From assembly GCA_025453495.1 (NCBI GenBank), contig JALOQM010000001.1, positions 15,664-79,663 of the forward strand: a stretch of 64,000 nt of DNA. Reading direction: 5' to 3'. Made by a program: the position numbers and the translations under genes. This document shows, one piece after another, positions 1-64,000 of the stretch. Source of the DNA: Minisyncoccota bacterium (GTDB lineage: Bacteria > Patescibacteriota > Minisyncoccia > Phycocordibacterales > UBA9973). Within the stretch, counting starts at the first letter, position 1; every line of letters starts with the position of its first letter. The notes below the pieces were generated by a model. That model did not search any database. It had not been told where the DNA came from and saw only the letters and a program-made list of their open reading frames with translations.

Positions 1-706
1 ACAAATGCCTGCACAAATCCAGAAAATATAGATAACACCATGAACGGTATTGGTAATACATATGCAGTACTTGCGGAAATACTTGCAATAATAAGGACCA
101 TTACTTCACCAGCAAATACATTACCGAATAATCGGAAAGACATTGAAATAATTTTTGCCAGCTCTCCGACAATATCAAGAAAACCAAGGAAAAAGCCTAT
201 TCCTGCATCAAAGAGACCAGCAAATGAGCGAACTTTAAAAAAGGGACCTATCTTAATAAAATTACCGATATGACCAAGAGGTGCTCGTGAAAAAGCGATA
301 AAATGAGCACCGCCTATCATAACAACTGCAAGTCCAATAGTAAGCGAAAGATCTGTAGTCGGTGTTCGAAACACTACTACTCCATCACGGATAAGGCTCG
401 TTATCAGCGGAAATACTGAAAACTGATTTGCCAAAAGAATAAAAATAAACAATGACGTTAGTACTGGAAAAAAGCGACGAGCACGTTTTTCTGAGCCAAA
501 AGCGTCTTGTAATTGGCTCATAAAAAAACTAGTCATACTTTCAAACACAACCTGCAATCCTGTAGGCACTAGTCTAAATGTTGCCCGAGCATACAGACCC
601 ACCAGCGCAAGCAATACTGTAAGAACCAGTGACGCGAGCATAGCATTTGTTATCGGCCAGCCGTAAATAGTAGTTATGATATGTGGTGCTAAAGAGACAT
701 CAGGCA
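1..706 (-). CDS. atpB: F0F1 ATP synthase subunit a (C-terminus runs off the window start)
   Basis: Minus-strand translation from the ATG at 704-706 reads MPDVSLAPHIITTIYGWPITNAM... and contains the subunit-a signature SFRLFGNVFAGEVMVLIIASISA (coding ~60-170). It is absent from the ORF track because no stop codon lies inside the window. Confidence 0.75.
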
Positions 707-732
707 TAGATAGTTATGATTAGATAAGATAT

Positions 733-1017
733 TTATACTCGAGGCACATCATCGCCTTTTTTAACTAAAGCAGCTTTGCGCGAAGCGTACCTACGAAGAT
801 ATCGGAGTAATAACACTTGACCGACAGGAAAAGAGACTACGACAGCAATCAGAACCGAAGGAAGGAGAGCAAAGCCCCCTATATGACTGACAAGATATCC
901 AACACCGAAAGCAAGCCCAATACATGCGATATTGGCTGCAAAAACGATACCTCTTGTGCCCCATGAATACCCGAAAAGCATAAATATATTTTGATACAAT
1001 AATAAAAAAGATACCAA
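733..1017 (-). CDS. Small hydrophobic membrane protein immediately upstream of atpB, possibly AtpI/AtpZ-like
   Basis: 94 aa with two predicted TM helices; its position directly 5' of atpB is typical of atpI. Confidence 0.3.
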   Translation of the reverse strand: MVSFLLLYQNIFMLFGYSWGTRGIVFAANIACIGLAFGVGYLVSHIGGFALLPSVLIAVVVSFPVGQVLLLRYLRRYASRKAALVKKGDDVPRV

Positions 1018-1246
1018 GATTAGTTAATGTATTTCACTATATAAAGCCATTTGAGACTCTATTATTTCTGAAGTGAAATAGCATTCGCTTTACTTTTCAC
1101 CATTGTAGTATAGCCATTTTACTCGCAAAGTCCAGGAAAATGTAAATCATATCAAAGTGAGACATGTAAGTCATGTCTACACGAAACGCCCTTATATAAG
1201 CAAAAATAGACAAAGAAGTTAAAAAATGATATAATATGCACATTAT

Positions 1247-3058
1247 ATGGAACCAACATTCTACCCTACTGAAGAGACTCTCACCGCTGGAGAGAGAAAA
1301 GTCCTAGAATACGTGGAGCGTATTGAAAATGGAGAAGATCAAAATTTGCTGTTTAAACATTTAGGCATATCTTTCAAAGAAGGTATCGAGAAATTGCTTG
1401 CGGAACGAACAAAAGAGAAAACAAAAAAAGCAGAAGAAAAAAAGGTTGAAGAAATACGCGAAAAATTAAGTGCATCCAAACAGGAGAAGTCTATTGATCT
1501 TTCTGGTATGCCGATACTTCCTTCAAAGTGGTCATTTTTGATAACTGAACCTGAACTTCTTGAAGAAATGTGGACATTTGCCATTCCTGTTGATGAAGAA
1601 GAACACGAAAAACTCAAGGCATGGAAAGCACGTGGAATTGCATATGCAAAAGAGTACGCTAAAAATAACAACGTACTAACACTAGAAGCTACAGAAGGCA
1701 CCAGTGAAGAAATGGGAGACACTGAGGCTCTCCTATCTCCAGAGCGTATTGTTGAAAAAGAAATTATATTACCTGACATTGAACGATTACAAAAGAGTAC
1801 TGCAATCGGTGACTTGAATGGTTCTTACAAAAGCTTTATAGACCATCTCACATACAAAAATCTTATTGCAACTGATCAAAACGGAAATAGTGTATGGACT
1901 GGTGGCAATGAACGTGTTGTGTTTATCGGAGATATTTTGGGAGATAGATCACCTGAAGGAATGAGTATTTACGAAAAAGTACAAGAATTACAAAATCAAG
2001 CAAAGATGCAAGGTGGTGACATAGAATGGATTTCAGGCAATCATGAAAACATGTTCAATGCCGTACTATGCGGTTTTAGCACAGAACAAGGTAAGCCAGT
2101 AGCAGAAGATATGACCTATAGACTCTCAGGGTATGCAGGAAATCTTGAGCTCTTCCAATTGTTACCTTTTGAAAACAAAAAAGAACTATATGCAGATATC
2201 ACAAACAATAGAGAGCAAGTCTTTGGGTTAGAGTTTCAAAAAGATATTCAAAAAAAGAAACGTATTTTAGATACAATTAGAAATAATCCTGAATATCTAC
2301 CAAGTGTAGTAGAAGCATATGAAAGAGCATATGAAGATATGCTAGATAAGCAAAGTAGTTTAGATACGTTTTGTAGATTAGTCGAAAACAACAACTACGA
2401 AGAAGCAAAAAAAATACTGTTTACTTTTATAGATACACTAAGCAAGAAGTACCAAGACCAGATAGGGAATACTATTATTGCAAATAGAAGTGGAATCAAG
2501 GAACATATAAACAACGATCAAAAGCATGCGTTGTTTAAGGAGGCTTTTCTCAATCAAAAACTACTGACACTGCATGATGATAGTTTATACACACACACTA
2601 GTCTCACTCCACGCATGGTAGGCATTATCAAAGAGTTTTCTAAAGATACTTCACTAAAAGAAGGAGTAGAAAAAATAAATACTTTTTATCAAAAAGTATT
2701 ACGTATGTACTTAGAAAATGATAACCCTGAAAGCCTTTTGACTAAACAAGAAATACAATATTTTAATCTACTGCGTGATGAGTTTATTTCCACGTCTTCC
2801 TATTCTAGGGTAAATTTCTCAGAATCGAATTCCATTTCTGATGAAGAAAAAGAAAGTCTCAAGACGTTTTTGAAGGATTCGGGAATCAACATTGTACTAC
2901 ACGGACACACTGACGAAAATGGCGAGCTCAAAGGATTTGCTGATCTTCCTATCGTTTCCATTGATAGAAGTGTATACAAAAATGAAGGAGCAAATATAGA
3001 AAAGACCGTCGCATATGCAAGTATATCGACAGACGGTATCGTGGCATTGCCAAAATAG
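1247..3058 (+). CDS. Large calcineurin-like metallophosphoesterase-domain protein (PPP/ApaH-like motifs)
   Basis: Motifs GDLNG, GDILGDRS and GNHE in the centre, plus a GHTD motif near the C-terminus. Long charged N-terminal and C-terminal regions of unknown function. Confidence 0.55.
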   Translation: MEPTFYPTEETLTAGERKVLEYVERIENGEDQNLLFKHLGISFKEGIEKLLAERTKEKTKKAEEKKVEEIREKLSASKQEKSIDLSGMPILPSKWSFLITEPELLEEMWTFAIPVDEEEHEKLKAWKARGIAYAKEYAKNNNVLTLEATEGTSEEMGDTEALLSPERIVEKEIILPDIERLQKSTAIGDLNGSYKSFIDHLTYKNLIATDQNGNSVWTGGNERVVFIGDILGDRSPEGMSIYEKVQELQNQAKMQGGDIEWISGNHENMFNAVLCGFSTEQGKPVAEDMTYRLSGYAGNLELFQLLPFENKKELYADITNNREQVFGLEFQKDIQKKKRILDTIRNNPEYLPSVVEAYERAYEDMLDKQSSLDTFCRLVENNNYEEAKKILFTFIDTLSKKYQDQIGNTIIANRSGIKEHINNDQKHALFKEAFLNQKLLTLHDDSLYTHTSLTPRMVGIIKEFSKDTSLKEGVEKINTFYQKVLRMYLENDNPESLLTKQEIQYFNLLRDEFISTSSYSRVNFSESNSISDEEKESLKTFLKDSGINIVLHGHTDENGELKGFADLPIVSIDRSVYKNEGANIEKTVAYASISTDGIVALPK

Positions 3059-3293
3059 CTTGAGATCTGTATTGAAAGTCTAAATTTACTCTTTAAAAAA
3101 TGAGAGAGTTTGAGTCGAATCGAATTATCATTCACGATACAACAATTTCACAATTGGAAACCTTACCGAACTGAAAATTGTCAGTTATAAGTTCACATTT
3201 TAATTTTATCCTACTTTTTTATCGAAATGGAGTTTTTGTACTAACTAAAAAACACCCCCGATTCCTCGAGGGTGCTATCTTTGTTAAGAGACT

Positions 3294-4319
3294 CTATAGC
3301 CTTAAAAGAGTAATCTTCTCGCCTTTTTTCACATAAAACGAATATTGTTTATCATTTACGAAAATCTCTAAAGTGCACGGTGGCTTTAATCCTTCGTCTT
3401 CAATAACAATCTCAACTACATTAATGTTTGGATCAATTGGTATTTGATATGGTTTACGTTCAATACTAATTGAGTGTTCTACAATTTTTCCATCAAAATA
3501 GACAGAGATTTTGTCTCCATCTATTTGGACAAAATCTCCAAACAAGATAGTATCTCGCTTAGAAACAATCAATGAAAACTTAGTTGAATCTTGGACTACT
3601 GCTTGCACATGTACAGATGCAACTAAGTTAGGATTATTAACTAATTTTTCAATAACTGCGAATCGAGCGGGTTCAGCAACCATTTTTCTTATTGAATCTG
3701 AAATAAAAACCATATTCAGTCTCGGTTTTTTGTATTTCAATGCTATTGGTGTTCTCCAACAATCACTGGTTGTATATCCAATCAAAATTTCACTTGGTAA
3801 AATAGTAGGATGCCATGGAAGATAACTTGGGTCACTGGTTTCGATTACTATAATCGAATTAATTTTAGAAATCTTGTTTCCTTTTATCTTTATATCTCTC
3901 CACCTGCAATTCCCTGTTTTTTGAAACATTTTCCATTCTTCAAGTGCGGTTTCATAACTGAAAACATTACACCAATAGCCTGTTTCATCTACTACACCTG
4001 ATTTGCTTTTGTTGTACTTTTCCCATTTTCTCTTTCCAGTATGTTTATATTCCTCACCGGTAAGTGCATTCCAGGAACTTTCATGATCATATAAGTAGTC
4101 TTTTGTTAAGATTTTACTACTTACTAATTGATAGAGTTTTACACTATCTTTGTTTAGATTAAACTTCTTTTTATCAAACGTATACCAATACTCGTTTGAA
4201 AAGTTCTGTATACTTGCACGAATTGCTAACGCAAGCGTAGTGTCATTTGCAGTTTGAGCAAATGTTTGTAGCTTATTTAAAGCTAATAACAGAATAATTG
4301 AAAAAAGGATTTTTTTCAT
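3294..4319 (-). CDS. Secreted hypothetical protein (signal peptide)
   Basis: N-terminus MKKILFSIILLLALNKLQTFAQ has the n-h-c organisation of a signal peptide; no recognisable domain. Confidence 0.45.
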   Translation of the reverse strand: MKKILFSIILLLALNKLQTFAQTANDTTLALAIRASIQNFSNEYWYTFDKKKFNLNKDSVKLYQLVSSKILTKDYLYDHESSWNALTGEEYKHTGKRKWEKYNKSKSGVVDETGYWCNVFSYETALEEWKMFQKTGNCRWRDIKIKGNKISKINSIIVIETSDPSYLPWHPTILPSEILIGYTTSDCWRTPIALKYKKPRLNMVFISDSIRKMVAEPARFAVIEKLVNNPNLVASVHVQAVVQDSTKFSLIVSKRDTILFGDFVQIDGDKISVYFDGKIVEHSISIERKPYQIPIDPNINVVEIVIEDEGLKPPCTLEIFVNDKQYSFYVKKGEKITLLRL

Positions 4320-4888
4320 GATTTTGGTTGTGTTTTAAGATAAGCACGAGTCAAACAGAAGCTCTATAAGCTGCTGGTTTTATAGTGGTTATCCTTATTG
4401 TGAAAGAAGATAATTATTTTATCTTTCTATATTATAGCATATAGAATATAATTGTCAAATATATGTATATATTGGGATAATGTGCACATATATATGACGA
4501 AATACTTTATTTAAAAAACAAAGAATTATTTGCGTATTAAAAAAGATGTGAATAGCACAAAAGAAAGTTAATTTACAATAGATTTGGAAAAAATCTTATA
4601 AAAGATAAAATCATTTCATGAATGTAATTACATCATTCAATGAAGAAAAATTCGTAGCGACAAAGTAACACAGTTTCACTATGAAGAGCTACTTATAATC
4701 GTATTTTCAATTCTAAGAATTTGATTGACTTGTTTTATGTAAAAAATGAGAAATACTATTGAATCCTAAGTAGTGGTGATAGTGAGAATATATACGAAGA
4801 AGGAGTTACCAGTAGATAAAAAGAAGTAGTAAAAAATAAAAATAATTTTGAGCCAACTTTGCAAACGCAATACTCCTTAGTCTACATA

Positions 4889-5494
4889 CTAGCGACGAGT
4901 CGTCCAAATTCTCTTGATAAATGTACGTAGTAATATAATCACTATAGATGTCACAAGAATAACAAAGATAAGCGTGATTGTACGTGGTCCGAGGTAATTG
5001 GTAACAACATTACCTGCATAGATACCCAGAAATCCCCATAAATATGATCCGATGAAACTATAGATCATATATCTTCTCGTCCGTACACCACGTATCGCCG
5101 CAAAGAGTGATGGCGTCGATCGTATGACTGGGAGCAGCTTGCCAAAGATAGATACGATAGCTAGATGTCTATCAAAAAGATCCCACGAGCGTTGATACTT
5201 CTCGTGCGTAACAAAACGTGATACCCGCGGTAAATGTCGAAATTTCCTGCCCAACAAAAACCCAAACATATCCCCCGCAAAACTCGCTGTCCCGACAACA
5301 AGTGCGCCAACAAATGGAGAGAGTATTCCTTGTGCAGCGAGACTTCCTGCAAAAAGCGCAATCGTGCCACCCGGCAGTACCGATCCGATAATAGGAAGTC
5401 CTTCAGTAAATGAAAATACTCCGAGTAGAAGAAGTTGCAATACAAGTGGAACACCACTGACAAAAGAGAGAATAGCTTCAGAAAATGAATCCAT
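4889..5494 (-). CDS. DedA/SNARE-associated (TVP38/TMEM64) family membrane protein
   Basis: Multi-pass membrane protein with the family's Gly-rich re-entrant motifs (GxxPGGT...LAG). Confidence 0.7.
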   Translation of the reverse strand: MDSFSEAILSFVSGVPLVLQLLLLGVFSFTEGLPIIGSVLPGGTIALFAGSLAAQGILSPFVGALVVGTASFAGDMFGFLLGRKFRHLPRVSRFVTHEKYQRSWDLFDRHLAIVSIFGKLLPVIRSTPSLFAAIRGVRTRRYMIYSFIGSYLWGFLGIYAGNVVTNYLGPRTITLIFVILVTSIVIILLRTFIKRIWTTRR

Positions 5495-5599
5495 TTTATA
5501 AATGTAACATGTGGTGTATGAAAAAAGTAATTTGAAACTTGAAAATAAGGAATATTTAGGTATTTAAGGAGCGATAGTATGTTCAATTAGAAAAATACC

Positions 5600-5848
5600 C
5601 TACGAGATCAGACTAGATTTTAGAATTCTCACAATACCAGTATCCGCGTCAACTTCAACCAAATCGCCATCTTTTAAAATTTTCGTTAAATTATCAATAC
5701 CGATAATGCAAGGCTTCTTAAACTCTCGTGCAACTATAGCCATGTGAGACAAAATGTTTCCATTTTCTATGAGAATAGCACCGGTGCGCAGGTAAGAGAT
5801 CTCGATAATATGAAGGGTATCAGTAATTTTGATCTCTTGGGCAAGCAT
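5600..5848 (-). CDS. Stand-alone PEP-utilising enzyme mobile (phosphohistidine swivel) domain; possible gene remnant
   Basis: SHMAIVAREFKKPCIIG and DGDLVEVDADTGIV are the canonical PEP-utilisers motifs. Only 82 aa with no flanking catalytic domains, and a stop codon lies upstream in frame. Confidence 0.5.
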   Translation of the reverse strand: MLAQEIKITDTLHIIEISYLRTGAILIENGNILSHMAIVAREFKKPCIIGIDNLTKILKDGDLVEVDADTGIVRILKSSLIS

Positions 5849-6077
5849 GCAGAGCAGGAAGGCAAACTTCTGGTCGAGGTGTGGCGGAAAACCGCGAGTA
5901 GCTGAACGCGGGGTTCAGTGTCTTCGTTGGGATTTGCGTCCATATCCTAAAGTTTCGAAGCTCTAGGGGTTAGGTCGACTTTATTCAGATGTTGAAGATA
6001 TTATACCTCAAAAGGAGGTACTTGGGTACTTTAGCTTAACTTTAAGACGTTGTGTAGTGAAGTTACCAACAACTTGT

Positions 6078-6785
6078 TTAGCAAAGACCAGCCCCAATAG
6101 TTTCAAGCTTTTCCTTAACTCTCTCCCATTTAGGGTACTTTTCATCAAGTAATCGCCAGAACTTTGTATTGTGATTTTTGTATTTCAAATGACAAAGCTC
6201 ATGAATTATTACGTAGTCGATACAATCTTTTGAAGTATGAATTAGTTTAGGATTAAGAAATATTTTGTCTTTGTTGAGAAAACTACCCCAACGTTTCTTC
6301 ATTTCTCGAGTAGCAAGAATAGGAGTATTTTTATATTCAAACTTATTTAACATTTCCTTGAATCTATCTTGAAAAACACTTTCTGTTTTTACTTCAAACC
6401 ATTCATCAACCAGCTTTTTATTGTGGCGACTGTTTGAAACCTCTTTTGTGGTGTAAATAGTTAGAAGTCCTCTTGTTAATGAAACAAGGTCCTCTTTGCC
6501 ACGTCTTACGACCAGCTTATATTGTCTACCAAGATATAAATATCCCTCGCCAGAAATATATTCTTTTTCGTAAATCTTTCGTTGGTACTTTTTGAAAAAT
6601 GAAAGCTGTTTTTCTAACCAGAACCACTTTTTCTGTAAGAAGTTTTCTATTCTTTCATTATCGGTTTGTAGTGGACACTTAAGAATAATACGTAAGTCTG
6701 GAGTGACAGTGAGAGACAGTGTTTTACGATCTTGTTTTATAAGTTGGTATTCATATACAAATGTTCCAAATATGAATTCTTTCAT
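6078..6785 (-). CDS. DUF45/YgjP-like zinc metallohydrolase (WLM/M48-like HExxH)
   Basis: HELCHL motif. This family is often encoded next to type I hsdR genes. Confidence 0.7.
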   Translation of the reverse strand: MKEFIFGTFVYEYQLIKQDRKTLSLTVTPDLRIILKCPLQTDNERIENFLQKKWFWLEKQLSFFKKYQRKIYEKEYISGEGYLYLGRQYKLVVRRGKEDLVSLTRGLLTIYTTKEVSNSRHNKKLVDEWFEVKTESVFQDRFKEMLNKFEYKNTPILATREMKKRWGSFLNKDKIFLNPKLIHTSKDCIDYVIIHELCHLKYKNHNTKFWRLLDEKYPKWERVKEKLETIGAGLC

Positions 6786-6789
6786 AAGA

Positions 6790-9700
6790 TTAAGTGAATA
6801 AATCGAAGTTATTTTCTGCTAACAGCATTACATTATCAATGACAGCTTTGATGTGGTCGTTGTCTATTTCAATACCTTTTTCTCCTTTAACTACATCATA
6901 AAGATAGTCATCAATACTATTTCGCATCTTACGCTTAACGTCCATGTTTTTATACCAATCAACAATAGCCTCATTCTTAATGATTGCGAAAATATCAAGA
7001 ATTATAGAAATATATAATTCTTCACTAAGCTTTAGACTCTCAAACTGAGATCGTAAGTTACGGTAAAAAATATCAGAACCTTTATTTGTCTCAATATTTT
7101 CTGGAAGACTTTCATCCTTCTTGTTCACAACATCGTCACGAATTAACTTCATTTGTTTCAATGCTTCAACATCCGCAAGTTTACCTTGTCGCATCTTTTC
7201 AAGAATTTCTGAAATCTTTTTAGAAAACTTTTCGTAAAACTCAGGGTCAGTATCAAGTTTTTCGGTGATAGTTTTTTGTGTTTGTGCGGCGATAGCCTCA
7301 GCCTTTGATTTATCAGATCCAAGATTTTCAACAGCTTCTTCAAAAAGCTTTCTATCTGTAATGTTTACTTGTTTTGTTAGTAATTCAACCCCGCGAGCAT
7401 CAACATATTTATCAAGAATGTTAATAAGTGACTGCTTGTATTCTAATAGATCGACACGGTCTGCATATTGCAAACTAGCCGCCTTACGAAGCTCAGCAAA
7501 CTTTTTCAACTCACGCTTGTATAAATCAAGGTGTTTAAATTCATGCACGAAGTCTTGCAAGACAAAACACTCACTCAAATTCTTAATAAAAGCATTGAGT
7601 GTTTTGTAGAATGTTTCTCGTTTAGGTTGATCAGCAAGAAACTGTAAGTACACCTCATCATCAGATGATCCTTTTATTTCTTTAAATAAATCATGAACCA
7701 ATGAATAGCTCTGCTCGAGTTCCTGAATCTTATCTGCCACATCGATGAGGGTACCCTTCACATCGTTCTCATCATAGTTACCGAATAGCTTCATCGCTGT
7801 CTTAATATTTTTTGCGTTCTCAGAATAGTCAACAATATACCCTGCTGTCTTCGGTTTCTCTTTTGTATTTTCATAGAGACGATTTACACGAGCAATAGCC
7901 TGGAGTAAATCATGATCATGTAAATCTTTCGCTAAGTACAAGACGGTATTTCTAGGCGCATCGAATCCCGTGAGCAACTTACTCACAACAATAATAATTT
8001 CAACTCCGTCATCGTTATACTTAAAACTATCAACAACATCTTTCTCAAACTTCTCAACACTACTGTAATTTTTCTTTAAGTCCTCGAGATACTTAACAAC
8101 CTCTTTTTTATGTGTATCTTCTTCATCACCATCATCGTGTTCATCAGAAATCACAAGGGCTGTATTTATTTTTCCTGAAGTCTCAAATGCTCTTTGAAAC
8201 AAAACAGCTGAAAACTTTGACGGAGCAACGATTTGCGCTTTCAATCCAGTTCCCTGAAAATTTTCAATGAAATGTTTTTCAATATCAATAGCTATTTCTG
8301 AAATTCGATTTGGGTTATTCTGTATAATCTTTGTTCCAGCGTGCTTTTGTAGTTCCTTCTTTTGTTTATCATTAAGCCCCTCTACGATTCTTTCCATGCG
8401 TCTGTCTACCTGTTCCTGATTTTGAACAAGTTCTACATATCTTCCCTCGTAAATTAATGGGAGGATAACCTTGTCAGCCAAAGCATCATCGATAGTGTAT
8501 CTATCAATTTCCCCTCCAAATTTATTCCAACTTTTATCATTCTTTAAAAGAGGAGTTCCTGTAAATCCAATATAGCAAGCATTCGGTATAACACGGTTCA
8601 TCTCAAGATTAGCTATTCCATACTGCGTTCTGTGGGCTTCATCAATTAAAACAAAAATATTTTTATCTTTGTCTATAACAGAACCTTTTTTCCCGGCAGT
8701 TTGAAATTTTTGGACCAAAGTAGTAATAACTGCGAGTTCCTTATTCTGGATAAGATCAAGTAGATGTTCGCCACTTGTAGCCTGAACAACGTCTTTCTTA
8801 AGGTTACAGTTCTTGAACGTATCCTTGATTTGTTTATCGAGATCTCGACGATCGGTGACAATAATCACTCGAGGGTTGAGAATATGAGGGTCTTCAATAA
8901 GAGCCTTCACAAACATCACCATAGTGAGCGATTTACCAGATCCTTGTGTGTGCCATACGAGTCCACCTTTTCGGCGAGTGATGCCTTGCTCAGTAGTTTC
9001 TTCTTCCTCTATACGCTTGAGCATCTTGTGAATAGCAAAATATTGCTGATAGCGTGAGAGCTTCTTTACTCCTGCATCGAAAAGAATGTAATTCTTGGTG
9101 AGGTCAAGTAACCGCTTTGGTTCAAATAAAGAAAATATACCTCGATCTTGCTCAGTAGGTAATCTGTCTGTTCTTTGCTTATGTCCCTCGGTGTAGCCGT
9201 TGAGATCTTCGAGAATCTGCTTGTATACATCGGCATCAATAGGCTTCTGTATTAGCTTGCCAATCTGTGTATTGAGGTCTTCTTCTTTTGCACCTTTTTC
9301 TTTCCAAACAGCATAGAACTTGTTAGGTGTGCCTGTTGTTCCGTATTGCAAATCTTTTCCATTGGTACCAACGAGAAGCTGGGTATAGGTATAGAGCTTT
9401 GGACAATACTCAGGACCTTGGTTTCGGTTCATCTGGTTGATGGCCTCTTTCACATCAACACCAGACTTTTTGTTCTCAATCACTGCAAAAGGAATGCCGT
9501 TCACAAAACACACAATATCAGGACGGATATTCTGTTTACCACTCGCTACAAATTCAGCAGATACATGGAATGCATTATTCTGTGTGTTCTCGAAGTCAAT
9601 AAACTTGAAGTTCTTTGATATCTTTTTGCCTCCATGGCTTACCTTTATAGTCTTGCCACCACTGGTAGGCATGATGATGTTGTAGATCTTTTGAGCGGTA

Positions 9701-9975
9701 TCAATAAGTCCTTCGTATTGGATATGCTCAAGCTCATCGATAGCGTCACGAACATCTTTTTCACTGAACTTGTAGGTAGTTCCATCAACTTCGTACCCGT
9801 TTATGTCCATGAGTTTCTCGGTAGCAATATCAGCAAGGATGAAGTTTGAAGTATCACCGGAACGCTGTCTGAGTGCTTCCTCGGCAGAAATATATGTATA
9901 GCCCATGCTCAAGAGAAGCTCTATGAATGGGAGCTGTGATTGTTTTGCTTCATCAAAATGTACTTTTTCTAACAT
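6790..9975 (-). CDS. hsdR: Type I restriction enzyme R subunit
   Basis: 1061 aa with SF2 helicase motifs (GSGKS Walker A, DEAHR box) and the type I R architecture. Confidence 0.9.
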   Translation of the reverse strand: MLEKVHFDEAKQSQLPFIELLLSMGYTYISAEEALRQRSGDTSNFILADIATEKLMDINGYEVDGTTYKFSEKDVRDAIDELEHIQYEGLIDTAQKIYNIIMPTSGGKTIKVSHGGKKISKNFKFIDFENTQNNAFHVSAEFVASGKQNIRPDIVCFVNGIPFAVIENKKSGVDVKEAINQMNRNQGPEYCPKLYTYTQLLVGTNGKDLQYGTTGTPNKFYAVWKEKGAKEEDLNTQIGKLIQKPIDADVYKQILEDLNGYTEGHKQRTDRLPTEQDRGIFSLFEPKRLLDLTKNYILFDAGVKKLSRYQQYFAIHKMLKRIEEEETTEQGITRRKGGLVWHTQGSGKSLTMVMFVKALIEDPHILNPRVIIVTDRRDLDKQIKDTFKNCNLKKDVVQATSGEHLLDLIQNKELAVITTLVQKFQTAGKKGSVIDKDKNIFVLIDEAHRTQYGIANLEMNRVIPNACYIGFTGTPLLKNDKSWNKFGGEIDRYTIDDALADKVILPLIYEGRYVELVQNQEQVDRRMERIVEGLNDKQKKELQKHAGTKIIQNNPNRISEIAIDIEKHFIENFQGTGLKAQIVAPSKFSAVLFQRAFETSGKINTALVISDEHDDGDEEDTHKKEVVKYLEDLKKNYSSVEKFEKDVVDSFKYNDDGVEIIIVVSKLLTGFDAPRNTVLYLAKDLHDHDLLQAIARVNRLYENTKEKPKTAGYIVDYSENAKNIKTAMKLFGNYDENDVKGTLIDVADKIQELEQSYSLVHDLFKEIKGSSDDEVYLQFLADQPKRETFYKTLNAFIKNLSECFVLQDFVHEFKHLDLYKRELKKFAELRKAASLQYADRVDLLEYKQSLINILDKYVDARGVELLTKQVNITDRKLFEEAVENLGSDKSKAEAIAAQTQKTITEKLDTDPEFYEKFSKKISEILEKMRQGKLADVEALKQMKLIRDDVVNKKDESLPENIETNKGSDIFYRNLRSQFESLKLSEELYISIILDIFAIIKNEAIVDWYKNMDVKRKMRNSIDDYLYDVVKGEKGIEIDNDHIKAVIDNVMLLAENNFDLFT

Positions 9976-9979
9976 ATAG

Positions 9980-10825
9980 TTATTTTAATTTCTTCTTACT
10001 TTTTTGCGCCGGCAGATAGTTCTCACCAGTGACGACCTTTCTCCCTGTTTTTTCTTCGAGTGCAAGTCTGGCATCTTTTGCAATCTTGCCACCTTTTTGC
10101 GCAGGAATTTTATTTTCTTCCAATCCTTTCGCTTCGGTATTCTCTGCAATCTGTCGTGTTGAAAGCTCCGCAAGTGCGGTAAAGATGAGCTCAGCCTCAG
10201 ACATATGATCACGAACATTTGCGGTCTTCCCCAAGCCTTTCAATTTTTTATGATCTTGCACACCAAGCCCACTCCACTCTTGGTGAATGATATTCGTCAG
10301 AATCGCATACTCCTTACCCTCTTCTACACCCGCAGATTTCCAATAGTCGGTGAGCTTGTTGCGTGTCTCTTGCCCCATCATGCGCTGCTGTATCCACTTG
10401 TCGCTTCGGCCATGCTTTTTCCAATACTCGCGCGAACGGTTGAGTGCTATCTCTGGGTTTACCATTTCGTCGATTCTCTCCTGTCCGACCTTTGCAAGCC
10501 ACTGCTTGAAAGGCTCGGCCTTAGGTGAAGAAATGGATTGGATAATACGGAACATACCTTGCAAATTGGACATATTTTCTACACGCTTCTTACCATCACG
10601 AGCAACTACGTCAAGGGGGGTACAAATTGTACCCCAGTTGACAGAAAGCTCAGGATCACGTGTACGCATCTTTTTGATATATTGTTTTACATCTTTCGAC
10701 TCAGAAAGCACCCGTACGACATCAGAAACAGCAAAATACCATTGCTCGTCATGCCACACGCGACGCACCTCTGTTGCCTCAAATATTGCGGGTACTATAT
10801 TTTTTTGTATTTGTGGTTTTTTCAT
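9980..10825 (-). CDS. Bro-N domain protein, DNA-damage-inducible protein D (DinD)-like
   Basis: N-terminal Bro-N-like block (TEVRRVWHDEQWYFAVSDVVRVL). The C-terminal HKKLKGLGKTANVRDHMSEAELIFTALAELST pattern resembles DinD. Confidence 0.55.
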   Translation of the reverse strand: MKKPQIQKNIVPAIFEATEVRRVWHDEQWYFAVSDVVRVLSESKDVKQYIKKMRTRDPELSVNWGTICTPLDVVARDGKKRVENMSNLQGMFRIIQSISSPKAEPFKQWLAKVGQERIDEMVNPEIALNRSREYWKKHGRSDKWIQQRMMGQETRNKLTDYWKSAGVEEGKEYAILTNIIHQEWSGLGVQDHKKLKGLGKTANVRDHMSEAELIFTALAELSTRQIAENTEAKGLEENKIPAQKGGKIAKDARLALEEKTGRKVVTGENYLPAQKSKKKLK

Positions 10826-10829
10826 ATAT

Positions 10830-11114
10830 TTATTTGATTGGCATTGCTGATAATGTTTCTCGCCCAGCTAAATAAGATTTGAGCCTATTTTTTATAAACA
10901 TCTTTCCGTGGTATGTTTTTAAATACTTCTCTCGATGAATTGCGTCATTTTCATCAAGACACGCTTCATAATATACAAGCTCGAGTGGTCTTCGTGGTGC
11001 GGTAGATTCCACTTTGCCTTTTTGGTGTTGCTCAAATCTTAATTTTAAATTTTTACTATAACCAGTATAAAATTTGTTGTCTTTTTTTGATTGTAATAAG
11101 TAAGTGTAGTACAT
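10830..11114 (-). CDS. GIY-YIG nuclease superfamily protein (UPF0213/YhbQ-like)
   Basis: MYYTYLLQSKKDNKFYTGYSKNLKLRFEQH is a classic GIY-YIG core; 94 aa. Confidence 0.7.
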   Translation of the reverse strand: MYYTYLLQSKKDNKFYTGYSKNLKLRFEQHQKGKVESTAPRRPLELVYYEACLDENDAIHREKYLKTYHGKMFIKNRLKSYLAGRETLSAMPIK

Positions 11115-11125
11115 AAAATTTAAAA

Positions 11126-12358
11126 TTATTTAGCGGGGTCTGGTGTACGAATTGTGCCAGTGATCAAATTATTGAGGAGATACTTCTTTTGATCCTTAAT
11201 GATTTGAAGTTTCTTCTCAAGTTCTTGGATTTCATCTTCGGCAGTATTGAGTATCTTTGCGATTGCTTCTTGTTCTTTTATATCTTTAGGTAGATATATT
11301 TTGCATTCACCAATATCTCCCAGATTAATCTTTATAGGGAAAGCAACGTGTAGTGTTTTGGCTCTCAGCTCATTTTGAAAATCCTTAGTTGTAAGAAAAA
11401 AAGATAACGCTTTTGAATCAAAGGACCTATTAACTTTAAGAAGCGCTAATGTGACGTAGAAAGATGCTTTAACATCCCAATCTATATACTTGATGGCACC
11501 AATACTTCCAATTCGCGTCATCAAAATATCACCTCTTTCTATTCGAACTTTCTTTATCTCAGATTCATAAACTTTCTCTGAAATATACTTTGTATTTTTA
11601 AAGTCATTAGAAGTTACATGTTCGACACTATAGAATGGAATCCCGTGCTCGACATATGTAGGAGTCTGGTGAGTGCCATCGTATATTTTACAAACGTCTT
11701 TTAATAAAAGCGTCTGCCATTTATCTCCAAATCCAGACAAGCGTTTTTTGCCAGAAAGTAAATTTTGTTTTAAGGCTAATCTTATATTTTTCTTGATCTG
11801 AATTTTCTTTGAAAGTTTTTCAATTGATTTATCCCAAGTTTCAAGAACTGAAACGATGCGATTTTGTTCTGGGAGAGGAGGAAGTTTTATTTTTATAGAT
11901 TTAAGAATTTGCAAATTCAAACCACCACGACCACCGTCACCGGCAGAGATAGATCTTAATTCTTGATATCGTCTTTCTAAATCTGACCTTAAAAAACTAT
12001 AGCTAATATCTTTCTTTGGTATAAAAAAAGCTATGGACTGATTTGTAGTAAGTGAAATTTTATTTACAGCAACCTTTCCTCTTGTAGAACCCTGACCAGC
12101 TAAAGCAATCAAAACACTGTTTGCTGGCACTATTTTCGCTGATGAATTTTTAAAACCTTCATCAGTTATAAAATTTTCTGTTTGATAAATATTTTTCTTA
12201 TTGATTTCGGCTGAATTAGCCCATGGAATATTTCCACCTTCCCAGTATTCCAAAACATCTGTCGAAGGTGTACCTCCAGCAGAAATATCACAAACAACAC
12301 CAATCTTTACTTGCTGCCATTCTGGATGAATATTTTTTTGTTGTTGATTAGTTTTCAT
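11126..12358 (-). CDS. hsdS: Type I restriction-modification specificity subunit (two target-recognition domains)
   Basis: 410 aa with two TRD-like halves and conserved LPPLPEQ-type spacer and C-terminal repeats. Confidence 0.85.
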   Translation of the reverse strand: MKTNQQQKNIHPEWQQVKIGVVCDISAGGTPSTDVLEYWEGGNIPWANSAEINKKNIYQTENFITDEGFKNSSAKIVPANSVLIALAGQGSTRGKVAVNKISLTTNQSIAFFIPKKDISYSFLRSDLERRYQELRSISAGDGGRGGLNLQILKSIKIKLPPLPEQNRIVSVLETWDKSIEKLSKKIQIKKNIRLALKQNLLSGKKRLSGFGDKWQTLLLKDVCKIYDGTHQTPTYVEHGIPFYSVEHVTSNDFKNTKYISEKVYESEIKKVRIERGDILMTRIGSIGAIKYIDWDVKASFYVTLALLKVNRSFDSKALSFFLTTKDFQNELRAKTLHVAFPIKINLGDIGECKIYLPKDIKEQEAIAKILNTAEDEIQELEKKLQIIKDQKKYLLNNLITGTIRTPDPAK

Positions 12359-12415
12359 AATTTCACTGGTTTAATTGAGATATCTATAATTTAGATATCT
12401 CTTACTGCCCTCAAA

Positions 12416-12640
12416 TTATTCTTTACTCTCGTATCCTTTTTTACAATTCAGCATAATGTAAGAATTTAATCCTTGGCCAGCTTTGGCAAGTCTTTTCATT
12501 TCATTTACGTGAATTTCACCCGCACTTTGATTGGTGTATTTATAGATACTAGAGTCTTTAAATTGAACTCGTATAAAATCTACACCAATTTCAAAACCTT
12601 TTACATTAGAATCTCCCCCTAAATTTGCGTATGTTTCCAT
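12416..12640 (-). CDS. KTSC-domain small protein
   Basis: FIRVQFKDSSIYKYTNQSAGEIHVNEMKRLAKAGQGLNSYIMLN fits the KTSC pattern (Y.Y...Y..L..A.S.G.YFN). Confidence 0.45.
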   Translation of the reverse strand: METYANLGGDSNVKGFEIGVDFIRVQFKDSSIYKYTNQSAGEIHVNEMKRLAKAGQGLNSYIMLNCKKGYESKE

Positions 12641-12699
12641 ATGTCATATTTGGCTAACTAATAATTAGTTTAACGACATTTCGGTCATTATAATGAATA

Positions 12700-13950
12700 T
12701 TATTCTTCTGAAGCTCGTTTAAATTTTTCTTGCATAGTCGGATTTCCTTTTGTTAATTTTTTAATAGTTAAATCATCAGCTTTATTATTTGCCAAACGAA
12801 GATTATTTTCCGAAGCCAAAAGATTGTCTTTAATCTTTTGAAGATGATCAATTGATTTATCAATCTCTTCTACAGCTGCTTTGAATTTTTGACTTGCTAA
12901 ATTGTAATTACGAGCAAATCCTTCCTTAAAAGCATTGAGGTTTTCTTCAAAGTGAGTAATATCTACATTTTGACTTTTCACAACAGCGAGTTCTGCCTTA
13001 TATTGCATCGAATTTAAAGCAGCATTTCGCAAAAGTGTGATAATTGGAATAAAGAATTGAGGTCGAACTACGTACATTTTAGGGTAACGATGGAATACAT
13101 CAACAATTCCAGTGTTATATAGCTCATTATCACTTTCAAGCAACGAAACTAGAACTGCGTATTCACACTTCTTTTCATTTCTATCCTTATCTAGTTCTTT
13201 CAAAAAGTCTTCATTCTTTTTCTTTGTAGCGGTAGTATCCGATTCATTTTTCATTTCAAACATTATTGAAATAATTTCATTACCTGCCTCATCATATTCT
13301 CGGTAAATATAGTCTCCTTTACTTCCAGTGGCTGAGTCATTATCTTTTTCAAAAGTAGCATTCTTAAAACCTGTTGCACGGAGTTTATTAAACTCAATTT
13401 CACAATGTTGTTCAAGAGTTTCGCCAAGCATTTTTGTTGAGAGCTTTACCTTCATGTCTTTGTAGCGCTCAATAATTTCATCTTTAGCTTTAAGCTCTGC
13501 CTCAAATTTACTATTTAAAGATAGTTCGATTTGTTGCTTTTCAGCATCCTTCATCTTTATCTCAGAAGCAAGATGGTCACGCTCTTTTTCAATTTTTGTC
13601 ACAGCCTCAGTGATTGCAAGTTTTTTTTCAGTTTCTGTCGATGAAAGCTTCGCTCGCAGTTCTGTTATTTCAAGTTCACTTTGAGACTTAGATAGATTTA
13701 CTTCACGCTCCTTTTCAGCCTTAAGTCTTGCGATTTCTAAATCTTTTTGAGCAAGGTCGTCTTTAATTTTATTTTTTACTTGCTCTTCAGCCAACTTTAC
13801 GGCACTCTCTTTTTCAGCCTTCAAAAGACTTTCTCTTTTGAGAAGCTCTTCTTCAAATTGGTGATCTCGTACTTGTTTAAGAATATCAGCATAACCTGCT
13901 TCATCAATTTTAAATGCTTTTTTACAATGTGGGCAAATTATTTCATTCAT
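12700..13950 (-). CDS. DUF2130-family protein (zinc ribbon, coiled coil, C-terminal domain)
   Basis: The N-terminus [28 protein letters not shown] is the hallmark start of DUF2130, followed by a long coiled coil. This family recurs inside type I R-M operons. Confidence 0.65.
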
Positions 13951-13957
13951 ACGTTTA

Positions 13958-15469
13958 TTATTTAATCCCTAATTCTTTTAAATATCCAACCATTTGTTTT
14001 TCAAGCTTCGCAAGCTCAGGCTCAAGAGCTTCAAGTTCTTTGAGGTTTGCTTTTATGTCCACAGGAGCTTCTTCCTCAAACGTATCGACGTATCGAGTGA
14101 TGTTGAGGTTAAAATCATTTTCCTCAATTTCCTTAAGAGAAACCTTGCGGGCAAATTTCTCTACATCCTTATGTTTCTTGTAGGTAGAGTAAATCTTCTC
14201 GATGTTCTCATCGGTAAGAATGTTCTGAGCTTTATTTGGTTTATATTCCTTTGAAGCCTCGATAAAGAAAACATCTTTTTTAGATTCGTTCTCTCCGCCT
14301 TTCTCACGTGATCGGTCAATAATAAGGATGGCTACAGGAATTCCCGTTGTCTGGAACAATCCCGCAGGTAGTCCGATAACTGCATCTATAAGATTTTCCT
14401 TGAGGAGCTGTTCGCGAATCTTTCCTTCAGCTCCACCACGGAAGAGAACGCCGTGTGGCACTACGACTGCCATATGGCCAGTCTTCGCCTTGAGTGTCTC
14501 AACCATGTGCGTGATAAAGGCAAAATCACCTTTATCCTTTGGTGGAACACCACGCCAGAATCGCTTGTATTTGTCGGCTTCTGCGTGCTCGGCACCCCAT
14601 TTTTTAAGAGAAAACGGAGGGTTTGCCACGATCGTGTCAAACTTCATCAAATGGTCGTTCTCTACAAGGAGAGGATTGTTCAATGTGTCACCCCATTCAA
14701 GTCGGGCTGAATCCTTTCCGTGGAGGAACATGTTCATGCGAGCGAGCTGATAGGTTGATCCTGTTGATTCCTGACCATAGAGTGCGTAGTTTTTTGAACC
14801 TTGTTTCTCAACTTCTTCACCTGCAAGGAGGAGGAGGCCACCTGAACCCATACAAGGATCACAAATACGTGCCCCTGCTTGTGGCTCTGCGAGCTTTGCA
14901 ACGAGCTGGGCAACGTTTCTCACAGTGAAAAATTCGCCCGCTTTCTTGCCCGCGTCGGCACCAAAGCGTTCGATCATATACATATATGAGTTACCGATGA
15001 TGTCGTCCTTCACGTCGCCGAGGTCAATCTGAGCAAAGTCCTGCACGAGATGGCGGAGCATCTTGTTTCGTTCAGCGAGCTTGCCGAGTGTTGATTCTGA
15101 GTTGAAGTCTACAGAAAATACTCCATCGAGTTTCTCTTTGTTTGTGTCTTCGATTCGATGAAGTGCTTTGTTGATTTCTTCACCAAGATTATCTTGCTCG
15201 ATTACCGAATAGATATAATCGAATGAAGACTTTGGGGGAAGATAGAAGCGATCGAGCTTCATTTTTTCTTCGATACGCTTTGTGTCGCTACCAAAACGCT
15301 CTTTGTATTCAGCATACTTCTTCTTTGAGAGGTCAGAGAGGTATTTAAAGAAAAGCATTGCAAGAACGTAGTCTTTGTAGATACCTGCATCTACCTGAGT
15401 ACGAGAAGAATCCGCTGCGTCCCAGAGGATTTTGTTTAGGTCTTCTTGTGTATATTTTTGAGTATTCAT
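13958..15469 (-). CDS. hsdM: Type I restriction-modification N6-adenine DNA methyltransferase subunit
   Basis: HsdM N-terminal domain plus the catalytic [11 protein letters not shown] (NPPF) motif and an AdoMet-binding region. Confidence 0.9.
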
Positions 15470-15470
15470 A

Positions 15471-16082
15471 TTAGTTATTAATTAGGTTAGTAAACGATGC
15501 GTTGATAATGTTTTTTTGTAATTCTTGTTTTCTCTTTAGTATCCGTTCTTGGTCTGTTATGTTTTCGTGGAGTGCGATGATGGATTTTTGAATATGTATC
15601 GGGGGTATGGGGATTTTAAAATCAATCAAATTTTTTACTAAAATACTTTGTATATAGGACCCGCCCGTAACTATTTGAAGTAATTCTTTTTGCCCGATTT
15701 CTGAGTTGAGGTATAGCGATACATATTTAGGGAGGACTGTGACATCTTGAATTCGTATTACATGAACCGAAGATGATGGCATCACCTTTGATTCATCAGA
15801 TACAAAAACTGCGGATCGAAATGAGCCTGGCCCTGACCCTCTAGAGACAAGCAAAATGTCATTATGTTGTAGGAAGTAGGGGTTTCTCAAAGATTTATCT
15901 GTAATTGTTGTAAAACCAGTTATATATTGAATATCTTGGTTTGTTTGTACATTTTTAGCTTGAAGCACAAAAATATCCCCATTTGGGTCATTTTCTATAG
16001 ACCCACGGAATGTGTACCCTGAAACAATGTCTGCTAATTGGCTCAATTTCTTGTGCATGTAAAAAGCATACTGCATTTTCAA
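15471..16082 (-). CDS. Half-size HsdS-like specificity protein (single TRD plus conserved C-terminal repeat)
   Basis: 203 aa. It ends with IPIPPIHIQKSIIALHENITDQERIL, typical of the S-subunit conserved region, and abuts hsdM. Confidence 0.65.
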   Translation of the reverse strand: MKMQYAFYMHKKLSQLADIVSGYTFRGSIENDPNGDIFVLQAKNVQTNQDIQYITGFTTITDKSLRNPYFLQHNDILLVSRGSGPGSFRSAVFVSDESKVMPSSSVHVIRIQDVTVLPKYVSLYLNSEIGQKELLQIVTGGSYIQSILVKNLIDFKIPIPPIHIQKSIIALHENITDQERILKRKQELQKNIINASFTNLINN

Positions 16083-16146
16083 AATAAAAGCAAGTTTTTA
16101 CCCTATTTAGTTACCAACAGCTAGGAAATGGGACGCTCTGGACTCC

Positions 16147-17502
16147 TTGGAGGGGTTGCGTCATCAATGTAGTTGTATGAAAACAACAGCACCAATTGGC
16201 TACGAAATGACACAAGCAGCCCAAGCACCAATAAAAGTGAGGTATTGCCTCTATGCCCGTAAATCAACGGAATCTGAGGAAAGACAGGTTCTTTCAATAG
16301 ATTCGCAGATTAAGGAAATGTTACAGCTCGCCGAGAGAGAAAACTTGGAGATTGTAACAATGAAGCGAGAAAGCCATTCAGCAAAAGAAACTGGACAACG
16401 ACCAGTCTTTAACGAGATTATTGAGGAGATACGGCAAAAGAAGTACAACGGCATACTGACATGGGCACCTGACCGTATTAGTAGAAATGCCGGAGACTTG
16501 GGAAAGATAGTAGATCTGATGGATGCAGGATTGTTACAAGAAATACGTATATATGGTCAAAAATTTTCAAACAATCCAAACGAAAAATTCTTGCTAATGA
16601 TTCTTGGATCGCAAGCGAAATTAGAGAATGACAATAGAGGTGTGAATGTAAAACGAGGATTGCGTACGAGAGTTGAAATGGGTCTCTGGCCTGGGGTAGC
16701 ACCACTTGGATACTTAAATCAAAAACATATGGATAAAAAGTGTCAGGTAATAGTCGATCCACAACGTGCTCCTGTCATCAAAAAGATATTTGAAAAAGTA
16801 GTATACGAACACTATTCAGGAAGAAAGTTATATAACTGGTTACGACACGAACTGAATTTCTATACTCGTGGCAACAAACCTCTGACCTTAAGCGGAATAT
16901 ACCGAATACTTGAAAATCAGTTCTATCATGGAGTGTTTGAGCATCCGAGAGGAAGCGGTAACTGGTATCAAGGAAAACATGAGCCACTCATCACACAGGA
17001 ACTATTTGAAAAAGCTCAAGCACAACTAAAGCGAGATAATATACAACGAGAGAATAAAGAATTCGCATTCACGAAACTATTCACCTGCGGATACTGTGGT
17101 AGTGGAATATCAGCAGAGGAAAAATGGAAACAACTCAAAGATGGTACGCATGCGAAATACATCTACTACTTCTGCTCAAGAGCGAGAGATAGAAACTGCA
17201 AGAATATGTACATACGAGAGGAAGATTTAATACTTGAGCTATTGAAGATCCTCGACAAAGTAAACATCAATGAACTAGGTATGCGAAAGAAACTAGAAGA
17301 TGAGATCGCAAGGTTCAATATCTTCCAAAGATCAGTGCTTGGAGCAACAGACAAGATTAAAAACAACAAAGATACTGAAATACGAAACTTCGCTAAGTAT
17401 ATTTTGAAAGAAGGAGCAGTTGGAGAGAAACGAGAGCTGCTAGCCAACCTAAGATCGAGAATAATATACAAAGACAAACAACTTATACTGATTGCTGAAT
17501 AA
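16147..17502 (+). CDS. Large serine recombinase (resolvase catalytic domain, recombinase domain, zinc ribbon)
   Basis: YARKSTESEERQVLSIDSQ catalytic block, a recombinase domain and a CGYCGS zinc ribbon. The likely true start is an internal Met at 16177 or 16207. Divergent from the R-M operon. Confidence 0.85.
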   Translation: MEGLRHQCSCMKTTAPIGYEMTQAAQAPIKVRYCLYARKSTESEERQVLSIDSQIKEMLQLAERENLEIVTMKRESHSAKETGQRPVFNEIIEEIRQKKYNGILTWAPDRISRNAGDLGKIVDLMDAGLLQEIRIYGQKFSNNPNEKFLLMILGSQAKLENDNRGVNVKRGLRTRVEMGLWPGVAPLGYLNQKHMDKKCQVIVDPQRAPVIKKIFEKVVYEHYSGRKLYNWLRHELNFYTRGNKPLTLSGIYRILENQFYHGVFEHPRGSGNWYQGKHEPLITQELFEKAQAQLKRDNIQRENKEFAFTKLFTCGYCGSGISAEEKWKQLKDGTHAKYIYYFCSRARDRNCKNMYIREEDLILELLKILDKVNINELGMRKKLEDEIARFNIFQRSVLGATDKIKNNKDTEIRNFAKYILKEGAVGEKRELLANLRSRIIYKDKQLILIAE

Positions 17503-17519
17503 ATTGTATAATCTAGTGT

Positions 17520-18080
17520 ATGGGACAAAATAACACTCATAATTCTGAGTCGAGGGAGCATAGATTAGAAAGATTGAAAAGTCACCCTGTTGAAGCTATC
17601 GAAACACTTCTAAACTCTATAGCTAATTTTTTCAATAACGAAATTCTACTAACACCGACACACTATCAAACATCGTTAATGTTTTTAGGTATCCATGCTT
17701 CTGCCCTTACAATTGGAGAAGTATTTTTTCAGCACAAAAGTGATTTAGATAATTATAAGGATTTTATGCGTACGTTTATCGATGGAGAAACTGAAGATAC
17801 AAAATTTTCTCTTGTTGCTGAACATATACACAACTGGAGAAATATAATTGCGCATCAATGGATAGGATCTCTAGGTCATCGAGTGGAATATGATTATCAG
17901 GCTGAATTAGGCTGGCAGATGGTCGAAGACACTCTTATTATAAATCCAAGAATATACTGCGATAAATACATGGATGCTTTTTCAGCTAGAGGGAGAATTT
18001 GGCAATATGATTCCATATTTACTGAAGAACAGATCGTAAAAGCTCACGAACAAATTGTTCGTAAATACGAAAATCGTTAA
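17520..18080 (+). CDS. Hypothetical protein
   Basis: 186-aa ORF with no recognisable domain, followed by a terminator. Confidence 0.35.
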   Translation: MGQNNTHNSESREHRLERLKSHPVEAIETLLNSIANFFNNEILLTPTHYQTSLMFLGIHASALTIGEVFFQHKSDLDNYKDFMRTFIDGETEDTKFSLVAEHIHNWRNIIAHQWIGSLGHRVEYDYQAELGWQMVEDTLIINPRIYCDKYMDAFSARGRIWQYDSIFTEEQIVKAHEQIVRKYENR

Positions 18081-18084
18081 ACAA

Positions 18085-18113
18085 AAATACACGAAATAAT
18101 CGTGTATTTTTGT
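18085..18113 (+). terminator. Rho-independent terminator
   Basis: Hairpin atacacg-aaataat-cgtgtat followed by a T-run. Confidence 0.5.
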
Positions 18114-18180
18114 TTATAATTTATGTAATCGGGTCGCACATTCGTCATAGACAAATGGGTTGACTCCGATACTAAATTGT

Positions 18181-18270
18181 CTTGGCGGAGAGGGAGGGAT
18201 TCGAACCCTCGATACCCTTTCGGATATACAACCTTTCCAGGGTTGCCGTTTCAACCGCTCACGCACCTCT
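18181..18270 (-). tRNA. tRNA-Ser (anticodon GGA), class II, CCA encoded
   Basis: Manual cloverleaf. Acceptor GGAGAGG/CCTCTCC; anticodon stem CAACC/GGTTG with loop CTGGAAA; long variable arm with GAAA tetraloop; T-arm GAGGG-TTCGAAT-CCCTC; 3' end GCCA. Confidence 0.85.
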
Positions 18271-18357
18271 CCAGATACAAGCGTCAAACGAATCTGTTAT
18301 ACCGTAAATCAACAAAAAAAGCGACACAATATAATGTGTCGCTTTGGTATAGTGCTT

Positions 18358-18966
18358 TTACCCGTACGCATGTACTTGGATCGTGTTATTGAGTAGGGCA
18401 TGCTCTTCAATCCAGCGCTCGATAGATGGTGCAAGGGGTACAAATACAAGATTGAATACCGAATGACGCAGTGTCCAATCGAGCTGAAGAGCTAATTGTG
18501 TAGAAAATGAGTACTCATAGTTTGCACATGGGATCACAACCCCAGTCAAAAAATCAAACACAATGAGCGCAAAAAAGCCAATACACAGGTAATACAGGAC
18601 CGAACGCACATAGTTTTGATTTCTCTTTTGGAAAAGAAATACTCCGGCAATGCCCATGCAGATACCGTAGCAAAATGCTACAACTAGCGTAGCGCTCGCT
18701 GAGAATTGTTCAATTTGCAATATATAGGACCGCACCATGGCGACGATCAGTATATTGCAAAAACTAAATGCGAAACCCCACAATACGTTTGCTTTTGCAT
18801 AAGCAAGGGTGACTGCGGCAAGCGGCGAAGCATACGGTATAGGTGCCAACACAGGCACAACCCGAAAGAGTACTGTCAGCAAAAACTGTACAATGACAGA
18901 TGGGAAGAAATATGTTTTTTTCATTAGAACTATTTTTGGTTTGATACCAAGTCTAGCGCATATCAC
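18358..18966 (-). CDS. Polytopic membrane protein (hypothetical; probable start at MKKTYFF)
   Basis: Five to six predicted TM helices; no motif identified. Confidence 0.45.
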   Translation of the reverse strand: MICARLGIKPKIVLMKKTYFFPSVIVQFLLTVLFRVVPVLAPIPYASPLAAVTLAYAKANVLWGFAFSFCNILIVAMVRSYILQIEQFSASATLVVAFCYGICMGIAGVFLFQKRNQNYVRSVLYYLCIGFFALIVFDFLTGVVIPCANYEYSFSTQLALQLDWTLRHSVFNLVFVPLAPSIERWIEEHALLNNTIQVHAYG

Positions 18967-19002
18967 CCGTTTTCAGAAGTGGAAACAAAAATAGAGTATG
19001 TT

Positions 19003-19329
19003 TTACTTGCTTTTCAATCCAGATTTGAGAATGCGTTTTTTGAATTCTTGAAGCGTATGGTAGCTTTTCGTATCTGCAACATGATCAACATACAGCACCC
19101 CGTTTAAGTGGTCGATTTCATGCTGGAACACTCGCGCCTGAAAACCAGAGAATGTCTTCATATGCTTCTTGCCTATTTGATCAAAATAAGACACTGTCAC
19201 ACTCTCCGAACGTGGCACCGCTGCGCGAACACCGGGTAGACTGAGGCATCCTTCCCAATCCGTGACAACCTTGCCGGAGTACTTGATAATCTTTGGATTA
19301 ATAACCGCATTAGTATTAAGAGTTAACAA
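19003..19329 (-). pseudogene. def: Peptide deformylase, 5'-truncated (motifs 2 and 3 only)
   Basis: Has EGCLSLPG and QHEIDHLNG but lacks the N-terminal G-x-G-x-AAxQ motif (about 60 aa missing). The ORF begins at a TTG with a stop immediately upstream in frame, and only ~60 bp separate it from tRNA-Arg. Confidence 0.5.
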
Positions 19330-19393
19330 TTACCGTAGATGTATTGGCCAATAGCCGCTCCAGTGTTTAATTCCTGACTAAAACGTTGTTTTG

Positions 19394-19465
19394 TGCTCTC
19401 GCCAGGAATCGAACCTGGATTTCTTCCTTCGGAGGGAAGTGTTCTATCCATTGGACTACGAGAGC
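19394..19465 (-). tRNA. tRNA-Arg (anticodon CCG)
   Basis: Manual cloverleaf. Acceptor GCTCTCG/CGAGAGC; anticodon stem CTTCC/GGAAG with loop CTCCGAA; T-arm CCAGG-TTCGATT-CCTGG; CCA not encoded. Confidence 0.8.
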
Positions 19466-19541
19466 AATAAGGGATACGATCTCCTTCCTTCGCGAAACTA
19501 AAATTAGAATTTTAAAAATCAAACAAAAAGATATACTACCC

Positions 19542-20432
19542 TTATTTCATACCACGCAATACTTTGATACGGTCTGCAGTGGGCGGATGTGTCATAAAAA
19601 GTTTGTGCACTGCAGAAAATTTTTTCCCAAATGGATCTGAGATAAAAAGATGTGCAGTAGCATTTGAGACACGGCGCATCGGTGCTTTGTACTGGCTGAT
19701 TTTCTCAAGTGCTGAAGCAAGCCCCTCAGGATAGCGAGTCAAAAGTGCAGCTGAAGCATCCGCTAGATATTCACGCTTGCGTGAGATCGCAAGTTGCATA
19801 AGTGTCGCGATCACCGGTGAGAGAATAGCAAGTACAATACCAGCAACCATAAAGAAGCTTCCAACTTTGTTTTCTTCTCGATCCCGCCCTCCTCCCCATA
19901 GAGCTGCACGCAAGAATACATCAGATGCGATTGTAAGAAATCCGACAAGAACGACAACCACTGTAGAGAGCAACATATCACGGTTACCGATGTGCGAAAG
20001 TTCATGTGCAACCACTCCCTCAAGTTCAGTACGATCGAGTCGCTCAAGTAATCCTGTCGTCACGGCGACAACAGCATGATTCTTGTCTCGGCCAGTTGCA
20101 AATGCATTTGGTGCAGGATCATCAATTATATATATCTTCGGAAGTGGTAAGCCTGCAGTAATTGCTAAATTTTCAACCAGTGTATACAGTTCTCTATTTG
20201 TTTCTCGTGCGACCGGACGTGCACCTGACATAGAAAGTACAACCTTGTCAGAGTACCAGTATCCGATGACATTCATCAAAAGCGAGAAGATAACGCCAAA
20301 ATACAGTATCGATGGATTATCATAGGTGCGAGCAAATACATAACATACACTGATTACCACAACAAGAAAGAGCGTGAAAATAATCCACGTTTTACGAATA
20401 TTCTTTGATTGGTGGGTATAGAGTGAAGACAT
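19542..20432 (-). CDS. htpX: HtpX-family M48 zinc metalloprotease
   Basis: HELSHI zinc motif with N-terminal TM helices. Confidence 0.85.
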   Translation of the reverse strand: MSSLYTHQSKNIRKTWIIFTLFLVVVISVCYVFARTYDNPSILYFGVIFSLLMNVIGYWYSDKVVLSMSGARPVARETNRELYTLVENLAITAGLPLPKIYIIDDPAPNAFATGRDKNHAVVAVTTGLLERLDRTELEGVVAHELSHIGNRDMLLSTVVVVLVGFLTIASDVFLRAALWGGGRDREENKVGSFFMVAGIVLAILSPVIATLMQLAISRKREYLADASAALLTRYPEGLASALEKISQYKAPMRRVSNATAHLFISDPFGKKFSAVHKLFMTHPPTADRIKVLRGMK

Positions 20433-20516
20433 AGTGTAACGTTCAAATTGTTCAGCGTTCTAATTGTTTGAAATGCGCATTTTCTTCTCAAGCGCAACAA
20501 GTTTGAAATATTCTTC

Positions 20517-20837
20517 CTACAAGAGTGCCTCGATAGTATCGCAATCGGATATTTTTAGAAATTGCTGCTGTATTGCGATTTTAATACAAACGATACATTC
20601 AAGCGTAGATGCTTTAGTACGATTCGCATACAGCGCAAAGTGCTTCTTGGATGACTGAGCACTGCCTTCGGCAATGTTGAGAACGATAGACGTACTTGCT
20701 CGCTTCAGTTGGTCAGTTAAAGCGAAGAGTTCCGTTTTGGGAAAACTTTGCGTCAGTCGATACACTTCGCCAACAATTTGCATGCCGATCTTCCAAACAG
20801 CAAGATCTTCAAAACGATAATTCTTGAAGCTTTTCAT
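20517..20837 (-). CDS. Four-helix-bundle protein (23S rRNA intervening-sequence protein family)
   Basis: DLAVWK...LTDQLKRASTSIVLNIAEG matches the S23-ribosomal/IVS-protein family signature. Confidence 0.7.
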   Translation of the reverse strand: MKSFKNYRFEDLAVWKIGMQIVGEVYRLTQSFPKTELFALTDQLKRASTSIVLNIAEGSAQSSKKHFALYANRTKASTLECIVCIKIAIQQQFLKISDCDTIEALL

Positions 20838-20881
20838 CTTGAACAGCTAGAACATTCCAACATTTACAACAATTCGAAAAA

Positions 20882-21445
20882 CTAGAAGCTAACTGCAACT
20901 GGATTCTTTGCTGCAGCGTCTTCAAGTTGGAAGAGTTCCATTTCTTTGAACTTACACATGCCTGCAATAATATTTGCTGGAAACGAATCAATCTTGGTAT
21001 TTAGCTCCATCACATTTGTATTATAGAAACGGCGTGCGGCTTGAATCTTGTTTTCGGTATCAGAAAGTTCACGCTGAAGCTCAAGAAAATTTGTATTTGC
21101 TTTAAGATCAGGATACGCTTCAGCGACAGCAAAAATAGACTTCATGGCACTTGTAAGCATATTTTCAGCTTGTGCAATTGCCTGCTTATCACTACCTGCG
21201 TCAGCAGTAAGCGCATTTGCTCGTGCTTCTGTTACTTTCTCAAATACTGTGGATTCATGCGCAGCGTAGCCTTTTACTGTACTTACTAAGTTTGGGATAA
21301 GGTCATAGCGGCGCTTGAGCTGAATATCAATATCAGACCATGCCTCTTGTGCGCGATTCTTAAGTGAAACAAAACGGTTGTATGCTGCAATTGCCCAGAT
21401 GACAATGACTCCCGCAGCAATCAAAAGTATGCTTGTTAGTGACAT
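20882..21445 (-). CDS. lemA: LemA family protein
   Basis: N-terminal TM helix followed by the conserved LemA block NRFVSLKNRAQEAWSDIDIQLKRRYDLIPNLV. Confidence 0.8.
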   Translation of the reverse strand: MSLTSILLIAAGVIVIWAIAAYNRFVSLKNRAQEAWSDIDIQLKRRYDLIPNLVSTVKGYAAHESTVFEKVTEARANALTADAGSDKQAIAQAENMLTSAMKSIFAVAEAYPDLKANTNFLELQRELSDTENKIQAARRFYNTNVMELNTKIDSFPANIIAGMCKFKEMELFQLEDAAAKNPVAVSF

Positions 21446-21533
21446 ATATCTATAAATTATTATGCGAATAAGCTCTTATAGTATACGGTCGCATACTATA
21501 AAAAGCAAAAAACTTGCTATTAGTAGAATTGAT

Positions 21534-22481
21534 TTAATTAGTGCCAGATTTTTTTCTATTCTGACGCTCCTCTACCCAGACAAGGAGTGGTGATGCAAGG
21601 AAGATAGATGAGTAGGTACCAGAAATCATACCAGCAGTGAGCATGAGCGCGAAGTTCTTTGTTGACTCTGGACCAAAGAACGAAAGCGAAAGCAAAACGA
21701 TAATAACAGTAAGAGAGGTAGAAATAGAACGCTGGTAGACCTGTGAAAGACTCCGGCCGACAGTTTCTCTAAAGGTAGGAAAGGCTTGGTTCTTGAGATT
21801 TTCACGAATGCGGTCAAAAACGACAATAGTATCTGAAATAGAAACACCAAGCACAGTCAGGATTGCGACGACAAACAATGTGTCTACTTCTGCTCCATTA
21901 AAGTAAGAAAGCAAAGAGAAAATACCGATCGGAATCGCGATATCGTGCAAAAGAGTGACGACAGCGATTAAACCATATTTCCATGATGATACAGGACGAG
22001 ATACACTGCGGAACGAAAAAGCGATGAACGTGATAATAGCGAGTATAACAAAGAGCATGGACATGATTGCTTTTTTCCTAAGCTCTGATCCGACAGAAGG
22101 ACCGATAGAAGTAAAGCTCTTCTCTGCTACCTGCGTGTCATTTGCTGAGAGTGCACTGACAACTGCAACGCGTTCTGCTTCTGAAAGATAGCGAGTCTTT
22201 ATAAAGAAGCTATCAGTTCCTGAAGGCTGAATGAGTGCTTCACCGATACCGATCGGATCGATCGCTGACTGCACGACAGACACCTCTGGACGCTCGACGG
22301 TATAAGAAATTTCCATTCTTGAGCCTCCGAGAAAATCAATACCGAGATTGAGTCCAAATACAGAGACAAGCAAGACTGAGACAAGTACAAGAGTGACTGA
22401 GATAGTGATAAATATATTTTTGTGAGTGACGATAAACATAGTATTATTTCTTAGCTTTTGCGGAAGAAAGACCGCTACCAA
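21534..22481 (-). CDS. secF: Protein-export membrane protein SecF (true start probably the Met near 22439)
   Basis: SecF topology and motifs (FLGGSRMEISYT); overlaps the end of secD. Confidence 0.85.
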   Translation of the reverse strand: MVAVFLPQKLRNNTMFIVTHKNIFITISVTLVLVSVLLVSVFGLNLGIDFLGGSRMEISYTVERPEVSVVQSAIDPIGIGEALIQPSGTDSFFIKTRYLSEAERVAVVSALSANDTQVAEKSFTSIGPSVGSELRKKAIMSMLFVILAIITFIAFSFRSVSRPVSSWKYGLIAVVTLLHDIAIPIGIFSLLSYFNGAEVDTLFVVAILTVLGVSISDTIVVFDRIRENLKNQAFPTFRETVGRSLSQVYQRSISTSLTVIIVLLSLSFFGPESTKNFALMLTAGMISGTYSSIFLASPLLVWVEERQNRKKSGTN

Positions 22482-23841
22482 ATAAGAACGCGATCAACCG
22501 ATTAGATTTGTCCATACCGAGAGACAGCATAAAAATACGAGAAATGGTAATCGCTGTAAACATAGAGACAAGTATACCTAGACCAAATGTCAGGGCAAAT
22601 CCTTTGATGATTGAGGTACCAAATGCAAAGAGAATGAGTGCAGTAATGATACCTGAGAAGTTAGAATCACGAATCGCAAACCAAGTACGAGAAAAGCCGG
22701 TGCGGATACCATCGCTTACTGTGCGACCATTTCTAATCTCTTCTTTAATACGCTCAAAGACAAGCACATTTGCATCTACAGCGACACCAATTGAGATAAT
22801 GAAGCCTGCGATACCGCCAGCAGTCAATGTAACACCAAAGAGCTTGAAGAGTGAGAGAGTAATGAGAGCATAAAGCGCAAGTGTGATGATGCCAATAATA
22901 CCCGGGAGTCGGTACCAGACGATCAAAAAGAGGGCGACAGCAAGGAAGCCGATAATCGCCGCACGAATACCATCATGTACTGCAGCTACGCCAAGTGAGG
23001 CACCAATAGTCTGCGTTGAAACAAGTTCGATAGGGACAGGCAAAGCGCCAGAGTTCAACCGACCGACAAGTGTCTTTGCTTCCTCAGGAGTGAAGTTGCC
23101 GGAAATCTGTGCGCTACCAGTCGTAATAGCCTCACGTACAACTGGTGCAGAGATTGGTGCACCATCAAGATAGATGGCAACTGTCTTCCCTACATTTTCG
23201 CTCGTGATACTTTTGAAAAGTTCTGCGCCTTCTGTATTGAACGTGAGAGAAACAATCGGCTCGCGAGTGTTTGGAGAAAATTCTACTGCTGCGCGAGAAA
23301 GAAATCTACCAGTAAGATCAGTAGGTATATAGAACGGATCAGCAAATGCGACATCTGGTGTCTTACCCTCCAAAAGGAGCGCTTGCGCTTCTTCGTACTG
23401 TGCGACAAGCGCATCTTTCTCTGGGCCCTCAGGACGTTCGGTCTTAAACTCAAGAAGCGGTGTCTGGCCAATCATAGTGATTGCTTTGTTGACATCGGTC
23501 ACTCCAGGGATGTCTATAGTAAGACGTTCTTCTCCATTGTTCGAAAATCCTCCGGACTCTACTTGTACAACTGGTTCGCTGACACCAAAGAGATTTACGC
23601 GGCGCTCAACAACATCACGAAGTGAATCCATCGCTTCACTTACCTCTGATGGTGCTACTGCTGAGACATCAGCTCTATAGACAAGGTGTGTACCACCAGA
23701 GAGATCGAGTCCGAGCTTAAACGGAAACTTCGTCTCCTCTACGGGAGTATTTGAGAGGACAGGCTCAGTCCTATAGACAAAATAGCCAACACCGCATCCA
23801 GCGATAAGAATAAGTAGTGCTAAAACTCTAGTTTTCCACAT
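22444..23841 (-). CDS. secD: Protein-export membrane protein SecD
   Basis: SecD periplasmic domain and C-terminal 6-TM block (LDLSGGTHLVY...). Confidence 0.85.
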   Translation of the reverse strand: MWKTRVLALLILIAGCGVGYFVYRTEPVLSNTPVEETKFPFKLGLDLSGGTHLVYRADVSAVAPSEVSEAMDSLRDVVERRVNLFGVSEPVVQVESGGFSNNGEERLTIDIPGVTDVNKAITMIGQTPLLEFKTERPEGPEKDALVAQYEEAQALLLEGKTPDVAFADPFYIPTDLTGRFLSRAAVEFSPNTREPIVSLTFNTEGAELFKSITSENVGKTVAIYLDGAPISAPVVREAITTGSAQISGNFTPEEAKTLVGRLNSGALPVPIELVSTQTIGASLGVAAVHDGIRAAIIGFLAVALFLIVWYRLPGIIGIITLALYALITLSLFKLFGVTLTAGGIAGFIISIGVAVDANVLVFERIKEEIRNGRTVSDGIRTGFSRTWFAIRDSNFSGIITALILFAFGTSIIKGFALTFGLGILVSMFTAITISRIFMLSLGMDKSNRLIAFLFGSGLSSAKAKK

Positions 23842-23941
23842 AAAAATCAGTTATTTAGTAAGCAATACAAGCCGCATTCTAGCGGGTTTAGCACGAAATA
23901 GCAAATAGAAAAACCAGGTGTATACCCCAGTTCTTCTGTTG

Positions 23942-24346
23942 TTATCTTTTTTTCCTTTTGGAAAACTTGGCAGTCATGTTTTTAAAATAGCGCACAAATT
24001 TTGGTGGACGATCATCAAAAGTTGGTCCAATGATCCCTGGTTTTCTATAGCTCATTGCTGGGGTCATAGAAACTGGTTTTTTTCTTCCTTTTGCTAGTTC
24101 ACGTAGTTGTTGTTCAGTAAGACCAGCGTAATTACTGTCTGAGTGCTTTATTTTATCCTGCCCTTTTGGCGAGATTGATCCTGGTTCAGTAGTTATCGCA
24201 ATACCTTTTTCATTTGCAGTAAAACTTACAATCCTGTTATCGTCAAAATCTTCTGGAATATCTTCATAAGGAATTCTTTTTCCTGGCTGCACATCTTCTA
24301 ATAAATCATTTTTAAAATTACTCCTCATATAGACAACATAACACAA
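23942..24346 (-). CDS. Hypothetical basic protein
   Basis: 134-aa ORF with a Lys/Arg-rich tail and no recognisable domain. Confidence 0.3.
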   Translation of the reverse strand: MCYVVYMRSNFKNDLLEDVQPGKRIPYEDIPEDFDDNRIVSFTANEKGIAITTEPGSISPKGQDKIKHSDSNYAGLTEQQLRELAKGRKKPVSMTPAMSYRKPGIIGPTFDDRPPKFVRYFKNMTAKFSKRKKR

Positions 24347-24351
24347 AACAC

Positions 24352-24951
24352 TTAGAGAATCCCATATTTTCTCCCAAACCAGCGAAGCATACGATGGACA
24401 GCAATTGTCACCACCGGCCCGAGAACAAACCCTCCGATAATATCAATTGGGAAATGTACGCCTGCTACGATACGTGCAACTCCAACAACAAGTGCAATAC
24501 CGCCAAGGAGCATACCAAAACGCTTGTGATAACGATACACAGCCACTGCAAGTGCTGAGAAAAATGTTGCATGTCCAGATGGAAATGCGTAGCCTGTATG
24601 TTCAAAAAGAAGCACTACATCACGCACAACAAACGGTCGATCAGTAGCAAAAAGATATTTGAAAAATTGAGCTGCACCCCATGCAGCAAATGCTGAACTA
24701 AGGACTAGTACCACTTCTTTTGCTTTTTGAAACAATAATGCTGTTGTACGTGGTTCTGTTTGCTTGTCACGATACAATACTACAAAAAGAATCACTCCGA
24801 TCAGAGTAAGGTTTCCAAGCCAAACAGCACAAAATACAATTATTTTATCTAGTATCTGACTGTGTCCTGCAAGGGTATTAAAAAAGTGAAATAGTATTTC
24901 ATTCATGCTGTGTGATACCTTTATTTTTTTGCCCCGCAGCAAGCAATACAT
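24352..24951 (-). CDS. PAP2-family phosphatase (undecaprenyl-diphosphatase-like)
   Basis: PAP2 motifs KxxxxxxRP, PSGH and SRxxxxxHxxxD (PSGHATFF, GVHFPIDIIGG). Confidence 0.75.
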   Translation of the reverse strand: MYCLLRGKKIKVSHSMNEILFHFFNTLAGHSQILDKIIVFCAVWLGNLTLIGVILFVVLYRDKQTEPRTTALLFQKAKEVVLVLSSAFAAWGAAQFFKYLFATDRPFVVRDVVLLFEHTGYAFPSGHATFFSALAVAVYRYHKRFGMLLGGIALVVGVARIVAGVHFPIDIIGGFVLGPVVTIAVHRMLRWFGRKYGIL

Positions 24952-25753
24952 TTCTAAGAAGCATCGCGACTGTCACTGGACCGACACCACCAGGCACTGA
25001 AGAGAGAATTGCTGCAATACCTTCCACTGAAGCACGATCTACATCGCCGACCACTGTATTTGTCTCTTCAGATGTACCGGCATCAACAATAATCACACCA
25101 TTCTTGATCATAGTTCCTTTGATGTATCCTGGCTCACCAATAGCTGAAATAATGATATCAGCACTCTTGAGCAGCTCCAGTGCATCCGGCGTTTTTATAT
25201 CAATGACAGAAACGTTGTATCCACGAGCATGCAAAAGATGTGAGACAGGTTTACCAACGAGCTTACCTTGTCCAAGCACAACAAAGTGCTTATTTGTAAG
25301 ATCAAGTTGTAAAGAATCAAGCACTGCTAGACAGGCAAGAGCGGTCGGATAGGCAAGCACTTCTTGACCTTGATAAAAAGCATTGCTCGTCTCTGTCGAA
25401 AGACAATCTACATCAATCGATGGATCAATCGCATCAAGCACTGCTTGTGTATCTATGTGTTGTGATAGTGGCAATTGGACTATTAAGCCGCACATATCAG
25501 GGTATGCGTTTAGCTGTTGTATTTCTGCAATGAGTTTCTCAGTTGTGATTGCATCAGGAAATGAAGCGAAATGCGCGTGGATACCTACAGACGATGCAGT
25601 TTTTGCTTTCATCCGGACATATTGTGCAGATACAGGATCATCGCCAACAAGTACATCACAAAATACTGGCGTAAACGAAAGACCCGCAATATCAGCTGTG
25701 ATTTCGGAAAGCAATCTATCTCTTATTTTTTTGCCATCAATCAGTGTCGTCAT
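24899..25753 (-). CDS. folD: Bifunctional methylenetetrahydrofolate dehydrogenase/cyclohydrolase
   Basis: Full-length FolD homology (MTTLIDGKKIRDRL..., NAD(P)-binding GxGxxxG). Confidence 0.9.
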   Translation of the reverse strand: MTTLIDGKKIRDRLLSEITADIAGLSFTPVFCDVLVGDDPVSAQYVRMKAKTASSVGIHAHFASFPDAITTEKLIAEIQQLNAYPDMCGLIVQLPLSQHIDTQAVLDAIDPSIDVDCLSTETSNAFYQGQEVLAYPTALACLAVLDSLQLDLTNKHFVVLGQGKLVGKPVSHLLHARGYNVSVIDIKTPDALELLKSADIIISAIGEPGYIKGTMIKNGVIIVDAGTSEETNTVVGDVDRASVEGIAAILSSVPGGVGPVTVAMLLRNVLLAAGQKNKGITQHE

Positions 25754-25758
25754 ATGTG

Positions 25759-26895
25759 TTACATACCCAAGAATTCATGTTTGAGATCGTCACGATGCGC
25801 TGTTCGTGCGTAGCGGCGCATACCCATCAATATACCAAGCGCAAGACCCTCAGTGAGAAGATGCGAACCGCCATAACTCATAAGTGGCAATGGAATACCT
25901 GTGACGGGAAACATGCCAATATTCATACCAATATTGATCAAGAAGTGGCTCATAAAAAGTATCGCGACCCCCATACCATACAGTACTTCAAAGTTAGTGG
26001 CGCCCAGTCGTGCATTTGCAAGTATGCGCCAGATAATGAGTGCATACAATACAAGCAAGAGCAGTGAGCCAACGAATCCCCACTCTTCGGCATATGCCGC
26101 AAAAATAAAATCTGTCTCAGATTCAGGGAGAAAATGAGAGCGTGATTGCGTACCATAGCCAACACCTTTGCCAATAATCTGACCAGAACCAACTGCAATC
26201 ATCGACTGGTGCACATTATAGCCAGAACCATGAATATCTGAGAGTGGATTGATAAATGTTATGATACGTGCCTTCTGATAGTCCTTGAAAACAAATCCCC
26301 ACATGAGCGCAAGACAAGCAAAACCGACTGAAAACACAATAAGAAGATGCTTCTTGCTGATACCGGAGACCAGGATCATGCCAAACCACACAAGAAATAT
26401 AAGCATCGCAGAGCCGAAGTCCGGCTGGATAAGGACAAGCAAGAATGGCACTAGCGCATAGAGCGCAGAGATAAAAATATGCTTAAAATTAGCAATCTCC
26501 ACATGGCGACGAGAAAAATATTTTGCAAGAATAATAACAACCACAAGCTTCATCATGTCAGCCGGTTGAAACGAAAAACCACCAAACGAAAACCAACTCT
26601 GTGCACCTTTGGCAACAGTACCAATTCCAAAAAGGAGTATCAAAAGTCCACAAAAAAAGAGGAAGAGTGTGACAAGGATATCAGTACGCTTGAGAAAACG
26701 AAAGTCGATAATTGATGCACCAAAAAACATAACGAAAAAAACACCGATCCACAGCAGCTGTCTTGCAAAGATAGTTGTCTCGCCGGTAAAGGATTTCATA
26801 GTAATGAGCCCAGCGGCAAGTACCGGGACAAGAAACGCAAACAAAAGCCAATCAATCTTCAAAGGTCGATAGTGCATATCAGAAAGTGAAATCAA
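25759..26895 (-). CDS. SEDS-family peptidoglycan glycosyltransferase (RodA/FtsW)
   Basis: 10-TM SEDS topology with the conserved C-terminal loop. Confidence 0.85.
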   Translation of the reverse strand: MISLSDMHYRPLKIDWLLFAFLVPVLAAGLITMKSFTGETTIFARQLLWIGVFFVMFFGASIIDFRFLKRTDILVTLFLFFCGLLILLFGIGTVAKGAQSWFSFGGFSFQPADMMKLVVVIILAKYFSRRHVEIANFKHIFISALYALVPFLLVLIQPDFGSAMLIFLVWFGMILVSGISKKHLLIVFSVGFACLALMWGFVFKDYQKARIITFINPLSDIHGSGYNVHQSMIAVGSGQIIGKGVGYGTQSRSHFLPESETDFIFAAYAEEWGFVGSLLLLVLYALIIWRILANARLGATNFEVLYGMGVAILFMSHFLINIGMNIGMFPVTGIPLPLMSYGGSHLLTEGLALGILMGMRRYARTAHRDDLKHEFLGM

Positions 26896-27703
26896 AAATA
26901 TCTATTCTTGGGATAACTTCTATCCGTTCGACGGGTATAGAGAATTTCTCAGGCCAAGTAAAATACACTGGCGTTGCTGTACGCGACTTACTTTCGGTAA
27001 CAAGTGTCTTGCTTGCTGCAATAGCTGTGCCATCTGCATCGTATAAAACAACACCGAGACTCACATCTGTGAGATTATATATAGAATCATTTTTAAACTG
27101 CGCTTCAAGACGAGGCTCGTTTGAATCTTCCGAAAGGATTGTATCAGATACAGACACAGAAAGCTTTTCTGTACGCGGATCAATCTGTATCCATGTCGGC
27201 TCTTCTAGAAACGTAAACGCAACACGCTTAGGGATACGATTCCCGGTACTGATTCCTGGCTCAAGTATCGGCACACGACTATTTGGCCCAACAAATGTCT
27301 GACCTGTTCTCCGAGTAATAAAAACATTTTGCTCGTCATAGAGTTTGAATTCGTACTTGATAGAGGGGATGCCAATTTGTGCATTTTGGTTTTCGACATA
27401 AGCAACTGCATTATAGAGACCGTCAGAAACTTTGAATGGCTTTGTCCATCTGACAATCAAATCATTTGCTTGAAAAAAGCATGCCGAAAGACAAGACCCA
27501 CCACAATCGACACCAGCCTCAGTACCGTTTTGTTTGCCATCAGAACAGGTCGGTGACGTATTTAATTTTGGGTACAAGTTAAAAAAGGCAATGACAAGAC
27601 CTATTGCAACAATGCTTCCGATATATATAAGCCGACGCTTCACTGCCCAATCCATAAAGCCATCATAGCAAAGATGACTGTTTTCTAAAAATAAGCAGTG
27701 CAC
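26879..27703 (-). CDS. Membrane-anchored hypothetical protein
   Basis: Single N-terminal TM helix and a Cys-rich segment; no identifiable domain. Overlaps the end of the SEDS gene. Confidence 0.35.
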   Translation of the reverse strand: MHCLFLENSHLCYDGFMDWAVKRRLIYIGSIVAIGLVIAFFNLYPKLNTSPTCSDGKQNGTEAGVDCGGSCLSACFFQANDLIVRWTKPFKVSDGLYNAVAYVENQNAQIGIPSIKYEFKLYDEQNVFITRRTGQTFVGPNSRVPILEPGISTGNRIPKRVAFTFLEEPTWIQIDPRTEKLSVSVSDTILSEDSNEPRLEAQFKNDSIYNLTDVSLGVVLYDADGTAIAASKTLVTESKSRTATPVYFTWPEKFSIPVERIEVIPRIDIFDFTF

Positions 27704-27781
27704 CTCACAACTACCTAGACCCCGGTGGTTGTCTCCGGGGTGTCTATAGCGTTTTAAGTAATAAATAGATTGAATAATTTG

Positions 27782-27890
27782 TTCTGGCGACTACCTACTT
27801 TCCCCACAAGGAGTATCATCGGCTCTAGAGGTCTTAACTTCTCTGTTCGGAATGTAAAAAGGTGTTGCCCCTCCGACTAATCACCAGAAC
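27782..27890 (-). rRNA. rrf: 5S ribosomal RNA
   Basis: Reverse complement aligns base-for-base with the bacterial 5S consensus (TTCTGGCGACTACC...TCACCAGAA). Confidence 0.85.
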
Positions 27891-28478
27891 AAAATATTCA
27901 ATGGCTAAAGAAAAAACGTACTGCTTCACAACAGTACGCTCGAATATTTGATAAACATTTTCTACAGGGTGAATTTTAATCACAATTTTATTATATTTCG
28001 CTGCATAAGCAGTGAAAATCAAGAAGTCATTGACCTGTTTTGAGAGTTTCCTCTCTATTCCAAGCTTGCTTCTTGTTCGATAAAATCTTTCAATGCTTTT
28101 TGTTATCACTCACATGCCCGTAACAGCAATGGCTATTACGATAGCACGTGGTAAGCACATCCCTTTTCAGAAATTTCTTTCTAAATTGGTCTCTAGTAGT
28201 TAGTTCATCTTATATCTAAGCACATTATTTCAAGTAATTATTGTATTGTCAAGTGGTGATTTCCAAATTTCCTAATAGGAATCGGATAATTAGTACTTCT
28301 CGGCTCCACACATTACTGCGTTTCCACCTAAAGCCTATCAACGTAATCATCTCTTACGATCCTCAAACGATTCCTAATCTTGAAGCTGGCTTCCTTCTTA
28401 GATGCTTTCAGAAGTTATCCATTCCGAACATAGCTACCGGACAGTGCCGTTGGCACGACAGCCCGCACACCAGAGGTT

Positions 28479-28510
<32 letters not shown>

Positions 28511-28562
28511 CCCTTCTCAAGAATCAACGCCTGCAGTAGATAGGAGACCAACCTGTCTCACG

Positions 28563-29094
28563 CATCTATGTTTTACATCCATCATCCTGCGTTACGGGAT
28601 AACAGATCCTTCATTACTGAAGGGATCGGACTGTAACTTATTCATTGATTCACGAATTATGATTTATGATTCAAGAACGCACACATTCAGTCTCTACGGG
28701 TACTATTCGTACTGGAAAGTGGAGTCAATAAGTTTTCACTAATTGACTCACAGTGGACTTTGCATGAAGCCAGTTTAAGATTCATAACAATCCAAGCCTG
28801 GTCACCCAAGCGTATCTGGCACTGCCATTGGTGGTATATTAAACCCCGACAGTATTGATTCCACTTTCCAATACAAATAATTTCCCTCGGTATTGTCCTC
28901 TGATTACTCAGTTCGGATTTTACCGATATACGTGTACTTCACATCACATATCACTATATGATGCCGCCGTGCGTGCGCATACCGCGCACCATGGTCTTAA
29001 TCTCAGATTAAAACATCCTGAAAAAGAATTTCTTCCCTTCAGGTTCCTCAACGGGTTCAAACTGTTAAACCCACAAGGTCATTCTTATGACCTT
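28563..29094 (-). mobile_element. Putative ORF-less group I self-splicing intron inside the 23S rRNA gene
   Basis: About 532 nt interrupt the universally contiguous 23S sequence GGGTT(C)AAACCGT | CGTGAGACAG (E. coli ~2590s; the I-CreI-type homing site). The insertion ends in G before exon 2, the upstream exon ends in T, and no ORF of 60 aa or more lies on the rRNA strand. Confidence 0.55.
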
Positions 29095-29410
29095 AACGGT
29101 TTGAACCCAGCTCGCGTAACTTTTTAATTGGCGAACAGCCAAACCCTTGGCACCTTCTCCAGCGCCAGGATAAGTTGAGCCGACATCGAGGTGCCGAACT
29201 CCGCCGTCGATATGAACTCTTAGGCGGAACTAGCCTGTTATCCCTAGAGTAGCTTCTATCCCTTAATCTTCGGCCGCGTCTAAAGCGGACCATCGGTTCA
29301 CTTGGTTCTGCTTTCGCACCTGCTTGGCATGTACGCCTCACAGTCAAGCCAGCTTGTGCCCATACACTATCGGCACGGTTTCCATTCGCGCCTAGCTGAC
29401 CTTAATAAAG

Positions 29411-29451
<41 letters not shown>

Positions 29452-29742
29452 ACCCACCAGATACTGTCCCTTTGCGTTTTTGCCGCAAGGGTTAGAACAT
29501 GCCACGAGAAAGAATGGTATTTCACTGACGACTCCATATCAACCAAGATCGATACTTCAAAGTCTCCCATCTATGCTACGCAGTCACGCAACATGCTCAA
29601 TATCAAGCTATAGTAAAGCTTCTAGGGTCTTTTCGTCTAACTGCAGGTAATCGGCATCTTCACCGATATTGTATTTTCACCGAGCAAGTCCCCGAGACAG
29701 TTGTCCAGTCATTACGCCATTCGTGCGCGTCAGAACTTACCT

Positions 29743-29793
<51 letters not shown>

Positions 29794-30499
29794 CAGGGCT
29801 TATATCAGTCAGCTTGAGATAATCTCACCGCCGATATTTGACCTTCTGGCATTGGTCAGGCGTCACCCCCTATACATCCTCTTGCGAGTTCGCAGGGAGC
29901 TGTGTTTTTGATAAACAGTTGCCAGACATACTTTCGCTGCGCCCCATGAAATTAATCATGGGGAAGCCTTATTCCGAAGTTACGGCTGCTTTTTTGCCGA
30001 GTTCCTTGGGGACCTCTCACTCGTTCGCCTTGGTCTACTCGACCTGACTACCTGTGTCGGTTTACGGTACGGTTCCTGCGACGTTATACTTAGAGAATTT
30101 TCTCGGAAGCGTGCTTTGTGAAATCTATCCCGGCGAACCGGAACATTTCCGCTGTGTTTGGAGACTGCTATCTAAAGCAGATGCAGGGATTTTCCTCCGC
30201 ATCGGTCCTCACACCACGAACCCAAATCCAATAATGGGCTCCACATACAACCCTTCGTCCTCCCATCGTACGTCGCAGAAGTCACGGAATATTAACCGTG
30301 TGTCCATCGCGTGCGGCTTTCGCCATCCGCTTAGGCCCGACTAACCCTTGGCTGATTGACATTACCAAGGAAACCTTAGTCTTTCGGCGTGCGGGGATTT
30401 CACCCGCATTGCGGTTACTTGTGCCAACATTCTTACTTCCACACGCTCCAGATTGGCTCACGCCTTGTCCTTCACAGCAGAGTGGAATACTCTCCTACC

Positions 30500-30758
30500 G
30501 CTTGCAAACTTCACAGAGGAAGTGAGCGACGTACGAATGTCGCTCACATTTTTTTCTAAATACACACCGTTGGTACGATGCGTAGAACCAATTTGGCACT
30601 CTCACGTTAAACGTGAATCAGAAAAATTCGTGGGGAGAGCCGGATTCGAACCGGCACGGACGTTAGTCCATCAGATTGAAGTCTGACGAGTCTGCCAATT
30701 CCTCCATCCCCCTCAAGAATAAAATAAAAAGAACAATTCCTCTGTGAAGTTTGCAAGC
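30500..30758 (-). repeat. 23S rRNA intervening-sequence (IVS)-like insertion with a perfect 22-bp inverted-repeat stem and 215-nt loop
   Basis: gcttgcaaacttcacagaggaa (30500-30521) is the exact reverse complement of ttcctctgtgaagtttgcaagc (30737-30758). The loop contains extra hairpins and a tRNA-like T-arm (GCCGG-TTCGAAT-CCGGC). The site matches the helix-45 region where IVSs occur in other bacteria. Confidence 0.6.
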
Positions 30759-30834
30759 CCTCAAATTCGGTACTACGCTTAGCCCCGATTATTTTCGGCG
30801 CAGAGATTCTCGATGAGTGAGCTGTTACGCTTTC

Positions 30835-30866
<32 letters not shown>

Positions 30867-31539
30867 TCATTGTTTAAGAACCTCTACATCCTTGTTTTGC
30901 ACTCAGCGTAGATTTAGGGACCTTATTTAGAGATCTGGGCTGTTTCCCTTTTGACTGATGGAGCTTCGCCCCCATAGTCTAACTGCTACGTTGTAACTCT
31001 TGGTATTCGGAGTTTGATAGGTGTCGCGAGATTGCTCCCTGTCGAAACCTTCCAGTGCTCTACCCCCAAGAGGATCACGTAACGCTAGCCCTAAAGCTAT
31101 TTCGGAGAGAACCAGCTATTACCAGGTTCGATTAGCTTTTCACTCCATACCACAGGTCATCCGAAGACGTTGTACGATCTACCGGTTCGGGCCTCCCCCC
31201 GACCTTCGTCGGGGTTCACCCTGCCCATGGCAAGCTCACCTGGCTTCGGGTCTTATGTGTGCTACCAATTACGCGCTATTAACACTTGGTTTCCCTGGGA
31301 CTCCCCCCGCCTCACTTTTCGAAGTCTCTTGTCTTTCGTTTTACAACAAACATGAGACCTCACATTTTTGATGCTCCTTGTATTTCAAGGAGTTTCAAAA
31401 AGTGGGGCGGGGTTAGCCGAGCAACACACATAAACTCGTTGGCTCATTCTTCAATAGGCACGCCGTGACGGTAGCAAGCTACCGCTCCGACTCCTTGTAA
31501 GCATACAGTTTCAGGTCTATTTCACCGCCCTTATCGGGC

Positions 31540-31581
<42 letters not shown>

Positions 31582-32282
31582 TTTAAGAGTATTTAGCCTT
31601 GCCGGTTAGTGCCGGCAGATTCCTCCAAGCTATTCGTGTCTTGAAGTACTCAAGAACAGTGACAAAGAAGATATGTTATTTTCGTCTACAGGGCCATCAC
31701 CTTCTGCGGCGTTGCTTTCCAGCAACTTCAACTAACAACATATTTTTTGACTTCTCTAGTAAACTACATCACTGCCTTACAACCCCGACATCCGAAGACA
31801 TCGGTTTGGGCTGTTTCCTTTTCGCTCGCCGCTACTTAGGAAATGTCGATCTTACGATCATTGTTTTCTGTTCCTCCTGGTACTGAGATGTTTCACTTCC
31901 CAGGGTGCGCTCCCGCGTGCGTTCGCACGAAGGCTCTCGAGGGTTGCTCGAGAAGGTTTCCCCATTCGGACATCTTCGGGTCAAAGGTTGCTAGGCACCT
32001 CACCGAAGCTTATCGCAGCCACGCCACGTCCTTCATCGCCTCTTAAAGCCAAGGCATCCACCGTATGCTCTTAATTTCCTATTAGGAAATTTAAAAATCA
32101 CACTTGCACTCCGACACAAGGTCGGAGTTTGTTTTCTTCACGATGCGACCGCTCGCCCCATGAAGAAAACGACTTGCTATACAATTCTTACCTACCTGTC
32201 TCAACACGGCTCAAAGACCCAGAAAGTCTGGTGTGTTGGACAGAATGCAATTATCAATCAGCTGTCTTCCGGTCAATTGTCT

Positions 32283-32312
32283 GAACTAAAAAACCGCCTG
32301 GCGGCGGCAAGC
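32283..32312 (-). terminator. Terminator-like hairpin plus U-run in the 23S leader (possible attenuator)
   Basis: Minus-strand GCCGCC-gcca-GGCGGT followed by TTTTTT, ~200 nt upstream of the 23S 5' end. Confidence 0.25.
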
Positions 32313-32383
32313 AAAAACGAGCGAACGTTTATTACTTGCGCCGTAGTTGTCTGTTAGTTGTTTTCATATTTACAATGTCCCCA

Positions 32384-32411
32384 AGTATATAGAAATAAAA
32401 AAAGAAGTCAA
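32384..32411 (-). promoter_or_regulatory. Candidate sigma70-like promoter for the 23S-5S operon
   Basis: Minus-strand TTGACT, 16-nt spacer, TATACT, ~300 nt upstream of the 23S 5' end. Confidence 0.2.
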
Positions 32412-32559
32412 CCCCATATTCTATTTTGCTGATGTGTAAAACATATTGAGCTTTCCAAAGCAGCAATAGGACCAAAAACTACAGGGTCAGAGATATTAAA
32501 GCAATAAATAAAAAACCCTGACACCATAGTGGCATCAGGGTTAAAAAAAATTTTGTAAC

Positions 32560-32973
32560 CTACTCTTGCTTATATGATTGTCGCATAGCAACAATCTGCT
32601 TGTTGGGATCATTGACTGGATTGTGTCCGCAAGCAGAGATGATATTGCCATGCGAATCAAAAAATAAATCATTCTGATACTCCAGGATAATCGGCGACTT
32701 CAATTTCCAAATCTGTCCTTTAGCCACCCAGCGTTCAAGATCATCTTTTTGCCAAGAGGTTCGGAAACTGAAGCCATGGTAATAACAATCAGGTAATTCC
32801 GGAAAAGAAGTAAAATACTGCATCCGCCGGAGCGACACATCCGATGGGAAATTGTCAGGATACACATACTGGACGTTCAGTTTTTTCTGCTTGATCTCTT
32901 CCACGGTCAATTTACTGGGATCAAACTTTATGGACGTTTTTTCAGGTCCAGGTGATTGTTTCTTCATAGGCAT
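32560..32973 (-). CDS. Hypothetical protein
   Basis: 137-aa ORF with no recognisable domain. Confidence 0.3.
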   Translation of the reverse strand: MPMKKQSPGPEKTSIKFDPSKLTVEEIKQKKLNVQYVYPDNFPSDVSLRRMQYFTSFPELPDCYYHGFSFRTSWQKDDLERWVAKGQIWKLKSPIILEYQNDLFFDSHGNIISACGHNPVNDPNKQIVAMRQSYKQE

Positions 32974-33043
32974 CTGTGTATTGGTGAGAACGTATATTAC
33001 TAAAAAGTATCTTACAACAAATTCTATACTTTGTCAGCAATTC

Positions 33044-33070
33044 AAAAAAGCCCCGTATGGGGCTTTTTTG
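33044..33070. terminator. Bidirectional rho-independent terminator
   Basis: agccccgtatggggct hairpin flanked by an A-run and a T-run. Confidence 0.5.
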
Positions 33071-33089
33071 TGTGAAAGGTGTATACGAC

Positions 33090-33779
33090 TTAGTCGTTGT
33101 TTTTCATATCACCACTCATCTTGTCAATAGCGCGAGCTGCTGCATCGCGACCACCAAGGCCAAATGCAAGACCACCGGCGATTGTAAGCATAGCGACGAG
33201 ACCAGTGAAGAGGATCTGCATGAACTGTGGTGCGACACCAAGCTGTGAAAGCGCAATAATAAATGCAAAGATCCAGACTGCATATCGAGCGACTGTTGCT
33301 ACCATATTTGCGCGAGGCATGTGTGCTGCCTTTGCAGATGATGCGACAACACGACCGATTGCATTGGCAATAATAGCAGCAAGGACAAGGATAAGTGCTG
33401 CGATGACCACCTGTGGCAAGTACGAGAGTACTACTTCACGGAGGAAGTCATTTACCTGATTGAGACCAAGAATCTCAAGTGAGGTCATGAGGAACACTGC
33501 AAGGATAAACCAGCGGACAACTTCACCAAGGAAGTGGCCTACGTTGAGTTTGATTCCTGCGCGACCAAGCATCTCGTCTGCGCCGGCACTCTGGAACACC
33601 TTGTCTACCTTGAGTGACTGCATGATCTTGTCGATCGCCTTGGCGATGACATCAGCGACTACCCAACCGACGATGAAAATAATGATCGCAACCAAAAGAT
33701 TTGGGACAAAGCTGATGAAGCCGTACCAGAGATTCTGAAGCGATGAGCTGAACACTTCTCCCCATGTTTGAATAAACAT
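33090..33779 (-). CDS. Membrane protein with repeated conserved TM-helix units (MscS-N-terminal-like 'TM helix' family)
   Basis: Repeated hydrophobic helices each followed by a short charged linker; no channel body. Confidence 0.4.
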   Translation of the reverse strand: MFIQTWGEVFSSSLQNLWYGFISFVPNLLVAIIIFIVGWVVADVIAKAIDKIMQSLKVDKVFQSAGADEMLGRAGIKLNVGHFLGEVVRWFILAVFLMTSLEILGLNQVNDFLREVVLSYLPQVVIAALILVLAAIIANAIGRVVASSAKAAHMPRANMVATVARYAVWIFAFIIALSQLGVAPQFMQILFTGLVAMLTIAGGLAFGLGGRDAAARAIDKMSGDMKNND

Positions 33780-33911
33780 TTTGAAAATAGGTGCGCCATA
33801 ATGGCGCTGTTATATTACTGCTAATAAAATTTAAAATGACCTTTTACAGTCGTATATCTATTATACCAATTTTCGCATACACGCACAGATGTATGTGGAT
33901 AAAAATGACGC

Positions 33912-34583
33912 TTAGCGACCAAGAGGAATACCGGTCATATCGAGTATTTTTTCGTGCGGATAGTCGAGGATATCGCGAATCAACTTGTCTTGCATATCAA
34001 GACGGTAGAGGAAGTCATTTGTGGTAAACAGAGCATAGACCAACTCGCGGCCAATCTCAGACTCAAGTGAACGCAAGACAGCCTCGATTGAACTTCGCTT
34101 GAGTCCATCACCGACAATCATAAGGTCAACGCGACTGTCTGGATTCTTGATGAAGACACCTGCGACAATGCACAGCTTGAGCTTCCCTGCAGAACGAAAA
34201 CGCGAAAGCAAATCTTTGTGTTCAAAAGAACTATTCTCGATAAGGAGTTGGCGAAGTGCCTTCAGATGACTATAAGAGAAGACAAGCTGCCAGCCCGCGA
34301 CACGCTTCTTTGATTTCACTAGCTTCTTGCCCGACTTCTTCTCAAACTCTTTGAAGAAGGTTTTTGTTTTTACGAAGCCTGCTGCTTCGAGAATACGCAT
34401 TTCGCGTGGAAGTTGCTTCTTCGATACTTTGCTACGAGACATAATATCAGTGGCATCAAATACTGCTTCAGAGTTGAGCAAAAAGAGACGCATAATCTTC
34501 ACGCGTGCTTCAGAGCCAAATAATTTTCCGAGTGATTCCATCCTGTAGTGAAAAATGGTATCGCCCCTGAGGGCGAAAACCAA
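33912..34583 (-). CDS. Hypothetical protein, possibly with a winged-helix N-terminus (start likely the Met near 34541)
   Basis: ARVKIMRLFLLN resembles an HTH recognition-helix region; otherwise no match. Confidence 0.3.
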   Translation of the reverse strand: MVFALRGDTIFHYRMESLGKLFGSEARVKIMRLFLLNSEAVFDATDIMSRSKVSKKQLPREMRILEAAGFVKTKTFFKEFEKKSGKKLVKSKKRVAGWQLVFSYSHLKALRQLLIENSSFEHKDLLSRFRSAGKLKLCIVAGVFIKNPDSRVDLMIVGDGLKRSSIEAVLRSLESEIGRELVYALFTTNDFLYRLDMQDKLIRDILDYPHEKILDMTGIPLGR

Positions 34584-34748
34584 TTATGATTACTTGTTAA
34601 TACTAGCGCTGTTTGTGATTTATCTCAATGACCCCTAATTTCTAATGCCATTTTCTACTACGGGATCCACAATTACTTCGATACTAACACAAATTGGAAA
34701 TAAAAAAATCCCTCCTTAATCATAAAAAGGGATTTTAGTGATTACGTA

Positions 34749-35138
34749 TCAATCGAGCTCAACTACTGAAATGCCGTCGGCTGTAAACAAAAAAGTAGCG
34801 GGATCGAATATATACTTCTGCAGTATTCCTTCTTCTTCGACAGCAATGTGTGGCTTCTTGATAAGACTATTTAATGCCAAATTAACAACCCCAACTGCTG
34901 TAGTCCCATTATTACAAAAACCCTGGTAACTTCCATCAACTCGTTCTGGATTAGCCAGAAGTCGAATAGCAGCTGAAAAAAGAAAAATTTCATTTGCTGC
35001 TGTTATCCTCTCACTATTAGTATACAAATGAGGCTTTGCACCAATAGCAACAAGAGCTTTAACAAACAAAATAAGAGACGGATACTCCTTCAAAAAAGAT
35101 TCATCTCCTTTCAAAAATACTTTGAGTTCTTTGCTCAT
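34749..35138 (-). CDS. Hypothetical protein
   Basis: 129-aa ORF. Confidence 0.3.
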   Translation of the reverse strand: MSKELKVFLKGDESFLKEYPSLILFVKALVAIGAKPHLYTNSERITAANEIFLFSAAIRLLANPERVDGSYQGFCNNGTTAVGVVNLALNSLIKKPHIAVEEEGILQKYIFDPATFLFTADGISVVELD

Positions 35139-35424
35139 GGTTGTTTTTTTAGTTCTATCAGTACTCTACACCTAGAGTATTCGAAAAACAACCAAGGTTC
35201 CCACAAGCACTTTTTTTGGGAAACAATACTACTACAACAAAGACTGAAAAATATGAACGATTACGGTGATAGGTAAATCTATTTTAAAGATGAGATGCAT
35301 AGAAATCATGTGGCCAATGAAATACAATAATACATACTTACGTGTAACAAAAAACACTCAAGAGAGTGTTTTTTGTGTTTCATTCAAGCTCAATCCTTCG
35401 ACAAGCTCAGGATTCCATTAAAAG

Positions 35425-35796
35425 TTATTTCAACTCCACTTTTCCTCCCGCCTCTTCGATCTTCTTCTTGATGTCTTCTGCTTCTTCTTTCTTTGCACCT
35501 TCCTTGAGAGTTGCAGGGATATTGTCTACCATGTCCTTTGCCTCCTTAAGACCAAGACCAAGTGCTTCCTTGACGACTTTCATAACGCCGATTTTCTGCT
35601 CACCTGCATTTGTAAGAACAACAGTAAAGGTATCCTTTTCTTCTGCACCGCCTTCTGCAGCACCTGCTGCAGGACCTGCTACAGCGACTGCCGCAGCTGA
35701 GACACCGAACTTCTCTTCGATAGCTTTCACGAGCTCATTGAGTTCAAGCACTGATGCGCCTTCGAGTTCTGTGAGAAATGAATCAAATTTTGCCAT
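35425..35796 (-). CDS. rplL: 50S ribosomal protein L7/L12
   Basis: Ala/Glu-rich hinge and the conserved C-terminal domain ([19 protein letters not shown]). Confidence 0.9.
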
Positions 35797-35873
35797 AGAT
35801 GTAATAAATAAATGAATAATACAGTATGCTCCTTACCCTAAATCCACCTTTTGCGGATTAGGCAAGCAGTACA

Positions 35874-36365
35874 CTAGTTTGTTTTTTTAGCCGCAACAGC
35901 ATTGACTGCGATAGCCAAACGCTGCATTGGAGACTTGAGCAAGAATGCAATTTGCGAAAGCAATACTTCACGTGAAGGAATCGTTGCGACACCTTCCATC
36001 GCACTCTTATCCATATACTTGCCTTGGAATACGCCACCAAGAATTGAGATGCTTTTTTTATGTTCCTTTTGGAAATTGTATACACCACGTGCCGCAGCAA
36101 TCGGATCAGCTGAGTAGGCGATAGCGACTTCACCAGTAAGGTCGGGCATCTCTCCTTCGATACTTGCAGCATCGAGCGCGCGCTTGAGCAATGTCTTTTT
36201 TACTACTTTGTATGATGCACTATCCGCACGAAGGTTCTTGCGGAGATTTGTTGCATCAAACACAGTGAGCCCCTTGAAATTTACAAATACGACGGATTGT
36301 GCTCCATCAATTGTAGTTGCAAGTTCTCCCTGTATCTTAACTTTATCTTCTTTTTTTAATGCCAT
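35874..36365 (-). CDS. rplJ: 50S ribosomal protein L10 (start set at MALKKEDK)
   Basis: L10 homology and position immediately upstream of rplL. Confidence 0.85.
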   Translation of the reverse strand: MALKKEDKVKIQGELATTIDGAQSVVFVNFKGLTVFDATNLRKNLRADSASYKVVKKTLLKRALDAASIEGEMPDLTGEVAIAYSADPIAAARGVYNFQKEHKKSISILGGVFQGKYMDKSAMEGVATIPSREVLLSQIAFLLKSPMQRLAIAVNAVAAKKTN

Positions 36366-36626
36366 GAGAATCAGTTGCTCGTTAGTTGTGTAGGTATAGT
36401 TTGACTGCAAATATATTGCACCATACCCAAGATACAAAACGAGAACCTTAAAAAAATAAATCGACCAACGGCCGTAGAAGTTGCTCTCATATAGACAAGA
36501 GCGACACCTCGGCAGGGCTTCTGTTCCATTTCTCTGGAACCGCCTGCTGTCTTAAGCCACGAATGCAGTCTATCCTAGACGAGCAATTTGTCAATAAAAA
36601 ATAGCCATCCCTCAAAGGAGAAATGG

Positions 36627-37481
36627 CTATTGTGTAAGTAGATTTGGTTTTTTGGAAAGTAGCATTCCAGTATTTCCATACCAGATGTACCATTTTTTTT
36701 TATTTACTGGCGACTCTTCCCAGACAATACACACGGCGTTGTTGTCACCATGGCATGCACCGCACGCGATCCGTACGACATGTTCATCAACGGCAGTACC
36801 ATACATACGCACCCATACGACTCCTCCATCTGAAGTGAGTTTTGCTAGAAAGAGATCTCTTTGTCCATTGCTTGTACAAAGCGTATTCGTGCCAAGTACT
36901 GCAGTTTGAGAAAATGAACCAGCGACGTATACATGCCCACTATCGTTGCTAGCAAGTGAATAGGCTTCGTCATCTCCAGCCCCGCCTGCAATCACCTTTG
37001 CCCAGAGGTTGTGACCGTTGTCGTCATACTTTGCCACAAAGCCATCATAGCCTCCTTTTGCAGACAATACTGCTTTTGGAAATGGACATGCTAGCTCAAA
37101 GGTCCCAGCGACGACTACATTGCCGTAGTGATCAACAACTATGTCATAGCCAATTTCACTATTTGCAGTACCAGAGATAGCACACCAGATGCGAGCACCA
37201 TAGTGAGTAAACTTTGCGAGATAAAAATCCATCTCGCCTTTTGCCGACACGAGTGTGTCACCAAAGCGCGCTATACCACGAAATCCGCCGACGACAAAGA
37301 CATTGCCTTTTTCGTCATAGAGCTTCCGCATGATGTAGATTTGGTTGTTGCCGTTATCTACATACACTGACGTGACGTCATTTTTTGTAATTGCCAGTGT
37401 AGCTGGTGCTTCCGTATTTGCATTTGCAAAAACAGAAGTACCAAACAATACAGCAATACATACGTTTTTTGTTTTGTTCAT
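36627..37481 (-). CDS. Secreted beta-propeller (SBBP-repeat) protein
   Basis: Signal peptide (start set at the second Met, MNKTKNV...FANA). Repeated G..D.G..YV.G.F motifs typical of SBBP/beta-propeller repeats; paralogous to the proteins at 61025 and 62788. Confidence 0.5.
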   Translation of the reverse strand: MNKTKNVCIAVLFGTSVFANANTEAPATLAITKNDVTSVYVDNGNNQIYIMRKLYDEKGNVFVVGGFRGIARFGDTLVSAKGEMDFYLAKFTHYGARIWCAISGTANSEIGYDIVVDHYGNVVVAGTFELACPFPKAVLSAKGGYDGFVAKYDDNGHNLWAKVIAGGAGDDEAYSLASNDSGHVYVAGSFSQTAVLGTNTLCTSNGQRDLFLAKLTSDGGVVWVRMYGTAVDEHVVRIACGACHGDNNAVCIVWEESPVNKKKWYIWYGNTGMLLSKKPNLLTQ

Positions 37482-37854
37482 TTTTTCTGTTTTTGTGGAA
37501 CATTTCAGAATAGAAATTACCATATTAAGTTATTTATGTCAATGTTTTATGGTAATGAGTAACTAAGTCTTTTGTTTGTATAAACAAAAAAGTACCTCAG
37601 GCATTGCTGCCAGAGATACAAAGGGTAAAAGGTACAAAAGCAAAGGCCCTATTTGGTCAGTTGCGGAACCACCACGCGATGGCGGTGAGCCCAGCCACTT
37701 TGTGGCCGGAAGTCTCATTGAACGGTTGGTTGCTCATTTTGCTTAAGGATTTTAATGTGCTTTGTCGGTTTTTTAGCGCTCTGTCCGACCAGAGATGTAA
37801 TATACTATTACTGAGTAAAATAATATAATATTATTTATAAAAGTCAAATTTACA

Positions 37855-37885
37855 CACAAAAGCCCCTTGAGGGGCTTTTGTGAGA
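37855..37885 (-). terminator. Rho-independent terminator immediately after rplE
   Basis: aagccccttgaggggctt hairpin with flanking T/A runs, directly 3' of the rplE stop. Confidence 0.5.
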
Positions 37886-37889
37886 GAAG

Positions 37890-38429
37890 TTATTTCTTAA
37901 ACGGCACACCGATGAGTTCAAAAAATGCTGTCGCTTCTTGTTTAGTCTTCGCTGTTGTTACAAGTGTGATCGAGAGACCGAAGACATCTTTGATTTCCTC
38001 ATCAACTGTCTCTGGGAAAATAGTATGTTCTTTGATAGAGAGAGTCATGTTGCCGATATCATCAACTGCTGTGCGATTGAGTCCGCGGAAGTCCTTTGTG
38101 CGAGGAAGTGACACAGCAAAGAGTTTGTCGAGAAATCCGTACATGCGAGCACCACGAAGCGTCACCATGACACCGATTGCATCACCTTGGCGGAGCTTGA
38201 AACTCGCGATTGATTTCTTTGCACCACGAAGTGCTGGCTTCTGGCCAGTAATCTTCGCAATACGGTCAGCAATGAGGTCATTTCTATTTTTGTCTTTTTT
38301 AATACCTGAACCAGTACCGACATTGACGACTGCTTTGAGGAGTCGAGGGGCAGCCATTTTGTTTGTATACCCAAACTGCGCCTTGAGGGTCTCGAATGCT
38401 TTCTGTTCTTTTTGTTTTACGCTTTGCAT
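37890..38429 (-). CDS. rplE: 50S ribosomal protein L5
   Basis: Full-length L5 homology. Confidence 0.9.
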   Translation of the reverse strand: MQSVKQKEQKAFETLKAQFGYTNKMAAPRLLKAVVNVGTGSGIKKDKNRNDLIADRIAKITGQKPALRGAKKSIASFKLRQGDAIGVMVTLRGARMYGFLDKLFAVSLPRTKDFRGLNRTAVDDIGNMTLSIKEHTIFPETVDEEIKDVFGLSITLVTTAKTKQEATAFFELIGVPFKK

Positions 38430-38450
38430 ATGAGTTCTGTTATTGAAACG

Positions 38451-38756
38451 TTAGATTTCCTGTTCGCTCTTACGGCTAATACGGATCTTTTTACCTGCGA
38501 CTATCTTTGTCCCAGCGCGAGTCTGTACACCTTTCTTCGGATCGATGAGCATGAGATTTGAAGCTTGGATTGGCATAGCAGTATCAACCATTTTGCCCTT
38601 TGCATCCTGGCGGCGCGCACGTTCATGCTTCTTGACCATATTGACTCCCTCGACAAGTACTTTACCTGTTGCTCTAAAGACCTTAAGCACCTTTGCTTTT
38701 TTGCCCTTGTCTTTACCAGTTACCACTATGACATTGTCTCCTTTTTTTATCTGCAT
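38451..38756 (-). CDS. rplX: 50S ribosomal protein L24
   Basis: KOW motif (MQIKKGDNVIVVTGKDKGKKAKV). Confidence 0.9.
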   Translation of the reverse strand: MQIKKGDNVIVVTGKDKGKKAKVLKVFRATGKVLVEGVNMVKKHERARRQDAKGKMVDTAMPIQASNLMLIDPKKGVQTRAGTKIVAGKKIRISRKSEQEI

Positions 38757-38767
38757 GGGATTGTTGT

Positions 38768-39139
38768 TTAGAGTACCTCAGGTGCGAGGGAAATAATCTT
38801 CTGATAACCAAGTTCACCGATTTCACGAGGAATCGGACCGAAGATGCGACCTGCCTTCGGCTCAGATTTGCCTTTCTCAAGGATGACGACTGCATTATCA
38901 TCAAAACGCACATACGAGCCATCCTTACGACGAAAAGCATTTCTTGTACGGACGACAAGTGCATGATGCACATCTTTTTTCTTAATCGCCTTGCGTGGTT
39001 CTGCGATTTTGACAGAAATCACTACGACATCACCAATTTGTGCATAGCGCTTCTTTGAACTACCAAGAATCTTGAAGACCTTTCCGACTTTTCCGCCGGC
39101 ATTGTCTGTTATCTTTACAACTGTTTCTGTCTGTATCAT
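38768..39139 (-). CDS. rplN: 50S ribosomal protein L14
   Basis: L14 homology (MIQTETVVKITDNAGGK...). Confidence 0.9.
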   Translation of the reverse strand: MIQTETVVKITDNAGGKVGKVFKILGSSKKRYAQIGDVVVISVKIAEPRKAIKKKDVHHALVVRTRNAFRRKDGSYVRFDDNAVVILEKGKSEPKAGRIFGPIPREIGELGYQKIISLAPEVL

Positions 39140-39141
39140 GG

Positions 39142-39393
39142 CTATTTCGTTACTACGATAAACGACTTATCTTTTGACATCGGACGGCACTCCTCGATGA
39201 TCACTTTGTCACCGACCTTGCAGGTATTGTCTGCATCATGCGCCTTATACTTCTTGCTGCGCTTGATGTATTTTTTGTACTTTGGGTGCTTAATGAAGCG
39301 AGTGACTGATACCACAGCTGTCTTGTCCATCTTGTCACTTGTAACGACACCCGAGAGTGTTTTTCTATTCTTTTTTTGTTCGGTGTTTTTCAT
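39142..39393 (-). CDS. rpsQ: 30S ribosomal protein S17
   Basis: S17 homology. Confidence 0.9.
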
Positions 39394-39396
39394 AGG

Positions 39397-39585
39397 CTAT
39401 TTGTTTTTTGATGAAAGCACAGTCAGTATGCGGGCAATTTCTTTCTTAAGAAGTGATCCCTGTTTGACATTCTTGCTCTTTGCACCAGAAGCAGCAAAAC
39501 GAAATGCGCGAAGCGCGTCACGCTTCTCAGTAAGCGCCTTCACTAATTCAGTATCCTTCATGTCTTTAAAATTCAATTTCTTCAT
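39397..39585 (-). CDS. rpmC: 50S ribosomal protein L29
   Basis: L29 homology. Confidence 0.85.
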   Translation of the reverse strand: MKKLNFKDMKDTELVKALTEKRDALRAFRFAASGAKSKNVKQGSLLKKEIARILTVLSSKNK

Positions 39586-39596
39586 TGTAGTGTCAA

Positions 39597-40019
39597 TTAT
39601 TGTGCTTCTTCACGAGAAAGGACTTTTGTCTTTACAGGAAGCTTAGTACCGGCTTTGCGGAGTGCTTCACGTGCTATCGCTTCATCGACGCCATCCACTT
39701 CAAAAATAATACGACCTGGACGAACTTCAAAGCAGTAGCCGTCAAGATCACCTTTACCTGAACCCATGGGTACTTCTGCTGGCTTTGAAGTAAATGGACG
39801 ATCTGGAAAAATACGGATCCATACCTTACCAGCCTTCGTCAACTTACGTGTCATTGCTTTACGAGCCGACTCTATCTGGTTTGATTTCACACGAGCGCCA
39901 GTAATTGCACGAATACCGAAAGAGCCAAACGAAATTTTAGTACCGCGTGTTTCAGGGACGAGCTTTGCCTTTCGCTGAACCTGCCATTTTCTGTGTTTTA
40001 CTTTCTTTGGAAGTAACAT
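39597..40019 (-). CDS. rplP: 50S ribosomal protein L16
   Basis: L16 homology. Confidence 0.9.
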   Translation of the reverse strand: MLLPKKVKHRKWQVQRKAKLVPETRGTKISFGSFGIRAITGARVKSNQIESARKAMTRKLTKAGKVWIRIFPDRPFTSKPAEVPMGSGKGDLDGYCFEVRPGRIIFEVDGVDEAIAREALRKAGTKLPVKTKVLSREEAQ

Positions 40020-40033
40020 AAAATATACAAAAA

Positions 40034-40714
40034 TTATTTCTTGGTGTACTCTCGCTTATCTTTATCAAACACCTCACCACGATAAATCCATACCTTGATG
40101 CCGATGTCGCCATACGGAAGATGTGCTTTCTCTCGAGCAAAATCAATATCAGCACGGAAGGTCTGAAGTGGGATTGAGCCACGCTTTATTTCTTCAGTGC
40201 GTGCGATTTCAGCACCACCAAGACGACCTGAGAGTACAAAACGTACACCACGTACTTCGCGTGCACTCATGACCTTTTCTGCCATTTGTTTCATGATGCG
40301 ACGGAATGTCATACGCTTTTCAAGTCCTTCAGCAATCGCGTAGGCGACGATATGCGCATCGGCGTCTGGAGACTGTACCTCGACAATATCTATCTTGAAG
40401 TCTTCAGGCATCTTGATACCACGCTTTGTCATCATCTTAACAAGACCAGCACGAAGCTTTGTTGCCCCTTCACCATTTCTACCGATGATCATGCCAGGAC
40501 GTGAAGTCTTAATGATAAGACGAGTTGCCTTCTGGCCTCTTTCGATCTCGATCGAAGAAACATATGATCCACGAAGTGTCTTTCCAAGAAATGAACGGAT
40601 AGTGACATCAGCGCGAAGATAGTCTTTGAATTTTTTTGGGTCAGAAAACCAACGAGATTTCCAGTCTCTGAGGATAACAAGTCTATGTGCGTATGGGTGG
40701 ACTATTTTTGACAT
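40034..40714 (-). CDS. rpsC: 30S ribosomal protein S3
   Basis: KH domain and S3 C-terminal domain. Confidence 0.9.
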   Translation of the reverse strand: MSKIVHPYAHRLVILRDWKSRWFSDPKKFKDYLRADVTIRSFLGKTLRGSYVSSIEIERGQKATRLIIKTSRPGMIIGRNGEGATKLRAGLVKMMTKRGIKMPEDFKIDIVEVQSPDADAHIVAYAIAEGLEKRMTFRRIMKQMAEKVMSAREVRGVRFVLSGRLGGAEIARTEEIKRGSIPLQTFRADIDFAREKAHLPYGDIGIKVWIYRGEVFDKDKREYTKK

Positions 40715-40722
40715 AAAAAAAA

Positions 40723-41127
40723 TTATTTTTCGGATGTAGGTTCCTCTAGTTTTTTCGACACTTTTTTAGAAGCTGAAACAGAGCGAGACTTCTCTTTCGG
40801 TGCTCGCTCTTCAAGTTCTATCAAGACATGACTCGCACGTTTGTTGATCCGTGTCGCCATACCATGTGAACGTGGCTGGCTGCGCTTCATTGTGACACCT
40901 TTGTCAACTCGCACATCTTTGACATACAATAATTCTTCTTTTACAGAAAAATTCTGCTTTGCATTCGCAATTGCTGACGCAAGTAGTTTTCTGATAGGTT
41001 CAGCTGCGCGCTTTGCCAAAAACGAAAGTTCAGCATCAGCGGAACTTGTCTGCTTTCCCTTGATAAGTCCGGCTACAAGTCGGACTTTTCTTGGTGATTG
41101 TCTATAGTTTGCGAGTACTGCTTTCAT
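40723..41127 (-). CDS. rplV: 50S ribosomal protein L22 (with Lys-rich C-terminal extension)
   Basis: L22 homology. Confidence 0.9.
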   Translation of the reverse strand: MKAVLANYRQSPRKVRLVAGLIKGKQTSSADAELSFLAKRAAEPIRKLLASAIANAKQNFSVKEELLYVKDVRVDKGVTMKRSQPRSHGMATRINKRASHVLIELEERAPKEKSRSVSASKKVSKKLEEPTSEK

Positions 41128-41146
41128 GAAATATCAATTAATTGAG

Positions 41147-41494
41147 CTATTTTTTCTTTGAATCACTAGCAGAAGACTTTGCTGCCTGTGCTGCTGCTAT
41201 TTCTGCTTCTTTCTTTTTCTGCTCAAGCTCTTTCTGCATCTTACCGCCATGTTTTGTAAACTTACGAGTAAGTGAGAATTCACCGAGTCTGTGGCCAACC
41301 ATATCTTCTGTAACAAGGACATCAAGGTGCGTCTTGCCATTGTGCACACCAAAGGTAAAACCTACCATTTCTGGAGAAATCTGCGATGCACGTGCCCATG
41401 TCTTAATAACCCCTGTTTCAAGAGGCTTCTTGCCAGCTATCTTCTTGAGAAGACGCTCGTCAACATATGGTCCTTTTTTAAGTGATCGAGTCAT
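41147..41494 (-). CDS. rpsS: 30S ribosomal protein S19 (with C-terminal extension)
   Basis: S19 homology ([11 protein letters not shown]...). Confidence 0.9.
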
Positions 41495-41526
41495 ATAAAA
41501 ACAAATAGCTCCGATGAGCTCCCGGT

Positions 41527-41555
41527 ATACTATACAAAAAGCCTAGTAATGTCAA
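41527..41555 (-). promoter_or_regulatory. Candidate internal sigma70-like promoter upstream of rpsS
   Basis: Minus-strand TTGACA, 17 nt, TAGTAT, ~30-60 nt upstream of the rpsS ATG and downstream of a hairpin that follows the inserted membrane-protein gene. Confidence 0.35.
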
Positions 41556-41691
41556 ACCCTATACTAGATTTTGACGGAGCATCCAAGCCATCACCTTTCC
41601 TATAGCCAGAACAATTACTACAAAAAACAGACAATAAAAAAAGAAATCACCTGCAGTAGAGCGGTGATTCTTAAAATACAGTTATTCACAA

Positions 41692-42207
41692 TTATTTCTT
41701 AGGGAGAATTCCTAGTCGTTTATACATACCTTTTCTATACAATTCATAAGCCACAGCAGCAATAATTCCCCATATAACAAATATCTTAATATGACCTAAA
41801 AATACAACTGTATCAGTAATATGTGCGAAATAGTAAAGATTGATCGCATACACTACTCCCCAAAATAAAACAAAGTACACAACTGAAAAAAGGAGTTGCT
41901 TAAATGTAAGTTGTATCCTTTCTTCTTTTTTAAAGAAAAGGGCTTTTGTCGGCGCATAGAGTGGGGCAAGACAGAAATCAAAAACAAAAGAGAATACTCG
42001 TGATCTCCACCATTCAGAGATACTCAATGCTGGCTCTGTGATCCATAATTCACGAATAGTACCAGCAACGAAACCAAGACCAGCAAAAAGGATAATATCC
42101 CAAAGTATCAATCGATATTGTCTACCGGTAAGTTCAAAGGGGTGCAAGCAAATACGTGCTCCCCAATGTCTGAGGTAGTACTTTACAGTAGTCACGAAAG
42201 CTTCCAT
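41692..42207 (-). CDS. Hypothetical polytopic membrane protein inserted between rpsS and rplB
   Basis: 171 aa with four or more TM helices and no ribosomal homology. It splits a normally contiguous gene pair. Confidence 0.45.
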   Translation of the reverse strand: MEAFVTTVKYYLRHWGARICLHPFELTGRQYRLILWDIILFAGLGFVAGTIRELWITEPALSISEWWRSRVFSFVFDFCLAPLYAPTKALFFKKEERIQLTFKQLLFSVVYFVLFWGVVYAINLYYFAHITDTVVFLGHIKIFVIWGIIAAVAYELYRKGMYKRLGILPKK

Positions 42208-42311
42208 ATGTATAGGTTTTTGTGGATGAGATAGAACAGTAGTTGACTAGTTTGTATGCTAGCACTTCTAACAAAAAAGCCAAGTTTTCACTTGGCTTTT
42301 TTGCATACTTA

Positions 42312-43160
42312 TTATTGTGCTTTTCGCGATTTACCTGTGCGACGACGAGAGACAATGAAAATGTTTGAATATTTCTTTGGTGTACGAGTCTTTCTACCAC
42401 CAGTAATCTTACCCCAAAGTGTCTTTGGCCTGCGCGTACCACGTCCTTGCGCGCCTTCACCACCACCGTATGGATGGTCAACTGGGTTCATAGCAGAACC
42501 ACGAACTGTCGGGCGAATACCACGCCATCGCGAGCGACCAGCCTTACCGAAATTACGTAGTTTGTACTCATCATTGGAAACTGTACCGATACTCGCCCAG
42601 CAGTTCTCAGGCACCATACGAACTTCAGAAGATGGCATCTTGATGTGTGTATACCCATCGTTATTTGCAACTACTTGAGCGAAAATACCAGCACTGCGAG
42701 CTATCTTTGCACCACCGCGTGGTTTGAGTTCAACATTGTATACAAAATTACCTACTGGTATGGATTTGAGAGGAAGGCGATTGCCTGGAGCAAGCTTTGC
42801 TTTTTCCGAAACAATAAAAGTGTTACCTGGTTTAAGATCCTTTGGTACGATAACATAGCGCTTTTCACCATCAGCGTAGACTGCAAGTGCGATAAATGCT
42901 GAGCGGTTTGGATCGTACTCAATTGAAGTGATCTTTGCTGGGATATCAATCTTGTTGTACAAGAAATCGACAGTACGATATAAGCGCTTATTACCACCAC
43001 CTTTGTGGCGAGTTGTGATGCGACCCTGGTTGTTGCGCCCCACACTTCGTTTGAAGCCTTTGGTCAAAGATTTCTCAGGAGTACCACGTGTCAACACACC
43101 TCGGTATGTTACCGTTGTCATTTTTCTTCGTGATGGAGTTGTTGGTTTATACTGTTTCAT
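42312..43160 (-). CDS. rplB: 50S ribosomal protein L2
   Basis: L2 homology. Confidence 0.9.
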   Translation of the reverse strand: MKQYKPTTPSRRKMTTVTYRGVLTRGTPEKSLTKGFKRSVGRNNQGRITTRHKGGGNKRLYRTVDFLYNKIDIPAKITSIEYDPNRSAFIALAVYADGEKRYVIVPKDLKPGNTFIVSEKAKLAPGNRLPLKSIPVGNFVYNVELKPRGGAKIARSAGIFAQVVANNDGYTHIKMPSSEVRMVPENCWASIGTVSNDEYKLRNFGKAGRSRWRGIRPTVRGSAMNPVDHPYGGGEGAQGRGTRRPKTLWGKITGGRKTRTPKKYSNIFIVSRRRTGKSRKAQ

Positions 43161-43190
43161 AAAATGATTACTTGTACTGAGTATGACACA

Positions 43191-43484
43191 TTAGACAAAT
43201 TGAATAGTATCGCCTTTCTTCAAATAGACAAGAGCCTTCTTTCCTCCTTTTTTGATACCATGATTACCGCGCACAAATACTTTCTTGCTTGGTACCATCG
43301 CAACGCTAACTTTTACTGGAGTGAATTTATAGAGTGTCTGGATAGCTTTTACTACTTCTTTTTTTGTCGCATTCAGAGCAACATCAAATGTGTATACATT
43401 TTGAGCTGAAAGCATAGCTGCTTTTTCTGTAATGCGGGGCTTGAGTAGTACTGTGCTTTTCTTTTTTGTATGTGAGGTATTCAT
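43191..43484 (-). CDS. rplW: 50S ribosomal protein L23
   Basis: L23 homology. Confidence 0.85.
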   Translation of the reverse strand: MNTSHTKKKSTVLLKPRITEKAAMLSAQNVYTFDVALNATKKEVVKAIQTLYKFTPVKVSVAMVPSKKVFVRGNHGIKKGGKKALVYLKKGDTIQFV

Positions 43485-43493
43485 GGCAGTGAT

Positions 43494-44234
43494 TTATTTT
43501 GCGCGGGCTGAAAGTGACTTTACTGTTGCTTCAGGATCGACGAACACGAGGTATTTATGATTGAGCACATCAAGCGGCGAGAGCATAGCTGTAGTGCCAA
43601 GTTCAACGTTCGGCAAGTTTGCAAAACTCTTTTCTACTGTCTGATTTTTTTCAGCAAGAGCGATATACGCCGCTGGCTTTCGCGCATTCTTCATTTTTTC
43701 AAAACCGGAAATACCCGCAAGTGCTGCTACGACGGTGGCAGCACTTTTCGTTTTAATTTCCGAAAGAGAGAGTGTATCGACAAAAAGCACTTGACCATCC
43801 TTAAATTTCTTTGAAAGCAATGTGAAGAATGCTTTGCTTTTCATTTTCTTATTTATCTTTTTGGTGTAGTTGCGCTCATTGCGAGGACCATGTGCAACGC
43901 CACCACCAACCCAAATTGGAGAACGAGTAGAACCATGACGCGCTCGGCCAGTACCCTTTTGCTTCCAAGGTTTTTTGCCAGTACCTGATACTTCACCACG
44001 GAATTTGGTGTGTGCAGTATTTGCACGAGCATTTGAAAGCATGCTTGTGACAACTTGATGCACAAGATCACGATTCCATCCAAGACCGAACTGTTCAGCA
44101 GCAAGCTCAAATGTGCTGGATTCTTTACCCTTCTGATCATAGACTTTCGTAGAAAGTGTGCCAGTTACTGGAGTCTTTTTATTCTTTTTTGCGGTAGTTT
44201 TTTCCATAAAGAATTTAGCCAAATATTTCGACAA
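43494..44234 (-). CDS. rplD: 50S ribosomal protein L4
   Basis: L4 homology. Confidence 0.9.
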   Translation of the reverse strand: MSKYLAKFFMEKTTAKKNKKTPVTGTLSTKVYDQKGKESSTFELAAEQFGLGWNRDLVHQVVTSMLSNARANTAHTKFRGEVSGTGKKPWKQKGTGRARHGSTRSPIWVGGGVAHGPRNERNYTKKINKKMKSKAFFTLLSKKFKDGQVLFVDTLSLSEIKTKSAATVVAALAGISGFEKMKNARKPAAYIALAEKNQTVEKSFANLPNVELGTTAMLSPLDVLNHKYLVFVDPEATVKSLSARAK

Positions 44235-44826
44235 GTGTACCGCGGCGGCCCGGAATTGCTCCTTTTATAAGGAGCTGATTGTTATCCGTGTCAATATCGA
44301 CGATTTTTAGGTTGCCTACTGTCTTGCGCACACCTCCAGTGCGACCTGCCATACGCATACCCTTTGGAACTCGAGTACGAAGACCACCGCCGATTGAGCC
44401 TGGTTCACGCTCTGAGTGCTTCTGACCATGAGAGCGTGGGCCACCCTTGAAATTATAACGTTTAACAACACCTTGGAATCCTTTTGCTTTTGAGACAGCA
44501 GCAACGTCCACGGCATCTCCGATTGTAAAGATAGAAACATCGACAGTATCGCCTTGCTTCATACCATGTGCTGCATCTTCGACACGTACTTCTTTGAGGA
44601 TAGCAAATAGGCCGAGCTCTTTCATGTGGCCTGAAAGTGCTTTTGAGAGACGCTCCTTTTTCTGAGGACCATAGCCAAATTGCAGTGCAGTATAGCCATC
44701 TGTTTCAGAATTCTTGACCTGGACGAGAGTCATTGGACCTGCATCAACGAGGGTCGCTGGGACAGCTCTACCTTCAGGAGTAAAGTACTGCACCATATTG
44801 AGTTTTTTGCCGAGAATAAATTTCAT
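44215..44826 (-). CDS. rplC: 50S ribosomal protein L3
   Basis: L3 homology. Confidence 0.9.
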   Translation of the reverse strand: MKFILGKKLNMVQYFTPEGRAVPATLVDAGPMTLVQVKNSETDGYTALQFGYGPQKKERLSKALSGHMKELGLFAILKEVRVEDAAHGMKQGDTVDVSIFTIGDAVDVAAVSKAKGFQGVVKRYNFKGGPRSHGQKHSEREPGSIGGGLRTRVPKGMRMAGRTGGVRKTVGNLKIVDIDTDNNQLLIKGAIPGRRGTLVEIFG

Positions 44827-44903
44827 TGGTTTAGGTCTAGGATCTAAGGTGTGGAATGCATTACTACATCTACCGACTGCGTACTATAGCTAGCGAAGCT
44901 AGA

Positions 44904-45272
44904 CTACATCATTTTGACATCGATATCAACTCCTGATGGAAGAGAAAGGTTTGTTAGTGCTTCAATCGTCTTTGCATTCGGATTAGCGATATCGATGACA
45001 CGCTTATGTACTCGAATCTCAAACTGCTCACGTGCATTCTTATAGATAAATGGAGAGCGGTTAACAGTGTACTTCTTTATCTCTGTTGGAAGCGGTGTCG
45101 GACCCATTATAGTCGCATCATGACGAACTGCTGTGTCCATGATCTGCTTGACTGAGTTGTCGAGTATTTTGTTCTCATACGCGCGCACTCTGATCCGTAG
45201 GAGTACTTGTCCTTCTTCTTTGTTAGTTTTTTGTTTTGTTTTTGTTGTTGGCATTTTTAGTAGTTCCGACAC
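44904..45272 (-). CDS. rpsJ: 30S ribosomal protein S10
   Basis: S10 homology. Confidence 0.9.
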   Translation of the reverse strand: MSELLKMPTTKTKQKTNKEEGQVLLRIRVRAYENKILDNSVKQIMDTAVRHDATIMGPTPLPTEIKKYTVNRSPFIYKNAREQFEIRVHKRVIDIANPNAKTIEALTNLSLPSGVDIDVKMM

Positions 45273-45315
45273 TTCGGTCGGAATTCCGATTTTGCCCTAG
45301 GGCAAACGTCGGGGC

Positions 45316-46512
45316 TTACGCGACAATCTTTGTGACGACACCCGCACCGACAGTCTTACCACCTTCACGGATAGCAAAACGAGTCTGGTCTTCAAGCGCA
45401 ACTGGAGCAACAAGCTTCACCTTGAAAGTGACTGTATCGCCTGGCATAACCATTTCGACACCAGCATTCAAAGTAACATCACCAGTAACGTCTGTTGTAC
45501 GAATGTAAAACTGTGGCTTGTACCCTGAGAAGAATGGAGTGTGACGTCCGCCTTCTTCTTTCTTCAAGATATAGACTTCTGCTTCAAATTCAGTATGTGG
45601 GGTAACAGAGCCTGGCTTTGCAAGCACTTGACCGCGTGTGAGGTCTTCCTTCTTAATACCACGAAGGAGGATACCAGCATTGTCGCCAGCCATGCCTTCT
45701 TTGAGAGACTTGTTAAACATTTCGATACCAGTGATTGTTGTCTTTGTAGTATCTTTGATACCAACGATTTCAACATCTTCACCAACCTTACAGATACCAC
45801 GTTCGATACGGCCAGTGACAACTGTACCACGACCTTCGATAGAGAAAATGTCTTCAATAGGCATGAGGAACGGCTTTGCTGTATCGCGCTCTGGCAGTGG
45901 GATATACGTGTCGAGTGCATTTGCAAGCTCAAGTACCTTCTTTGCCCATTCGTCCTCGTTGTTTGCTGACTCGAGCGCCTTGAGACCTGAGCCACGGATA
46001 ACTGGACAATCCTTGTCAAAGCCCTGCTTTTCGAGAAGTTCACGAATTTCTTCTTCGACGAGATCAATCATATCCTTGTCGTCAACCATGTCGCACTTGT
46101 TGAGGAACACGATGATACGAGGCACACCAACCTGGCGTGCGAGAAGGATGTGCTCACGTGTCTGTGGCATTGCGCCGTCAGTTGCTGCAACTACAAGCAC
46201 TGCGCCATCCATTTGTGCAGCACCAGTAATCATGTTCTTGATATAGTCAGCGTGACCTGGGGCATCAATGTGTGCATAGTGACGAGTCGGTGACTCGTAC
46301 TCGTTGTGCGAGAGAGCGATCGTGATACCACGCGCTTTTTCTTCTGGGGCATTGTCAATATCGCCGACGCCCTTAAGCTTTGCACTATAGCCACCCCCTT
46401 GGCGACCAAGCACTGTCAAAATAGCCGCAGTAAGAGTTGTCTTACCGTGGTCCACGTGACCGATTGTACCAACGTTCACGTGTGGTTTGTCTCTGTTAAA
46501 TTCTTCTGCCAT
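45316..46512 (-). CDS. tuf: Elongation factor Tu (start set at [13 protein letters not shown])
   Basis: G-domain motifs [14 protein letters not shown] and NKCD; full-length EF-Tu. Confidence 0.95.
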
Positions 46513-46721
46513 AAAATTACTCTTAAAAATAACTAATAAATAATAGTCAACTAAAAACAAAAACAACGCAAAAATGCGATTGCAAACCATACTAGCGGAA
46601 AAAAGTTGTAGAGTCAACCCCACACTACATTTTTGTGATGCATGAAATACATACTAAAAGTGAATTGCCAAAATCCAGTACACAGTCAAGTCCTTTATTT
46701 AAAAAATAACGCCCCGGAATG

Positions 46722-46748
46722 ACAAAACCACCCAAAGGGTGGTTTTGT
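46722..46748 (-). terminator. Hairpin (possible attenuator or terminator) between fusA and tuf
   Basis: aaaaccacccaaagggtggtttt inverted repeat. Confidence 0.3.
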
Positions 46749-46875
46749 CTGCGTCAGAAGACGCGAGAAGAACTGATAAAAAATTTCTTGAAAGAGTATA
46801 GCATCTCTGTTCTAAAGAAATACTAAGGATAGAAAAACCTATCTCCGAACCTGTGAATCCACTGTAGGTACTAAT

Positions 46876-49017
46876 TTATTTACGTGACTCGATGATCGTT
46901 GTCGCAACATTTTGCGGCACCACGTCATAACGAAGGAATTCCATAGTAAAGCTTGCGCGACCTTCGGTCATAGAACGGAGGTTTGTTGTATAGCCAAACA
47001 TTTCAGACAACGGGACAACCGCCTTGAGTACCTGATTCATACCGCGTGGCTCCATACCTTCAATAAGACCGCGCTTTGAAGAGATTGAGCCGGTGACATC
47101 ACCCATGAATTTATCTGGAGTGACAACCTCAACTCGCATCATCGGCTCAAGAATAACTGGTTTTGCCATCTTTGCAGCATCTTGAATTGCCATAGAAGCA
47201 GCAATTTTGAAAGCCATTTCGTTTGAGTCGACTTCGTGATAAGAACCATCCCACAATTCGACTGACACATTAACCATCTTGAAGCCAGCGAGAATACCAC
47301 GATCAAGGCCTTCTTTGAAGCCCTTTTCACAGGCAGGAATATATTCCTGAGGGATAACGCCTCCCTTGATGGTGTTGATAAATTCAAATGCATCTGAGCG
47401 TTTGACAGTCTTTGGTAGGTCAGCAGGATCGATACTAAGATCCATTGGCTTGACCTTGATCTTGACGTGTCCGTAGTTGCCACGGCCACCAGATTGCTTG
47501 ATGTATTTACCTTCGACTTCTGCGTTGCCGGTGATGGTTTCACGATACGCAACCTGCGGCTTACCGACATTTGCCTCAACATTGAACTCACGCTTCATGC
47601 GGTCAACGATGATTTCGAGGTGGAGTTCTCCCATGCCGGCGATAATTGTTTCATTTGTTTCAGAATCAGTCGTAACCTTGAATGTAGGGTCTTCATCAGC
47701 GAGACGATTGAGTGCCATACCCATCTTTTCTTGATCAGCTTTTGTCTTCGGCTCAATACGAAGCGAGATAACTGGTTCTGGGAACTTGATACGATCAAGC
47801 TCAATCGGCGCGTCTTCACTACAGAGCGAGTCAGAAGTCTTTGTATCTTTGAGACCAACTGCTGCCGCAATTTCACCAGCAAAAACCTTTTTCACTTCCT
47901 CACGCTGATCTGCTTGCATGCGGACAATACGGCCGATGCGCTCTTTGTTGCGTGTGCGAGGATTGTAGATATACGAACCAGCTTCGAGTGTACCTGAATA
48001 GACACGGAAGAAGACAAGTTGACCGACGAACGGATCAGCCATGAGCTTAAACGCAAGCGCAGAAAATGGCGCTTTATCATCGGCTACACGAGTATCAGGA
48101 GCTTCAGTCTCAGGATTAATACCATTGATTGCAGGGATATCAAGTGGACTTGGGAGATAGTCGACGACGGCATCAAGAACAAGCTGCACTCCCTTATTTT
48201 TGAGCGCTGAGCCCGCATAGACTGGAAATATATCATTTGCAATAACCGCCTTTCTGAGTGCTTTTTTAAGATCTTCAAGGGACGGTTCGTTGCCTTCAAG
48301 ATATGCATTCATCATCACTTCATCATGCTCAACTATGCGCTCAATGAATTCAGCACGATACTTCTTGGCATCATCCATGAGTTCCGCTGGAACTTCTTTT
48401 TCGACTACTTTGTTTCCCATGTCTCCTTCAAAGTAAAATGCCTTCATAGTGAGGAGATCGATGACACCTTCATGTTTGTCTTCAAGACCTATCGGGATCT
48501 GTGCCCGGACAGCCTTTTTAGAGAGACGGTCAAGGATTGTCTTATATGAATGCTCAAATGACGCACCTGTTCGGTCAAGCTTGTTTACAAAACAGATACG
48601 TGGCACATTTGCCTCATCGGCATAGCGCCAGTTTGTCTCAGACTGTGGCTCAACACCGGCAACACCGTCAAAGACAACCACTGCACCGTCAAGGACACGC
48701 AGTGAGCGTTTCACTTCTACAGTGAAGTCAATGTGTCCAGGAGTGTCGATGATATTGAAGCGGAAACGCTTGTTTTTGTCTTGATTTGCGTATGTCGGGA
48801 TCCAAGTACAGGTAACGGCAGCTGCAGTAATAGTGATACCGCGCTCTCGCTCTTGTTCCATCCAGTCAGTAGTAGTCTCACCCTCGTGCACTTCACCAAT
48901 CTTATGAGACATGCCTGTATAGAAAAGGACACGCTCAGATGTCGTGGTCTTACCGGCATCGATGTGCGCGATAATACCGAAGTTTCTTGTTTTTTCTAGG
49001 GAATATTCTCGTTCCAT
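46876..49017 (-). CDS. fusA: Elongation factor G
   Basis: [10 protein letters not shown]-domain and full five-domain length. Confidence 0.95.
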
Positions 49018-49204
49018 GAATTCGCTTTTAGGTGCTAGCTTCTAGCTGCTAGCTGTAAATAAATAGTAAATAAAAATGCTAGTAGCTAACTGCTAGTAGT
49101 TAGCGACTAGACAAAGACCGAACCGCCTTTAGTGAGTGCATAGTACGCTATTTAGTCGGTTTTTGCAATCTTGCGATTTATTGAAAACATTGAAAATGAA
49201 TCCT

Positions 49205-49246
49205 GTAAAATAAAAATGCCCGCCTTTTATTGAAGGCGAGCATTTT
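49205..49246 (-). terminator. Rho-independent terminator after the nucleoside phosphorylase gene
   Basis: aatgcccgcctt/aaggcgagcatt hairpin followed by a minus-strand U-run. Confidence 0.45.
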
Positions 49247-49263
49247 ATTCCTTTACTTGCTCA

Positions 49264-50151
49264 CTAAGCAATTGCTGGAACAAATGTAAGTGCTCTAACA
49301 CACCCATCGATAACGCGAGAGAATCGCTCATCTGCATCTGATACCATAGAAAGATTATTCTGGTGAGTAATCTTCTTTGCTGCTTTTCCAATCAGGTTGG
49401 TTATGAGGGTAAGTCCAAGCACTTTTGCACCAAACTGTCGTACTGCAATAACTTCAGGAATCATTGACATTCCGATAACATCTGCTTGTGGTGAGTATTT
49501 GCGCTCAATTTCAGCATCTGTCTCAAGTTCAGGTCCAGGAACAGCTGTATATACGACAGTGTTTGCAAAAAGACGACCTATTTGTTCTTGAGATTTTTTG
49601 ATCCACTCTCGGTCATAGCAGTTTTGCATAGAGACAAAGCGATCAAGTTTAAACTCATCACCATCATTCTTTTTTAATACGGTAGGAAACCCACGAAGTG
49701 GACTATCACCGAGATTATTGACATGATCGTATATGAAAGCGATGTCACCCACTTCATATTCTTCTCCCATTGAACCAGAAGCATTTGTAAAAATGAAATT
49801 GTTTACCCCGCAGACACATAATGTACGTACCGGCAGTACAATTGCATGCATAGTAACACCTTCAAAATAATGAAGCCTACCCTGCACAACACAGACAAGG
49901 GCACCCGAGAGATAGCCAACGTGGACCATACCACTGTGACCTTCTACAGTTGGCTCTGTAAAACCAAGCACGGAAAAAGAAATTTGTTTGCTTTTTTGAA
50001 GCATAGCAATAATGTTTTCCGAACCATTTGTACCGGTACAAATTGCTACTTTCGGAGTCTCAAATCCATTTCTTAGAAGAAAATTTGCAAATCGATTCGC
50101 CGAAGCGTTAATCTGGCGACTGAGTTCTTGTTGTGTTACAGGATGTGTCAT
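49264..50151 (-). CDS. Purine nucleoside / methylthioadenosine phosphorylase family protein (PNP_UDP_1)
   Basis: GTNGSENI and MSMIPEVIAVRQFGAKVLGLTLITN are characteristic of the PunA/MTAP family. Confidence 0.75.
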   Translation of the reverse strand: MTHPVTQQELSRQINASANRFANFLLRNGFETPKVAICTGTNGSENIIAMLQKSKQISFSVLGFTEPTVEGHSGMVHVGYLSGALVCVVQGRLHYFEGVTMHAIVLPVRTLCVCGVNNFIFTNASGSMGEEYEVGDIAFIYDHVNNLGDSPLRGFPTVLKKNDGDEFKLDRFVSMQNCYDREWIKKSQEQIGRLFANTVVYTAVPGPELETDAEIERKYSPQADVIGMSMIPEVIAVRQFGAKVLGLTLITNLIGKAAKKITHQNNLSMVSDADERFSRVIDGCVRALTFVPAIA

Positions 50152-50275
50152 AACCTTGAATTTTTAGTGAGTGAGTATTGATTTGATTAAGAACAAATTT
50201 ATACCTAGACTACTGAAATAATAAAAATGGTCAAGTAAAAATAAAATCCCCTTGCTTTTTATAGCAAGGGGATTT

Positions 50276-50980
50276 TTACGCCAAGCTGCGTGAGAGTACT
50301 ACTTCTGCATACTGGTCGGGTTGCAGTACCTCACTTGGATTGTCCCATGAGGGATTTTTGCCGATTGTCTGCTCGGTAAATTTGTCACGCACACCATTTG
50401 TATTGACGAGCGGTGGTTTCTCAATGACGATATCCATAAACGTACCAAGCTTCTTGAGCAGAAGACCAAACTCTGTGACGCGAATCATGGATTGTACATA
50501 CCCTTCTTCGTTCACGCGTCGCGGATCGTCATCCTTGAAATCTGCCGCCTGCGAAGCAATAAACGTCACAAGCATCTGCGCACAGTGTATTCCATACAAA
50601 TCAAGCAGTGCGTCAATGACGGTTTCTTTGGTGAGATAATTGTCAAGATTGAGCGCCACGATCGCGCTTTGCCGCTTTTGCTCGGGCGTCTCGCCGGGAA
50701 ATGTATGATCCCAGGCAAACCTGCCTGCCACCAGGTATACGTGATTAAACACAATGCCAGCGTTGTGCCATTTTCTGATACTCTCATACACGCTTTCACT
50801 GTCCGTGAGTACACATTGCGAAAAAACAATATTCGGGTGTTCTGCAAACATACTATGCGCCCTTGCGATATCACCACGCACCAGTGCGTAAATTGTGTAG
50901 CCTTTGGCAAGTAGTGCACGAGCGATAGCTCCACCAATTCCGCCAGTTGCGCCTGTTATAAGTGCTGTTTTTGTTTTCAT
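50276..50980 (-). CDS. Short-chain dehydrogenase/reductase-like NAD(P)-binding protein
   Basis: N-terminal TGATGGIGGAIARAL Rossmann motif. Confidence 0.6.
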   Translation of the reverse strand: MKTKTALITGATGGIGGAIARALLAKGYTIYALVRGDIARAHSMFAEHPNIVFSQCVLTDSESVYESIRKWHNAGIVFNHVYLVAGRFAWDHTFPGETPEQKRQSAIVALNLDNYLTKETVIDALLDLYGIHCAQMLVTFIASQAADFKDDDPRRVNEEGYVQSMIRVTEFGLLLKKLGTFMDIVIEKPPLVNTNGVRDKFTEQTIGKNPSWDNPSEVLQPDQYAEVVLSRSLA

Positions 50981-51070
50981 AGTTATTTTGGTTTTCTTAG
51001 ATAAGAATACTCTGCTTCAAAGCAAAAATCCACCAGTATGGTGGATTTTTTAATTTCGTCTAGAAAAATA

Positions 51071-51541
51071 TTACCAAGCGAAGTGTGCAAATGCTTTGTT
51101 TGATTCTGCCATCTTGTGTGTGTCGTCTTTCTTTTTTATGGCTGCACCTTCATTTTTGCTTGCAAGAATGAGTTCATCGGCGAGTTTGATGTGCATTGGG
51201 CGACCTTTGCCAGCGCGTGCTGCACCGATAATCCAAGTCATTGCAAGGAGCTGGCGACGCTCAGGGCGAACTTCACGTGGCACCTGGTAGTTGGCACCAC
51301 CAATACGACGAGAACGCACTTCTGTAGATGGACCTGCATTTCTGATTGCGGCATCAAATATCTCAAGAGGGTTCTCTACTTTTGACTTTTCTTTGATGAG
51401 GTCGAGTGCACCGTAGACAACGTTACGTGCGGTCTCTTTTTTGCCACTCCACATGACATAGTTTATGAATTTGCCGAGACTATCAGAGTTGTAGACTATG
51501 TCTGCCTGGGCGATATTTCTATTTTTGACTTTTCTTCGCAT
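51071..51541 (-). CDS. rpsG: 30S ribosomal protein S7
   Basis: S7 homology. Confidence 0.9.
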   Translation of the reverse strand: MRRKVKNRNIAQADIVYNSDSLGKFINYVMWSGKKETARNVVYGALDLIKEKSKVENPLEIFDAAIRNAGPSTEVRSRRIGGANYQVPREVRPERRQLLAMTWIIGAARAGKGRPMHIKLADELILASKNEGAAIKKKDDTHKMAESNKAFAHFAW

Positions 51542-51561
51542 ATGTTAAATCGTCTTGAAAA

Positions 51562-51984
51562 TTATTTTGCTCCTTTCTTTGCTTTCTTGTTGCCGTAGAG
51601 GGAACGTCCTTGGCGGCGTTTTTCGACACCTTGCGTATCAAGAACGCCACGAACGATGTGGTAGCGTACGCCGATCAAATCCTTCACACGACCACCACGA
51701 AGCATAACTACTGAGTGTTCCTGGAGGTTATGTCCTTCACCAGGGATATAAGCAGTGACTTCCATGCCATTTGTGAGGCGCACACGGGCGATTTTTCGAA
51801 GTGCTGAGTTTGGCTTCTTTGGGGTTGTAGTGGTCACTTTTGTGCACACGCCACGCTTAAATGGAGATGCGTAGAAATTCGGCTTATTTGCAAGTGAATT
51901 GAAGCCGCGCGCGAGTGCGACTGCTTTTGATTTCTTTGCCGTTGTTTTGCGGCTCTTGCGTACGAGTTGATTGATTGTTGGCAT
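51562..51984 (-). CDS. rpsL: 30S ribosomal protein S12 (with an internal ~15-aa insertion near the N-terminus)
   Basis: S12 homology ([10 protein letters not shown]..., [10 protein letters not shown]). Confidence 0.9.
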
Positions 51985-52152
51985 ATGTTTGCAAGGAGCA
52001 CTTTACTATGCCCTGCCTAAAAATGCAAGGGTTTCTGAGAAAATTGATAAAAATGAGCTTCTCTTATATAGTGAGAAGGTTCGGGTCAGTTGCATCCCTA
52101 AACCAAAAGCAGTACTTTTAGTCGGGCGAATAAATTTGAAAATTGTTTTAGC

Positions 52153-52228
52153 CACCCTTAGCTCAGTTGGTAGAGCAGTCGTCTTATACACGACCGGTCC
52201 ATGGTTCGAGTCCATGAGGGTGGACCAG
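52153..52228 (+). tRNA. tRNA with anticodon UAU (Ile2-type by anticodon; identity not otherwise established); C1:G72, CCA encoded
   Basis: Canonical 76-nt numbering: acceptor CCACCCT/AGGGTGG, T8, A14, G18G19, anticodon stem GTCGT/ACGAC with loop CTTATAC, T-arm CCATGG-TTCGAGT, A73-CCA. The D-arm is identical to tRNA-Lys-type sequences. Confidence 0.75.
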
Positions 52229-52253
52229 AAAAATACGGTATACTAGTAGATAT

Positions 52254-52724
52254 ATGCTAAACGAATTCACAGCAAAAAAATTAGGGGAAGTAATTGCCTT
52301 CTCTCGTGTGGGTAAAGAAACGTTTGAAAGAGGACGAAGCGCGATGACTCGTGTCTTTGGCTCAGATGAAACTGAACGTCTCATTGAGGAAAACAATACG
52401 CTTGCAGAACGGATAACTATCATCGCCGAAGAATCAGGAGTAAATGACACAGTCCAATCCAAAGCGACTGCCACAAGTGAGAAACTCCGTGCTATGCGTG
52501 ATCTATACGTCGGCGATCAGTGGGATAATGAAACGGAACTTATGGAGTGGTCAGGATTCTTTGAAGGAGCGGCGATCGTGCATTTCGCACTTGTCCTCGG
52601 TGCGAGCGAAAAGGTAGACAATGCTGCCATTCGACATATCGCGCAAGACGGTATCGCACTACATCGCAAGATTCTCACCCACGCAGAGACGATGCTTCGA
52701 GAAAACGGAAAAGTGCGAGCATAG
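52254..52724 (+). CDS. Hypothetical protein
   Basis: 156-aa ORF followed by a terminator. Confidence 0.35.
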   Translation: MLNEFTAKKLGEVIAFSRVGKETFERGRSAMTRVFGSDETERLIEENNTLAERITIIAEESGVNDTVQSKATATSEKLRAMRDLYVGDQWDNETELMEWSGFFEGAAIVHFALVLGASEKVDNAAIRHIAQDGIALHRKILTHAETMLRENGKVRA

Positions 52725-52733
52725 GAACGCATA

Positions 52734-52762
52734 CAAAAAAACGCCATCATGGCGTTTTTTTG
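52734..52762. terminator. Bidirectional rho-independent terminator
   Basis: aacgccatcatggcgtt hairpin flanked by A7 and T7, between convergent genes. Confidence 0.55.
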
Positions 52763-52764
52763 TA

Positions 52765-54666
52765 TTACTTTTCTTCTTTCTTCTTTGGCATGATGCCATT
52801 TGCGATGATAATCTTTTCGTAATCGTCTTGTTCGAGTGTCTCTTTCTCGACAAGCGCGAGCGCAATCGCATCAAGCGCTCCGCGATATTTTGTCACGACA
52901 TCACGCGCGCGAGCGAATCCATCTTGCATGATCTTTGATACTTCAGCATCAATTTTTGCAGAGACCGCTTCAGAATATTCTTTGCCATCAATACCAGCGC
53001 CAAAGAGTGCACGGCCGCCCTCGCCTTCAAGTGCGACAGGACCAATCGTTTCTGACATACCCCAACGCGTCACCATTGAGCGTGCAAGTGATGTCGCTAC
53101 CTGGAGATCATTTGATGGACCGGTCGTGACATCACCAAAGAGCATTTCTTCTACGACATAGCCACCAAGTGATACTGCGATATCATCGAGAAATTCTTTT
53201 TTTGATTGCAATTTACGTTCTTCAATCGGAAGCTTGAGTGTATAGCCAAGTGCACGACCGCGAGAGATGATGGTGATTTTGTGTACTGGATCAGCGTATG
53301 GCAGTACTGATGCGACAAGCGCATGCCCTGCTTCATGATACGCAGTAATTTCTTTTTCTTTTTTTGAAAGAAGGTAGCTTTTGCGCTCAGGACCAAGTAG
53401 TACTTTTTCGATTGCACGAATGAGATCAAACTGTGACACTTTTTTGCGGTCCTCACGTGCAGCAAGGATTGCACCTTCATTCATAAGCGAATGAAGGTCC
53501 GCACCAGAGAAACCAGGAGTGCGCTCAGCGATTACTTTAAGATTTACATCCTCAGCAAATGGCTTCTTGCGAGAATGAATTTTCAAAATTTCTTCACGGT
53601 CTTCACGGTCTGGCAGATCAAGCACGACGCGTCGGTCAAAGCGACCGGGACGAAGAAGCGCAGGATCAAGTACATCCGGACGATTTGTTGCAGCCATAAC
53701 GATCACTTTTTCATTTGGCTCAAAGCCGTCCATTTCTACAAGTATTTGATTGAGTGTCTGCTCTCGTTCATCATTGCCACCACCAATACCAGTGCCACGT
53801 ACGCGTCCGACTGCGTCGATTTCATCTACAAAGATAATCGCAGGCGCGGCTTTTTTGGCAACTTTGAAAAGATCACGCACACGAGAAGCACCCACACCGA
53901 CAAACATTTCGACAAACTCAGAGCCAGATAAATGGAAAAAAGGGACTCCCGCTTCACCCGCCACTGCTCGTGCAAGAAGTGTCTTTCCGGTACCTGGGGC
54001 ACCAGTGAGAATGACGCCTTTAGGAATACGTGCGCCAATATCGAGAAACTTTTTTGGATTGCGGAGGAAATCGACAATTTCTTTGAGTTCTTCTTTTGCT
54101 TCTTTTGCACCAGCCACATCTTTGAAAAGAACGCGTTGATTTTTGTCGTCAGGAGATGTGACACGCGCTTGTGTCTGTCCAAACGAAAGTGCTTGCATAC
54201 CCGCACCTTTTACTTGGCGTGAAATCATCCAAAAGAAAAAGAGTATAAAGAGCACTGGTAATGCAAATGGGAGAATATTTGCAACCCAAAACATGAAACC
54301 ACTCTGATTTTTGACACTAATTGTCACTGCAGCTAACTTCTCTTTTGAGAGACCATAATTGGCAAGTGTTTCGGTAAGTGCTGCTTCACTTTCTTTGAGT
54401 GCAGTCTCCTTAGTGTCATCAGAGCGTATAATAGAAAGCTTATTACCAGAAACCTCAATACTTTTGATTGCTCCAGCATCAATACTCTGCGCAAGATTTG
54501 AGAGAGACACCTCAACAGGTGTATCTTCTTTGCCCGAGAGAAGTGAATATGCCACCGTCAGGAGCAATAAGACAAAAATGGTGCCAAAAATGTTTTTTGA
54601 AAAGTCGAATTTCGGATTCTTTTCTTTTCCTTTTTTTTGTTGATTGTTCTGTGTAAATAGTTTCAT
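52765..54666 (-). CDS. ftsH: ATP-dependent zinc metalloprotease FtsH
   Basis: AAA+ Walker [22 protein letters not shown] region and HEAGHA zinc motif; N-terminal TM anchor. Confidence 0.95.
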
Positions 54667-54759
54667 AAGATTATTTTATCCTCTGATTATATATCAAATA
54701 GAGTAAAACAAGAAAGAAAAGCCTTCAGCATGCACTAACGGAAGTGTTACAATCAGTAC

Positions 54760-55206
54760 ATGGCGACTTTTGCAGAAAACAGAAAGGCGGGATTTAACTA
54801 CGAGACACTTGAGACGATGGATGCAGGCATCGAGCTTCTGGGCTTTGAGGTCAAGTCAGTGAAAAAAGGTCAGTGCTCACTTGAAGGTGCGTATAGTATC
54901 GTTCGCGGTGGTGAAGCATATATCATCGGTATGCATATTTCTCCGTATCAAGGTGCTAATACACCAAAAGAGTACGACCCACTACGCACCCGCAAACTCC
55001 TACTCACAAAAAAAGAAATCAATGAGCTTGCGGACAAAGAAGCCGTTAAAGGTTTGACTATAGTACCTTTATCGTTGTACAATAAAGGTCGCCGAATAAA
55101 AGTCTCTATCGGTATCGCGCGTGGCAAAAAGCGCTTCGATAAGCGCGAAACGATCAAGAAGCGCGAGACCGAACGCGAAATACGGCGCACGTTGAAAAAC
55201 GAATAA
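54760..55206 (+). CDS. smpB: SsrA-binding protein
   Basis: Full SmpB homology including the basic C-terminal tail. Confidence 0.9.
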   Translation: MATFAENRKAGFNYETLETMDAGIELLGFEVKSVKKGQCSLEGAYSIVRGGEAYIIGMHISPYQGANTPKEYDPLRTRKLLLTKKEINELADKEAVKGLTIVPLSLYNKGRRIKVSIGIARGKKRFDKRETIKKRETEREIRRTLKNE

Positions 55207-55209
55207 CAT

Positions 55210-55592
55210 GGGGCTGATCGGCCTAGACAAGAGGACGATCGCTTGCCGTGCATGCCGAGTATGCGAAAATCTCGCTAAACTTTTCGCGGACGACCAAGTG
55301 CAAACAAAGTCGCTTCAGTAAAGTCACCGTACGCAAGTGCGTTTGGCTTTGCTCCAGCTCTCGCCTAACGGCCGGCTGGTGTCTTCCCTTCTTTTTCCGA
55401 CACGGAGGGCAAGGCAATATATTGTCGGGATAAGGAAAAAGGAGCGTCCGGCCTCTTTCACGAAAAATTAGGAATCGGCGCTCGCGGATTTTGCCCGTCT
55501 CATACCGCGCGTGCTTAAACAAAAAGACCGGCTACGCATGTAGATTCGACACGCATCACCTTTTGCACGCGGGTTCGATTCCCGCCAGCTCC
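55210..55592 (+). ncRNA. ssrA: Transfer-messenger RNA (tmRNA)
   Basis: 5' GGGGCTGATCGGCC... and 3' ...GACACGCATCACC...GCGGGTTCGATTCCCGCCAGCTCCA(C)A form a tRNA-Ala-like domain with G3:U70 potential. It lies immediately 3' of smpB. The internal frame ends ...FAPALA-stop, a plausible tag peptide. Confidence 0.85.
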
Positions 55593-55704
55593 ACAAAAAC
55601 TTGACGAATACCTCAAGTATGGTATTTTTATATCGTTAATTCACGTCTTAACCATTCACCGTGGACAGGGCGATGAATCGCTCTTTCCATATAAAAACAC
55701 GACA

Positions 55705-56073
55705 ATGAAAAACTTCATCAAGAAGTGTCTATATTGCTTCTATTGCTTTGCCGGATTTATTCATCTTGCAATAGCCATCGGTCCAGTATGTATGCTTCTC
55801 TACATCAATCGCGATGTAATCAACTACGTCATCAGTCCTCTTGCAACGCTCGTTCTTGCCCTTGCAGGCACGCTTAGTGCGATCTTTGCCGGAAAAATTC
55901 CCGCAATGCTTTCAATCACAGGCATTATCCTGTTCTGTGCTTCATGGTTCACTATTGAACCACTTGGAGTATGGGCCGCGCAAATGATCTGGTTTGTAGG
56001 CATTGGACTTTGGTTTTCTGCTCTTTATTTTGCCTTTACAATTAAGCACAAAGGGCAGACAAAGACAGCTTAG
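55705..56073 (+). CDS. Small hypothetical membrane protein
   Basis: 122 aa with three or four TM helices. Confidence 0.35.
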   Translation: MKNFIKKCLYCFYCFAGFIHLAIAIGPVCMLLYINRDVINYVISPLATLVLALAGTLSAIFAGKIPAMLSITGIILFCASWFTIEPLGVWAAQMIWFVGIGLWFSALYFAFTIKHKGQTKTA

Positions 56074-56136
56074 ATGAAATAGGTTAATTCCCGAAGAGTC
56101 TCAGAAATGGGACTCTTTTATTTTTTTGAAGAAACC

Positions 56137-56350
56137 TCGGTTCTAATCTGATTCACTAACTTCCACTAGTTATAACGAAGCCCGCTTTGTGTGGTTTTTG
56201 TTATAACTTGTTGGAAATAGTTGGGGAATCGAAAGACAGAACGCACGAAGCAAGGCGAAGTTTGGCAAAGCCAGGCGTGAGGCGGGGTTGAGAGTACTTG
56301 TGATTTTGTAATGCTTCGATTCTAATCTGATTCACTAACTTCTACTGCTT
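56137..56350. repeat. Pair of ~30-bp direct repeats (ttctaatctgattcactaacttc[c/t]act) separated by ~179 bp
   Basis: Copies at ~56141-56167 and ~56320-56346, 26/27 identical with partly conserved flanks. The intervening sequence has two gttataac motifs. Confidence 0.5.
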
Positions 56351-56382
56351 CGCCACGGGTTCAAATTAGCACTGTATAAAAT

Positions 56383-56416
56383 AAAAAACCGCTTCACATC
56401 TGAAGCGGTTTTTTAT
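56383..56416. terminator. Bidirectional rho-independent terminator
   Basis: accgcttca-catc-tgaagcggt hairpin flanked by A6 and T6. Confidence 0.55.
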
Positions 56417-56420
56417 AACT

Positions 56421-57884
56421 CTATTTACATGATAACTCGTTTATCTTTTTCAGCGTCATTTCTCCGACGAATCCAGTCGAAGTAGTAAGCCCGATCGGCG
56501 CAAGGATGTCTGAAGCGTATTTCCGCTGGAAATCTATAACTGCTTGAAGGGTGAATTCACCAAAGAATGTTGTGACTTCAGGATAGGTAAAGAAATTTTG
56601 CGCCTTGAGAAATGTTTGCAGTGTTCTCACTGATTCCTTGCGATCACCGAAACGGAGCATCTCAGTAAGGTATGGAGTACAAACACCAGAGACTTTCGGC
56701 AAAGTGCCATCAAATGATGCTGGCCGTTCAGAAATATTGGGATTAAATCCTCCCCCAGCAGCGCCAGCACTACCTGTACTACTACTTGCTGTAGGAACAG
56801 TAATTGTAAATGCTGTCACAGGAAGAGTGTTGGAAGCATTGCCCGCACGATCACTGACAACAATGGTACAGTTTGTATATGCACCACCTGTAAGTGCTGA
56901 AAAGGTAATAGTATTTACTCCAGACGTTGCACTTGTAGTGATAGAGGAACATGCGCCGCCATAGGCGATAGTACCAGCCTCATTAGTTGTAAAGGTATAT
57001 GCTGGAGTGGTGTTAGTTGTCGGTGTCATCACAGGAGTGACTTCAGAAATAGTCGGAACTGTTTTGTCGAAGGTAACTGTTGATGTATCAGAAACAGTAG
57101 TAATAGTCGAAGAAGCGTTCCCCGCAAGATCAACTACTTCAAACTCAAAACCAACCAGTCCTTCGACATCAGAACTGTCAGTAATATAGCTAAATTTCCA
57201 AGTATTTCCAGAGACAAATTCTATTAGCGCGCCATCATTAAATACAGGATTTGAACCTGAAGAATAAAATGTATACGAAGCAGACGGATCAATATCTTCA
57301 CTTGCATTAAATGTGACAGTCACGATATCACCAACCTTTGCATATATAGGATTCGTCCCACTTCCTGCTATGGAAACATCCGATATAGTAGGACTCTGAC
57401 TGTCTTCTATTTCTATCGAGTCTCCATTTGAGATAACAACATTTGTATTAGAAAGAGTATCTATAATACCTGACGCGTCAATGTATAATCCACGTGAAGC
57501 ATCATATGCTGTATCAGTTGCCGCAAATGGGGTACCAGCAAAAGTAAGTCTGAAACGTGCTGCGTTACTAAAAGCTGCCTGGATGATACTGGCACTTGTC
57601 GGTGTGAGTGGTGAAATGCCACCAGTATTTACATCAATGTGAAATTTGCTCGGGTCAACGGTGACTATATTTTGACCAGGAACACCGCTTACTATCACCT
57701 CTAATTGATTTGGAGAGACTATCCTTGCTTTTATTACAGTAATATTTGCTACAGCAGATGCTGTATTGGCAAAAAAACCAAAAGATAAAATAAATAGTCC
57801 TACAAAAAGAAAACTGCTAATAAAAAGTTTTATTTTTCTCATATATTGAAGAATAACAAAAAAAATGCCTAACTCAAAAATCAA
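56421..57884 (-). CDS. Secreted repeat protein with C-terminal peptidoglycan-binding (PGBD1-like) domain
   Basis: Signal peptide at the second Met (MRKIKLFISSFLFVGLFILSFGFFANTASA). Thr/Ser-rich beta-repeat body. The C-terminal LQTFLKAQNFFTYPEVTTFFGEFTLQAVIDFQRKY matches the PG_binding_1 pattern. Confidence 0.5.
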   Translation of the reverse strand: MIFELGIFFVILQYMRKIKLFISSFLFVGLFILSFGFFANTASAVANITVIKARIVSPNQLEVIVSGVPGQNIVTVDPSKFHIDVNTGGISPLTPTSASIIQAAFSNAARFRLTFAGTPFAATDTAYDASRGLYIDASGIIDTLSNTNVVISNGDSIEIEDSQSPTISDVSIAGSGTNPIYAKVGDIVTVTFNASEDIDPSASYTFYSSGSNPVFNDGALIEFVSGNTWKFSYITDSSDVEGLVGFEFEVVDLAGNASSTITTVSDTSTVTFDKTVPTISEVTPVMTPTTNTTPAYTFTTNEAGTIAYGGACSSITTSATSGVNTITFSALTGGAYTNCTIVVSDRAGNASNTLPVTAFTITVPTASSSTGSAGAAGGGFNPNISERPASFDGTLPKVSGVCTPYLTEMLRFGDRKESVRTLQTFLKAQNFFTYPEVTTFFGEFTLQAVIDFQRKYASDILAPIGLTTSTGFVGEMTLKKINELSCK

Positions 57885-57920
57885 ATAAAAAGTCTCATAT
57901 CCATGGTTTAAGTACGCTCA

Positions 57921-59048
57921 CTACCGGCACAGTGCGTCAATACCAGGAAGAGATCCATCAGAAAGAAAATCTATCGTCGCACCGCCACCTGTCGAGACAA
58001 ATGACAATCTATTTTCAATCTTGAGCTTCTCAACAAGTGCCACTGTATCACCGCCACCGACAATTGTTCGTGCGCGACTTTGAGCAAGCATGCTCAATAT
58101 ATCTTCTGTTGCCACCCCGAAACCTTCTTCATAATTACCCATTGGACCATTCCAAAGCACCATCTTTGCACGAGCAATAAAAAGTTCGATAAGCGTGACT
58201 GACATCGGACCAATGTCAACAATGGTGTCTTGCTTTGTTACTTCTTCTGGAAGTTTTACTCTATGAGTGCGACCTGTTTTTACGATGACATCAACCGGGA
58301 GAAAGAGATTGTCAGCTCGCGTGAGTTTTTTCAAGCCAAATAGTTTTGTATCAACAAGAGAGCGACCAACTTCATATCCAGTTTCTTTAAAAAAGTTGTT
58401 TGCAAGTGCACCACCGACAAAAACAAAATCTGCTTTCTTTAGAAATTTCTTGATCAATGGAATCTTTGTTTCAAATTTTGCACCACCAAGCAAAAAGAGA
58501 AATGGTTGTTTTGGTGCGTGCATAACACGTGAGAGCTCGGTGATTTCACGAAGTAATTGGAATCCAGCATATGACGGAAGCAGCTTTGCTACACCCACCA
58601 CAGATGCATGCGCACGATGGCAGACTGGAAATGCATCATTGACATAGATATCGGCAAGCGAAGCAAGTGCACGAGAAAATGTGAGATCATTTTTTGTCTC
58701 ACCTGCATGCTCGCGGAGATTCTCAAGTAGGAGCACCTCACCATTTTTCATCTTGCTACACTGTGCAAGTACTTTTTCACCCACAACCTCTCTCACAAAT
58801 ATATGAGCGATATAGGTCTTTAATTTCTTTGACACAAGCGAAAGACTTTCTCCCTTATCTCCAAGATGACTAATGAGAATTATTTTTGCGCCTTTCTTTT
58901 TTAGATATTCTATTGTGGGTAGTGCTTTTTTGATACGGAAATCATCAAGAATTTTGCCTTTCTTGATCGATACATTGAAATCCACACGGACAAGGATTCT
59001 CTTGCCACGAATGTTTTTGAGCTCGGTAATTTTTTTAAACTGTTTCAT
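57921..59048 (-). CDS. pgk: Phosphoglycerate kinase
   Basis: PGK homology across both domains (RVDFNV..., GGGA). Confidence 0.9.
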   Translation of the reverse strand: MKQFKKITELKNIRGKRILVRVDFNVSIKKGKILDDFRIKKALPTIEYLKKKGAKIILISHLGDKGESLSLVSKKLKTYIAHIFVREVVGEKVLAQCSKMKNGEVLLLENLREHAGETKNDLTFSRALASLADIYVNDAFPVCHRAHASVVGVAKLLPSYAGFQLLREITELSRVMHAPKQPFLFLLGGAKFETKIPLIKKFLKKADFVFVGGALANNFFKETGYEVGRSLVDTKLFGLKKLTRADNLFLPVDVIVKTGRTHRVKLPEEVTKQDTIVDIGPMSVTLIELFIARAKMVLWNGPMGNYEEGFGVATEDILSMLAQSRARTIVGGGDTVALVEKLKIENRLSFVSTGGGATIDFLSDGSLPGIDALCR

Positions 59049-59073
59049 TGGTAAAGCTAATAACTACTACCTC

Positions 59074-59832
59074 TTACGAAAGATGCTCTGCGCTATAGAC
59101 AATCTGGATAAATTTCAACGGAGTGAGACTCTCACGTCCGACAAGTACGCCATCTACACCACCATCAGAGAGAAATGCTTCGGCATTTTTTGTATTTACA
59201 GACCCACCATAAATGAGTGCAACAGTTTTTGTTGCAACAGCACCAAACATATCTGAAAGTACTTTTTTGATGAAAATACTCATCTCAAGTGACTCAGCTG
59301 GCGTCGCCTCTCGTTTTGCATTCTTGCCTATTGCCCAGACTGGCTCATACGCAATTATAACGTTCTTTAAATTTACTTTCTTGAGACCTGCAAGCGATTG
59401 CATAATTTGTTCCTTGATAAAAGTATGATAGTCGCCTTTTTCGTCACGTACGGATTCTCCTATGCAAAGAATTGGTTTCAAACCAGCCTTGAGTGCTGCT
59501 TTAACCTTTTTGTTTACCATTTCATTTGTCTCACCCATCGCGCGGCGCTCGGAGTGTCCAACTATGACATATGTTGCTCCTGATTTTGCAAGCATTGTAC
59601 CCGAATGCTCACCGGTATAGGCTCCACTTTCTTCCCAAAAGAGATTCTGTCCGGCAAGGGTAGTATTTTGTAATTTTGCCAATGATTCAAGATATATAAC
59701 CGGCGGCGCGATGATAACGGACACTTTCTTGAAGTGTGAGACCTTCGTTGTGATTGCGGTAACGATCTTTTTTGCCTCAGTCAACGACTGGGGATTCATT
59801 TTCCAATTTGCGATGATTACTTTCTTAGTCAT
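59074..59832 (-). CDS. tpiA: Triosephosphate isomerase (start set at MTKKVIIANWKMN)
   Basis: ANWKMN, catalytic HSERR and YGGS motifs. Confidence 0.9.
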   Translation of the reverse strand: MTKKVIIANWKMNPQSLTEAKKIVTAITTKVSHFKKVSVIIAPPVIYLESLAKLQNTTLAGQNLFWEESGAYTGEHSGTMLAKSGATYVIVGHSERRAMGETNEMVNKKVKAALKAGLKPILCIGESVRDEKGDYHTFIKEQIMQSLAGLKKVNLKNVIIAYEPVWAIGKNAKREATPAESLEMSIFIKKVLSDMFGAVATKTVALIYGGSVNTKNAEAFLSDGGVDGVLVGRESLTPLKFIQIVYSAEHLS

Positions 59833-60022
59833 GAATGTATTGTATGTCGAAACAGCACGAGACGCTAGAAGCTCTTGGCATATGCCTCTGCAACGGTAAG
59901 ACATATTGCGGCTAAGTGTGTTGGAAGTGTTGTACAAAAAGTACGCGCTTCGTCTAGTCCATGGAAGTATGAAATGAAATCCTTCACCGCCCCATTCACA
60001 CAATTTACCTGCTGTTCTTCAT

Positions 60023-60937
60023 TTATGCCAAGCAAGCATCGTGCTTTTGTAATTTCAGGATCACTTGAATTCTACCAGACGCATCGCGACCAAGACTCTG
60101 ATAGCAAGTTTGCCGATATCCATCACCAACAGTCGAGCAGAGACTAAATACTTTTGCATAATCATTGCCTGTCACTTTGAGCATGTATGAGGTCTGCATG
60201 AGGAAACAATCTGTTTTGTAGGTATCTGGGACCGCATTGCATGGATAGATTGGATCTTTGGGATCAAGATACGTAGTAGCGTGATTGTTGTTGTCGACAA
60301 TGAGATTTTCCATGAAGACACCACCATAACAAGAACGCTTCTCCCATATTCCCTCGAGACGGTCACAGAGCGTAAGTGCGTCAAAAAGTTCATGATTGGT
60401 ATATGCCATAAGTCCATGTCCTAATCCGTGTATACAGTTGAAGTAATCAAAACTATAGCGCTCCTTGCCAGGAATATCAGCACAGATTGTGTTGAGTTGA
60501 TTTGGAACCTCTGCACGCCCCATCTTGGCGATAATACCTTCAAGTGCACCGTGATAATACCCTGACCAACAAAAACTATCACCATACGTATAGGCTTCAG
60601 AGAGCGTCGGATATTTCTCTATAGCCACACGACCGATCACATGCGTGATTGGATGACAGTTCTCTTTAACGTATGTGTTTGTATTGTAGCGAGCACGCAA
60701 ATCAGCAAATGCATCAGCTACACCACGCTCTCGGACAAGTGTAGAGTAATACGCCTCATAGCACTCAAAATCTTCTGAGAGGAATCTTCTGCAAGAAAAA
60801 GCTGAGCCGCCTTCAGTGTAAGAATGCTTAAACACAAATTTCCGAGCTACGTAGGTATAATAAAAAAAGCTTACAATCAACAAAAACAGAGCGCTTATGA
60901 AAAGTACTTTTTGTGTTTTTGATAGCTTCACACACAA
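60023..60937 (-). CDS. Membrane-anchored Cys/aromatic-rich hypothetical protein
   Basis: N-terminal TM helix; many Cys, Tyr and His; no recognisable domain. Confidence 0.3.
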   Translation of the reverse strand: MCVKLSKTQKVLFISALFLLIVSFFYYTYVARKFVFKHSYTEGGSAFSCRRFLSEDFECYEAYYSTLVRERGVADAFADLRARYNTNTYVKENCHPITHVIGRVAIEKYPTLSEAYTYGDSFCWSGYYHGALEGIIAKMGRAEVPNQLNTICADIPGKERYSFDYFNCIHGLGHGLMAYTNHELFDALTLCDRLEGIWEKRSCYGGVFMENLIVDNNNHATTYLDPKDPIYPCNAVPDTYKTDCFLMQTSYMLKVTGNDYAKVFSLCSTVGDGYRQTCYQSLGRDASGRIQVILKLQKHDACLA

Positions 60938-61024
60938 AACTATAACGCGATAAAATACTAATCGATGAGCAAAAATACATACACCCCCTGTCGATAATCA
61001 AACAGGGGGTGTTATAGCATATAC

Positions 61025-62671
61025 TCAATGGATAAAAATTTGTGTTGTACTCAAAGTACCATCTTCACAAACAACAATAAGGCAATACGCTCCAGAAGGT
61101 AGATCTCTACGATCAAGTGTCACAGTACCGTCTACTTGAGAGGTGATATGTCTCACTTCTCTACCATAGATATCGACAAGGGTAAGTGTAGTGAAATTTC
61201 CCAGAAGCTCTATATGGCACTCTGTGAAAAAAGGATTTGGATACACTTGGACGGGCGATACTCTAACATAAGAAGTAACTCCAGAAGATAGTAGTGAACA
61301 TTTTGCTTCATATGCGTCTGTTTGGCCATACGTAGAGACAGTACAAGAACCAAAATACGTGGGCACTGATGAAGAAATACCTCCGACATGATATGTCCCA
61401 TTTGAATCTACAGAAACACCACAAAGCCAATCTTCATCTATCCCACCTGTACTCATTGCAAAATATGGAGCACCGGTAGCATAAGCAAAAGAAGCAATAA
61501 ATCCGTCATACCAACCACTACTTCCGTATAGTTTTTGTCCAAACAAAAATTCTCGCTCAAAACCACCAACAACGATTGGATTTTGTGTATTTTCAAGCGC
61601 TATATCATAGGCTACCGAATTACCTTGCGGCACACTACCAAGAGCCGTTGCCCATAGACAATTACCACTACTATCATACGATGCTACAAAAGCATCTGCT
61701 GTTGATGCTGTAGAAAGTGTATTTGAGCCAAATACTGCAGTTCCAGAAAAATATCCAGCTATAAACATTCTTCCCGAATCAGAAATTACTACGCCACGGG
61801 CGGCATCACCAAAGCTAGTTCCTCCTGCGGCTCGTGCCCACTCGCAATTACCAAGAAGATCATATCGAGCAAGAAATATATCTGTATAGCCGATACTTTG
61901 TATAGTCTCTGTACCGAAACGTGCAGTATCTATCTGTATTGCACCAAAATTGAAATACCCTGTGATTACAATACAGCGATCATACGGATCACATGCAATA
62001 CCGTAGGCAACATCATCATGCACGCTGCCTCCTGATGAGGCAAATAAGAGACTTCCAGACGTATCGTAGCCAGCAATACATACATCACGGCTACCAACTG
62101 AGACAAGAGATAGTGAATCAAGTTGCAGGGTATCATAATACCCTCCTGCAACATAGGCATTGCCAACTGCATCACAAGCAACAGAAAAGAACTGCTCATT
62201 TCCCGCTCCTGTACTCTGTTTTGCCCAAAATATAAATCCAGACGCATCAAGACGTACAAGCAAACTATTTTGCGTTGCTGTATCAACGTTTGTAAGTGGT
62301 ATCATAGCGCCACAAAAAAGTAAGGGTGAATCAAACCATCCTACGACATAGAGCGATCCATCTTCTGCTACCACCACATCACGAATCTCTTCTTCTCCAG
62401 AACCACTAAACACGCGAAGCCATGCTGCGTTTCCGAAAGGATCACGTTTCAAGACAAAAGCATCTTTCTCTCCCATCGAAATCACTTGTCCGAATCCAAA
62501 ATCAACGACACCGGTAAAAAAACCGGCAGTATAGGAATTTCCAAGAGTATCAATCGCAACCGAGAGACACGCATCGCCAGTTGCTCCGCCTGCTGTTTTT
62601 GCCCATTGGCATTGTTGTGCGTGGAGCACGGGTGTGCCATAGAGACAGAGTATTAAAAGAACTTTTTTCAT
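61025..62671 (-). CDS. Secreted SBBP beta-propeller repeat protein with T9SS-type C-terminal sorting domain
   Basis: Signal peptide MKKVLLILCLYGTPVLHAQQ and seven or more SBBP-like repeats. The C-terminal ~80 aa (VYPNPFFTECHIEL...LVDIYGREV...LDRRDLPSGAYCLIVV...TQIFIH) match the Por/T9SS CTD pattern. Confidence 0.55.
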   Translation of the reverse strand: MKKVLLILCLYGTPVLHAQQCQWAKTAGGATGDACLSVAIDTLGNSYTAGFFTGVVDFGFGQVISMGEKDAFVLKRDPFGNAAWLRVFSGSGEEEIRDVVVAEDGSLYVVGWFDSPLLFCGAMIPLTNVDTATQNSLLVRLDASGFIFWAKQSTGAGNEQFFSVACDAVGNAYVAGGYYDTLQLDSLSLVSVGSRDVCIAGYDTSGSLLFASSGGSVHDDVAYGIACDPYDRCIVITGYFNFGAIQIDTARFGTETIQSIGYTDIFLARYDLLGNCEWARAAGGTSFGDAARGVVISDSGRMFIAGYFSGTAVFGSNTLSTASTADAFVASYDSSGNCLWATALGSVPQGNSVAYDIALENTQNPIVVGGFEREFLFGQKLYGSSGWYDGFIASFAYATGAPYFAMSTGGIDEDWLCGVSVDSNGTYHVGGISSSVPTYFGSCTVSTYGQTDAYEAKCSLLSSGVTSYVRVSPVQVYPNPFFTECHIELLGNFTTLTLVDIYGREVRHITSQVDGTVTLDRRDLPSGAYCLIVVCEDGTLSTTQIFIH

Positions 62672-62787
62672 TGCTGTTCAGTTTAAGGTGAATAGTGTGA
62701 ATATGTATCTGAGAAAAAATATAACAAATACATACTCAAGAAAAAATAAAAGAACCCCATCCTGCGTCTGCAGAACGGGGTTCGGGT

Positions 62788-63999
62788 TTACTGAATCATA
62801 ACTTTTTTGCAATATCGAGCTTGGATGCTTGATACAGAAACAAGATATACTCCAGGTGTAAGGTTCTCACAATTGATTTCTGTCGAACCAAAGATTGCAA
62901 TAGACTTCAGTTCGCGACCAAACATGTCAGACATACTGATCTGATACTGAGCATTTTCAGGTAGCGTCACAACGACAGTACCTGAAAACAAATTCTGAGT
63001 AATCAATACATTAAGGGAATTCTCTTCGGGAATTGCAAGTGGCAAAGATACTGTCGCAAGGAAACCGTCAGCAAAAGCGTCGGCATTGGTAAGCGTCGTC
63101 GAACCAAACGTTGTTGATCCACCAGCATAACTGCCAATAATTTTAGCTTCTCCATTCATACCGGCACATATTGCTGTTGGTGATTCATCACCTGCACCAC
63201 CTGTCTGACAGGCAGAAACAACCGTGTTTGACCACGGTGCATACCTTGCTATGAATCCGTCTCTCAGACCAAAAGCAGTGTACGTAGTTTCTCCGATCAA
63301 CTGACTACCAGAAAAGGTGCCAGTCAGATACATATCACCATTTTGTCCCACACTAATACTTCCATCACTAGGTGAAACACCAGAACCGACAACCACAGCT
63401 ACTGCTCCAGTATTCGTACCTGTTATAAGGTTATATGTAGCAACACAATAAGAATACATACCAATATCCTGAATACCATACTGACCAAATACTATATTTC
63501 CTTGGTCAAATACTCCTACAATACTGAGATGGTTTCCTGACACGGCAATGCCTCGCGAGTAATCATACCCAACACTTCCTCCGCTTACAGCCCATACTTC
63601 TGTACCAGTTTGAGAAAACTTGACAATAAAGAAATTTTGTGTTCCTCGATTTACAAGTGATGCTGTAGCACAAACAAGAGAATCTGATTCAAATTGACCT
63701 TGTACGTACCAATTACCACTTGCGTCTACAGTAATACTTGTACCTGCTTCACGTAAGCTACTACCTCTTGCTTGGGCAAACACCACTGTTCCTGCAGTAT
63801 CAATACCGGCAATAAACATATCGCCATTATTTGTGGCATCAGAAAAAAAATAAGGACCGATCTGCAGAGTACTGTAGAATATACCAGTAACACCAAGCAT
63901 ACTGCCATGAGAGGCAATTGAAGTGATTATCTGGTCATTAACAGAACCGTAAGAATTTACCCAAACGACAGAAAGATCACTTGCGTGCACTTTTGCCAC
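62788..63999 (-). CDS. SBBP beta-propeller repeat protein with T9SS-type C-terminal sorting domain (N-terminus beyond the window end)
   Basis: The same repeat family. The C-terminus ISMSDMFGRELKSI...NCENLTPGVYLVSV...KKVMIQ is CTD-like. Confidence 0.5.
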   Translation of the reverse strand: MAKVHASDLSVVWVNSYGSVNDQIITSIASHGSMLGVTGIFYSTLQIGPYFFSDATNNGDMFIAGIDTAGTVVFAQARGSSLREAGTSITVDASGNWYVQGQFESDSLVCATASLVNRGTQNFFIVKFSQTGTEVWAVSGGSVGYDYSRGIAVSGNHLSIVGVFDQGNIVFGQYGIQDIGMYSYCVATYNLITGTNTGAVAVVVGSGVSPSDGSISVGQNGDMYLTGTFSGSQLIGETTYTAFGLRDGFIARYAPWSNTVVSACQTGGAGDESPTAICAGMNGEAKIIGSYAGGSTTFGSTTLTNADAFADGFLATVSLPLAIPEENSLNVLITQNLFSGTVVVTLPENAQYQISMSDMFGRELKSIAIFGSTEINCENLTPGVYLVSVSSIQARYCKKVMIQ

Positions 64000-64000
64000 A

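Follow-up and report, generated by a model that had tools for sequence, protein, structure and literature searches.

Type I restriction-modification operon in a Patescibacteria genome, with accessory genes that are probably separate cassettes, one of them a selfish GIY-YIG mini-element in hsdS

The DNA analysed here (the window, 64,000 nt of contig JALOQM010000001.1 from a Minisyncoccota bacterium) carries what, judged from its genes, is a real Type I restriction-modification (R-M) operon of an ultra-small Patescibacteria ('Pacebacteria') genome. The ORF list gives nine ORFs for this operon, which is adjoined by a large serine recombinase gene:

15471-16082, minus strand: half-hsdS ORF
13958-15469, minus strand: hsdM ORF
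12700-13950, minus strand: DUF2130 ORF
12416-12640, minus strand: ORF of a 74-aa protein, earlier labelled KTSC
11126-12358, minus strand: full hsdS ORF
10830-11114, minus strand: GIY-YIG ORF
9980-10825, minus strand: DinD-like/Bro-N ORF
6790-9975, minus strand: hsdR ORF
6078-6785, minus strand: YgjP/DUF45 ORF
16147-17502, plus strand: large serine recombinase (likely start 16177, 441 aa) with Resolvase, Recombinase and Zn_ribbon_recom domains

A previous sequence-only reading had described nine co-directional, tightly packed genes, and indeed all nine lie on the minus strand, with intergenic gaps of 1, 7, 59, 57, 11, 4, 4 and 4 nt from half-hsdS to YgjP. HMM searches confirmed eight of its domain labels, the exception being KTSC, for which only sub-threshold similarity was found. 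Its central observation, i.e. that extra genes are embedded in a Type I R-M operon, was borne out as well, and no insert is a housekeeping gene.

The half-HsdS contains one target-recognition domain (Pfam Methylase_S, 8.3e-11; PADLOC Specificity_I, 2.4e-19), its more likely start being an ATG near 16058, which gives 195 aa, in agreement with the public gene call, while the full HsdS (11126-12358) contains two such domains (Methylase_S, 4e-41 in two stretches; Specificity_I, 3e-65). HsdM combines the Pfam domains N6_Mtase (3.5e-99) and HsdM_N (6.2e-21) and scores above the NCBIfam cut-off (TIGR00497 hsdM, 267 bits vs 242.75). HsdR carries a nuclease domain at its N-terminus, together with a SWI2/SNF2 motor (Pfam SWI2_SNF2, 4.7e-76; HSDR_N, 1e-35; T1R_D3-like, 1.3e-22; NCBIfam TIGR00348, 480 bits). 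From what is known of these families, HsdM and HsdS would methylate the host's own sites, HsdR would cut unmodified DNA and the two S genes probably represent two specificities with shared M and R.

The last gene of the operon encodes a putative SprT-like zinc metalloprotease (PF01863, 2.6e-52) with a HELCH zinc motif, which fits HExxH. It starts only 4 nt after hsdR in the window, and a YgjP/DUF45 gene directly follows hsdR in all seven operons inspected (4/4 sister operons and 3/3 plasmids), among them L087, L091, L092, L182, L183 and L184. The four sister operons and an Acetobacter plasmid, in turn, all have the half-hsdS gene upstream of hsdM. Therefore, while the DUF45 gene does trail hsdR as described in the sequence-only reading, it is not the non-classical add-on proposed there: both half-hsdS and DUF45 belong to the conserved backbone. 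The protease appears to be coupled to hsdR and may act on HsdR itself or on stalled HsdR-DNA complexes.

At sequence level, the comparison shows a backbone of half-HsdS, HsdM, HsdS, HsdR and a YgjP/SprT-like protease that is conserved across the sister operons, and this operon family is a widespread five-gene type. Identities between sister operons amount to 81-90% for M and 72-85% for R and only 31-41% for S, as expected for diversifying specificity. The plasmid operon of Acetobacter sp. AC2005 (plas2) resembles that of the window in its gene order (half-S, M, S, R, SprT) and in the coupling of the protease with hsdR (M 52% and YgjP 33% identical); it differs in having no embedded genes, the window operon possessing four additional ORFs and an interrupted hsdS tail.

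The cargo of the junctions varies between the operons. The slot between hsdM and hsdS contains either DUF2130 together with a small gene or else the gene of an Abi_alpha protein (PADLOC PDC-S47), and the slot between hsdS and hsdR is either empty or holds a DinD-like gene. L091 harbours DUF2130 with the 74-aa gene, as well as the DinD-like gene, and lacks GIY-YIG, L092 harbours the DinD-like gene and has Abi_alpha where others have DUF2130, and L087 combines DUF2130 with an unrelated 107-aa gene, an empty S-R slot and an extra 108-aa gene. Among the compared operons, the GIY-YIG gene was found in the lineage of the window only. Other S-R cargo of the plasmid operons consists of an Abi protein, or of YecA and a cold-shock-domain protein, and PADLOC matches to PDC-S47 and PDC-S14 were obtained for sister-operon cargo.

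DUF2130 is the first gene of the M-S slot. The protein matches PF09903 with 301 bits (7.6e-90; cut-off 26.7), and the family has been placed in the PD-(D/E)XK superfamily (PMC3424549). Sixteen sequences share D213, E232 and K234 without exception, and the predicted architecture comprises a zinc ribbon, a long coiled coil and a PD-(D/E)XK core, the latter modelled with low confidence (pLDDT 68). The sequence-only reading had regarded DUF2130 as a recurrent hitch-hiker of R-M systems, which is at odds with its distribution: DUF2130 genes are mostly solitary, and Type I genes occur within 10 kb in only 3-6 of 80 species-level loci (i.e. about 92-96% lack them). DUF2130 is thus not specific to restriction-modification. 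Among the genes directly beside it, an enrichment was seen for OLD/ABC-type ATPases (11 proteins with AAA_21, 7 with PADLOC Old), HsdR and GmrSD, and in L005 and L011 it directly follows hsdR. We suggest that DUF2130 may be a stand-alone second-line defence effector acting as a nuclease. Considering that DUF2130 proteins are 57-73% identical across phyla, which is unusual for a defence gene, a role in DNA repair would also fit.

The second gene of the M-S slot, encoding the 74-aa protein, has a 78% identical copy in L091. The KTSC label given to it previously was not confirmed, similarity being below the Pfam gathering score: the protein itself had no Pfam match even at E<=5, KTSC (PF13619) included, and KTSC was found sub-threshold in nine of the 36 members of its family (best E 0.0068). 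The family profile matched PDB chain 7x8c, named KTSC, only weakly (E 0.87), and one homologue bears the name 'KTSC' in UniRef. The model (pLDDT 86) predicts three strands and two helices, and Foldseek returned no PDB match for it at E<=0.001. The protein is probably KTSC-like only remotely, at best. Its PHROG matches are a domain within large phage proteins, and its family elsewhere occurs in unrelated contexts with linkage to neither R-M nor DUF2130.

The DinD-like gene is inserted precisely at the junction where hsdS stops and hsdR starts, in the same slot as in L091 and L092; it is absent from L087. The protein contains a Bro-N domain (Pfam, 4.1e-12). With its N-terminal Bro-N domain and a C-terminal match to DinD it resembles the SOS-induced Bro-N protein DinD of E. 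coli, a reported inhibitor of RecA. However, the genomic context differs, and the match to NCBIfam DinD (NF008573; residues 141-261, E 2.8e-4) reaches 20 bits against a cut-off of 242, so it is not a DinD orthologue. PADLOC recognized a defence candidate: PDC-S13 matches the DinD-like protein over its full length (PDLC04920, 2.7e-111, residues 12-279 of 281). PADLOC derived its PDC models from genes that lie within Type I R-M, BREX and DISARM systems (Payne et al. 2024, bioRxiv 10.1101/2024.01.29.577857). A literature search found no paper naming PDC-S13 and no experimental test of it, and PDC systems have the status of candidates. The protein may be a stand-alone second-line defence effector. 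DinD-like proteins also have phage homologues (phrog_15286, 3.6e-82), and the gene occurs away from hsd genes, including inside a MacA-MacB transporter operon, where the approximately 35 nt upstream of it are about 70% identical to an hsdS tail by manual alignment. This copy inside a transporter operon suggests that the gene may be a selfish cassette rather than a defence gene.

The GIY-YIG gene forms part of a mini-element with the following features:

10860-11140, minus strand: GIY-YIG mini-element, 281 nt, delimited by filled vs empty site and by the ends of conservation in 77 copies
11126-11138, minus strand: 5' arm of helix P1 (ccccgctaaataa), pairs with 10863-10875 and supplies the new hsdS stop codon
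11040-11053, minus strand: internal arm of helix P2, within codons KNLKL, pairs with leader 11115-11128
10870-10884, minus strand: 3' arm of helix P3, pairs with internal segment 11030-11044

The element consists of a 26-nt leader and an 84-codon ORF, with paired ends. A comparison of the filled site in the window with the empty sites of L091 and L092 places the insertion ten codons short of the stop of hsdS, where four residues replace the ten C-terminal ones (new tail DPAK*). In the window the element's stop codon reads CGA, compared with TGA or TAA in other copies, and the ORF runs on into the former hsdS tail, giving 94 aa, i.e. 84 own codons and ten codons of the old tail. The protein is an 84-aa Slx1/UPF0213-like nuclease domain (PF01541, 5.5e-16; best PDB matches 1zg2 and 1ywl, both UPF0213). 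These 84 aa correspond to the catalytic domain only, with no attached DNA-binding domain in the ORF, and this domain is the element's sole ORF; no known transposase family (DDE, HUH, serine or tyrosine) is represented.

In the 77 copies the flanks are unrelated, and conservation falls sharply at both ends. The terminal inverted repeats, 5' (TTY)ACCCTGTTAAATAA and 3' TTATTTAACAGGGT(RAA), are 97% paired; the junctions allow a 2-nt ambiguity, and no clear target-site duplication was seen. Compensatory changes support the prediction that the ends and the internal segment form three helices. P1 is 97% paired over 63 copies (11 double-change cells vs 1.0 in shuffles), P2, which is 14 nt long and 100% complementary in the window, is 93% paired (74 vs 14), and P3, predicted by RNAalifold, is 97% paired (14 vs 1.5).

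Further evidence comes from presence and absence at homologous sites, since both the hsdS tail (filled vs empty) and a DinD-like gene (filled vs intact) were found in either state, the latter being split elsewhere by the same element at residues 179/184-186 without loss of host codons. Neighbours of the element include the housekeeping genes for MreB, pyruvate kinase and GAPDH and the small multi-copy genes 23S_rRNA_IVP and PDDEXK_3, and 106 of 129 flanking ORFs share its strand (23 opposite). None of the 31 element-bearing loci of at least 5 kb contains hsd genes. The GIY-YIG gene is therefore not an R-M accessory, as the sequence-only reading had supposed, but a selfish insertion into hsdS, and the element is a selfish genomic parasite.

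Free-standing homing endonuclease genes, e.g. the phage T4 seg genes, are found within host genes or in the gaps separating them. Those of the GIY-YIG type resemble the element in moving in sense orientation into or between host genes, which they can split or fuse with. In contrast, the window protein has only 84 aa and no DNA-binding domain and falls into the Slx1/UPF0213 branch rather than that of the homing endonucleases, and the literature searched describes no homing endonuclease genes with complementary ends and a covarying three-helix junction. A GIY-YIG domain that is Slx1-like and was 'recently inserted' into the Methylococcus capsulatus HsdR (Dunin-Horkawicz et al. 2006, PMC1564403) likewise represents a GIY-YIG placed into a Type I gene. 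The 281-nt element with paired ends looks undescribed so far and is the novel part of the locus.

The operon with its embedded genes follows a published pattern. Embedding of genes in Type I R-M has been reported both for PrrC and, as 'guilt by embedding' in Type I R-M, BREX and DISARM, by Payne et al. (2024, bioRxiv 10.1101/2024.01.29.577857), so that the general concept is already in the literature. The window shares with these systems same-strand genes nested among hsd genes, a DinD-like protein that corresponds to PDC-S13 and sister cargo that corresponds to PDC-S47 and PDC-S14. It differs in that PADLOC-DB v2.0.0 contains models for none of DUF2130, the 74-aa gene, the GIY-YIG gene and YgjP.

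Since the slots of the sister operons vary and the backbone exists without inserts, the accessory genes are best seen as independent cassettes rather than one composite machine. Three gene junctions would serve as landing slots, each occupied in an event of its own, and each insert would be a separately mobile cassette that uses the operon's transcription and is co-inherited with the defence system. We assign a probability of about 0.7 to this whole reading, i.e. a five-gene Type I operon with slots filled independently by mobile cassettes; the independence of the slots rests on a small sample, namely four sister operons and three plasmids.

The single composite defence module favoured by the sequence-only reading would functionally tie the nucleases and small proteins embedded here to the restriction complex, maybe as PrrC-like guardians that sense inhibition of HsdR, HsdM or HsdS and trigger a nuclease-based abortive response. 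There is a proven precedent in PrrC, which lies within a Type IC locus and is activated on inhibition of the enzyme; EcoprrI-PrrC resembles the window in having an accessory effector gene within a Type I operon that could be a second defence line. The spacing is operon-tight (gaps of 4-59 nt), DUF2130 can directly follow hsdR, and DUF2130 with the 74-aa gene, as well as DinD at the same junction, recur in close relatives at 73-91% identity, a recurrence that functional coupling, instead of shared ancestry, could explain. However, sister operons hold different insert subsets, most DUF2130 loci are free of Type I genes, R-M linkage is seen neither for the 74-aa family nor for the GIY-YIG element, and a transporter operon, too, carries the DinD-like gene. 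Moreover, no PrrC or RloC homologue (ABC ATPase with anticodon nuclease) was found among the nine proteins by Pfam, NCBIfam or PADLOC, and, unlike PrrC, the inserts occur away from R-M too. We consider such a module unlikely.

Conversely, none of the inserts may defend the cell, all being selfish or neutral cassettes in the co-directional operons of a gene-dense genome, with the R-M operon as a tolerated target. The GIY-YIG element, with its housekeeping neighbours and strand bias, is clearly of such a kind, and the MacA-MacB insertion with its hsdS-like upstream sequence and the phage homologues point the same way for the DinD-like gene. Against this, the slot of DUF2130 holds an Abi_alpha/PDC-S47 gene in a sister operon, known defence families are enriched among DUF2130 neighbours, and DinD-like proteins were independently flagged as embedded candidates in RefSeq, which makes this explanation quite improbable.

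A phase-variable specificity, in which the serine recombinase shuffles half-hsdS and full hsdS to switch the target, would suit its position directly upstream of the spare half-hsdS and the invertible hsdS loci that are well known (PMC7672463), but is hardly credible given that the two S genes are co-directional, that no inverted repeats lie between them and no direct repeats are longer than 29 nt at 72% identity, that the enzyme belongs to the large, integrase-type serine recombinases, and that L091, L092 and the Acetobacter plasmid retain half-hsdS without any recombinase. The recombinase gene, transcribed away from the operon, is the probable mobility gene of the island. A 53-57% identical recombinase occupies the same position in L087 and lies beside DUF2130 and another Type I system in L088-90, and the hsd locus of the window itself is present in two public assemblies.

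The operon at 6078-16082 consists of nine minus-strand ORFs, i.e. in order half-hsdS, hsdM, a DUF2130 gene, a gene for a 74-aa protein, hsdS, a GIY-YIG gene, a DinD-like gene, hsdR and YgjP/DUF45, with intergenic gaps (from the ORF coordinates) of 1, 7, 59, 57, 11, 4, 4 and 4 nt. The sequence-only reading had placed these ORFs at exactly the same coordinates and had interpreted them as a composite defence module, i.e. a restriction-modification (R-M) operon with five embedded accessory genes. This observation holds, while the interpretation stands only in part. Most gene labels were recovered with Pfam, NCBIfam and PADLOC, including the one-domain HsdS, HsdM, the two-domain HsdS and HsdR, the exception being the KTSC label of the 74-aa protein.

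Labelled features of the operon and its flank
Operon gene, minus strand: DUF2130 protein, match at 7.6e-90
Operon gene, minus strand: GIY-YIG domain protein, match at 5.5e-16
Operon gene, minus strand: Bro-N (DinD-like) protein, full-length match to PADLOC candidate PDC-S13, 2.7e-111
Operon gene, minus strand: YgjP/DUF45 protein with a HELCH zinc motif
10860-11140, minus strand: GIY-YIG mini-element, 281 nt, whose ends are complementary and which contains three covarying helices
16147-17502, plus strand: large serine recombinase, transcription diverging from the operon

Beyond the recombinase lie a 186-aa ORF without family match and then a tRNA-Ser(GGA) gene (stretch 16147-18272), as well as a tRNA-Arg gene. 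Since related recombinases flank R-M systems in the sister operon L087 and in loci L088-90, the operon may move as an island carried by the recombinase. Two public contigs, one of 211 kb from JGI and one from Logan, carry an identical copy of the locus, and promoter and terminator scans gave signals no higher than shuffled expectation. Close beyond YgjP, an 82-aa ORF (5600-5848, minus strand) carries a PEP-utilising 'mobile' domain alone and may be a gene fragment at the island boundary.

Three sister operons in relatives were retrieved through close homologues of DUF2130 and the DinD-like protein; they share the backbone of half-HsdS, HsdM, HsdS, HsdR and YgjP and carry variable cargo at the hsdM-hsdS (M-S) and hsdS-hsdR (S-R) junctions. 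Identities among these operons amount to 81-90 % for HsdM, 72-85 % for HsdR and 49-81 % for YgjP, and to only 31-41 % for HsdS, as is usual where specificity diversifies. The upstream recombinase is common to L087 and the window.

Cargo of the operon in the window and of its sister operons
The window: none before hsdM; DUF2130 and the 74-aa gene at M-S; GIY-YIG and DinD at S-R; none after YgjP
L087: 108-aa gene before hsdM; DUF2130 and an unrelated 107-aa gene at M-S; S-R empty
L091: 108-aa gene before hsdM; DUF2130 and the 74-aa gene at M-S; DinD at S-R; DUF4357 after YgjP
L092: none before hsdM; Abi_alpha at M-S; DinD at S-R; RadC after YgjP

The Abi_alpha protein of L092 corresponds to PADLOC PDC-S47. 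The DUF4357 gene directly after YgjP in L091 (12755-13585) corresponds to PDC-S14 (1.5e-74), and a second, shorter YgjP-like gene is located 2 kb farther along (15022-15534).

The same arrangement extends to plasmids of Klebsiella, Methylobacter and Acetobacter, where YgjP/"SprT family" genes lie directly 3' of hsdR. The Acetobacter operon reads half-S, M, S, R, SprT with zero inserts, while the S-R junction holds an Abi gene in Methylobacter and a YecA plus a cold-shock-domain gene in Klebsiella. Therefore, half-HsdS and YgjP belong to the core of a Type I family that is widespread, and should be counted as core genes, the remaining genes being variable cargo. With one backbone that is either empty or loaded with differing cargo in defined slots, the operon offers a clean natural experiment for the published embedding idea. 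Shuffling of hsdS by the serine recombinase was rejected as unlikely, because no repeats suitable for linking the two hsdS genes were found.

The GIY-YIG gene, which had been read as an R-M accessory gene, is a mobile mini-element, i.e. a parasite that truncated hsdS. When the S-to-DinD junction is compared with those of L091 and L092, about 281 nt are inserted ten codons ahead of the hsdS stop, creating the new HsdS tail DPAK-stop. The GIY-YIG ORF of the window shows CGA at the stop position, where other copies have TGA or TAA, and thus runs into the old hsdS tail (RETLSAMPIK-stop), giving 94 instead of 84 aa. Copies with 69-81 % identity were present in 80 metagenomic loci (L097-L176), and in a 77-copy alignment conservation spans about -27 to +256 from the ATG, with background beyond. 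Two of these loci, L106 (1390-1691) and L098, carry the element within a DinD-like gene, where it falls between residues 179 and 184-186, with zero host codons lost. As 0 of the 31 loci measuring 5 kb or more have hsd genes, a role as R-M partner was rejected. Its neighbours range from housekeeping to small multi-copy genes, and 106 of 129 flanking ORFs are on the same strand (23/129 on the opposite one). The commonest neighbours in the 80 loci are small 23S_rRNA_IVP/bAvd-like (6) and PDDEXK_3 (3) genes, and tandem copies occur in L099, L100, L110 and L140. No further copy was found within the 64-kb window, and IMG/VR gave zero exact matches to the 22-nt 3' end of the element.

Judging from pairing and covariation, the element strand, as single-stranded DNA or RNA, probably folds as a three-helix junction. 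Helix P1 joins the complementary element ends, 5' (TTY)ACCCTGTTAAATAA with 3' TTATTTAACAGGGT(RAA); P2 is formed by the leader TAATTTTAAATTT and codons 21-25 (KNLKL); and P3 by AAGATTTGAGC (codons 25-28) and GCTCAAATCTT close to the 3' end.

Pairing and covariation in 63 distinct element copies compared with shuffles; double-change counts are inflated by kinship of the copies, several variants being clearly independent
P1: 97 % paired; 11 double-change cells; shuffled mean 1.0 (max 5)
P2: 93 % paired; 74 double-change cells; shuffled mean 14 (max 22)
P3: 97 % paired; 14 double-change cells; shuffled mean 1.5 (max 6)

When one strand was shifted by 1-2 columns as a control, pairing was only 38-64 %. 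Compensatory changes are frequent, such as the leader TAGCTTGAGG with CCTCAAGCTA in about a dozen copies, or ATCCTTTCAAAT with ATTTGAAAGGA among other variants. Counts of G-T versus A-C mismatches in the helices are about even and favour neither strand, nor RNA over DNA.

The unit contains one 84-aa Slx1/UPF0213-like nuclease gene, without DNA-binding domain or known transposase. The nearest structures to its protein are the UPF0213 proteins 1zg2 and 1ywl, a type assigned to the bacterial Slx1-like branch of GIY-YIG, and such a domain has been described as "recently inserted" into an HsdR (Dunin-Horkawicz et al., PMC1564403). The family comprises 5266 representatives at E<=0.001, falling to 820 cluster representatives at the stricter E<=1e-10, and many members bear extensions of 20-50 residues, consistent with putative fusions at insertion sites. 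We consider it possible, with a probability of roughly 40 %, that the 281-nt unit stands for a class of miniature mobile elements not yet described, occurring in Patescibacteria and in metagenomic lineages related to them. Because Slx1-type enzymes are structure-specific, the GIY-YIG nuclease could recognise the folded ends as its substrate, and folded ends and nuclease together might bring about structure-guided excision, or insertion in coding regions. Alternatively, the fold could serve to block translation from read-through transcripts. A group I intron or other known RNA was rejected, as the NCBIfam 'group I intron endonuclease' model matched the protein at E 0.0049 only, the unit leaves no space for a ribozyme, and Rfam matched no family, either at the gathering threshold or with the cut-off relaxed to E<=10. 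If confirmed as autonomous, the mobile element, which is abundant, would be very small and structure-bearing, and would account for many short "GIY-YIG family protein" annotations in Patescibacteria genomes as well as for odd extensions at N- or C-termini there.

The insertion of the DinD-like gene lies precisely at the S-R junction, with the hsdS stop (plus 4 nt) on one side and the hsdR start codon on the other, and the protein is 73-88 % identical in the sister operons. Homologues are found in phages (phrog_15286, 3.6e-82), and further copies lie apart from hsd genes. In other Patescibacteria, copies at 77 % identity split a MacA-MacB transporter operon between the ATPase and permease genes (L177-L181, e.g. 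L181:5673-10084). Since about 35 nt 5' of this copy resemble an hsdS tail (roughly 70 % identity, aligned by eye), the cassette might have left a Type I operon, which is suggestive only. The gene may count as a defence candidate, as a selfish cassette, or as both; a literature search found no paper naming PDC-S13.

DUF2130 had been regarded as a recurrent R-M hitch-hiker, a view that its neighbourhoods do not bear out. The family is very large, with more than 8000 candidate homologues scored, and a scan of one genome per species found a relative encoded in 596 of the 600 best stretches listed. Among the matches listed, identity is strikingly high, at 57-73 % across Patescibacteria, Bacteroidota, Proteobacteria, Verrucomicrobiota and Firmicutes. 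Within the best 80 of at least 596 species-level loci, Type I genes accompany DUF2130 in 3-6 only, i.e. hsdR directly 5' in L005 and L011, a Type I system 3 kb away in L074, and weaker matches in L008, L038 and L073; the 74-aa gene is present in 0/80. An obligate partnership with either was thus rejected, and homologues of 74-80 % identity have unrelated contexts. Among 144 immediate neighbours, Pfam identified AAA_21 in 11 proteins, AAA_15 in 8, OLD-like TOPRIM in 6, HsdR domains in 2-3, GmrSD_N in 2 and an EcoRI methylase in 1, while PADLOC 'Old' matched 7. Five related OLD-type ATPases lie directly 5' on the same strand (L059, L064, L065, L073 and L080). This census therefore identifies DUF2130 as a defence-island resident without specificity for R-M. 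Given that it shares its slot with an Abi-type gene of a sister operon and often adjoins OLD-type ATPases, we nominate it as a candidate defence gene.

In L059 (8118-11407) and L064 (8106-11419), the OLD-family ATPase gene (PADLOC Old 8.7e-58, AriA 5.5e-47) precedes DUF2130 with a gap of about 2 nt, and the two may form a two-gene defence module. In three Bacteroidota loci (L007:11297-17110, L009:11279-17089, L010:11279-17089), an ORF of about 1,937 aa lies directly 3' of DUF2130.

The structure model of DUF2130 comprises a zinc ribbon, a helix of about 150 residues, an alpha/beta core and long C-terminal helices, and is weak in the nuclease core, where pLDDT is 27-67 (residues 166-300). Residues D213, E232 and K234 are invariant, and the family is listed in the PD-(D/E)XK superfamily (PMC3424549). 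A profile search of the PDB gave coiled-coil noise only, and PADLOC-DB v2.0.0 holds no DUF2130 model, the sole match being coiled-coil similarity to LmuB (4.7e-4).

The KTSC label of the 74-aa protein was not sustained. Pfam gave no match even at E<=5, sub-threshold KTSC matches appeared in 9 of 36 relatives (best 0.0068), a PDB chain named KTSC reached E 0.87 against the family profile, and Foldseek of the confident three-strand, two-helix model (pLDDT 86) found no fold match in the PDB. With only such sub-threshold signals, KTSC identity was rejected and "KTSC-like" is a lead, short of a result. The family is small (89 clusters, proteins of 72-76 aa) and includes Proteobacteria, two contexts there being unrelated to R-M; the protein might partner or regulate DUF2130 in this lineage alone. 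The gene lies at 12416-12640 (minus strand), and the domain of its product recurs in large phage proteins of the PHROG profiles, i.e. phrog_17428 (6e-22) and phrog_24656, 'virion structural protein' (9.5e-13).

Accessory genes embedded in Type I loci are an established phenomenon, as with PrrC within EcoprrI, to which the genes inside the present operon are alike in position. A catalogue of 17,432 genes lying inside BREX, DISARM and Type I R-M systems, from which 145 candidates were drawn, has been compiled by Payne et al. 2024 (10.1101/2024.01.29.577857), the supplements giving family numbers only. New here are the slot-by-slot natural comparison of one backbone, DUF2130 as a candidate sharing a slot with an Abi-type gene, the structured GIY-YIG element, and the warning that an embedded gene can turn out to be a parasite. 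Of the five "accessory genes", one is an hsdS-truncating parasite, and the DinD-like candidate also lands in a transporter operon, so that "guilt by embedding" can mislabel selfish DNA. The island itself is of modest interest; the GIY-YIG element raises it and merits its own follow-up.

Elsewhere in the 64-kb window, no 16S rRNA gene was found, and the following RNA genes are present.

RNA genes
28271-32084, minus strand: 23S rRNA
27782-27888, minus strand: 5S rRNA, adjoining the 23S rRNA gene
52152-52227, plus strand: tRNA-Ile, anticodon TAT
55210-55596, plus strand: tmRNA, tag ANKVASVKSPYASAFGFAPALA

Because the 23S rRNA gene measures 3.8 kb against a 2.9-kb model, it contains insertions of about 0.9 kb; rRNA insertions are typical of the Patescibacteria radiation. 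An odd 'tRNA' called by ARAGORN at 30630-30713 falls within this gene.

What the first reader, a model, noticed from the sequence alone, without database searches (positions are those of the whole stretch)
9980..11114. GIY-YIG mini-nuclease and DinD-like Bro-N protein between hsdS and hsdR
A 94-aa stand-alone GIY-YIG domain and a 281-aa Bro-N/DinD-like protein are inserted where hsdS normally abuts hsdR. Bro-N domains are phage-derived DNA-binding modules, and DinD is SOS-induced. The pairing with a GIY-YIG nuclease suggests a DNA-damage- or phage-responsive toxin-regulator or homing-type cassette inside the R-M operon.
Basis: partly seen in the sequence, partly recalled or inferred. Interest (0 to 1): 0.55.

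Follow-up and report, generated by a model that had tools for sequence, protein, structure and literature searches.

The report
Selfish mini-nuclease inserted beside restriction accessory gene
The two small genes are real but are not a pair: the DinD-like Bro-N gene is a standing accessory of this restriction operon, while the GIY-YIG gene is a roughly 280-bp selfish element that landed in the end of hsdS and whose DNA folds into a conserved three-way junction.

Summary
Both ORFs exist at the stated coordinates and both domain calls hold: Pfam Bro-N at 4e-12 and GIY-YIG at 5.5e-16. The window is a Candidatus Pacebacteria (Patescibacteria) contig.

The two genes are not a cassette. Six of seven close relatives carry the Bro-N gene in type I R-M operons. 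Five of them share the backbone hsdS–BroN–hsdR–YgjP, and none has a GIY-YIG gene.

The Bro-N protein matches PADLOC candidate defence family PDC-S13 full-length (E 2.7e-111). It shares DinD's architecture but fails the DinD equivalog cut-off. Its model resembles the DNA-break sensor DdrC. No LexA box was found.

The GIY-YIG gene is a private 281-bp insertion (window 10860–11140) inside the 3' end of hsdS:
- Its 5' end supplies a new hsdS stop codon.
- Its own stop is lost, so the ORF reads through the displaced hsdS tail, giving 94 aa against a family norm of 84.

At least 516 related copies lie in unrelated flanks. All are bounded by inverted ends. Leader, an internal coding stretch and the 3' end form a covarying three-way junction. 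ORF-less hairpin derivatives also exist. The nuclease model is closest to Slx1/UPF0213 branched-DNA nucleases. The closest known analogue is the Ssn repeat-associated nuclease family, but its repeat motif is absent here.

The parts
9980..10825 (-). Bro-N / DinD-like gene (281 aa). It has an N-terminal Bro-N domain with a variable segment (residues ~40-90) and a nearly invariant helical C-terminal domain. It is a member of PADLOC candidate family PDC-S13.
   Evidence: Pfam Bro-N E 4.1e-12. PADLOC PDLC04920 E 2.7e-111 over residues 12-279. phrog_15286 E 3.6e-82. Alignment A1 and per-segment conservation 0.53 against 0.82-0.86. AF2 model pLDDT 83.9. Foldseek top hit DdrC, E 1e-6.
10830..11114 (-). 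GIY-YIG ORF as it now reads (94 aa). The native 84-aa nuclease is 10863-11114. A CGA codon sits where the family has TGA/TAA (10860-10862). Read-through then continues into 10830-10859.
   Evidence: Pfam GIY-YIG E 5.5e-16. The family ends ...RLKSYLTG at residue 84. Junction alignment. AF2 model pLDDT 80. Foldseek hits UPF0213 and Slx1.
10860..11140 (-). The inserted mobile unit (281 bp, boundaries +/-2 nt): 5' inverted end, leader, GIY-YIG ORF, and a 3' inverted end that lies inside the last codons.
   Evidence: Absent at the same position of the otherwise collinear operons L091 and L092. The same unit occurs with unrelated flanks in 70+ metagenome loci.
10830..10859 (-). Displaced original 3' tail of hsdS (ETLSAMPIK*), now translated as the C-terminal extension of the GIY-YIG ORF.
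   Evidence: Aligns base for base with the hsdS ends of L091 and L092 (GAAACATTATCA...TAA, then 4 nt, then the Bro-N ATG).
11129..11140 (-). Helix A, 5' arm (5' terminal inverted repeat). The adjacent bases 11126-11128 supply the new hsdS stop codon.
   Evidence: Covariation.
10861..10872 (-). Helix A, 3' arm (3' terminal inverted repeat, inside codons 82-85).
   Evidence: 9 of 12 pairs form in the window copy.
11117..11128 (-). Helix B, leader arm, directly upstream of the ATG.
   Evidence: 100% complementary to 11040-11051 in the window. 8 of 12 pairs show compensatory changes across 72 copies.
11040..11051 (-). Helix B, internal arm, covering the codons of N-L-K-L in the conserved NLKLRFEQH motif. 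The synonymous codon choice covaries with the leader.
11030..11039 (-). Helix C, internal arm (codons R-F-E-Q).
   Evidence: 10 of 10 pairs in the window. 94.4% paired across copies.
10875..10884 (-). Helix C, 3' arm (codons R-L-K-S).
11126..12358 (-). hsdS (410 aa). Its last 4 codons and stop (DPAK*) come from the inserted unit and replace the ancestral ETLS...K* tail.
   Evidence: Pfam Methylase_S E 4e-41. Junction alignment.
6790..9975 (-). hsdR (1061 aa), 4 nt downstream of the Bro-N gene.
   Evidence: NCBIfam hsdR E 9.7e-144. Pfam.
6078..6785 (-). YgjP-like metallopeptidase gene, the last gene of the constant backbone hsdS-BroN-hsdR-YgjP.
   Evidence: Pfam YgjP-like E 2.6e-52. The same order is seen in L091, L092, the P0029 place, L178 and L179.
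12416..15469 (-). hsdM (13958-15469) plus the variable cargo slot between hsdM and hsdS. Here the slot holds DUF2130 (12700-13950) and a 74-aa ORF (12416-12640).
   Evidence: Pfam and NCBIfam. In relatives the slot holds other genes.
15471..16082 (-). Half-size hsdS (203 aa), the first gene of the operon, conserved in relatives.
   Evidence: Pfam Methylase_S E 8.3e-11. Relatives.

Best explanation
Two unrelated things sit side by side.

(1) The Bro-N gene.
- Shown: the 281-aa Bro-N/DinD-like gene is a constant, co-inherited accessory of this Patescibacteria type I R-M operon lineage (half-hsdS, hsdM, a variable cargo slot, hsdS, BroN, hsdR, YgjP). It belongs to the widespread single-gene family that PADLOC lists as phage-defence candidate PDC-S13.
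- Inferred: it is a dimer-type DNA-binding protein of the DinD/DdrC kind. It would act on the DNA ends or nicks that restriction produces, or on the recombinase that would repair them. That would either lock in the kill of restricted phage DNA or spare the host chromosome.

(2) The GIY-YIG gene.
- Shown: it is the single ORF of a roughly 280-300-bp selfish mobile unit that inserted into the last codons of hsdS, 37 nt upstream of the Bro-N start, in operon orientation. The unit brings a stop codon for the interrupted gene. It has no SD-like motif of its own here, and its ATG lies 11 nt after the hsdS stop, so it probably rides on operon transcription and coupled translation.
- Shown: the unit is bounded by 13-17-bp inverted ends. 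Its 5' end plus leader, an internal coding stretch and its 3' end pair into a gap-free three-way junction that is conserved by compensatory change.
- Inferred: its Slx1/UPF0213-like, structure-selective nuclease recognises and cuts this branched fold, or its hairpin-only derivatives, in single-stranded or extruded DNA. That would drive spread in the manner proposed for repeat-associated Ssn nucleases and IS200/IS605.

The adjacency of the two genes is incidental.
For: Independence of the two genes:
- L091 (Bro-N 88% identical) has the same nine-gene operon without GIY-YIG. The P0016, P0029, P0034 and P0050 contexts have hsdS-BroN-hsdR-YgjP without it. The P0018 context has hsdR-BroN-hsdM in another type I family.
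- The only GIY-YIG gene in 80 Bro-N loci is a different, 174-aa type. A Bro-N relative lies near only 2 of 80 GIY-YIG loci.

Insertion event:
- Alignment A4 shows 281 extra bases after ...CGTACACCA.
- The displaced hsdS tail is now read as residues 86-94 of the GIY-YIG ORF.
- The family norm of 84 aa ends in SYLTG.

Mobility:
- At least 516 metagenome loci carry relatives.
- Flanks are unrelated while the ends are conserved.
- Several loci hold 2 copies within 10 kb.
- Nested or fused copies exist: P0121, P0123 and P0208.
- 31 of 62 copies sit within 40 nt upstream of a same-strand ORF start.
- ORF-less mini and solo-hairpin copies occur in L139, L142 and others. About 14 solo hairpins were found in 375 kb of GIY-YIG loci against none in 1.15 Mb of control loci.

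Structure:
- 34 pairs in 3 helices are 93.9% paired, and 18 pairs carry double changes.
- The covariation score is 0.223 against 0.112+/-0.004 in shuffles (0 of 500 reach it), and at most 0.078 when partners are slid.
- RNAalifold finds the same junction unaided.
- The window copy folds with z = -5.1 as DNA.
- G-T and A-C mismatches are equally frequent in two of the three helices, so there is no RNA-strand bias.

Nuclease:
- Residues Y5, Y16, G18, R26, H30 and E62 are invariant or nearly so.
- Foldseek gives UPF0213 BH0048, then Slx1 (including DNA-bound forms) at probability 1.0 and TM 0.55-0.60, ahead of I-TevI.

Bro-N protein:
- PADLOC PDC-S13, defined by embedding in BREX, DISARM or type I R-M (bioRxiv 10.1101/2024.01.29.577857).
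- At least 595 species in many phyla carry it.
- About a quarter of immediate neighbours there are R-M or defence genes.
- Published cases of dinD-like genes inside type I R-M: PMC9881135 and PMC4996451.
- DdrC fold match. DdrC binds nicks and double-strand breaks (PMC11347143).
Against: - No transposition or cleavage has been observed. Only one filled/empty site pair was compared, and a target duplication could not be resolved (at most 2 bp, 'GA').
- GIY-YIG enzymes cut but do not ligate, so a complete mobility pathway is not explained.
- The three-way junction could instead act in the mRNA for translation control or stability, or in both. Equal G-T and A-C counts argue against an RNA-only role but do not exclude it, and in helix C the counts are unequal (3 against 14).
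- Much of the helix B covariation separates two lineages, so there are fewer independent events than cells counted. About ten distinct leader/codon variants were seen.
- GIY-YIG and dinD-like genes do co-occur in at least two other type I R-M operons: L037 and CP081899.1 in PMC9881135. A loose functional link through a shared hot spot is therefore not excluded.
- For the Bro-N protein, no member of PDC-S13 has a published test in the library searched.
- The DdrC match has 13-16% identity and TM of only 0.36-0.44.
- Three quarters of distant family members are not next to R-M genes, and one close relative sits in an ABC-transporter operon.
Confidence: 0.72

Rival explanations
1. The GIY-YIG nuclease and the Bro-N protein form a two-gene toxin-regulator (or sensor-effector) defence cassette embedded in the R-M operon.
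For: The genes are 4 nt apart and co-oriented. Bro-N/KilA-N domains are fused to GIY-YIG-like T5orf172 domains in some viruses (established knowledge, not tested here). GIY-YIG plus dinD-like genes also occur together in L037, in L136 and in CP081899.1 (PMC9881135).
Against: The pairing is absent from all seven close relatives examined and from 79 of 80 Bro-N loci and 78 of 80 GIY-YIG loci. The GIY-YIG unit has its own inverted ends and lands in unrelated contexts. The junction alignment shows a discrete recent insertion. PADLOC has no model that matches the GIY-YIG protein.
Confidence: 0.05
2. The GIY-YIG gene is a classical free-standing homing endonuclease. It cuts a specific allele lacking it (here the hsdS/Bro-N junction) and is copied in by recombinational repair. 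The inverted ends are incidental.
For: GIY-YIG is a classic homing-endonuclease fold. I-TevI is a fold match, though weaker, and there is a weak TIGR01453 hit. The insertion is between genes of a horizontally mobile operon.
Against: More than 70 copies have unrelated flanks, so there is no single cognate site. The protein is one 84-aa domain with no DNA-binding module. Conserved, covarying ends and ORF-less hairpin derivatives are not features of homing genes.
Confidence: 0.1
3. The three-way junction is an mRNA structure that controls translation or stability of a domesticated small nuclease (a DNA-repair or housekeeping UPF0213-type protein). The unit is not currently mobile, and the inverted ends merely mark a transcript-level fold.
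For: Helix B sequesters the leader immediately upstream of the start codon. UPF0213/YhbQ proteins are ordinary chromosomal genes in many bacteria (PDB 1zg2, 1ywl). The protein is under strong purifying selection.
Against: There is no excess of G-U over A-C mismatches (48 against 45 in helix A, 12 against 11 in B, 3 against 14 in C). The discrete insertion relative to L091 and L092 brings the whole fold with it. Multiple copies occur per 10 kb, along with nested copies and ORF-less mini-copies. Rfam has no such family.
Confidence: 0.12
4. The Bro-N protein is a transcription regulator or antirepressor left by a prophage or island. It controls expression of the R-M operon rather than acting on DNA ends.
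For: PHROG antirepressor families match the N-terminal domain (E 1e-5 and weaker). BFVD fold matches are Bro-N, KilA-N or 'repressor domain' phage proteins. JGI names include 'prophage antirepressor-like protein'. A serine recombinase gene is adjacent to the operon.
Against: Only 4 uncultured fragments in 50,697 phage records carry a relative. The C-terminal domain, not the Bro-N domain, is the nearly invariant part. The gene sits in fixed position between hsdS and hsdR with 4-nt gaps across relatives, which suggests a stoichiometric partner rather than a regulator. The whole-protein fold match is to DdrC.
Confidence: 0.2

Closest known systems
Ssn family of site-specific single-stranded DNA nucleases (SsnA of Neisseria meningitidis, CDD cd10448; Chenal et al. 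2025, PMC11893778)
   Same: It is a single-domain GIY-YIG protein of the same size (SsnA is 94 aa; this family is 84 aa). The gene is bracketed by inverted-repeat DNA that co-evolves with it. Gene-less hairpin copies of the repeat are scattered nearby. The authors themselves note an IS-like 'repeat-gene-repeat' layout.
   Different: - Ssn genes are flanked by a complete hairpin (SRM, 20-50 nt) on each side. Here each side carries one arm of a single long-range stem.
- Two further helices involve the coding sequence, giving a three-way junction.
- The published SRM pattern has no match anywhere in the window, and the repeat sequence is unrelated.
- Sequence membership (cd10448, or E<1e-10 to SsnA) could not be tested because no SsnA sequence was available.
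- The best structural neighbours are UPF0213 and Slx1.
Slx1 / UPF0213 (YhbQ, BH0048) clade of GIY-YIG nucleases
   Same: These are the best sequence hits (1zg2 E 4e-4) and fold hits (probability 1.0, TM 0.55-0.60, 25-30% identity). The catalytic Tyr/Tyr/Arg/His/Glu set is conserved. Slx1 is a structure-selective nuclease for flaps, three-way junctions and Holliday junctions (established knowledge), which fits a branched DNA substrate.
   Different: It has no RING/PHD domain and no Slx4 partner. It is not a single-copy housekeeping gene but a multi-copy unit with inverted ends.
PADLOC phage-defence candidate PDC-S13 (Payne et al. 2024, bioRxiv 10.1101/2024.01.29.577857)
   Same: The Bro-N protein matches the family HMM PDLC04920 over its full length (E 2.7e-111). 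It is embedded in a type I R-M operon, which is the criterion by which the family was proposed.
   Different: The family is defined by context only. No function or mechanism is published in the library searched. In this Patescibacteria lineage the gene is a fixed backbone component rather than variable cargo.
E. coli DinD (SOS-induced RecA-filament inhibitor)
   Same: It has the same two-part architecture: Bro-N at residues 10-105 of DinD plus a helical C-terminal domain. Local homology in the C-terminal domain is 32% over 62 aa (E 1e-5), and NF008573 aligns residues 141-261.
   Different: It scores 20.3 bits against the equivalog cut-off of 242. There is no LexA box. It lies in an R-M operon, whereas E. 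coli dinD lies between yicC and yicG. RecA inhibition was not tested.
DdrC of Deinococcus radiodurans (DNA nick and double-strand-break sensor; PDB 7udi, 8u0g, 7qvb)
   Same: It is the best solved-structure match to the whole Bro-N protein model (E 1e-6, probability 1.0, 216-256 aligned columns). Both have an N-terminal winged-helix-like domain plus a helical C-terminal domain. Both DdrC and DinD are DNA-damage induced.
IS200/IS605 and REP/RAYT systems
   Same: These are small units whose ends fold into DNA secondary structures recognised in single-stranded DNA. They have gene-less repeat derivatives that accumulate near gene ends.
   Different: Their enzyme is a HUH/Y1 transposase that can rejoin DNA. 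Here it is a GIY-YIG hydrolytic nuclease, and no strand-transfer chemistry is evident.

Membership tests
Bro-N domain proteins (Pfam PF02498) | Score above the Pfam gathering threshold | tested here: met
   47 bits against 25.6, residues 19-112.
DinD (NCBIfam NF008573 equivalog) | Whole-protein score above the curated cut-off | tested here: not met
   20.3 bits against 242, and only residues 141-261 align. BLASTP to E. coli DinD gives 62 aa at 32%.
DinD (NCBIfam NF008573 equivalog) | SOS regulation through a LexA box upstream | tested here: not met
   Ten LexA-box consensus types give no match in 5800-16500, apart from one palindrome downstream of the operon at 6017-6030. Caveat: the LexA motif of Patescibacteria is unknown.
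DinD (NCBIfam NF008573 equivalog) | Bro-N plus C-terminal helical domain architecture | tested here: met
   E. coli DinD has Bro-N at residues 10-105. The window protein has Bro-N at 19-112 plus helices at 104-260.
PADLOC PDC-S13 | Match to the family HMM | tested here: met
   PDLC04920 E 2.7e-111, 369.5 bits, residues 12-279 on profile positions 7-275 of 286.
PADLOC PDC-S13 | Embedded within a BREX, DISARM or type I R-M system | tested here: met
   It lies between hsdS and hsdR on the same strand. The same holds in 6 of 7 close relatives.
PADLOC PDC-S13 | Anti-phage activity | not testable with these tools
   No paper in the library names PDC-S13, and the source paper's supplements give no match.
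GIY-YIG nuclease superfamily (Pfam PF01541) | Domain score and catalytic residues (GIY Tyr, YIG Tyr, Arg, His, metal-binding Glu) | tested here: met
   59.1 bits against 22.6. Y5, Y16, G18, R26, H30 and E62 are invariant or nearly invariant in 21 relatives including the window protein. The mapping to I-TevI and UvrC catalytic positions is from established knowledge.
Ssn nucleases (cd10448) | Single-domain GIY-YIG protein of about 100 aa | tested here: met
   84 aa native, 94 aa here, with one Pfam domain. SsnA is 94 aa.
Ssn nucleases (cd10448) | CDD cd10448 assignment, or BLAST E<1e-10 to N. meningitidis SsnA | not testable with these tools
   There is no CDD search and no SsnA sequence was available. 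The paper's supplements are not held.
Ssn nucleases (cd10448) | SRM hairpin motif (HGTCWY...RNCYNB) on both sides of the gene | tested here: not met
   The regex of the published pattern gives 0 matches in the 64-kb window. A different repeat, CCCTGTTAAAT...ATTTAACAGGG, is associated instead.
Ssn nucleases (cd10448) | Site-specific cleavage of single-stranded DNA only | not testable with these tools
   This needs a biochemical assay.
Free-standing homing endonuclease genes | Occupancy of one cognate site, with flanks homologous between filled and empty alleles across hosts | tested here: not met
   The flanks of 72 aligned copies are unrelated outside columns 7-304.
Insertion sequences / transposons | Terminal inverted repeats | tested here: met
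   The ends are 13-17 bp and 90-93% paired across copies. The window arms are 10863-10875 and 11126-11138.
Insertion sequences / transposons | Target-site duplication | tested here: inconclusive
   One filled/empty comparison allows at most a 2-bp 'GA'.
Insertion sequences / transposons | Transposase of a known class | tested here: not met
   The only ORF is a GIY-YIG nuclease.
Two-gene toxin-antitoxin or defence cassette | Conserved adjacency of the two genes across genomes | tested here: not met
   1 of 80 and 2 of 80 loci, and 0 of 7 close relatives.
DdrC-like DNA-lesion binding proteins | Shared fold over both domains | tested here: inconclusive

The most novel reading that the evidence does not exclude
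The GIY-YIG unit would be an autonomous mobile element of only about 290 bp, among the smallest gene-carrying mobile DNAs. Its own coding sequence doubles as two arms of a three-way DNA junction. An 84-aa Slx1-like, structure-selective nuclease would recognise that self-encoded branched fold in single-stranded or extruded DNA to excise or copy the unit. The unit also spawns ORF-less hairpin repeats. This would be a GIY-YIG-based counterpart of IS200/IS605 and REP-RAYT, and a mechanistic sister of the Ssn/NTS system. It is abundant in Patescibacteria and inserts by preference just upstream of start codons in operons.
Probability: 0.35. Interest if true: 0.85.

Novelty: new variant of a known kind. 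Interest (0 to 1): 0.62.

Why it matters
- **For the R-M operon:** comparison across relatives separates a constant backbone (hsdS-BroN-hsdR-YgjP) from a swap-in cargo slot between hsdM and hsdS. That slot holds DUF2130, SMODS-SLATT, a ThsB-type TIR gene and others. This marks the DinD/DdrC-like protein as a probable working partner of type I restriction rather than a passenger. It gives the untested PDC-S13 family a concrete hypothesis: handling of the DNA ends that restriction makes.
- **For the GIY-YIG gene:** a gene routinely annotated 'GIY-YIG nuclease family protein' or even 'excinuclease ABC subunit C' in Patescibacteria turns out to be a structured selfish unit. It edits the ends of host genes, supplying stop codons and fusing to displaced tails.
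- **If the nuclease cuts its own three-way junction:** this would extend the recently described Ssn principle of small nucleases paired with co-evolving DNA structures. It would offer a set of very small, structure-programmed DNA nucleases.
- **For annotation:** the 94-aa ORF is a chimera, and the hsdS C-terminus is not native.

Tried and rejected
- **LexA/SOS control:** ten box types were searched. Nothing relevant was found.
- **Internal promoters or terminators:** consensus hits were not above shuffles, and there is no minus-strand terminator between hsdM and hsdR.
- **Known RNA families across 9800-11400:** none at E<=1.
- **Ssn SRM motif:** absent.
- **GIY-YIG paralogs or solo hairpins elsewhere in the window:** none.
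- **Compositional anomaly of the Bro-N gene as a sign of recent transfer:** rejected. Its GC (0.448) is near the window mean (0.414), and across 68 loci gene GC tracks flank GC (r = 0.90).
- **Phage origin of the Bro-N family:** only 4 unannotated fragments among 50,697 phage records carry a relative.
- **Plasmid relatives of the GIY-YIG protein:** 2 weak hits, uninformative.
- **First neighbour screen:** tblastn and iterated HMMs built from the window's Hsd proteins proved too insensitive for other R-M families. It was replaced by Pfam scans of all neighbours.
- **Own-versus-cross arm matching as a covariation test:** too blunt (14.3 against 14.1). It was replaced by pair counting.
- **A first helix B/C register that was off by one column** was corrected.
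- **Literature for PDC-S13, UPF0213, COG2827 or cd10448:** only the Ssn paper is relevant.
Full report
**1. Observation**

The minus strand carries a tightly packed operon:

| Gene | Coordinates |
|---|---|
| half-size hsdS | 15471-16082 |
| hsdM | 13958-15469 |
| DUF2130 | 12700-13950 |
| 74-aa ORF | 12416-12640 |
| hsdS | 11126-12358 |
| 94-aa GIY-YIG ORF | 10830-11114 |
| 281-aa Bro-N ORF | 9980-10825 |
| hsdR | 6790-9975 |
| YgjP-like peptidase gene | 6078-6785 |

The gaps around the two ORFs of the finding are 11, 4 and 4 nt. Pfam supports both domain calls well above threshold. Exactly these proteins are on record from a Candidatus Pacebacteria (Patescibacteria) MAG contig of 251 kb.

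**2. The Bro-N protein**

Domain and family assignments:
- It has Bro-N at residues 19-112.
- The DinD equivalog model aligns only residues 141-261, at 20 bits against a cut-off of 242.
- E. coli DinD, read from NC_000913.3, also has an N-terminal Bro-N domain. It shares a 62-aa stretch at 32% identity in the C-terminal domain.
- 'DinD-like' is therefore right for architecture and distant homology, but the protein is not a DinD orthologue.

The decisive hit is PADLOC. Model PDLC04920 of candidate system PDC-S13 matches the full length at E 2.7e-111. PDC systems were proposed by Payne et al. from genes embedded in BREX, DISARM and type I R-M loci. They were added to PADLOC as untested candidates (bioRxiv 10.1101/2024.01.29.577857). 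I found no paper in the library that names or tests PDC-S13.

Earlier papers had noted dinD-like genes in type I R-M loci:
- a dinD-hsdS fusion in Bibersteinia (PMC4996451);
- a Table entry for CP081899.1 with a dinD/RhuM CDS and a GIY-YIG CDS between the core genes (PMC9881135).

**3. Distribution and context of the Bro-N family**

The family is large. 8000 of 8000 scored candidates passed, and at least 595 species-level genomes in many phyla carry a relative at 51-65% identity.

In an alignment of 24 members the C-terminal ~180 residues are nearly invariant. Residues ~40-90 of the Bro-N domain fall into at least three alternative versions. These versions do not follow C-terminal similarity, and mean column conservation is 0.53 against 0.82-0.86.

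For the 80 genome loci I called ORFs and scanned the immediate same-strand neighbours with Pfam.
- About a quarter are R-M or defence genes. These include HsdS, N6_N4 and Eco57I/MmeI methylases, type ISP, ResIII/EcoEI_R_C, RhuM, DUF1016 and Cas.
- Several are tandem Bro-N paralogs.
- The rest are ordinary genes.

Among close Patescibacteria relatives the picture is sharper:

| Relative | Context |
|---|---|
| P0004, P0016, P0029, P0034, P0050 | half-hsdS, hsdM, variable genes, hsdS, BroN, hsdR, YgjP |
| P0018 | hsdR(EcoEI type)-BroN-hsdM in another type I family |
| P0027 | inside an ABC-transporter operon |

The genes between hsdM and hsdS differ from operon to operon:
- DUF2130 plus a 74-aa ORF;
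- a 442-aa ORF;
- a 272-aa ORF;
- DUF4145 + SMODS + SLATT_4;
- ThsB-type TIR plus two ORFs.

By contrast, hsdS-BroN-hsdR-YgjP is constant. In this lineage the Bro-N gene is therefore backbone, not cargo.

**4. What the Bro-N protein may do**

An AlphaFold model built on the alignment is confident (pLDDT 83.9). The only solved structures matching it at E <= 0.001 are the three DdrC entries from Deinococcus (E 1e-6, probability 1.0, 216-256 aligned columns). TM is only 0.36-0.44 and identity 13-16%.

DdrC is a damage-induced dimer that binds nicks and double-strand breaks (PMC11347143). Viral fold matches are Bro-N, KilA-N or antirepressor-like proteins. True phage records almost never carry this family.

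Three things point the same way. DinD is known to inhibit RecA filaments (established knowledge). The protein resembles DdrC. The gene holds a fixed place next to hsdR. From these I infer a protein that handles DNA ends or recombination intermediates made by restriction. This step is inference, not shown.

There is no LexA box, no internal promoter or terminator signal, and no compositional anomaly.

**5. The GIY-YIG gene is an insertion**

I aligned the window junction with the collinear operons L091 and L092. The relatives read ...TIRTP-ETLS...K*, then 4 nt, then the Bro-N ATG. The window has 281 extra bases (10860-11140) directly after ...CGTACACCA.
- The first bases of the insert finish hsdS as DPAK*.
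- The GIY-YIG ORF follows 11 nt later.
- Where relatives of the nuclease end (...RLKSYLTG, then TGA or TAA), the window has CGA.
- Translation therefore continues through the displaced hsdS tail (ETLSAMPIK*).

This explains 94 aa against the family's 84.

**6. The insert is one copy of a mobile unit**

The nuclease family is very abundant in Patescibacteria, at 75-84% identity among hundreds of clusters. At least 516 metagenome loci carry a relative. Anchoring 77 copies on start and end showed the following:
- Flanks are unrelated.
- A conserved 5' motif, (T)TCACCCTGTTAAATAATTTTAAATT, lies 9-27 nt upstream of the ATG.
- The 3' end, TTATTTAACAGGGT(G/A)A, is its reverse complement.

The window arms are 11126-11138 and 10863-10875.

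Further signs of mobility:
- two copies within 10 kb in four loci;
- nested or tandem copies, and a copy fused into a 23S_rRNA_IVP gene (P0121, P0123 and P0208);
- a homolog in a type IV secretion-like context;
- half of the evaluable copies within 40 nt upstream of a same-strand ORF start, often 1-9 nt;
- ORF-less derivatives.

In L139 a full unit is followed by a ~145-bp mini-unit and a ~40-bp solo hairpin, immediately before a gene start. A scan found about 14 solo hairpins and about 6 intermediates in 375 kb of GIY-YIG loci. It found none in 1.15 Mb of Bro-N loci.

**7. A conserved three-way junction**

In the window copy the leader (11117-11128) is perfectly complementary to codons N-L-K-L (11040-11051). 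The next codons (11030-11039) are perfectly complementary to codons near the 3' end (10875-10884). As single-stranded DNA the unit folds with z = -5.1.

In an alignment of 72 copies the leader exists in two main versions, TAATTTTAAATT and TAGCTTGAGGT. The synonymous codons of L-K-L switch in step (TTA AAA TTA against CTC AAG CTA). About ten further matched variants occur, in L105, L110, L115, L126, L127, L132, L133, L147/L150, L168 and L173.

Pair counting on the three helices gives:
- 93.9% of cells paired;
- 18 of 34 pairs with changes on both sides;
- 182 such cells;
- a covariation score of 0.223 against 0.112+/-0.004 in shuffles (0 of 500 reach it), and at most 0.078 when partners are slid.

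RNAalifold predicts the same gap-free junction without guidance. G-T and A-C mismatches are equally common in helices A (48 against 45) and B (12 against 11). Helix C shows 3 against 14. So there is no sign that only the sense RNA is selected. This favours a DNA-level role, or both.

Much of the helix B signal separates two lineages, so there are fewer independent events than cells counted.

**8. The nuclease**

Y5, Y16, G18, R26, H30 and E62 are invariant or nearly so. The only PDB sequence hits are UPF0213 proteins. The model (pLDDT 80) matches UPF0213 BH0048, then Slx1, including Slx1 bound to flap and branched DNA (probability 1.0, TM 0.55-0.60). I-TevI ranks lower.

A structure-selective nuclease clade together with a self-encoded branched DNA suggests that the enzyme recognises its own unit's fold. 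This is inference.

**9. Comparison with what is known**

The closest described system is the Ssn family (PMC11893778). Ssn proteins are 94-aa single-domain GIY-YIG enzymes. Their genes are flanked by co-evolving hairpin repeats. They cut single-stranded DNA next to the repeat, and the authors remark on an IS-like layout.

Here the layout differs in three ways:
- There is one stem closing the whole gene, plus two helices that use coding sequence.
- The published SRM pattern is absent.
- Sequence membership could not be tested.

I therefore file the unit as a new variant of the repeat-associated small GIY-YIG nuclease kind. I file the Bro-N gene as a new member of a catalogued but untested family.

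**10.

The domains are right. 'DinD-like' is right in a loose sense. 'Homing-type' is nearly right for one gene. The pairing as a toxin-regulator cassette, SOS control, and insertion of both genes between hsdS and hsdR are not supported.

I estimate that GIY-YIG and Bro-N genes lie close together about as often as chance gives. They do recur together in R-M operons, which attract embedded genes in general (L037; CP081899.1).

Noticed in passing
window 12416-13950; compare L092:4491-5955, L178:1622-3774, L179:1819-3423: The gap between hsdM and hsdS is a variable cargo slot in this operon lineage. The window and L091 hold DUF2130 plus a 74-aa ORF. Relatives hold a 442-aa ORF, a 272-aa ORF, DUF4145 + SMODS + SLATT_4, or a ThsB-type TIR gene plus two ORFs. 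Meanwhile hsdS-BroN-hsdR-YgjP stays constant.
   Followed up: partly
window 16147-17502 (+): A large serine recombinase gene (Resolvase, Recombinase and Zn_ribbon_recom domains) lies divergently next to the first gene of the R-M operon. A Resolvase/Recombinase gene also precedes the related operon that carries P0029. The operon may travel as an integrative island.
   Followed up: no
window 15471-16082 (-): A half-size hsdS (203 aa, one target-recognition domain) precedes hsdM. This is conserved in relatives (195-197 aa). It is only 27% identical to the full hsdS, and no DNA repeats suggest inversion switching.
   Followed up: partly
L139:2524-2711; L142:45-1000: There are ORF-less derivatives of the GIY-YIG unit. 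One is a ~145-bp mini-copy that keeps arm A and a short-looped helix B. Others are ~40-bp solo hairpins (CCCTGTTAAAT-loop-ATTTAACAGGG). They are stacked in tandem directly upstream of a gene start, and some are nested.
   Followed up: partly
A1 columns ~55-100 (window protein residues ~40-90): The middle of the Bro-N domain occurs in at least three alternative versions that are shuffled relative to the almost invariant C-terminal domain. For example, P0034 has a different version but a C-terminal domain nearly identical to the window's. This suggests modular exchange of a recognition surface.
   Followed up: partly
L006, L019, L027, L030, L059; L096:2101-4740: Tandem Bro-N/DinD-like paralogs (38-46% identical) occur in several genomes. 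In L096 a run of Bro-N, KilA-N and AntA genes sits next to a GIY-YIG unit, a Dam-type methylase and DndB.
   Followed up: partly
L177:4255-7084: One close relative of the Bro-N gene (P0027, 77% identical) sits between the ABC ATPase gene and the MacB/FtsX permease gene of a transporter operon. So the gene itself also lands inside unrelated operons.
   Followed up: no
window 12416-12640 (-): The 74-aa ORF has no Pfam or NCBIfam match. It does match internal segments of much longer phage proteins: phrog_17428 at E 6e-22, and a 'virion structural protein' PHROG at E 9.5e-13. It is conserved with DUF2130 in L091.
   Followed up: no
P0121, P0123, P0208: Some GIY-YIG proteins are chimeras. Two are tandem or nested double copies. 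One is fused behind a truncated 23S_rRNA_IVP (four-helix-bundle) protein. This is consistent with insertion of the unit into other small multi-copy genes.
   Followed up: partly
window 6017-6030: A perfect match to the cyanobacterial-type LexA-box pattern (GGTACTTGGGTACT) lies about 50 nt downstream of the last operon gene. It is one of only three matches in the window, and its significance is unknown.
   Followed up: no
L037:241-6566: A proteobacterial type I R-M operon stacks a 174-aa GIY-YIG gene of a different type, hsdS, a Fic gene, a Bro-N/DinD-like gene and an EcoEI-type hsdR. It is another example of several embedded genes in one operon.
   Followed up: partly

Follow-up and report, generated by a model that had tools for sequence, protein, structure and literature searches.

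Genes embedded in type I restriction-modification (RM) operons are often independent defences ('guilt-by-embedding'; Payne et al., 2024, bioRxiv 10.1101/2024.01.29.577857), and examples are TgvAB in VPI-2 of V. cholerae (PMC11411939) and DarTG2 in the RRDM island of EPEC (PMC12255303). The prrC gene is embedded between hsdM and hsdS in EcoprrI (reviewed in PMC12707154), and PrrC is almost exclusively found in RM operons (Payne et al., 2024, bioRxiv 10.1101/2024.01.29.577857). Type I RM systems may also come with small regulators, for example RptR (PMC12255303). Regarding the two protein families of this study, Steczkiewicz et al. (2012; PMC3424549) listed DUF2130/COG4487 as group 109 of the PD-(D/E)XK superfamily, to which RmuC (PF02646) also belongs, and Iyer, Burroughs and Aravind (2022; PMC9503650) mentioned systems made of HerA, KTSC and an endoDNase, and called KTSC DNA-binding. 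Here we describe an operon in a 64,000-nt stretch of DNA (the window) from a Candidatus Pacebacteria genome, in which a DUF2130 gene and a gene for a 74-aa protein, hereafter K74, lie between hsdM and hsdS. Nine genes follow each other on the minus strand, with a recombinase gene diverging from them:

15471..16082, minus strand: half-size hsdS, 203 aa, single target-recognition domain (TRD), opens the operon, 1 bp before hsdM (Pfam Methylase_S E=8.3e-11, one stretch; PADLOC Specificity_I)
13958..15469, minus strand: hsdM, type I methyltransferase, 503 aa (Pfam N6_Mtase 3.5e-99, HsdM_N 6.2e-21)
12700..13950, minus strand: DUF2130 protein, 416 aa (Pfam DUF2130, PF09903 / COG4487, E=7.6e-90)
12416..12640, minus strand: K74, small protein of 74 aa, predicted beta-beta-beta-alpha-alpha (homologues, conservation, AF2 pLDDT 88, sub-threshold KTSC signals)
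11126..12358, minus strand: hsdS, full-length specificity subunit, 410 aa, two TRDs (Pfam Methylase_S 4e-41, two stretches; PADLOC Specificity_I 3e-65)
10830..11114, minus strand: GIY-YIG nuclease-domain protein, 94 aa, cargo of the hsdS-hsdR slot (Pfam GIY-YIG 5.5e-16)
9980..10825, minus strand: Bro-N protein, 281 aa, cargo of the hsdS-hsdR slot (Pfam Bro-N 4.1e-12; PADLOC PDC-S13 2.7e-111)
6790..9975, minus strand: hsdR, restriction/translocase subunit, 1061 aa (Pfam HSDR_N, SWI2_SNF2, T1R_D3-like, T1RH-like_C)
6078..6785, minus strand: YgjP-like metallopeptidase, 235 aa, final gene of the operon (Pfam YgjP-like 2.6e-52)
16147..17502, plus strand: large serine recombinase, 451 aa, divergent from the operon (Pfam Resolvase, Recombinase, Zn_ribbon_recom)

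The type I RM system is complete, with hsdR, hsdM and hsdS all full length and carrying the expected Pfam and PADLOC domains. A sequence-only reading of this DNA had placed the two extra genes between hsdM and hsdS, and their positions and layout were confirmed, with spacers of 7 bp (hsdM/DUF2130), 59 bp (DUF2130/K74) and 57 bp (K74/hsdS). In common with the described embedded defences, they share the strand of the surrounding hsd genes of a complete type I system and are separated from them by short spacers, and their families are also found un-embedded in other defence contexts; the precedents differ in that their cargo lies between hsdS/M and hsdR, while DUF2130 and K74 lie between hsdM and hsdS. 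DUF2130 is flanked by a single defence system and has homologues in other defence contexts, as expected for an embedded candidate, and the Bro-N gene of the same operon is itself the phage-defence candidate PDC-S13 of Payne et al. (2024), with an 88% identical copy in locus L081. The window operon fits the known nesting of defence genes in restriction operons and is no new kind of system. The proposed co-transcription of both genes with hsdM and hsdS is plausible from the geometry of the operon, whose genes share a strand, lie 1-59 bp apart and have no terminator-like site in the DUF2130/K74/hsdS spacers. Promoter-like matches stayed at chance level (37 vs 34.8 expected), making that scan uninformative.

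The hsdM-hsdS insertion is one of several extras in this operon, next to GIY-YIG and Bro-N between hsdS and hsdR, the half-size hsdS and the YgjP-like gene. The half-size hsdS recurs at the equivalent position in L081, L088, L117, L166 and L168, and the YgjP-like gene in L081, L166, L168 and L173; the GIY-YIG gene has no counterpart in related RM loci. A phase-variable inverton or shufflon of hsdS was discarded, as no repeat of at least 18 nt links the half-size and full-length genes, which lie on the same strand. Copies of the serine recombinase, 53-89% identical, border either the RM operon or DUF2130 in L088, L166, L168 and L169, and a Resolvase/Recombinase gene also adjoins DUF2130 in contig P0010.

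The 416-aa protein was rightly assigned to DUF2130, since it scores 301.1 bits against a cut-off of 26.7 bits, aa 145-401 covering profile positions 4-254 of 255. In the AF2 model, a CxxC beta-hairpin (aa 2-15) is followed by a long helix of ~155 residues (aa 17-173), the core (aa ~177-296) and a long C-terminal helix (aa 332-400). A catalytic site is predicted within the core:

13063..13422, minus strand: predicted PD-(D/E)XK catalytic core of DUF2130 (aa 177-296), with E184, D213, E232 and K234 (motif, AF2 topology)

The predicted topology of this core is αβββαβ (alpha179-194, beta198-202, beta214-219, beta225-233, alpha243-258, beta263-270), and the candidate catalytic residues fall where the PD-(D/E)XK signature has them: D213 is the acidic residue that opens β2, E232-x-K234 is the (D/E)-x-K motif that closes β3, and E184 is the conserved Glu of α1. 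In alignment A1 and also in A6, a second and diverse DUF2130 set, neither D213 nor K234 varies and E232 is kept in >=90% of sequences; E184 is invariant in A1 only. AF2 confidence is modest over this region (pLDDT 47-74, aa 170-330). Foldseek retrieved weak top matches, none significant, to BstEII, DdmD, MspJI, AspBHI, Cap4 and MUS81, these top matches being PD-(D/E)XK nucleases, and the core profile had no match at E<=10 among PDB sequences. Full-text literature on DUF2130 or PF09903 yielded incidental mentions only, besides the superfamily table of 2012. Motif, topology and that listing (PMC3424549) lead us to predict that DUF2130 is a PD-(D/E)XK nuclease family. The sequence-only reading had regarded the lack of a catalytic fold as an argument against a function of this kind; as such a fold is predicted, the objection falls. 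Its zinc ribbon was only partly recovered: one CxxC knuckle (C6, C9) is invariant, H8 and H30 vary, and Zn_ribbon_4 scores below threshold (16.6 vs 30.3 bits) over half the model (positions 3-17 of 36), so the protein has one knuckle instead of the four Cys/His ligands of a two-knuckle ribbon.

K74 is a real gene, with 89 protein homologues and a further 263 stretches of metagenome contigs confirmed by tblastn; 13 columns are invariant. Its naming as a KTSC protein stands in a weakened form. The window protein has no Pfam match even at E<=10, and KTSC (PF13619) was matched by 10 of 42 family members, all below threshold (best E=0.0068). The family profile aligned in register with PDB entry 7x8c, a 'KTSC domain-containing protein' (residues 10-37 to 10-37), at E=1.1; Foldseek of the model (pLDDT 88) against PDB gave nothing at E<=0.001, with 7x8c outside the top 50, and a literature search for 7X8C returned nothing. 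A central Y-x-Y motif is a feature of KTSC, and in alignment A3 at least 90% of the K74 sequences keep both Y33 and Y35. K74 resembles KTSC proteins (PF13619; 7x8c) in size, in this strand motif and in a beta-rich N-terminus followed by helices, and differs from them in its scores below the Pfam threshold, in the lack of a significant structural match and in an invariant GQGLNS motif of its own. We regard it as no more than remotely KTSC-like.

Cargo variation was followed in ten contig types that share the RM backbone (the window and nine others), where HsdM is 82-92% and HsdR 73-84% identical to related loci, where computed. The hsdM-hsdS slot holds DUF2130 in six of them, K74 in seven and both in three. 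DUF2130 and K74 fill it in the window and L081; in L173, WYL and NYN genes separate the two. DUF2130 is accompanied by an unrelated 107-aa gene in L166/167 and L168, and these are the loci with its nearest relatives (87-88% identical). K74 occurs without DUF2130 in L088 (DUF4145, SMODS, a 163-aa gene and K74), L174 (a 403-aa gene with no family assigned, and K74), L176 (PemK, K74 and DUF3644) and L117, an eighth K74-bearing contig type, where the slot holds DUF3800 and K74 comes after hsdS. The 107-aa gene of L166 and L168 is not a long variant of K74 (15-17% identity), and the 403-aa gene of L174 has no similarity to DUF2130. Joint presence in 3/10 contig types compares with ~4 expected under independent assortment. 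DUF2130 and K74 assort independently even inside this RM lineage, and a functional pair of the two is not demonstrable.

Beyond this lineage, we surveyed 80 DUF2130 loci from different species. The expected linkage to hsdM and hsdS holds within the one RM lineage; family-wide, hsd genes lie within 10 kb of DUF2130 in 3-5/80 loci (~5%; L004, L010, L022 and possibly L007 and L045). Elsewhere it is surrounded by genes for Old, GmrSD, HNH proteins and helicase-nucleases; its same-strand neighbours include an Old-like gene (PADLOC Old 2.8e-230), GmrSD_N, HNH, DUF4011/MTES_1575 and an EcoRI methylase. It is present on 75 plasmids, among them conjugative ones and the Lactococcus phage-resistance plasmid pNP40, whose DUF2130 gene is unmentioned in the lactococcal antiphage survey; among 50,697 phage records there was none. 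K74 adjoins an Old-like gene in 10 loci; its other neighbours are type I RM systems and genes of the SbcD/SbcC-like, SMC-like, PIN_8 and ThsB_TIR kinds. Relatives of K74 lie ahead of genes of type I RM and of Old-like, SbcCD-like and SMC-like genes. Old is the most frequent neighbour of both families (4/80 DUF2130 loci). P2 Old and the OLD family are nuclease-type defence genes, as DUF2130 may be; Old is absent from the window, and adjacency is no proof of joint function. Neither DUF2130 (COG4487) nor K74 is in PADLOC v2.0.0, the sole defence catalogue checked, or in the supplements of Payne et al. (2024).

The explanation that we consider probable is that DUF2130 and K74 are two independent defence or accessory genes, embedded as cargo and co-transcribed with the RM system. 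The type I RM operon looks mobile, and its intergenic slots would serve as cargo sites. DUF2130 is widely transferred and strongly conserved, and as a putative PD-(D/E)XK nuclease that bears one CxxC knuckle and a ~155-residue coiled-coil arm, it may target DNA on its own, as an effector of defence or abortive infection; it would share a transcript with the hsd genes and not depend on them. K74 would be a separate, semi-fixed accessory just upstream of hsdS in this lineage and elsewhere a leader gene of nuclease/ATPase defence operons, possibly working as a nucleic-acid-binding regulator or adaptor with no DUF2130 partner. Three candidate roles had been proposed for the inserted genes: a regulator, an anti-anti-restriction factor and an Abi effector. 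Lineage-limited linkage, independent assortment and the 3-5/80 family-wide count speak against both a dedicated regulator of the RM system and an anti-anti-restriction factor of the PrrC type, and favour a defence or Abi-like effector that is independent and travels as cargo.

Among the other explanations, a rather unlikely one is that K74 controls the RM operon in the manner of a C-protein or RptR, setting the expression of hsdS and hsdR, with DUF2130 as unrelated cargo. In this sense, K74 is directly upstream of hsdS in the window, L081, L088, L173 and L174, small regulators of type I RM are known (RptR, PMC12255303), KTSC has been called DNA-binding (PMC9503650), and two conserved elements flank the gene:

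12658..12685, minus strand: conserved leader ACCGAAATGTCGTTAAACTAATTATTAG, ahead of the slot of the small gene, found once in the window
12377..12401, minus strand: covarying hairpin with a 10-bp stem, GAGATATCTA / TAGATATCTC, between K74 and hsdS, unique in the window (RNA fold z=-4.18)

A longer leader block is conserved ahead of K74 in L081 and L088; L166 has it before the unrelated 107-aa gene, and L167 matches the 14-nt core of the block. Across eight loci, the hairpin shows compensatory double changes at 8/19 predicted pairs. However, leader and hairpin both persist where the 107-aa gene takes the place of K74, so they are not K74-specific, and because the stem sequence varies freely, an RNA structure fits better than a protein operator. 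We therefore rejected K74 as a palindrome-binding controller. Furthermore, RptR is all-helical and cannot be taken as the equivalent of the beta-beta-beta-alpha-alpha K74, whose relatives also occur as one domain within a 'virion structural protein' of a jumbo phage. An integron-like cassette array, with the leader flanking each cargo gene and the serine recombinase serving it, was likewise rejected, since the motif occurs once per locus, with a tandem pair only in L088.

It is improbable that DUF2130 is a housekeeping nuclease of DNA repair or recombination, similar to RmuC, that hitch-hikes in variable regions. Its C-terminal domain is 57-77% identical across phyla, unusually conserved for a defence gene, which could indicate a cellular role, and RmuC, of the same superfamily (PMC3424549), has a like layout of a long helical N-terminal region and a C-terminal PD-(D/E)XK core. 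Compared at the level of Pfam families, the two are separate, with no sequence match detected, and DUF2130 differs in its N-terminal CxxC knuckle and its defence-island context. Against a housekeeping role, no conserved housekeeping neighbourhood was found (the largest neighbour cluster comprises 5/80 loci) and the neighbours are defence genes; DUF2130 also travels on conjugative plasmids and pNP40 and beside serine recombinases, and its distribution among species looks patchy.

Slightly less probable still is a PrrC-like guardian, in which the HsdM/HsdS complex would keep DUF2130, with or without K74, inactive, and inhibition of the RM enzyme by an anti-restriction protein of a phage would set it free as a nuclease. 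RloC combines a coiled coil with a CxxC zinc hook, and the coiled coil and CxxC of DUF2130 may recall that arm. The position between hsdM and hsdS is that of prrC in EcoprrI (PMC12707154), and in L004 and L010 DUF2130 follows hsdR by 18 bp. A location inside an hsd operon is shared with PrrC and RloC, but these possess an ABC ATPase and an anticodon nuclease, and neither domain was found in DUF2130 (Pfam, NCBIfam). Moreover, the near-exclusive embedding of PrrC contrasts with the ~5% of DUF2130 loci linked to RM, and within the RM lineage unrelated cargo replaces DUF2130.

We give very little credit to an obligate two-gene system of DUF2130 and K74, namely a nuclease with a small DNA-binding sensor or antitoxin, sitting by chance in the RM operon. 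Outside RM, 8/63 K74 loci have DUF2130 no more than 10 kb away, in at least four arrangements and more often than chance would give, so some functional connection may exist. Such arrangements are K74 followed by DUF2130 (L112), Old followed by DUF2130 and convergent with K74 (L118, L121), and K74, Old and DUF2130 in a row (L128). In Burkholderia (L083), K74 accompanies DUF2130, a 407-aa gene and a HerA-like DUF87 ATPase, which recalls the systems of HerA, KTSC and endoDNase (PMC9503650). Yet K74 is present in 1/80 DUF2130 loci, and in the RM lineage the two genes are separated, replaced or found singly as described above; the KTSC-DUF2130 pairing put forward by the sequence-only reading was not upheld. 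Equally improbable is a larger unit in which K74, as a portable sensor or adaptor for nuclease/ATPase modules (Old, SbcCD-like, SMC/Lamassu-like, HerA-DUF2130, type I RM), would couple DUF2130 to the state of HsdMS, hsdM-DUF2130-K74-hsdS then being an integrated restriction and backup-nuclease unit and the K74-like domains of phages mimics or triggers.

With independent embedded cargo as the preferred explanation, DUF2130 and K74 join the candidate immune families found by embedding in restriction operons. The lineage described here is one of type I RM systems, in Patescibacteria (CPR) at least for the window genome, whose hsdM-hsdS junction is a cargo hot spot beside a large serine recombinase. 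As such, it offers a natural series for testing embedded genes with and without their host RM system.

We found that the DUF2130 gene (416 aa; PF09903) and K74, a 74-aa small ORF, lie in a tight array of nine genes, all on the minus strand of the window:

16082..15471, minus: half-size hsdS, 203 aa, one TRD; opens the operon
15469..13958, minus: hsdM, 503 aa
13950..12700, minus: DUF2130, 416 aa
12640..12416, minus: K74, 74 aa
12358..11126, minus: hsdS, 410 aa, two TRDs
11114..10830, minus: GIY-YIG, 94 aa
10825..9980, minus: Bro-N, 281 aa
9975..6790, minus: hsdR, 1061 aa
6785..6078, minus: YgjP-like peptidase, 235 aa
16147..17502, plus: large serine recombinase, 451 aa, divergent from the half-size hsdS
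18183..18272: tRNA-Ser, near the island

The sequence-only reading had placed the two genes correctly between hsdM and hsdS, with the right positions, sizes and spacers: the gaps flanking them are 7, 59 and 57 bp, and the remaining array gaps 1-11 bp. DUF2130 would be transcribed together with hsdM and hsdS, given that no terminator-like site was seen between hsdM, DUF2130, K74 and hsdS. The GIY-YIG and Bro-N genes occupy a further cargo slot, that separating hsdS from hsdR (9980-11114, minus strand). Directly 3' of the recombinase, a 186-aa ORF (17520-18080, plus strand) matched nothing in Pfam or NCBIfam and had no relative among the related loci examined. ARAGORN also reported a tRNA-like gene with an undetermined two-base anticodon (30630-30713, minus strand) and a tmRNA gene (55210-55594, plus strand) in the window.

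The hsdM-hsdS slot is hypervariable across one RM lineage. Its nearest relatives have the same operon backbone: in L081, L088, L117, L166 and L168, identity to the window proteins is 82-92% for HsdM and 73-84% for HsdR. Gene order alone put L173, L174 and L176 in the lineage. The slot contains:

window, L081: DUF2130, K74
L173: DUF2130, WYL, NYN, K74
L166/L167, L168: DUF2130, unrelated 107-aa gene
L088: DUF4145, SMODS nucleotidyltransferase, 163-aa gene, K74
L174: unrelated 403-aa gene, K74
L176: PemK toxin, K74, DUF3644
L117: DUF3800; K74 sits between hsdS and hsdR instead

Of ten contig types, including the window and counting L166 and L167 separately, six have DUF2130 in the slot, seven have K74 and three have both, where independent assortment would give about four with both. 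K74 is more constant than DUF2130 in this lineage, and its usual place is directly before hsdS. The hsdS-hsdR slot is likewise variable (GIY-YIG plus Bro-N, Bro-N alone, KilA-N, or empty). DUF2130 and K74 are best regarded as two independent cargo or accessory genes of a type I RM operon, a pattern of genetic embedding of defences (Payne et al., 2024; TgvAB, PMC11411939; DarTG2/RptR, PMC12255303). The Bro-N protein of this operon itself matches the candidate PDC-S13 of Payne et al., as listed in PADLOC (E=2.7e-111).

A 28-nt leader, ACCGAAATGTCGTTAAACTAATTATTAG (12658-12685, minus strand), is conserved upstream of the small-gene slot: L081, L166 and L167 also carry it ahead of whichever small gene they have, K74 or the 107-aa gene, and L088 has two copies in tandem. 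The window has a single copy, and the leader does not recur beside other cargo, which led us to reject an integron-like array with cassette-flanking repeats. Between K74 and hsdS lies a hairpin with a stem of about 10-11 bp (12377-12401, minus strand; GAGATATCTA / TAGATATCTC). Eight related loci preserve the stem through compensatory changes: 8 of 19 predicted pairs carry double changes, and the RNA fold z-score is -4.18. Both elements are retained where the 107-aa gene replaces K74, the hairpin following that gene in L166/L168. Since the flanks persist without K74, they belong to the operon rather than to K74, and the hairpin probably serves it as an RNA element.

The linkage to hsdM and hsdS seen in the sequence holds within this lineage and fails across the families. 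A survey of 80 DUF2130 loci, taken from different species and 57-73% identical (Patescibacteria, Bacteroidota, Proteobacteria, Actinomycetota, Verrucomicrobiota and Campylobacterota), turned up hsd genes only in L004, L010 and L022, possibly also in L007 and L045 (3-5 of 80), and K74 only in L022. These loci have no conserved neighbourhood, the biggest neighbour cluster comprising five loci. The surroundings are rich in defence genes, including a P2 Old-like ATPase-TOPRIM (PADLOC Old, 2.8e-230), GmrSD_N, HNH, 1,900-aa DUF4011/MTES_1575 helicase-nucleases and an EcoRI methylase. DUF2130 was found on 75 plasmids; on Bradyrhizobium plasmids it adjoins anti-phage dGTPase and TerB-N genes. A DUF2130 protein (59% identical) is also encoded by pNP40 of Lactococcus lactis (L171, 7001-8284), a classic phage-resistance plasmid. 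There the gene adjoins a TrlF-family AAA-like ATPase, with two cytosine methyltransferases on one side and an Abi gene on the other; the lactococcal antiphage survey consulted makes no mention of it.

The K74 survey covered 63 non-redundant loci, each flanked by 2 kb or more; DUF2130 is present in eight and type I RM genes in five. The top neighbour is an Old-like gene (10 loci); K74 also occurs beside an SMC-like protein of 806 aa and its 156-aa partner, SbcD/SbcC-like pairs, PIN_8, ThsB_TIR and PDDEXK_1+RNase_H_2 proteins. K74 relatives stand as leader genes for the Old-like ATPase-TOPRIM, the SbcD/SbcC-like pairs and the SMC-like gene with its partner (L118, L128, L101, L152, L178 and others); on a Rhizobium plasmid (L178) the leader gene overlaps sbcD by 4 bp. 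Outside this RM lineage K74 heads other nuclease/ATPase operons. Phage records matching K74 numbered 69 in all (62 of Pseudomonas phages), against none for DUF2130 (0 of 50,697). In the Pseudomonas jumbo phage HPP-Temi (L177, 2501-2719) residues ~71-143 of a 'virion structural protein' of 248 aa are K74-like, at 45% identity.

An obligate DUF2130-K74 pair would be in line with their co-occurrence outside RM systems, which looks above chance by impression and not against a measured background rate, but is disfavoured because the two genes assort independently. A PrrC-like guardian role for DUF2130 is also disfavoured, since its RM linkage is only about 5% and it is freely replaceable in the RM lineage.

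One database lists the identical DUF2130 protein under a Candidatus Pacebacteria MAG. The DUF2130 protein matches its Pfam family at E=7.6e-90 and had already been placed in PD-(D/E)XK group 109, of unknown function (Steczkiewicz et al., 2012, PMC3424549). Across 26 aligned homologues, E177, E184, D213 and K234 never vary and E232 is at least 90% conserved; D213, E232 and K234 are also conserved in a more diverse set of 26 core domains. The AlphaFold2 model (mean pLDDT 72; 47-74 across the core) orders the core as alpha179-194, beta198-202, beta214-219, beta225-233, alpha243-258 and beta263-270, followed by more helices to residue 415. As modelled, this is the canonical PD-(D/E)XK order, with D213 starting beta2 and E232-x-K234 ending beta3. 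Foldseek against PDB gave no significant match, its weak top matches (E 0.08-0.5) being mostly nucleases of this fold (BstEII, DdmD, MspJI, AspBHI, Cap4, MUS81), and the core profile found no relative among PDB sequences. DUF2130 is probably a DNA nuclease effector acting alone or with varying ATPase neighbours. Of the zinc ribbon suggested earlier, at best one CxxC knuckle remains: C6 and C9, the sole invariant N-terminal cysteines, sit in a beta-hairpin, and zinc could conceivably be shared between two protomers. The hairpin is followed by a single helix over residues 17-173. Homologues of the protein (416 to about 530 aa) differ by insertion of whole coiled-coil blocks, so the length of this arm evolves by internal duplication. 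A 26-nt direct repeat with a spacing of 99 nt (33 codons) occurs in the coiled-coil region (13697-13821, minus strand).

With 89 protein homologues and invariant residues including a GQGLNS motif, K74 is a real, conserved gene. It has no Pfam match even at E<=10. The commonest sub-threshold match of its family is KTSC (10 of 42 members, best E=0.0068), the family profile and the KTSC protein 7x8c of the PDB align in register (E=1.1), and one homologous UniRef entry bears the KTSC label. The confident model (pLDDT 88) has a beta-beta-beta-alpha-alpha fold, with nothing significant in Foldseek. We therefore call K74 remotely KTSC-like rather than the KTSC member it was first taken for. Tentatively, it could be a small nucleic-acid-binding regulator or adaptor.

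Recombinases 53-89% identical to that of the window flank the RM operon or DUF2130 in L088, L166, L168 and L169. A Resolvase/Recombinase gene adjoins DUF2130 in contig P0010, and close DUF2130 relatives outside any RM operon have a serine recombinase of this kind next to them. The island, which is near tRNA-Ser, may be mobilised by the recombinase. No repeats common to the half-size and full hsdS were found in the window, hence no sign of phase variation.

Extra genes nested in type I RM operons and the DUF2130 fold assignment (2012) are already known. Neither DUF2130 nor K74 is in PADLOC v2.0.0 or in the tables of Payne et al. New here are the recognition of both as recurrent defence-island genes, the account of a type I RM lineage whose hsdM-hsdS slot is hypervariable, and the covarying hairpin between K74 and hsdS.
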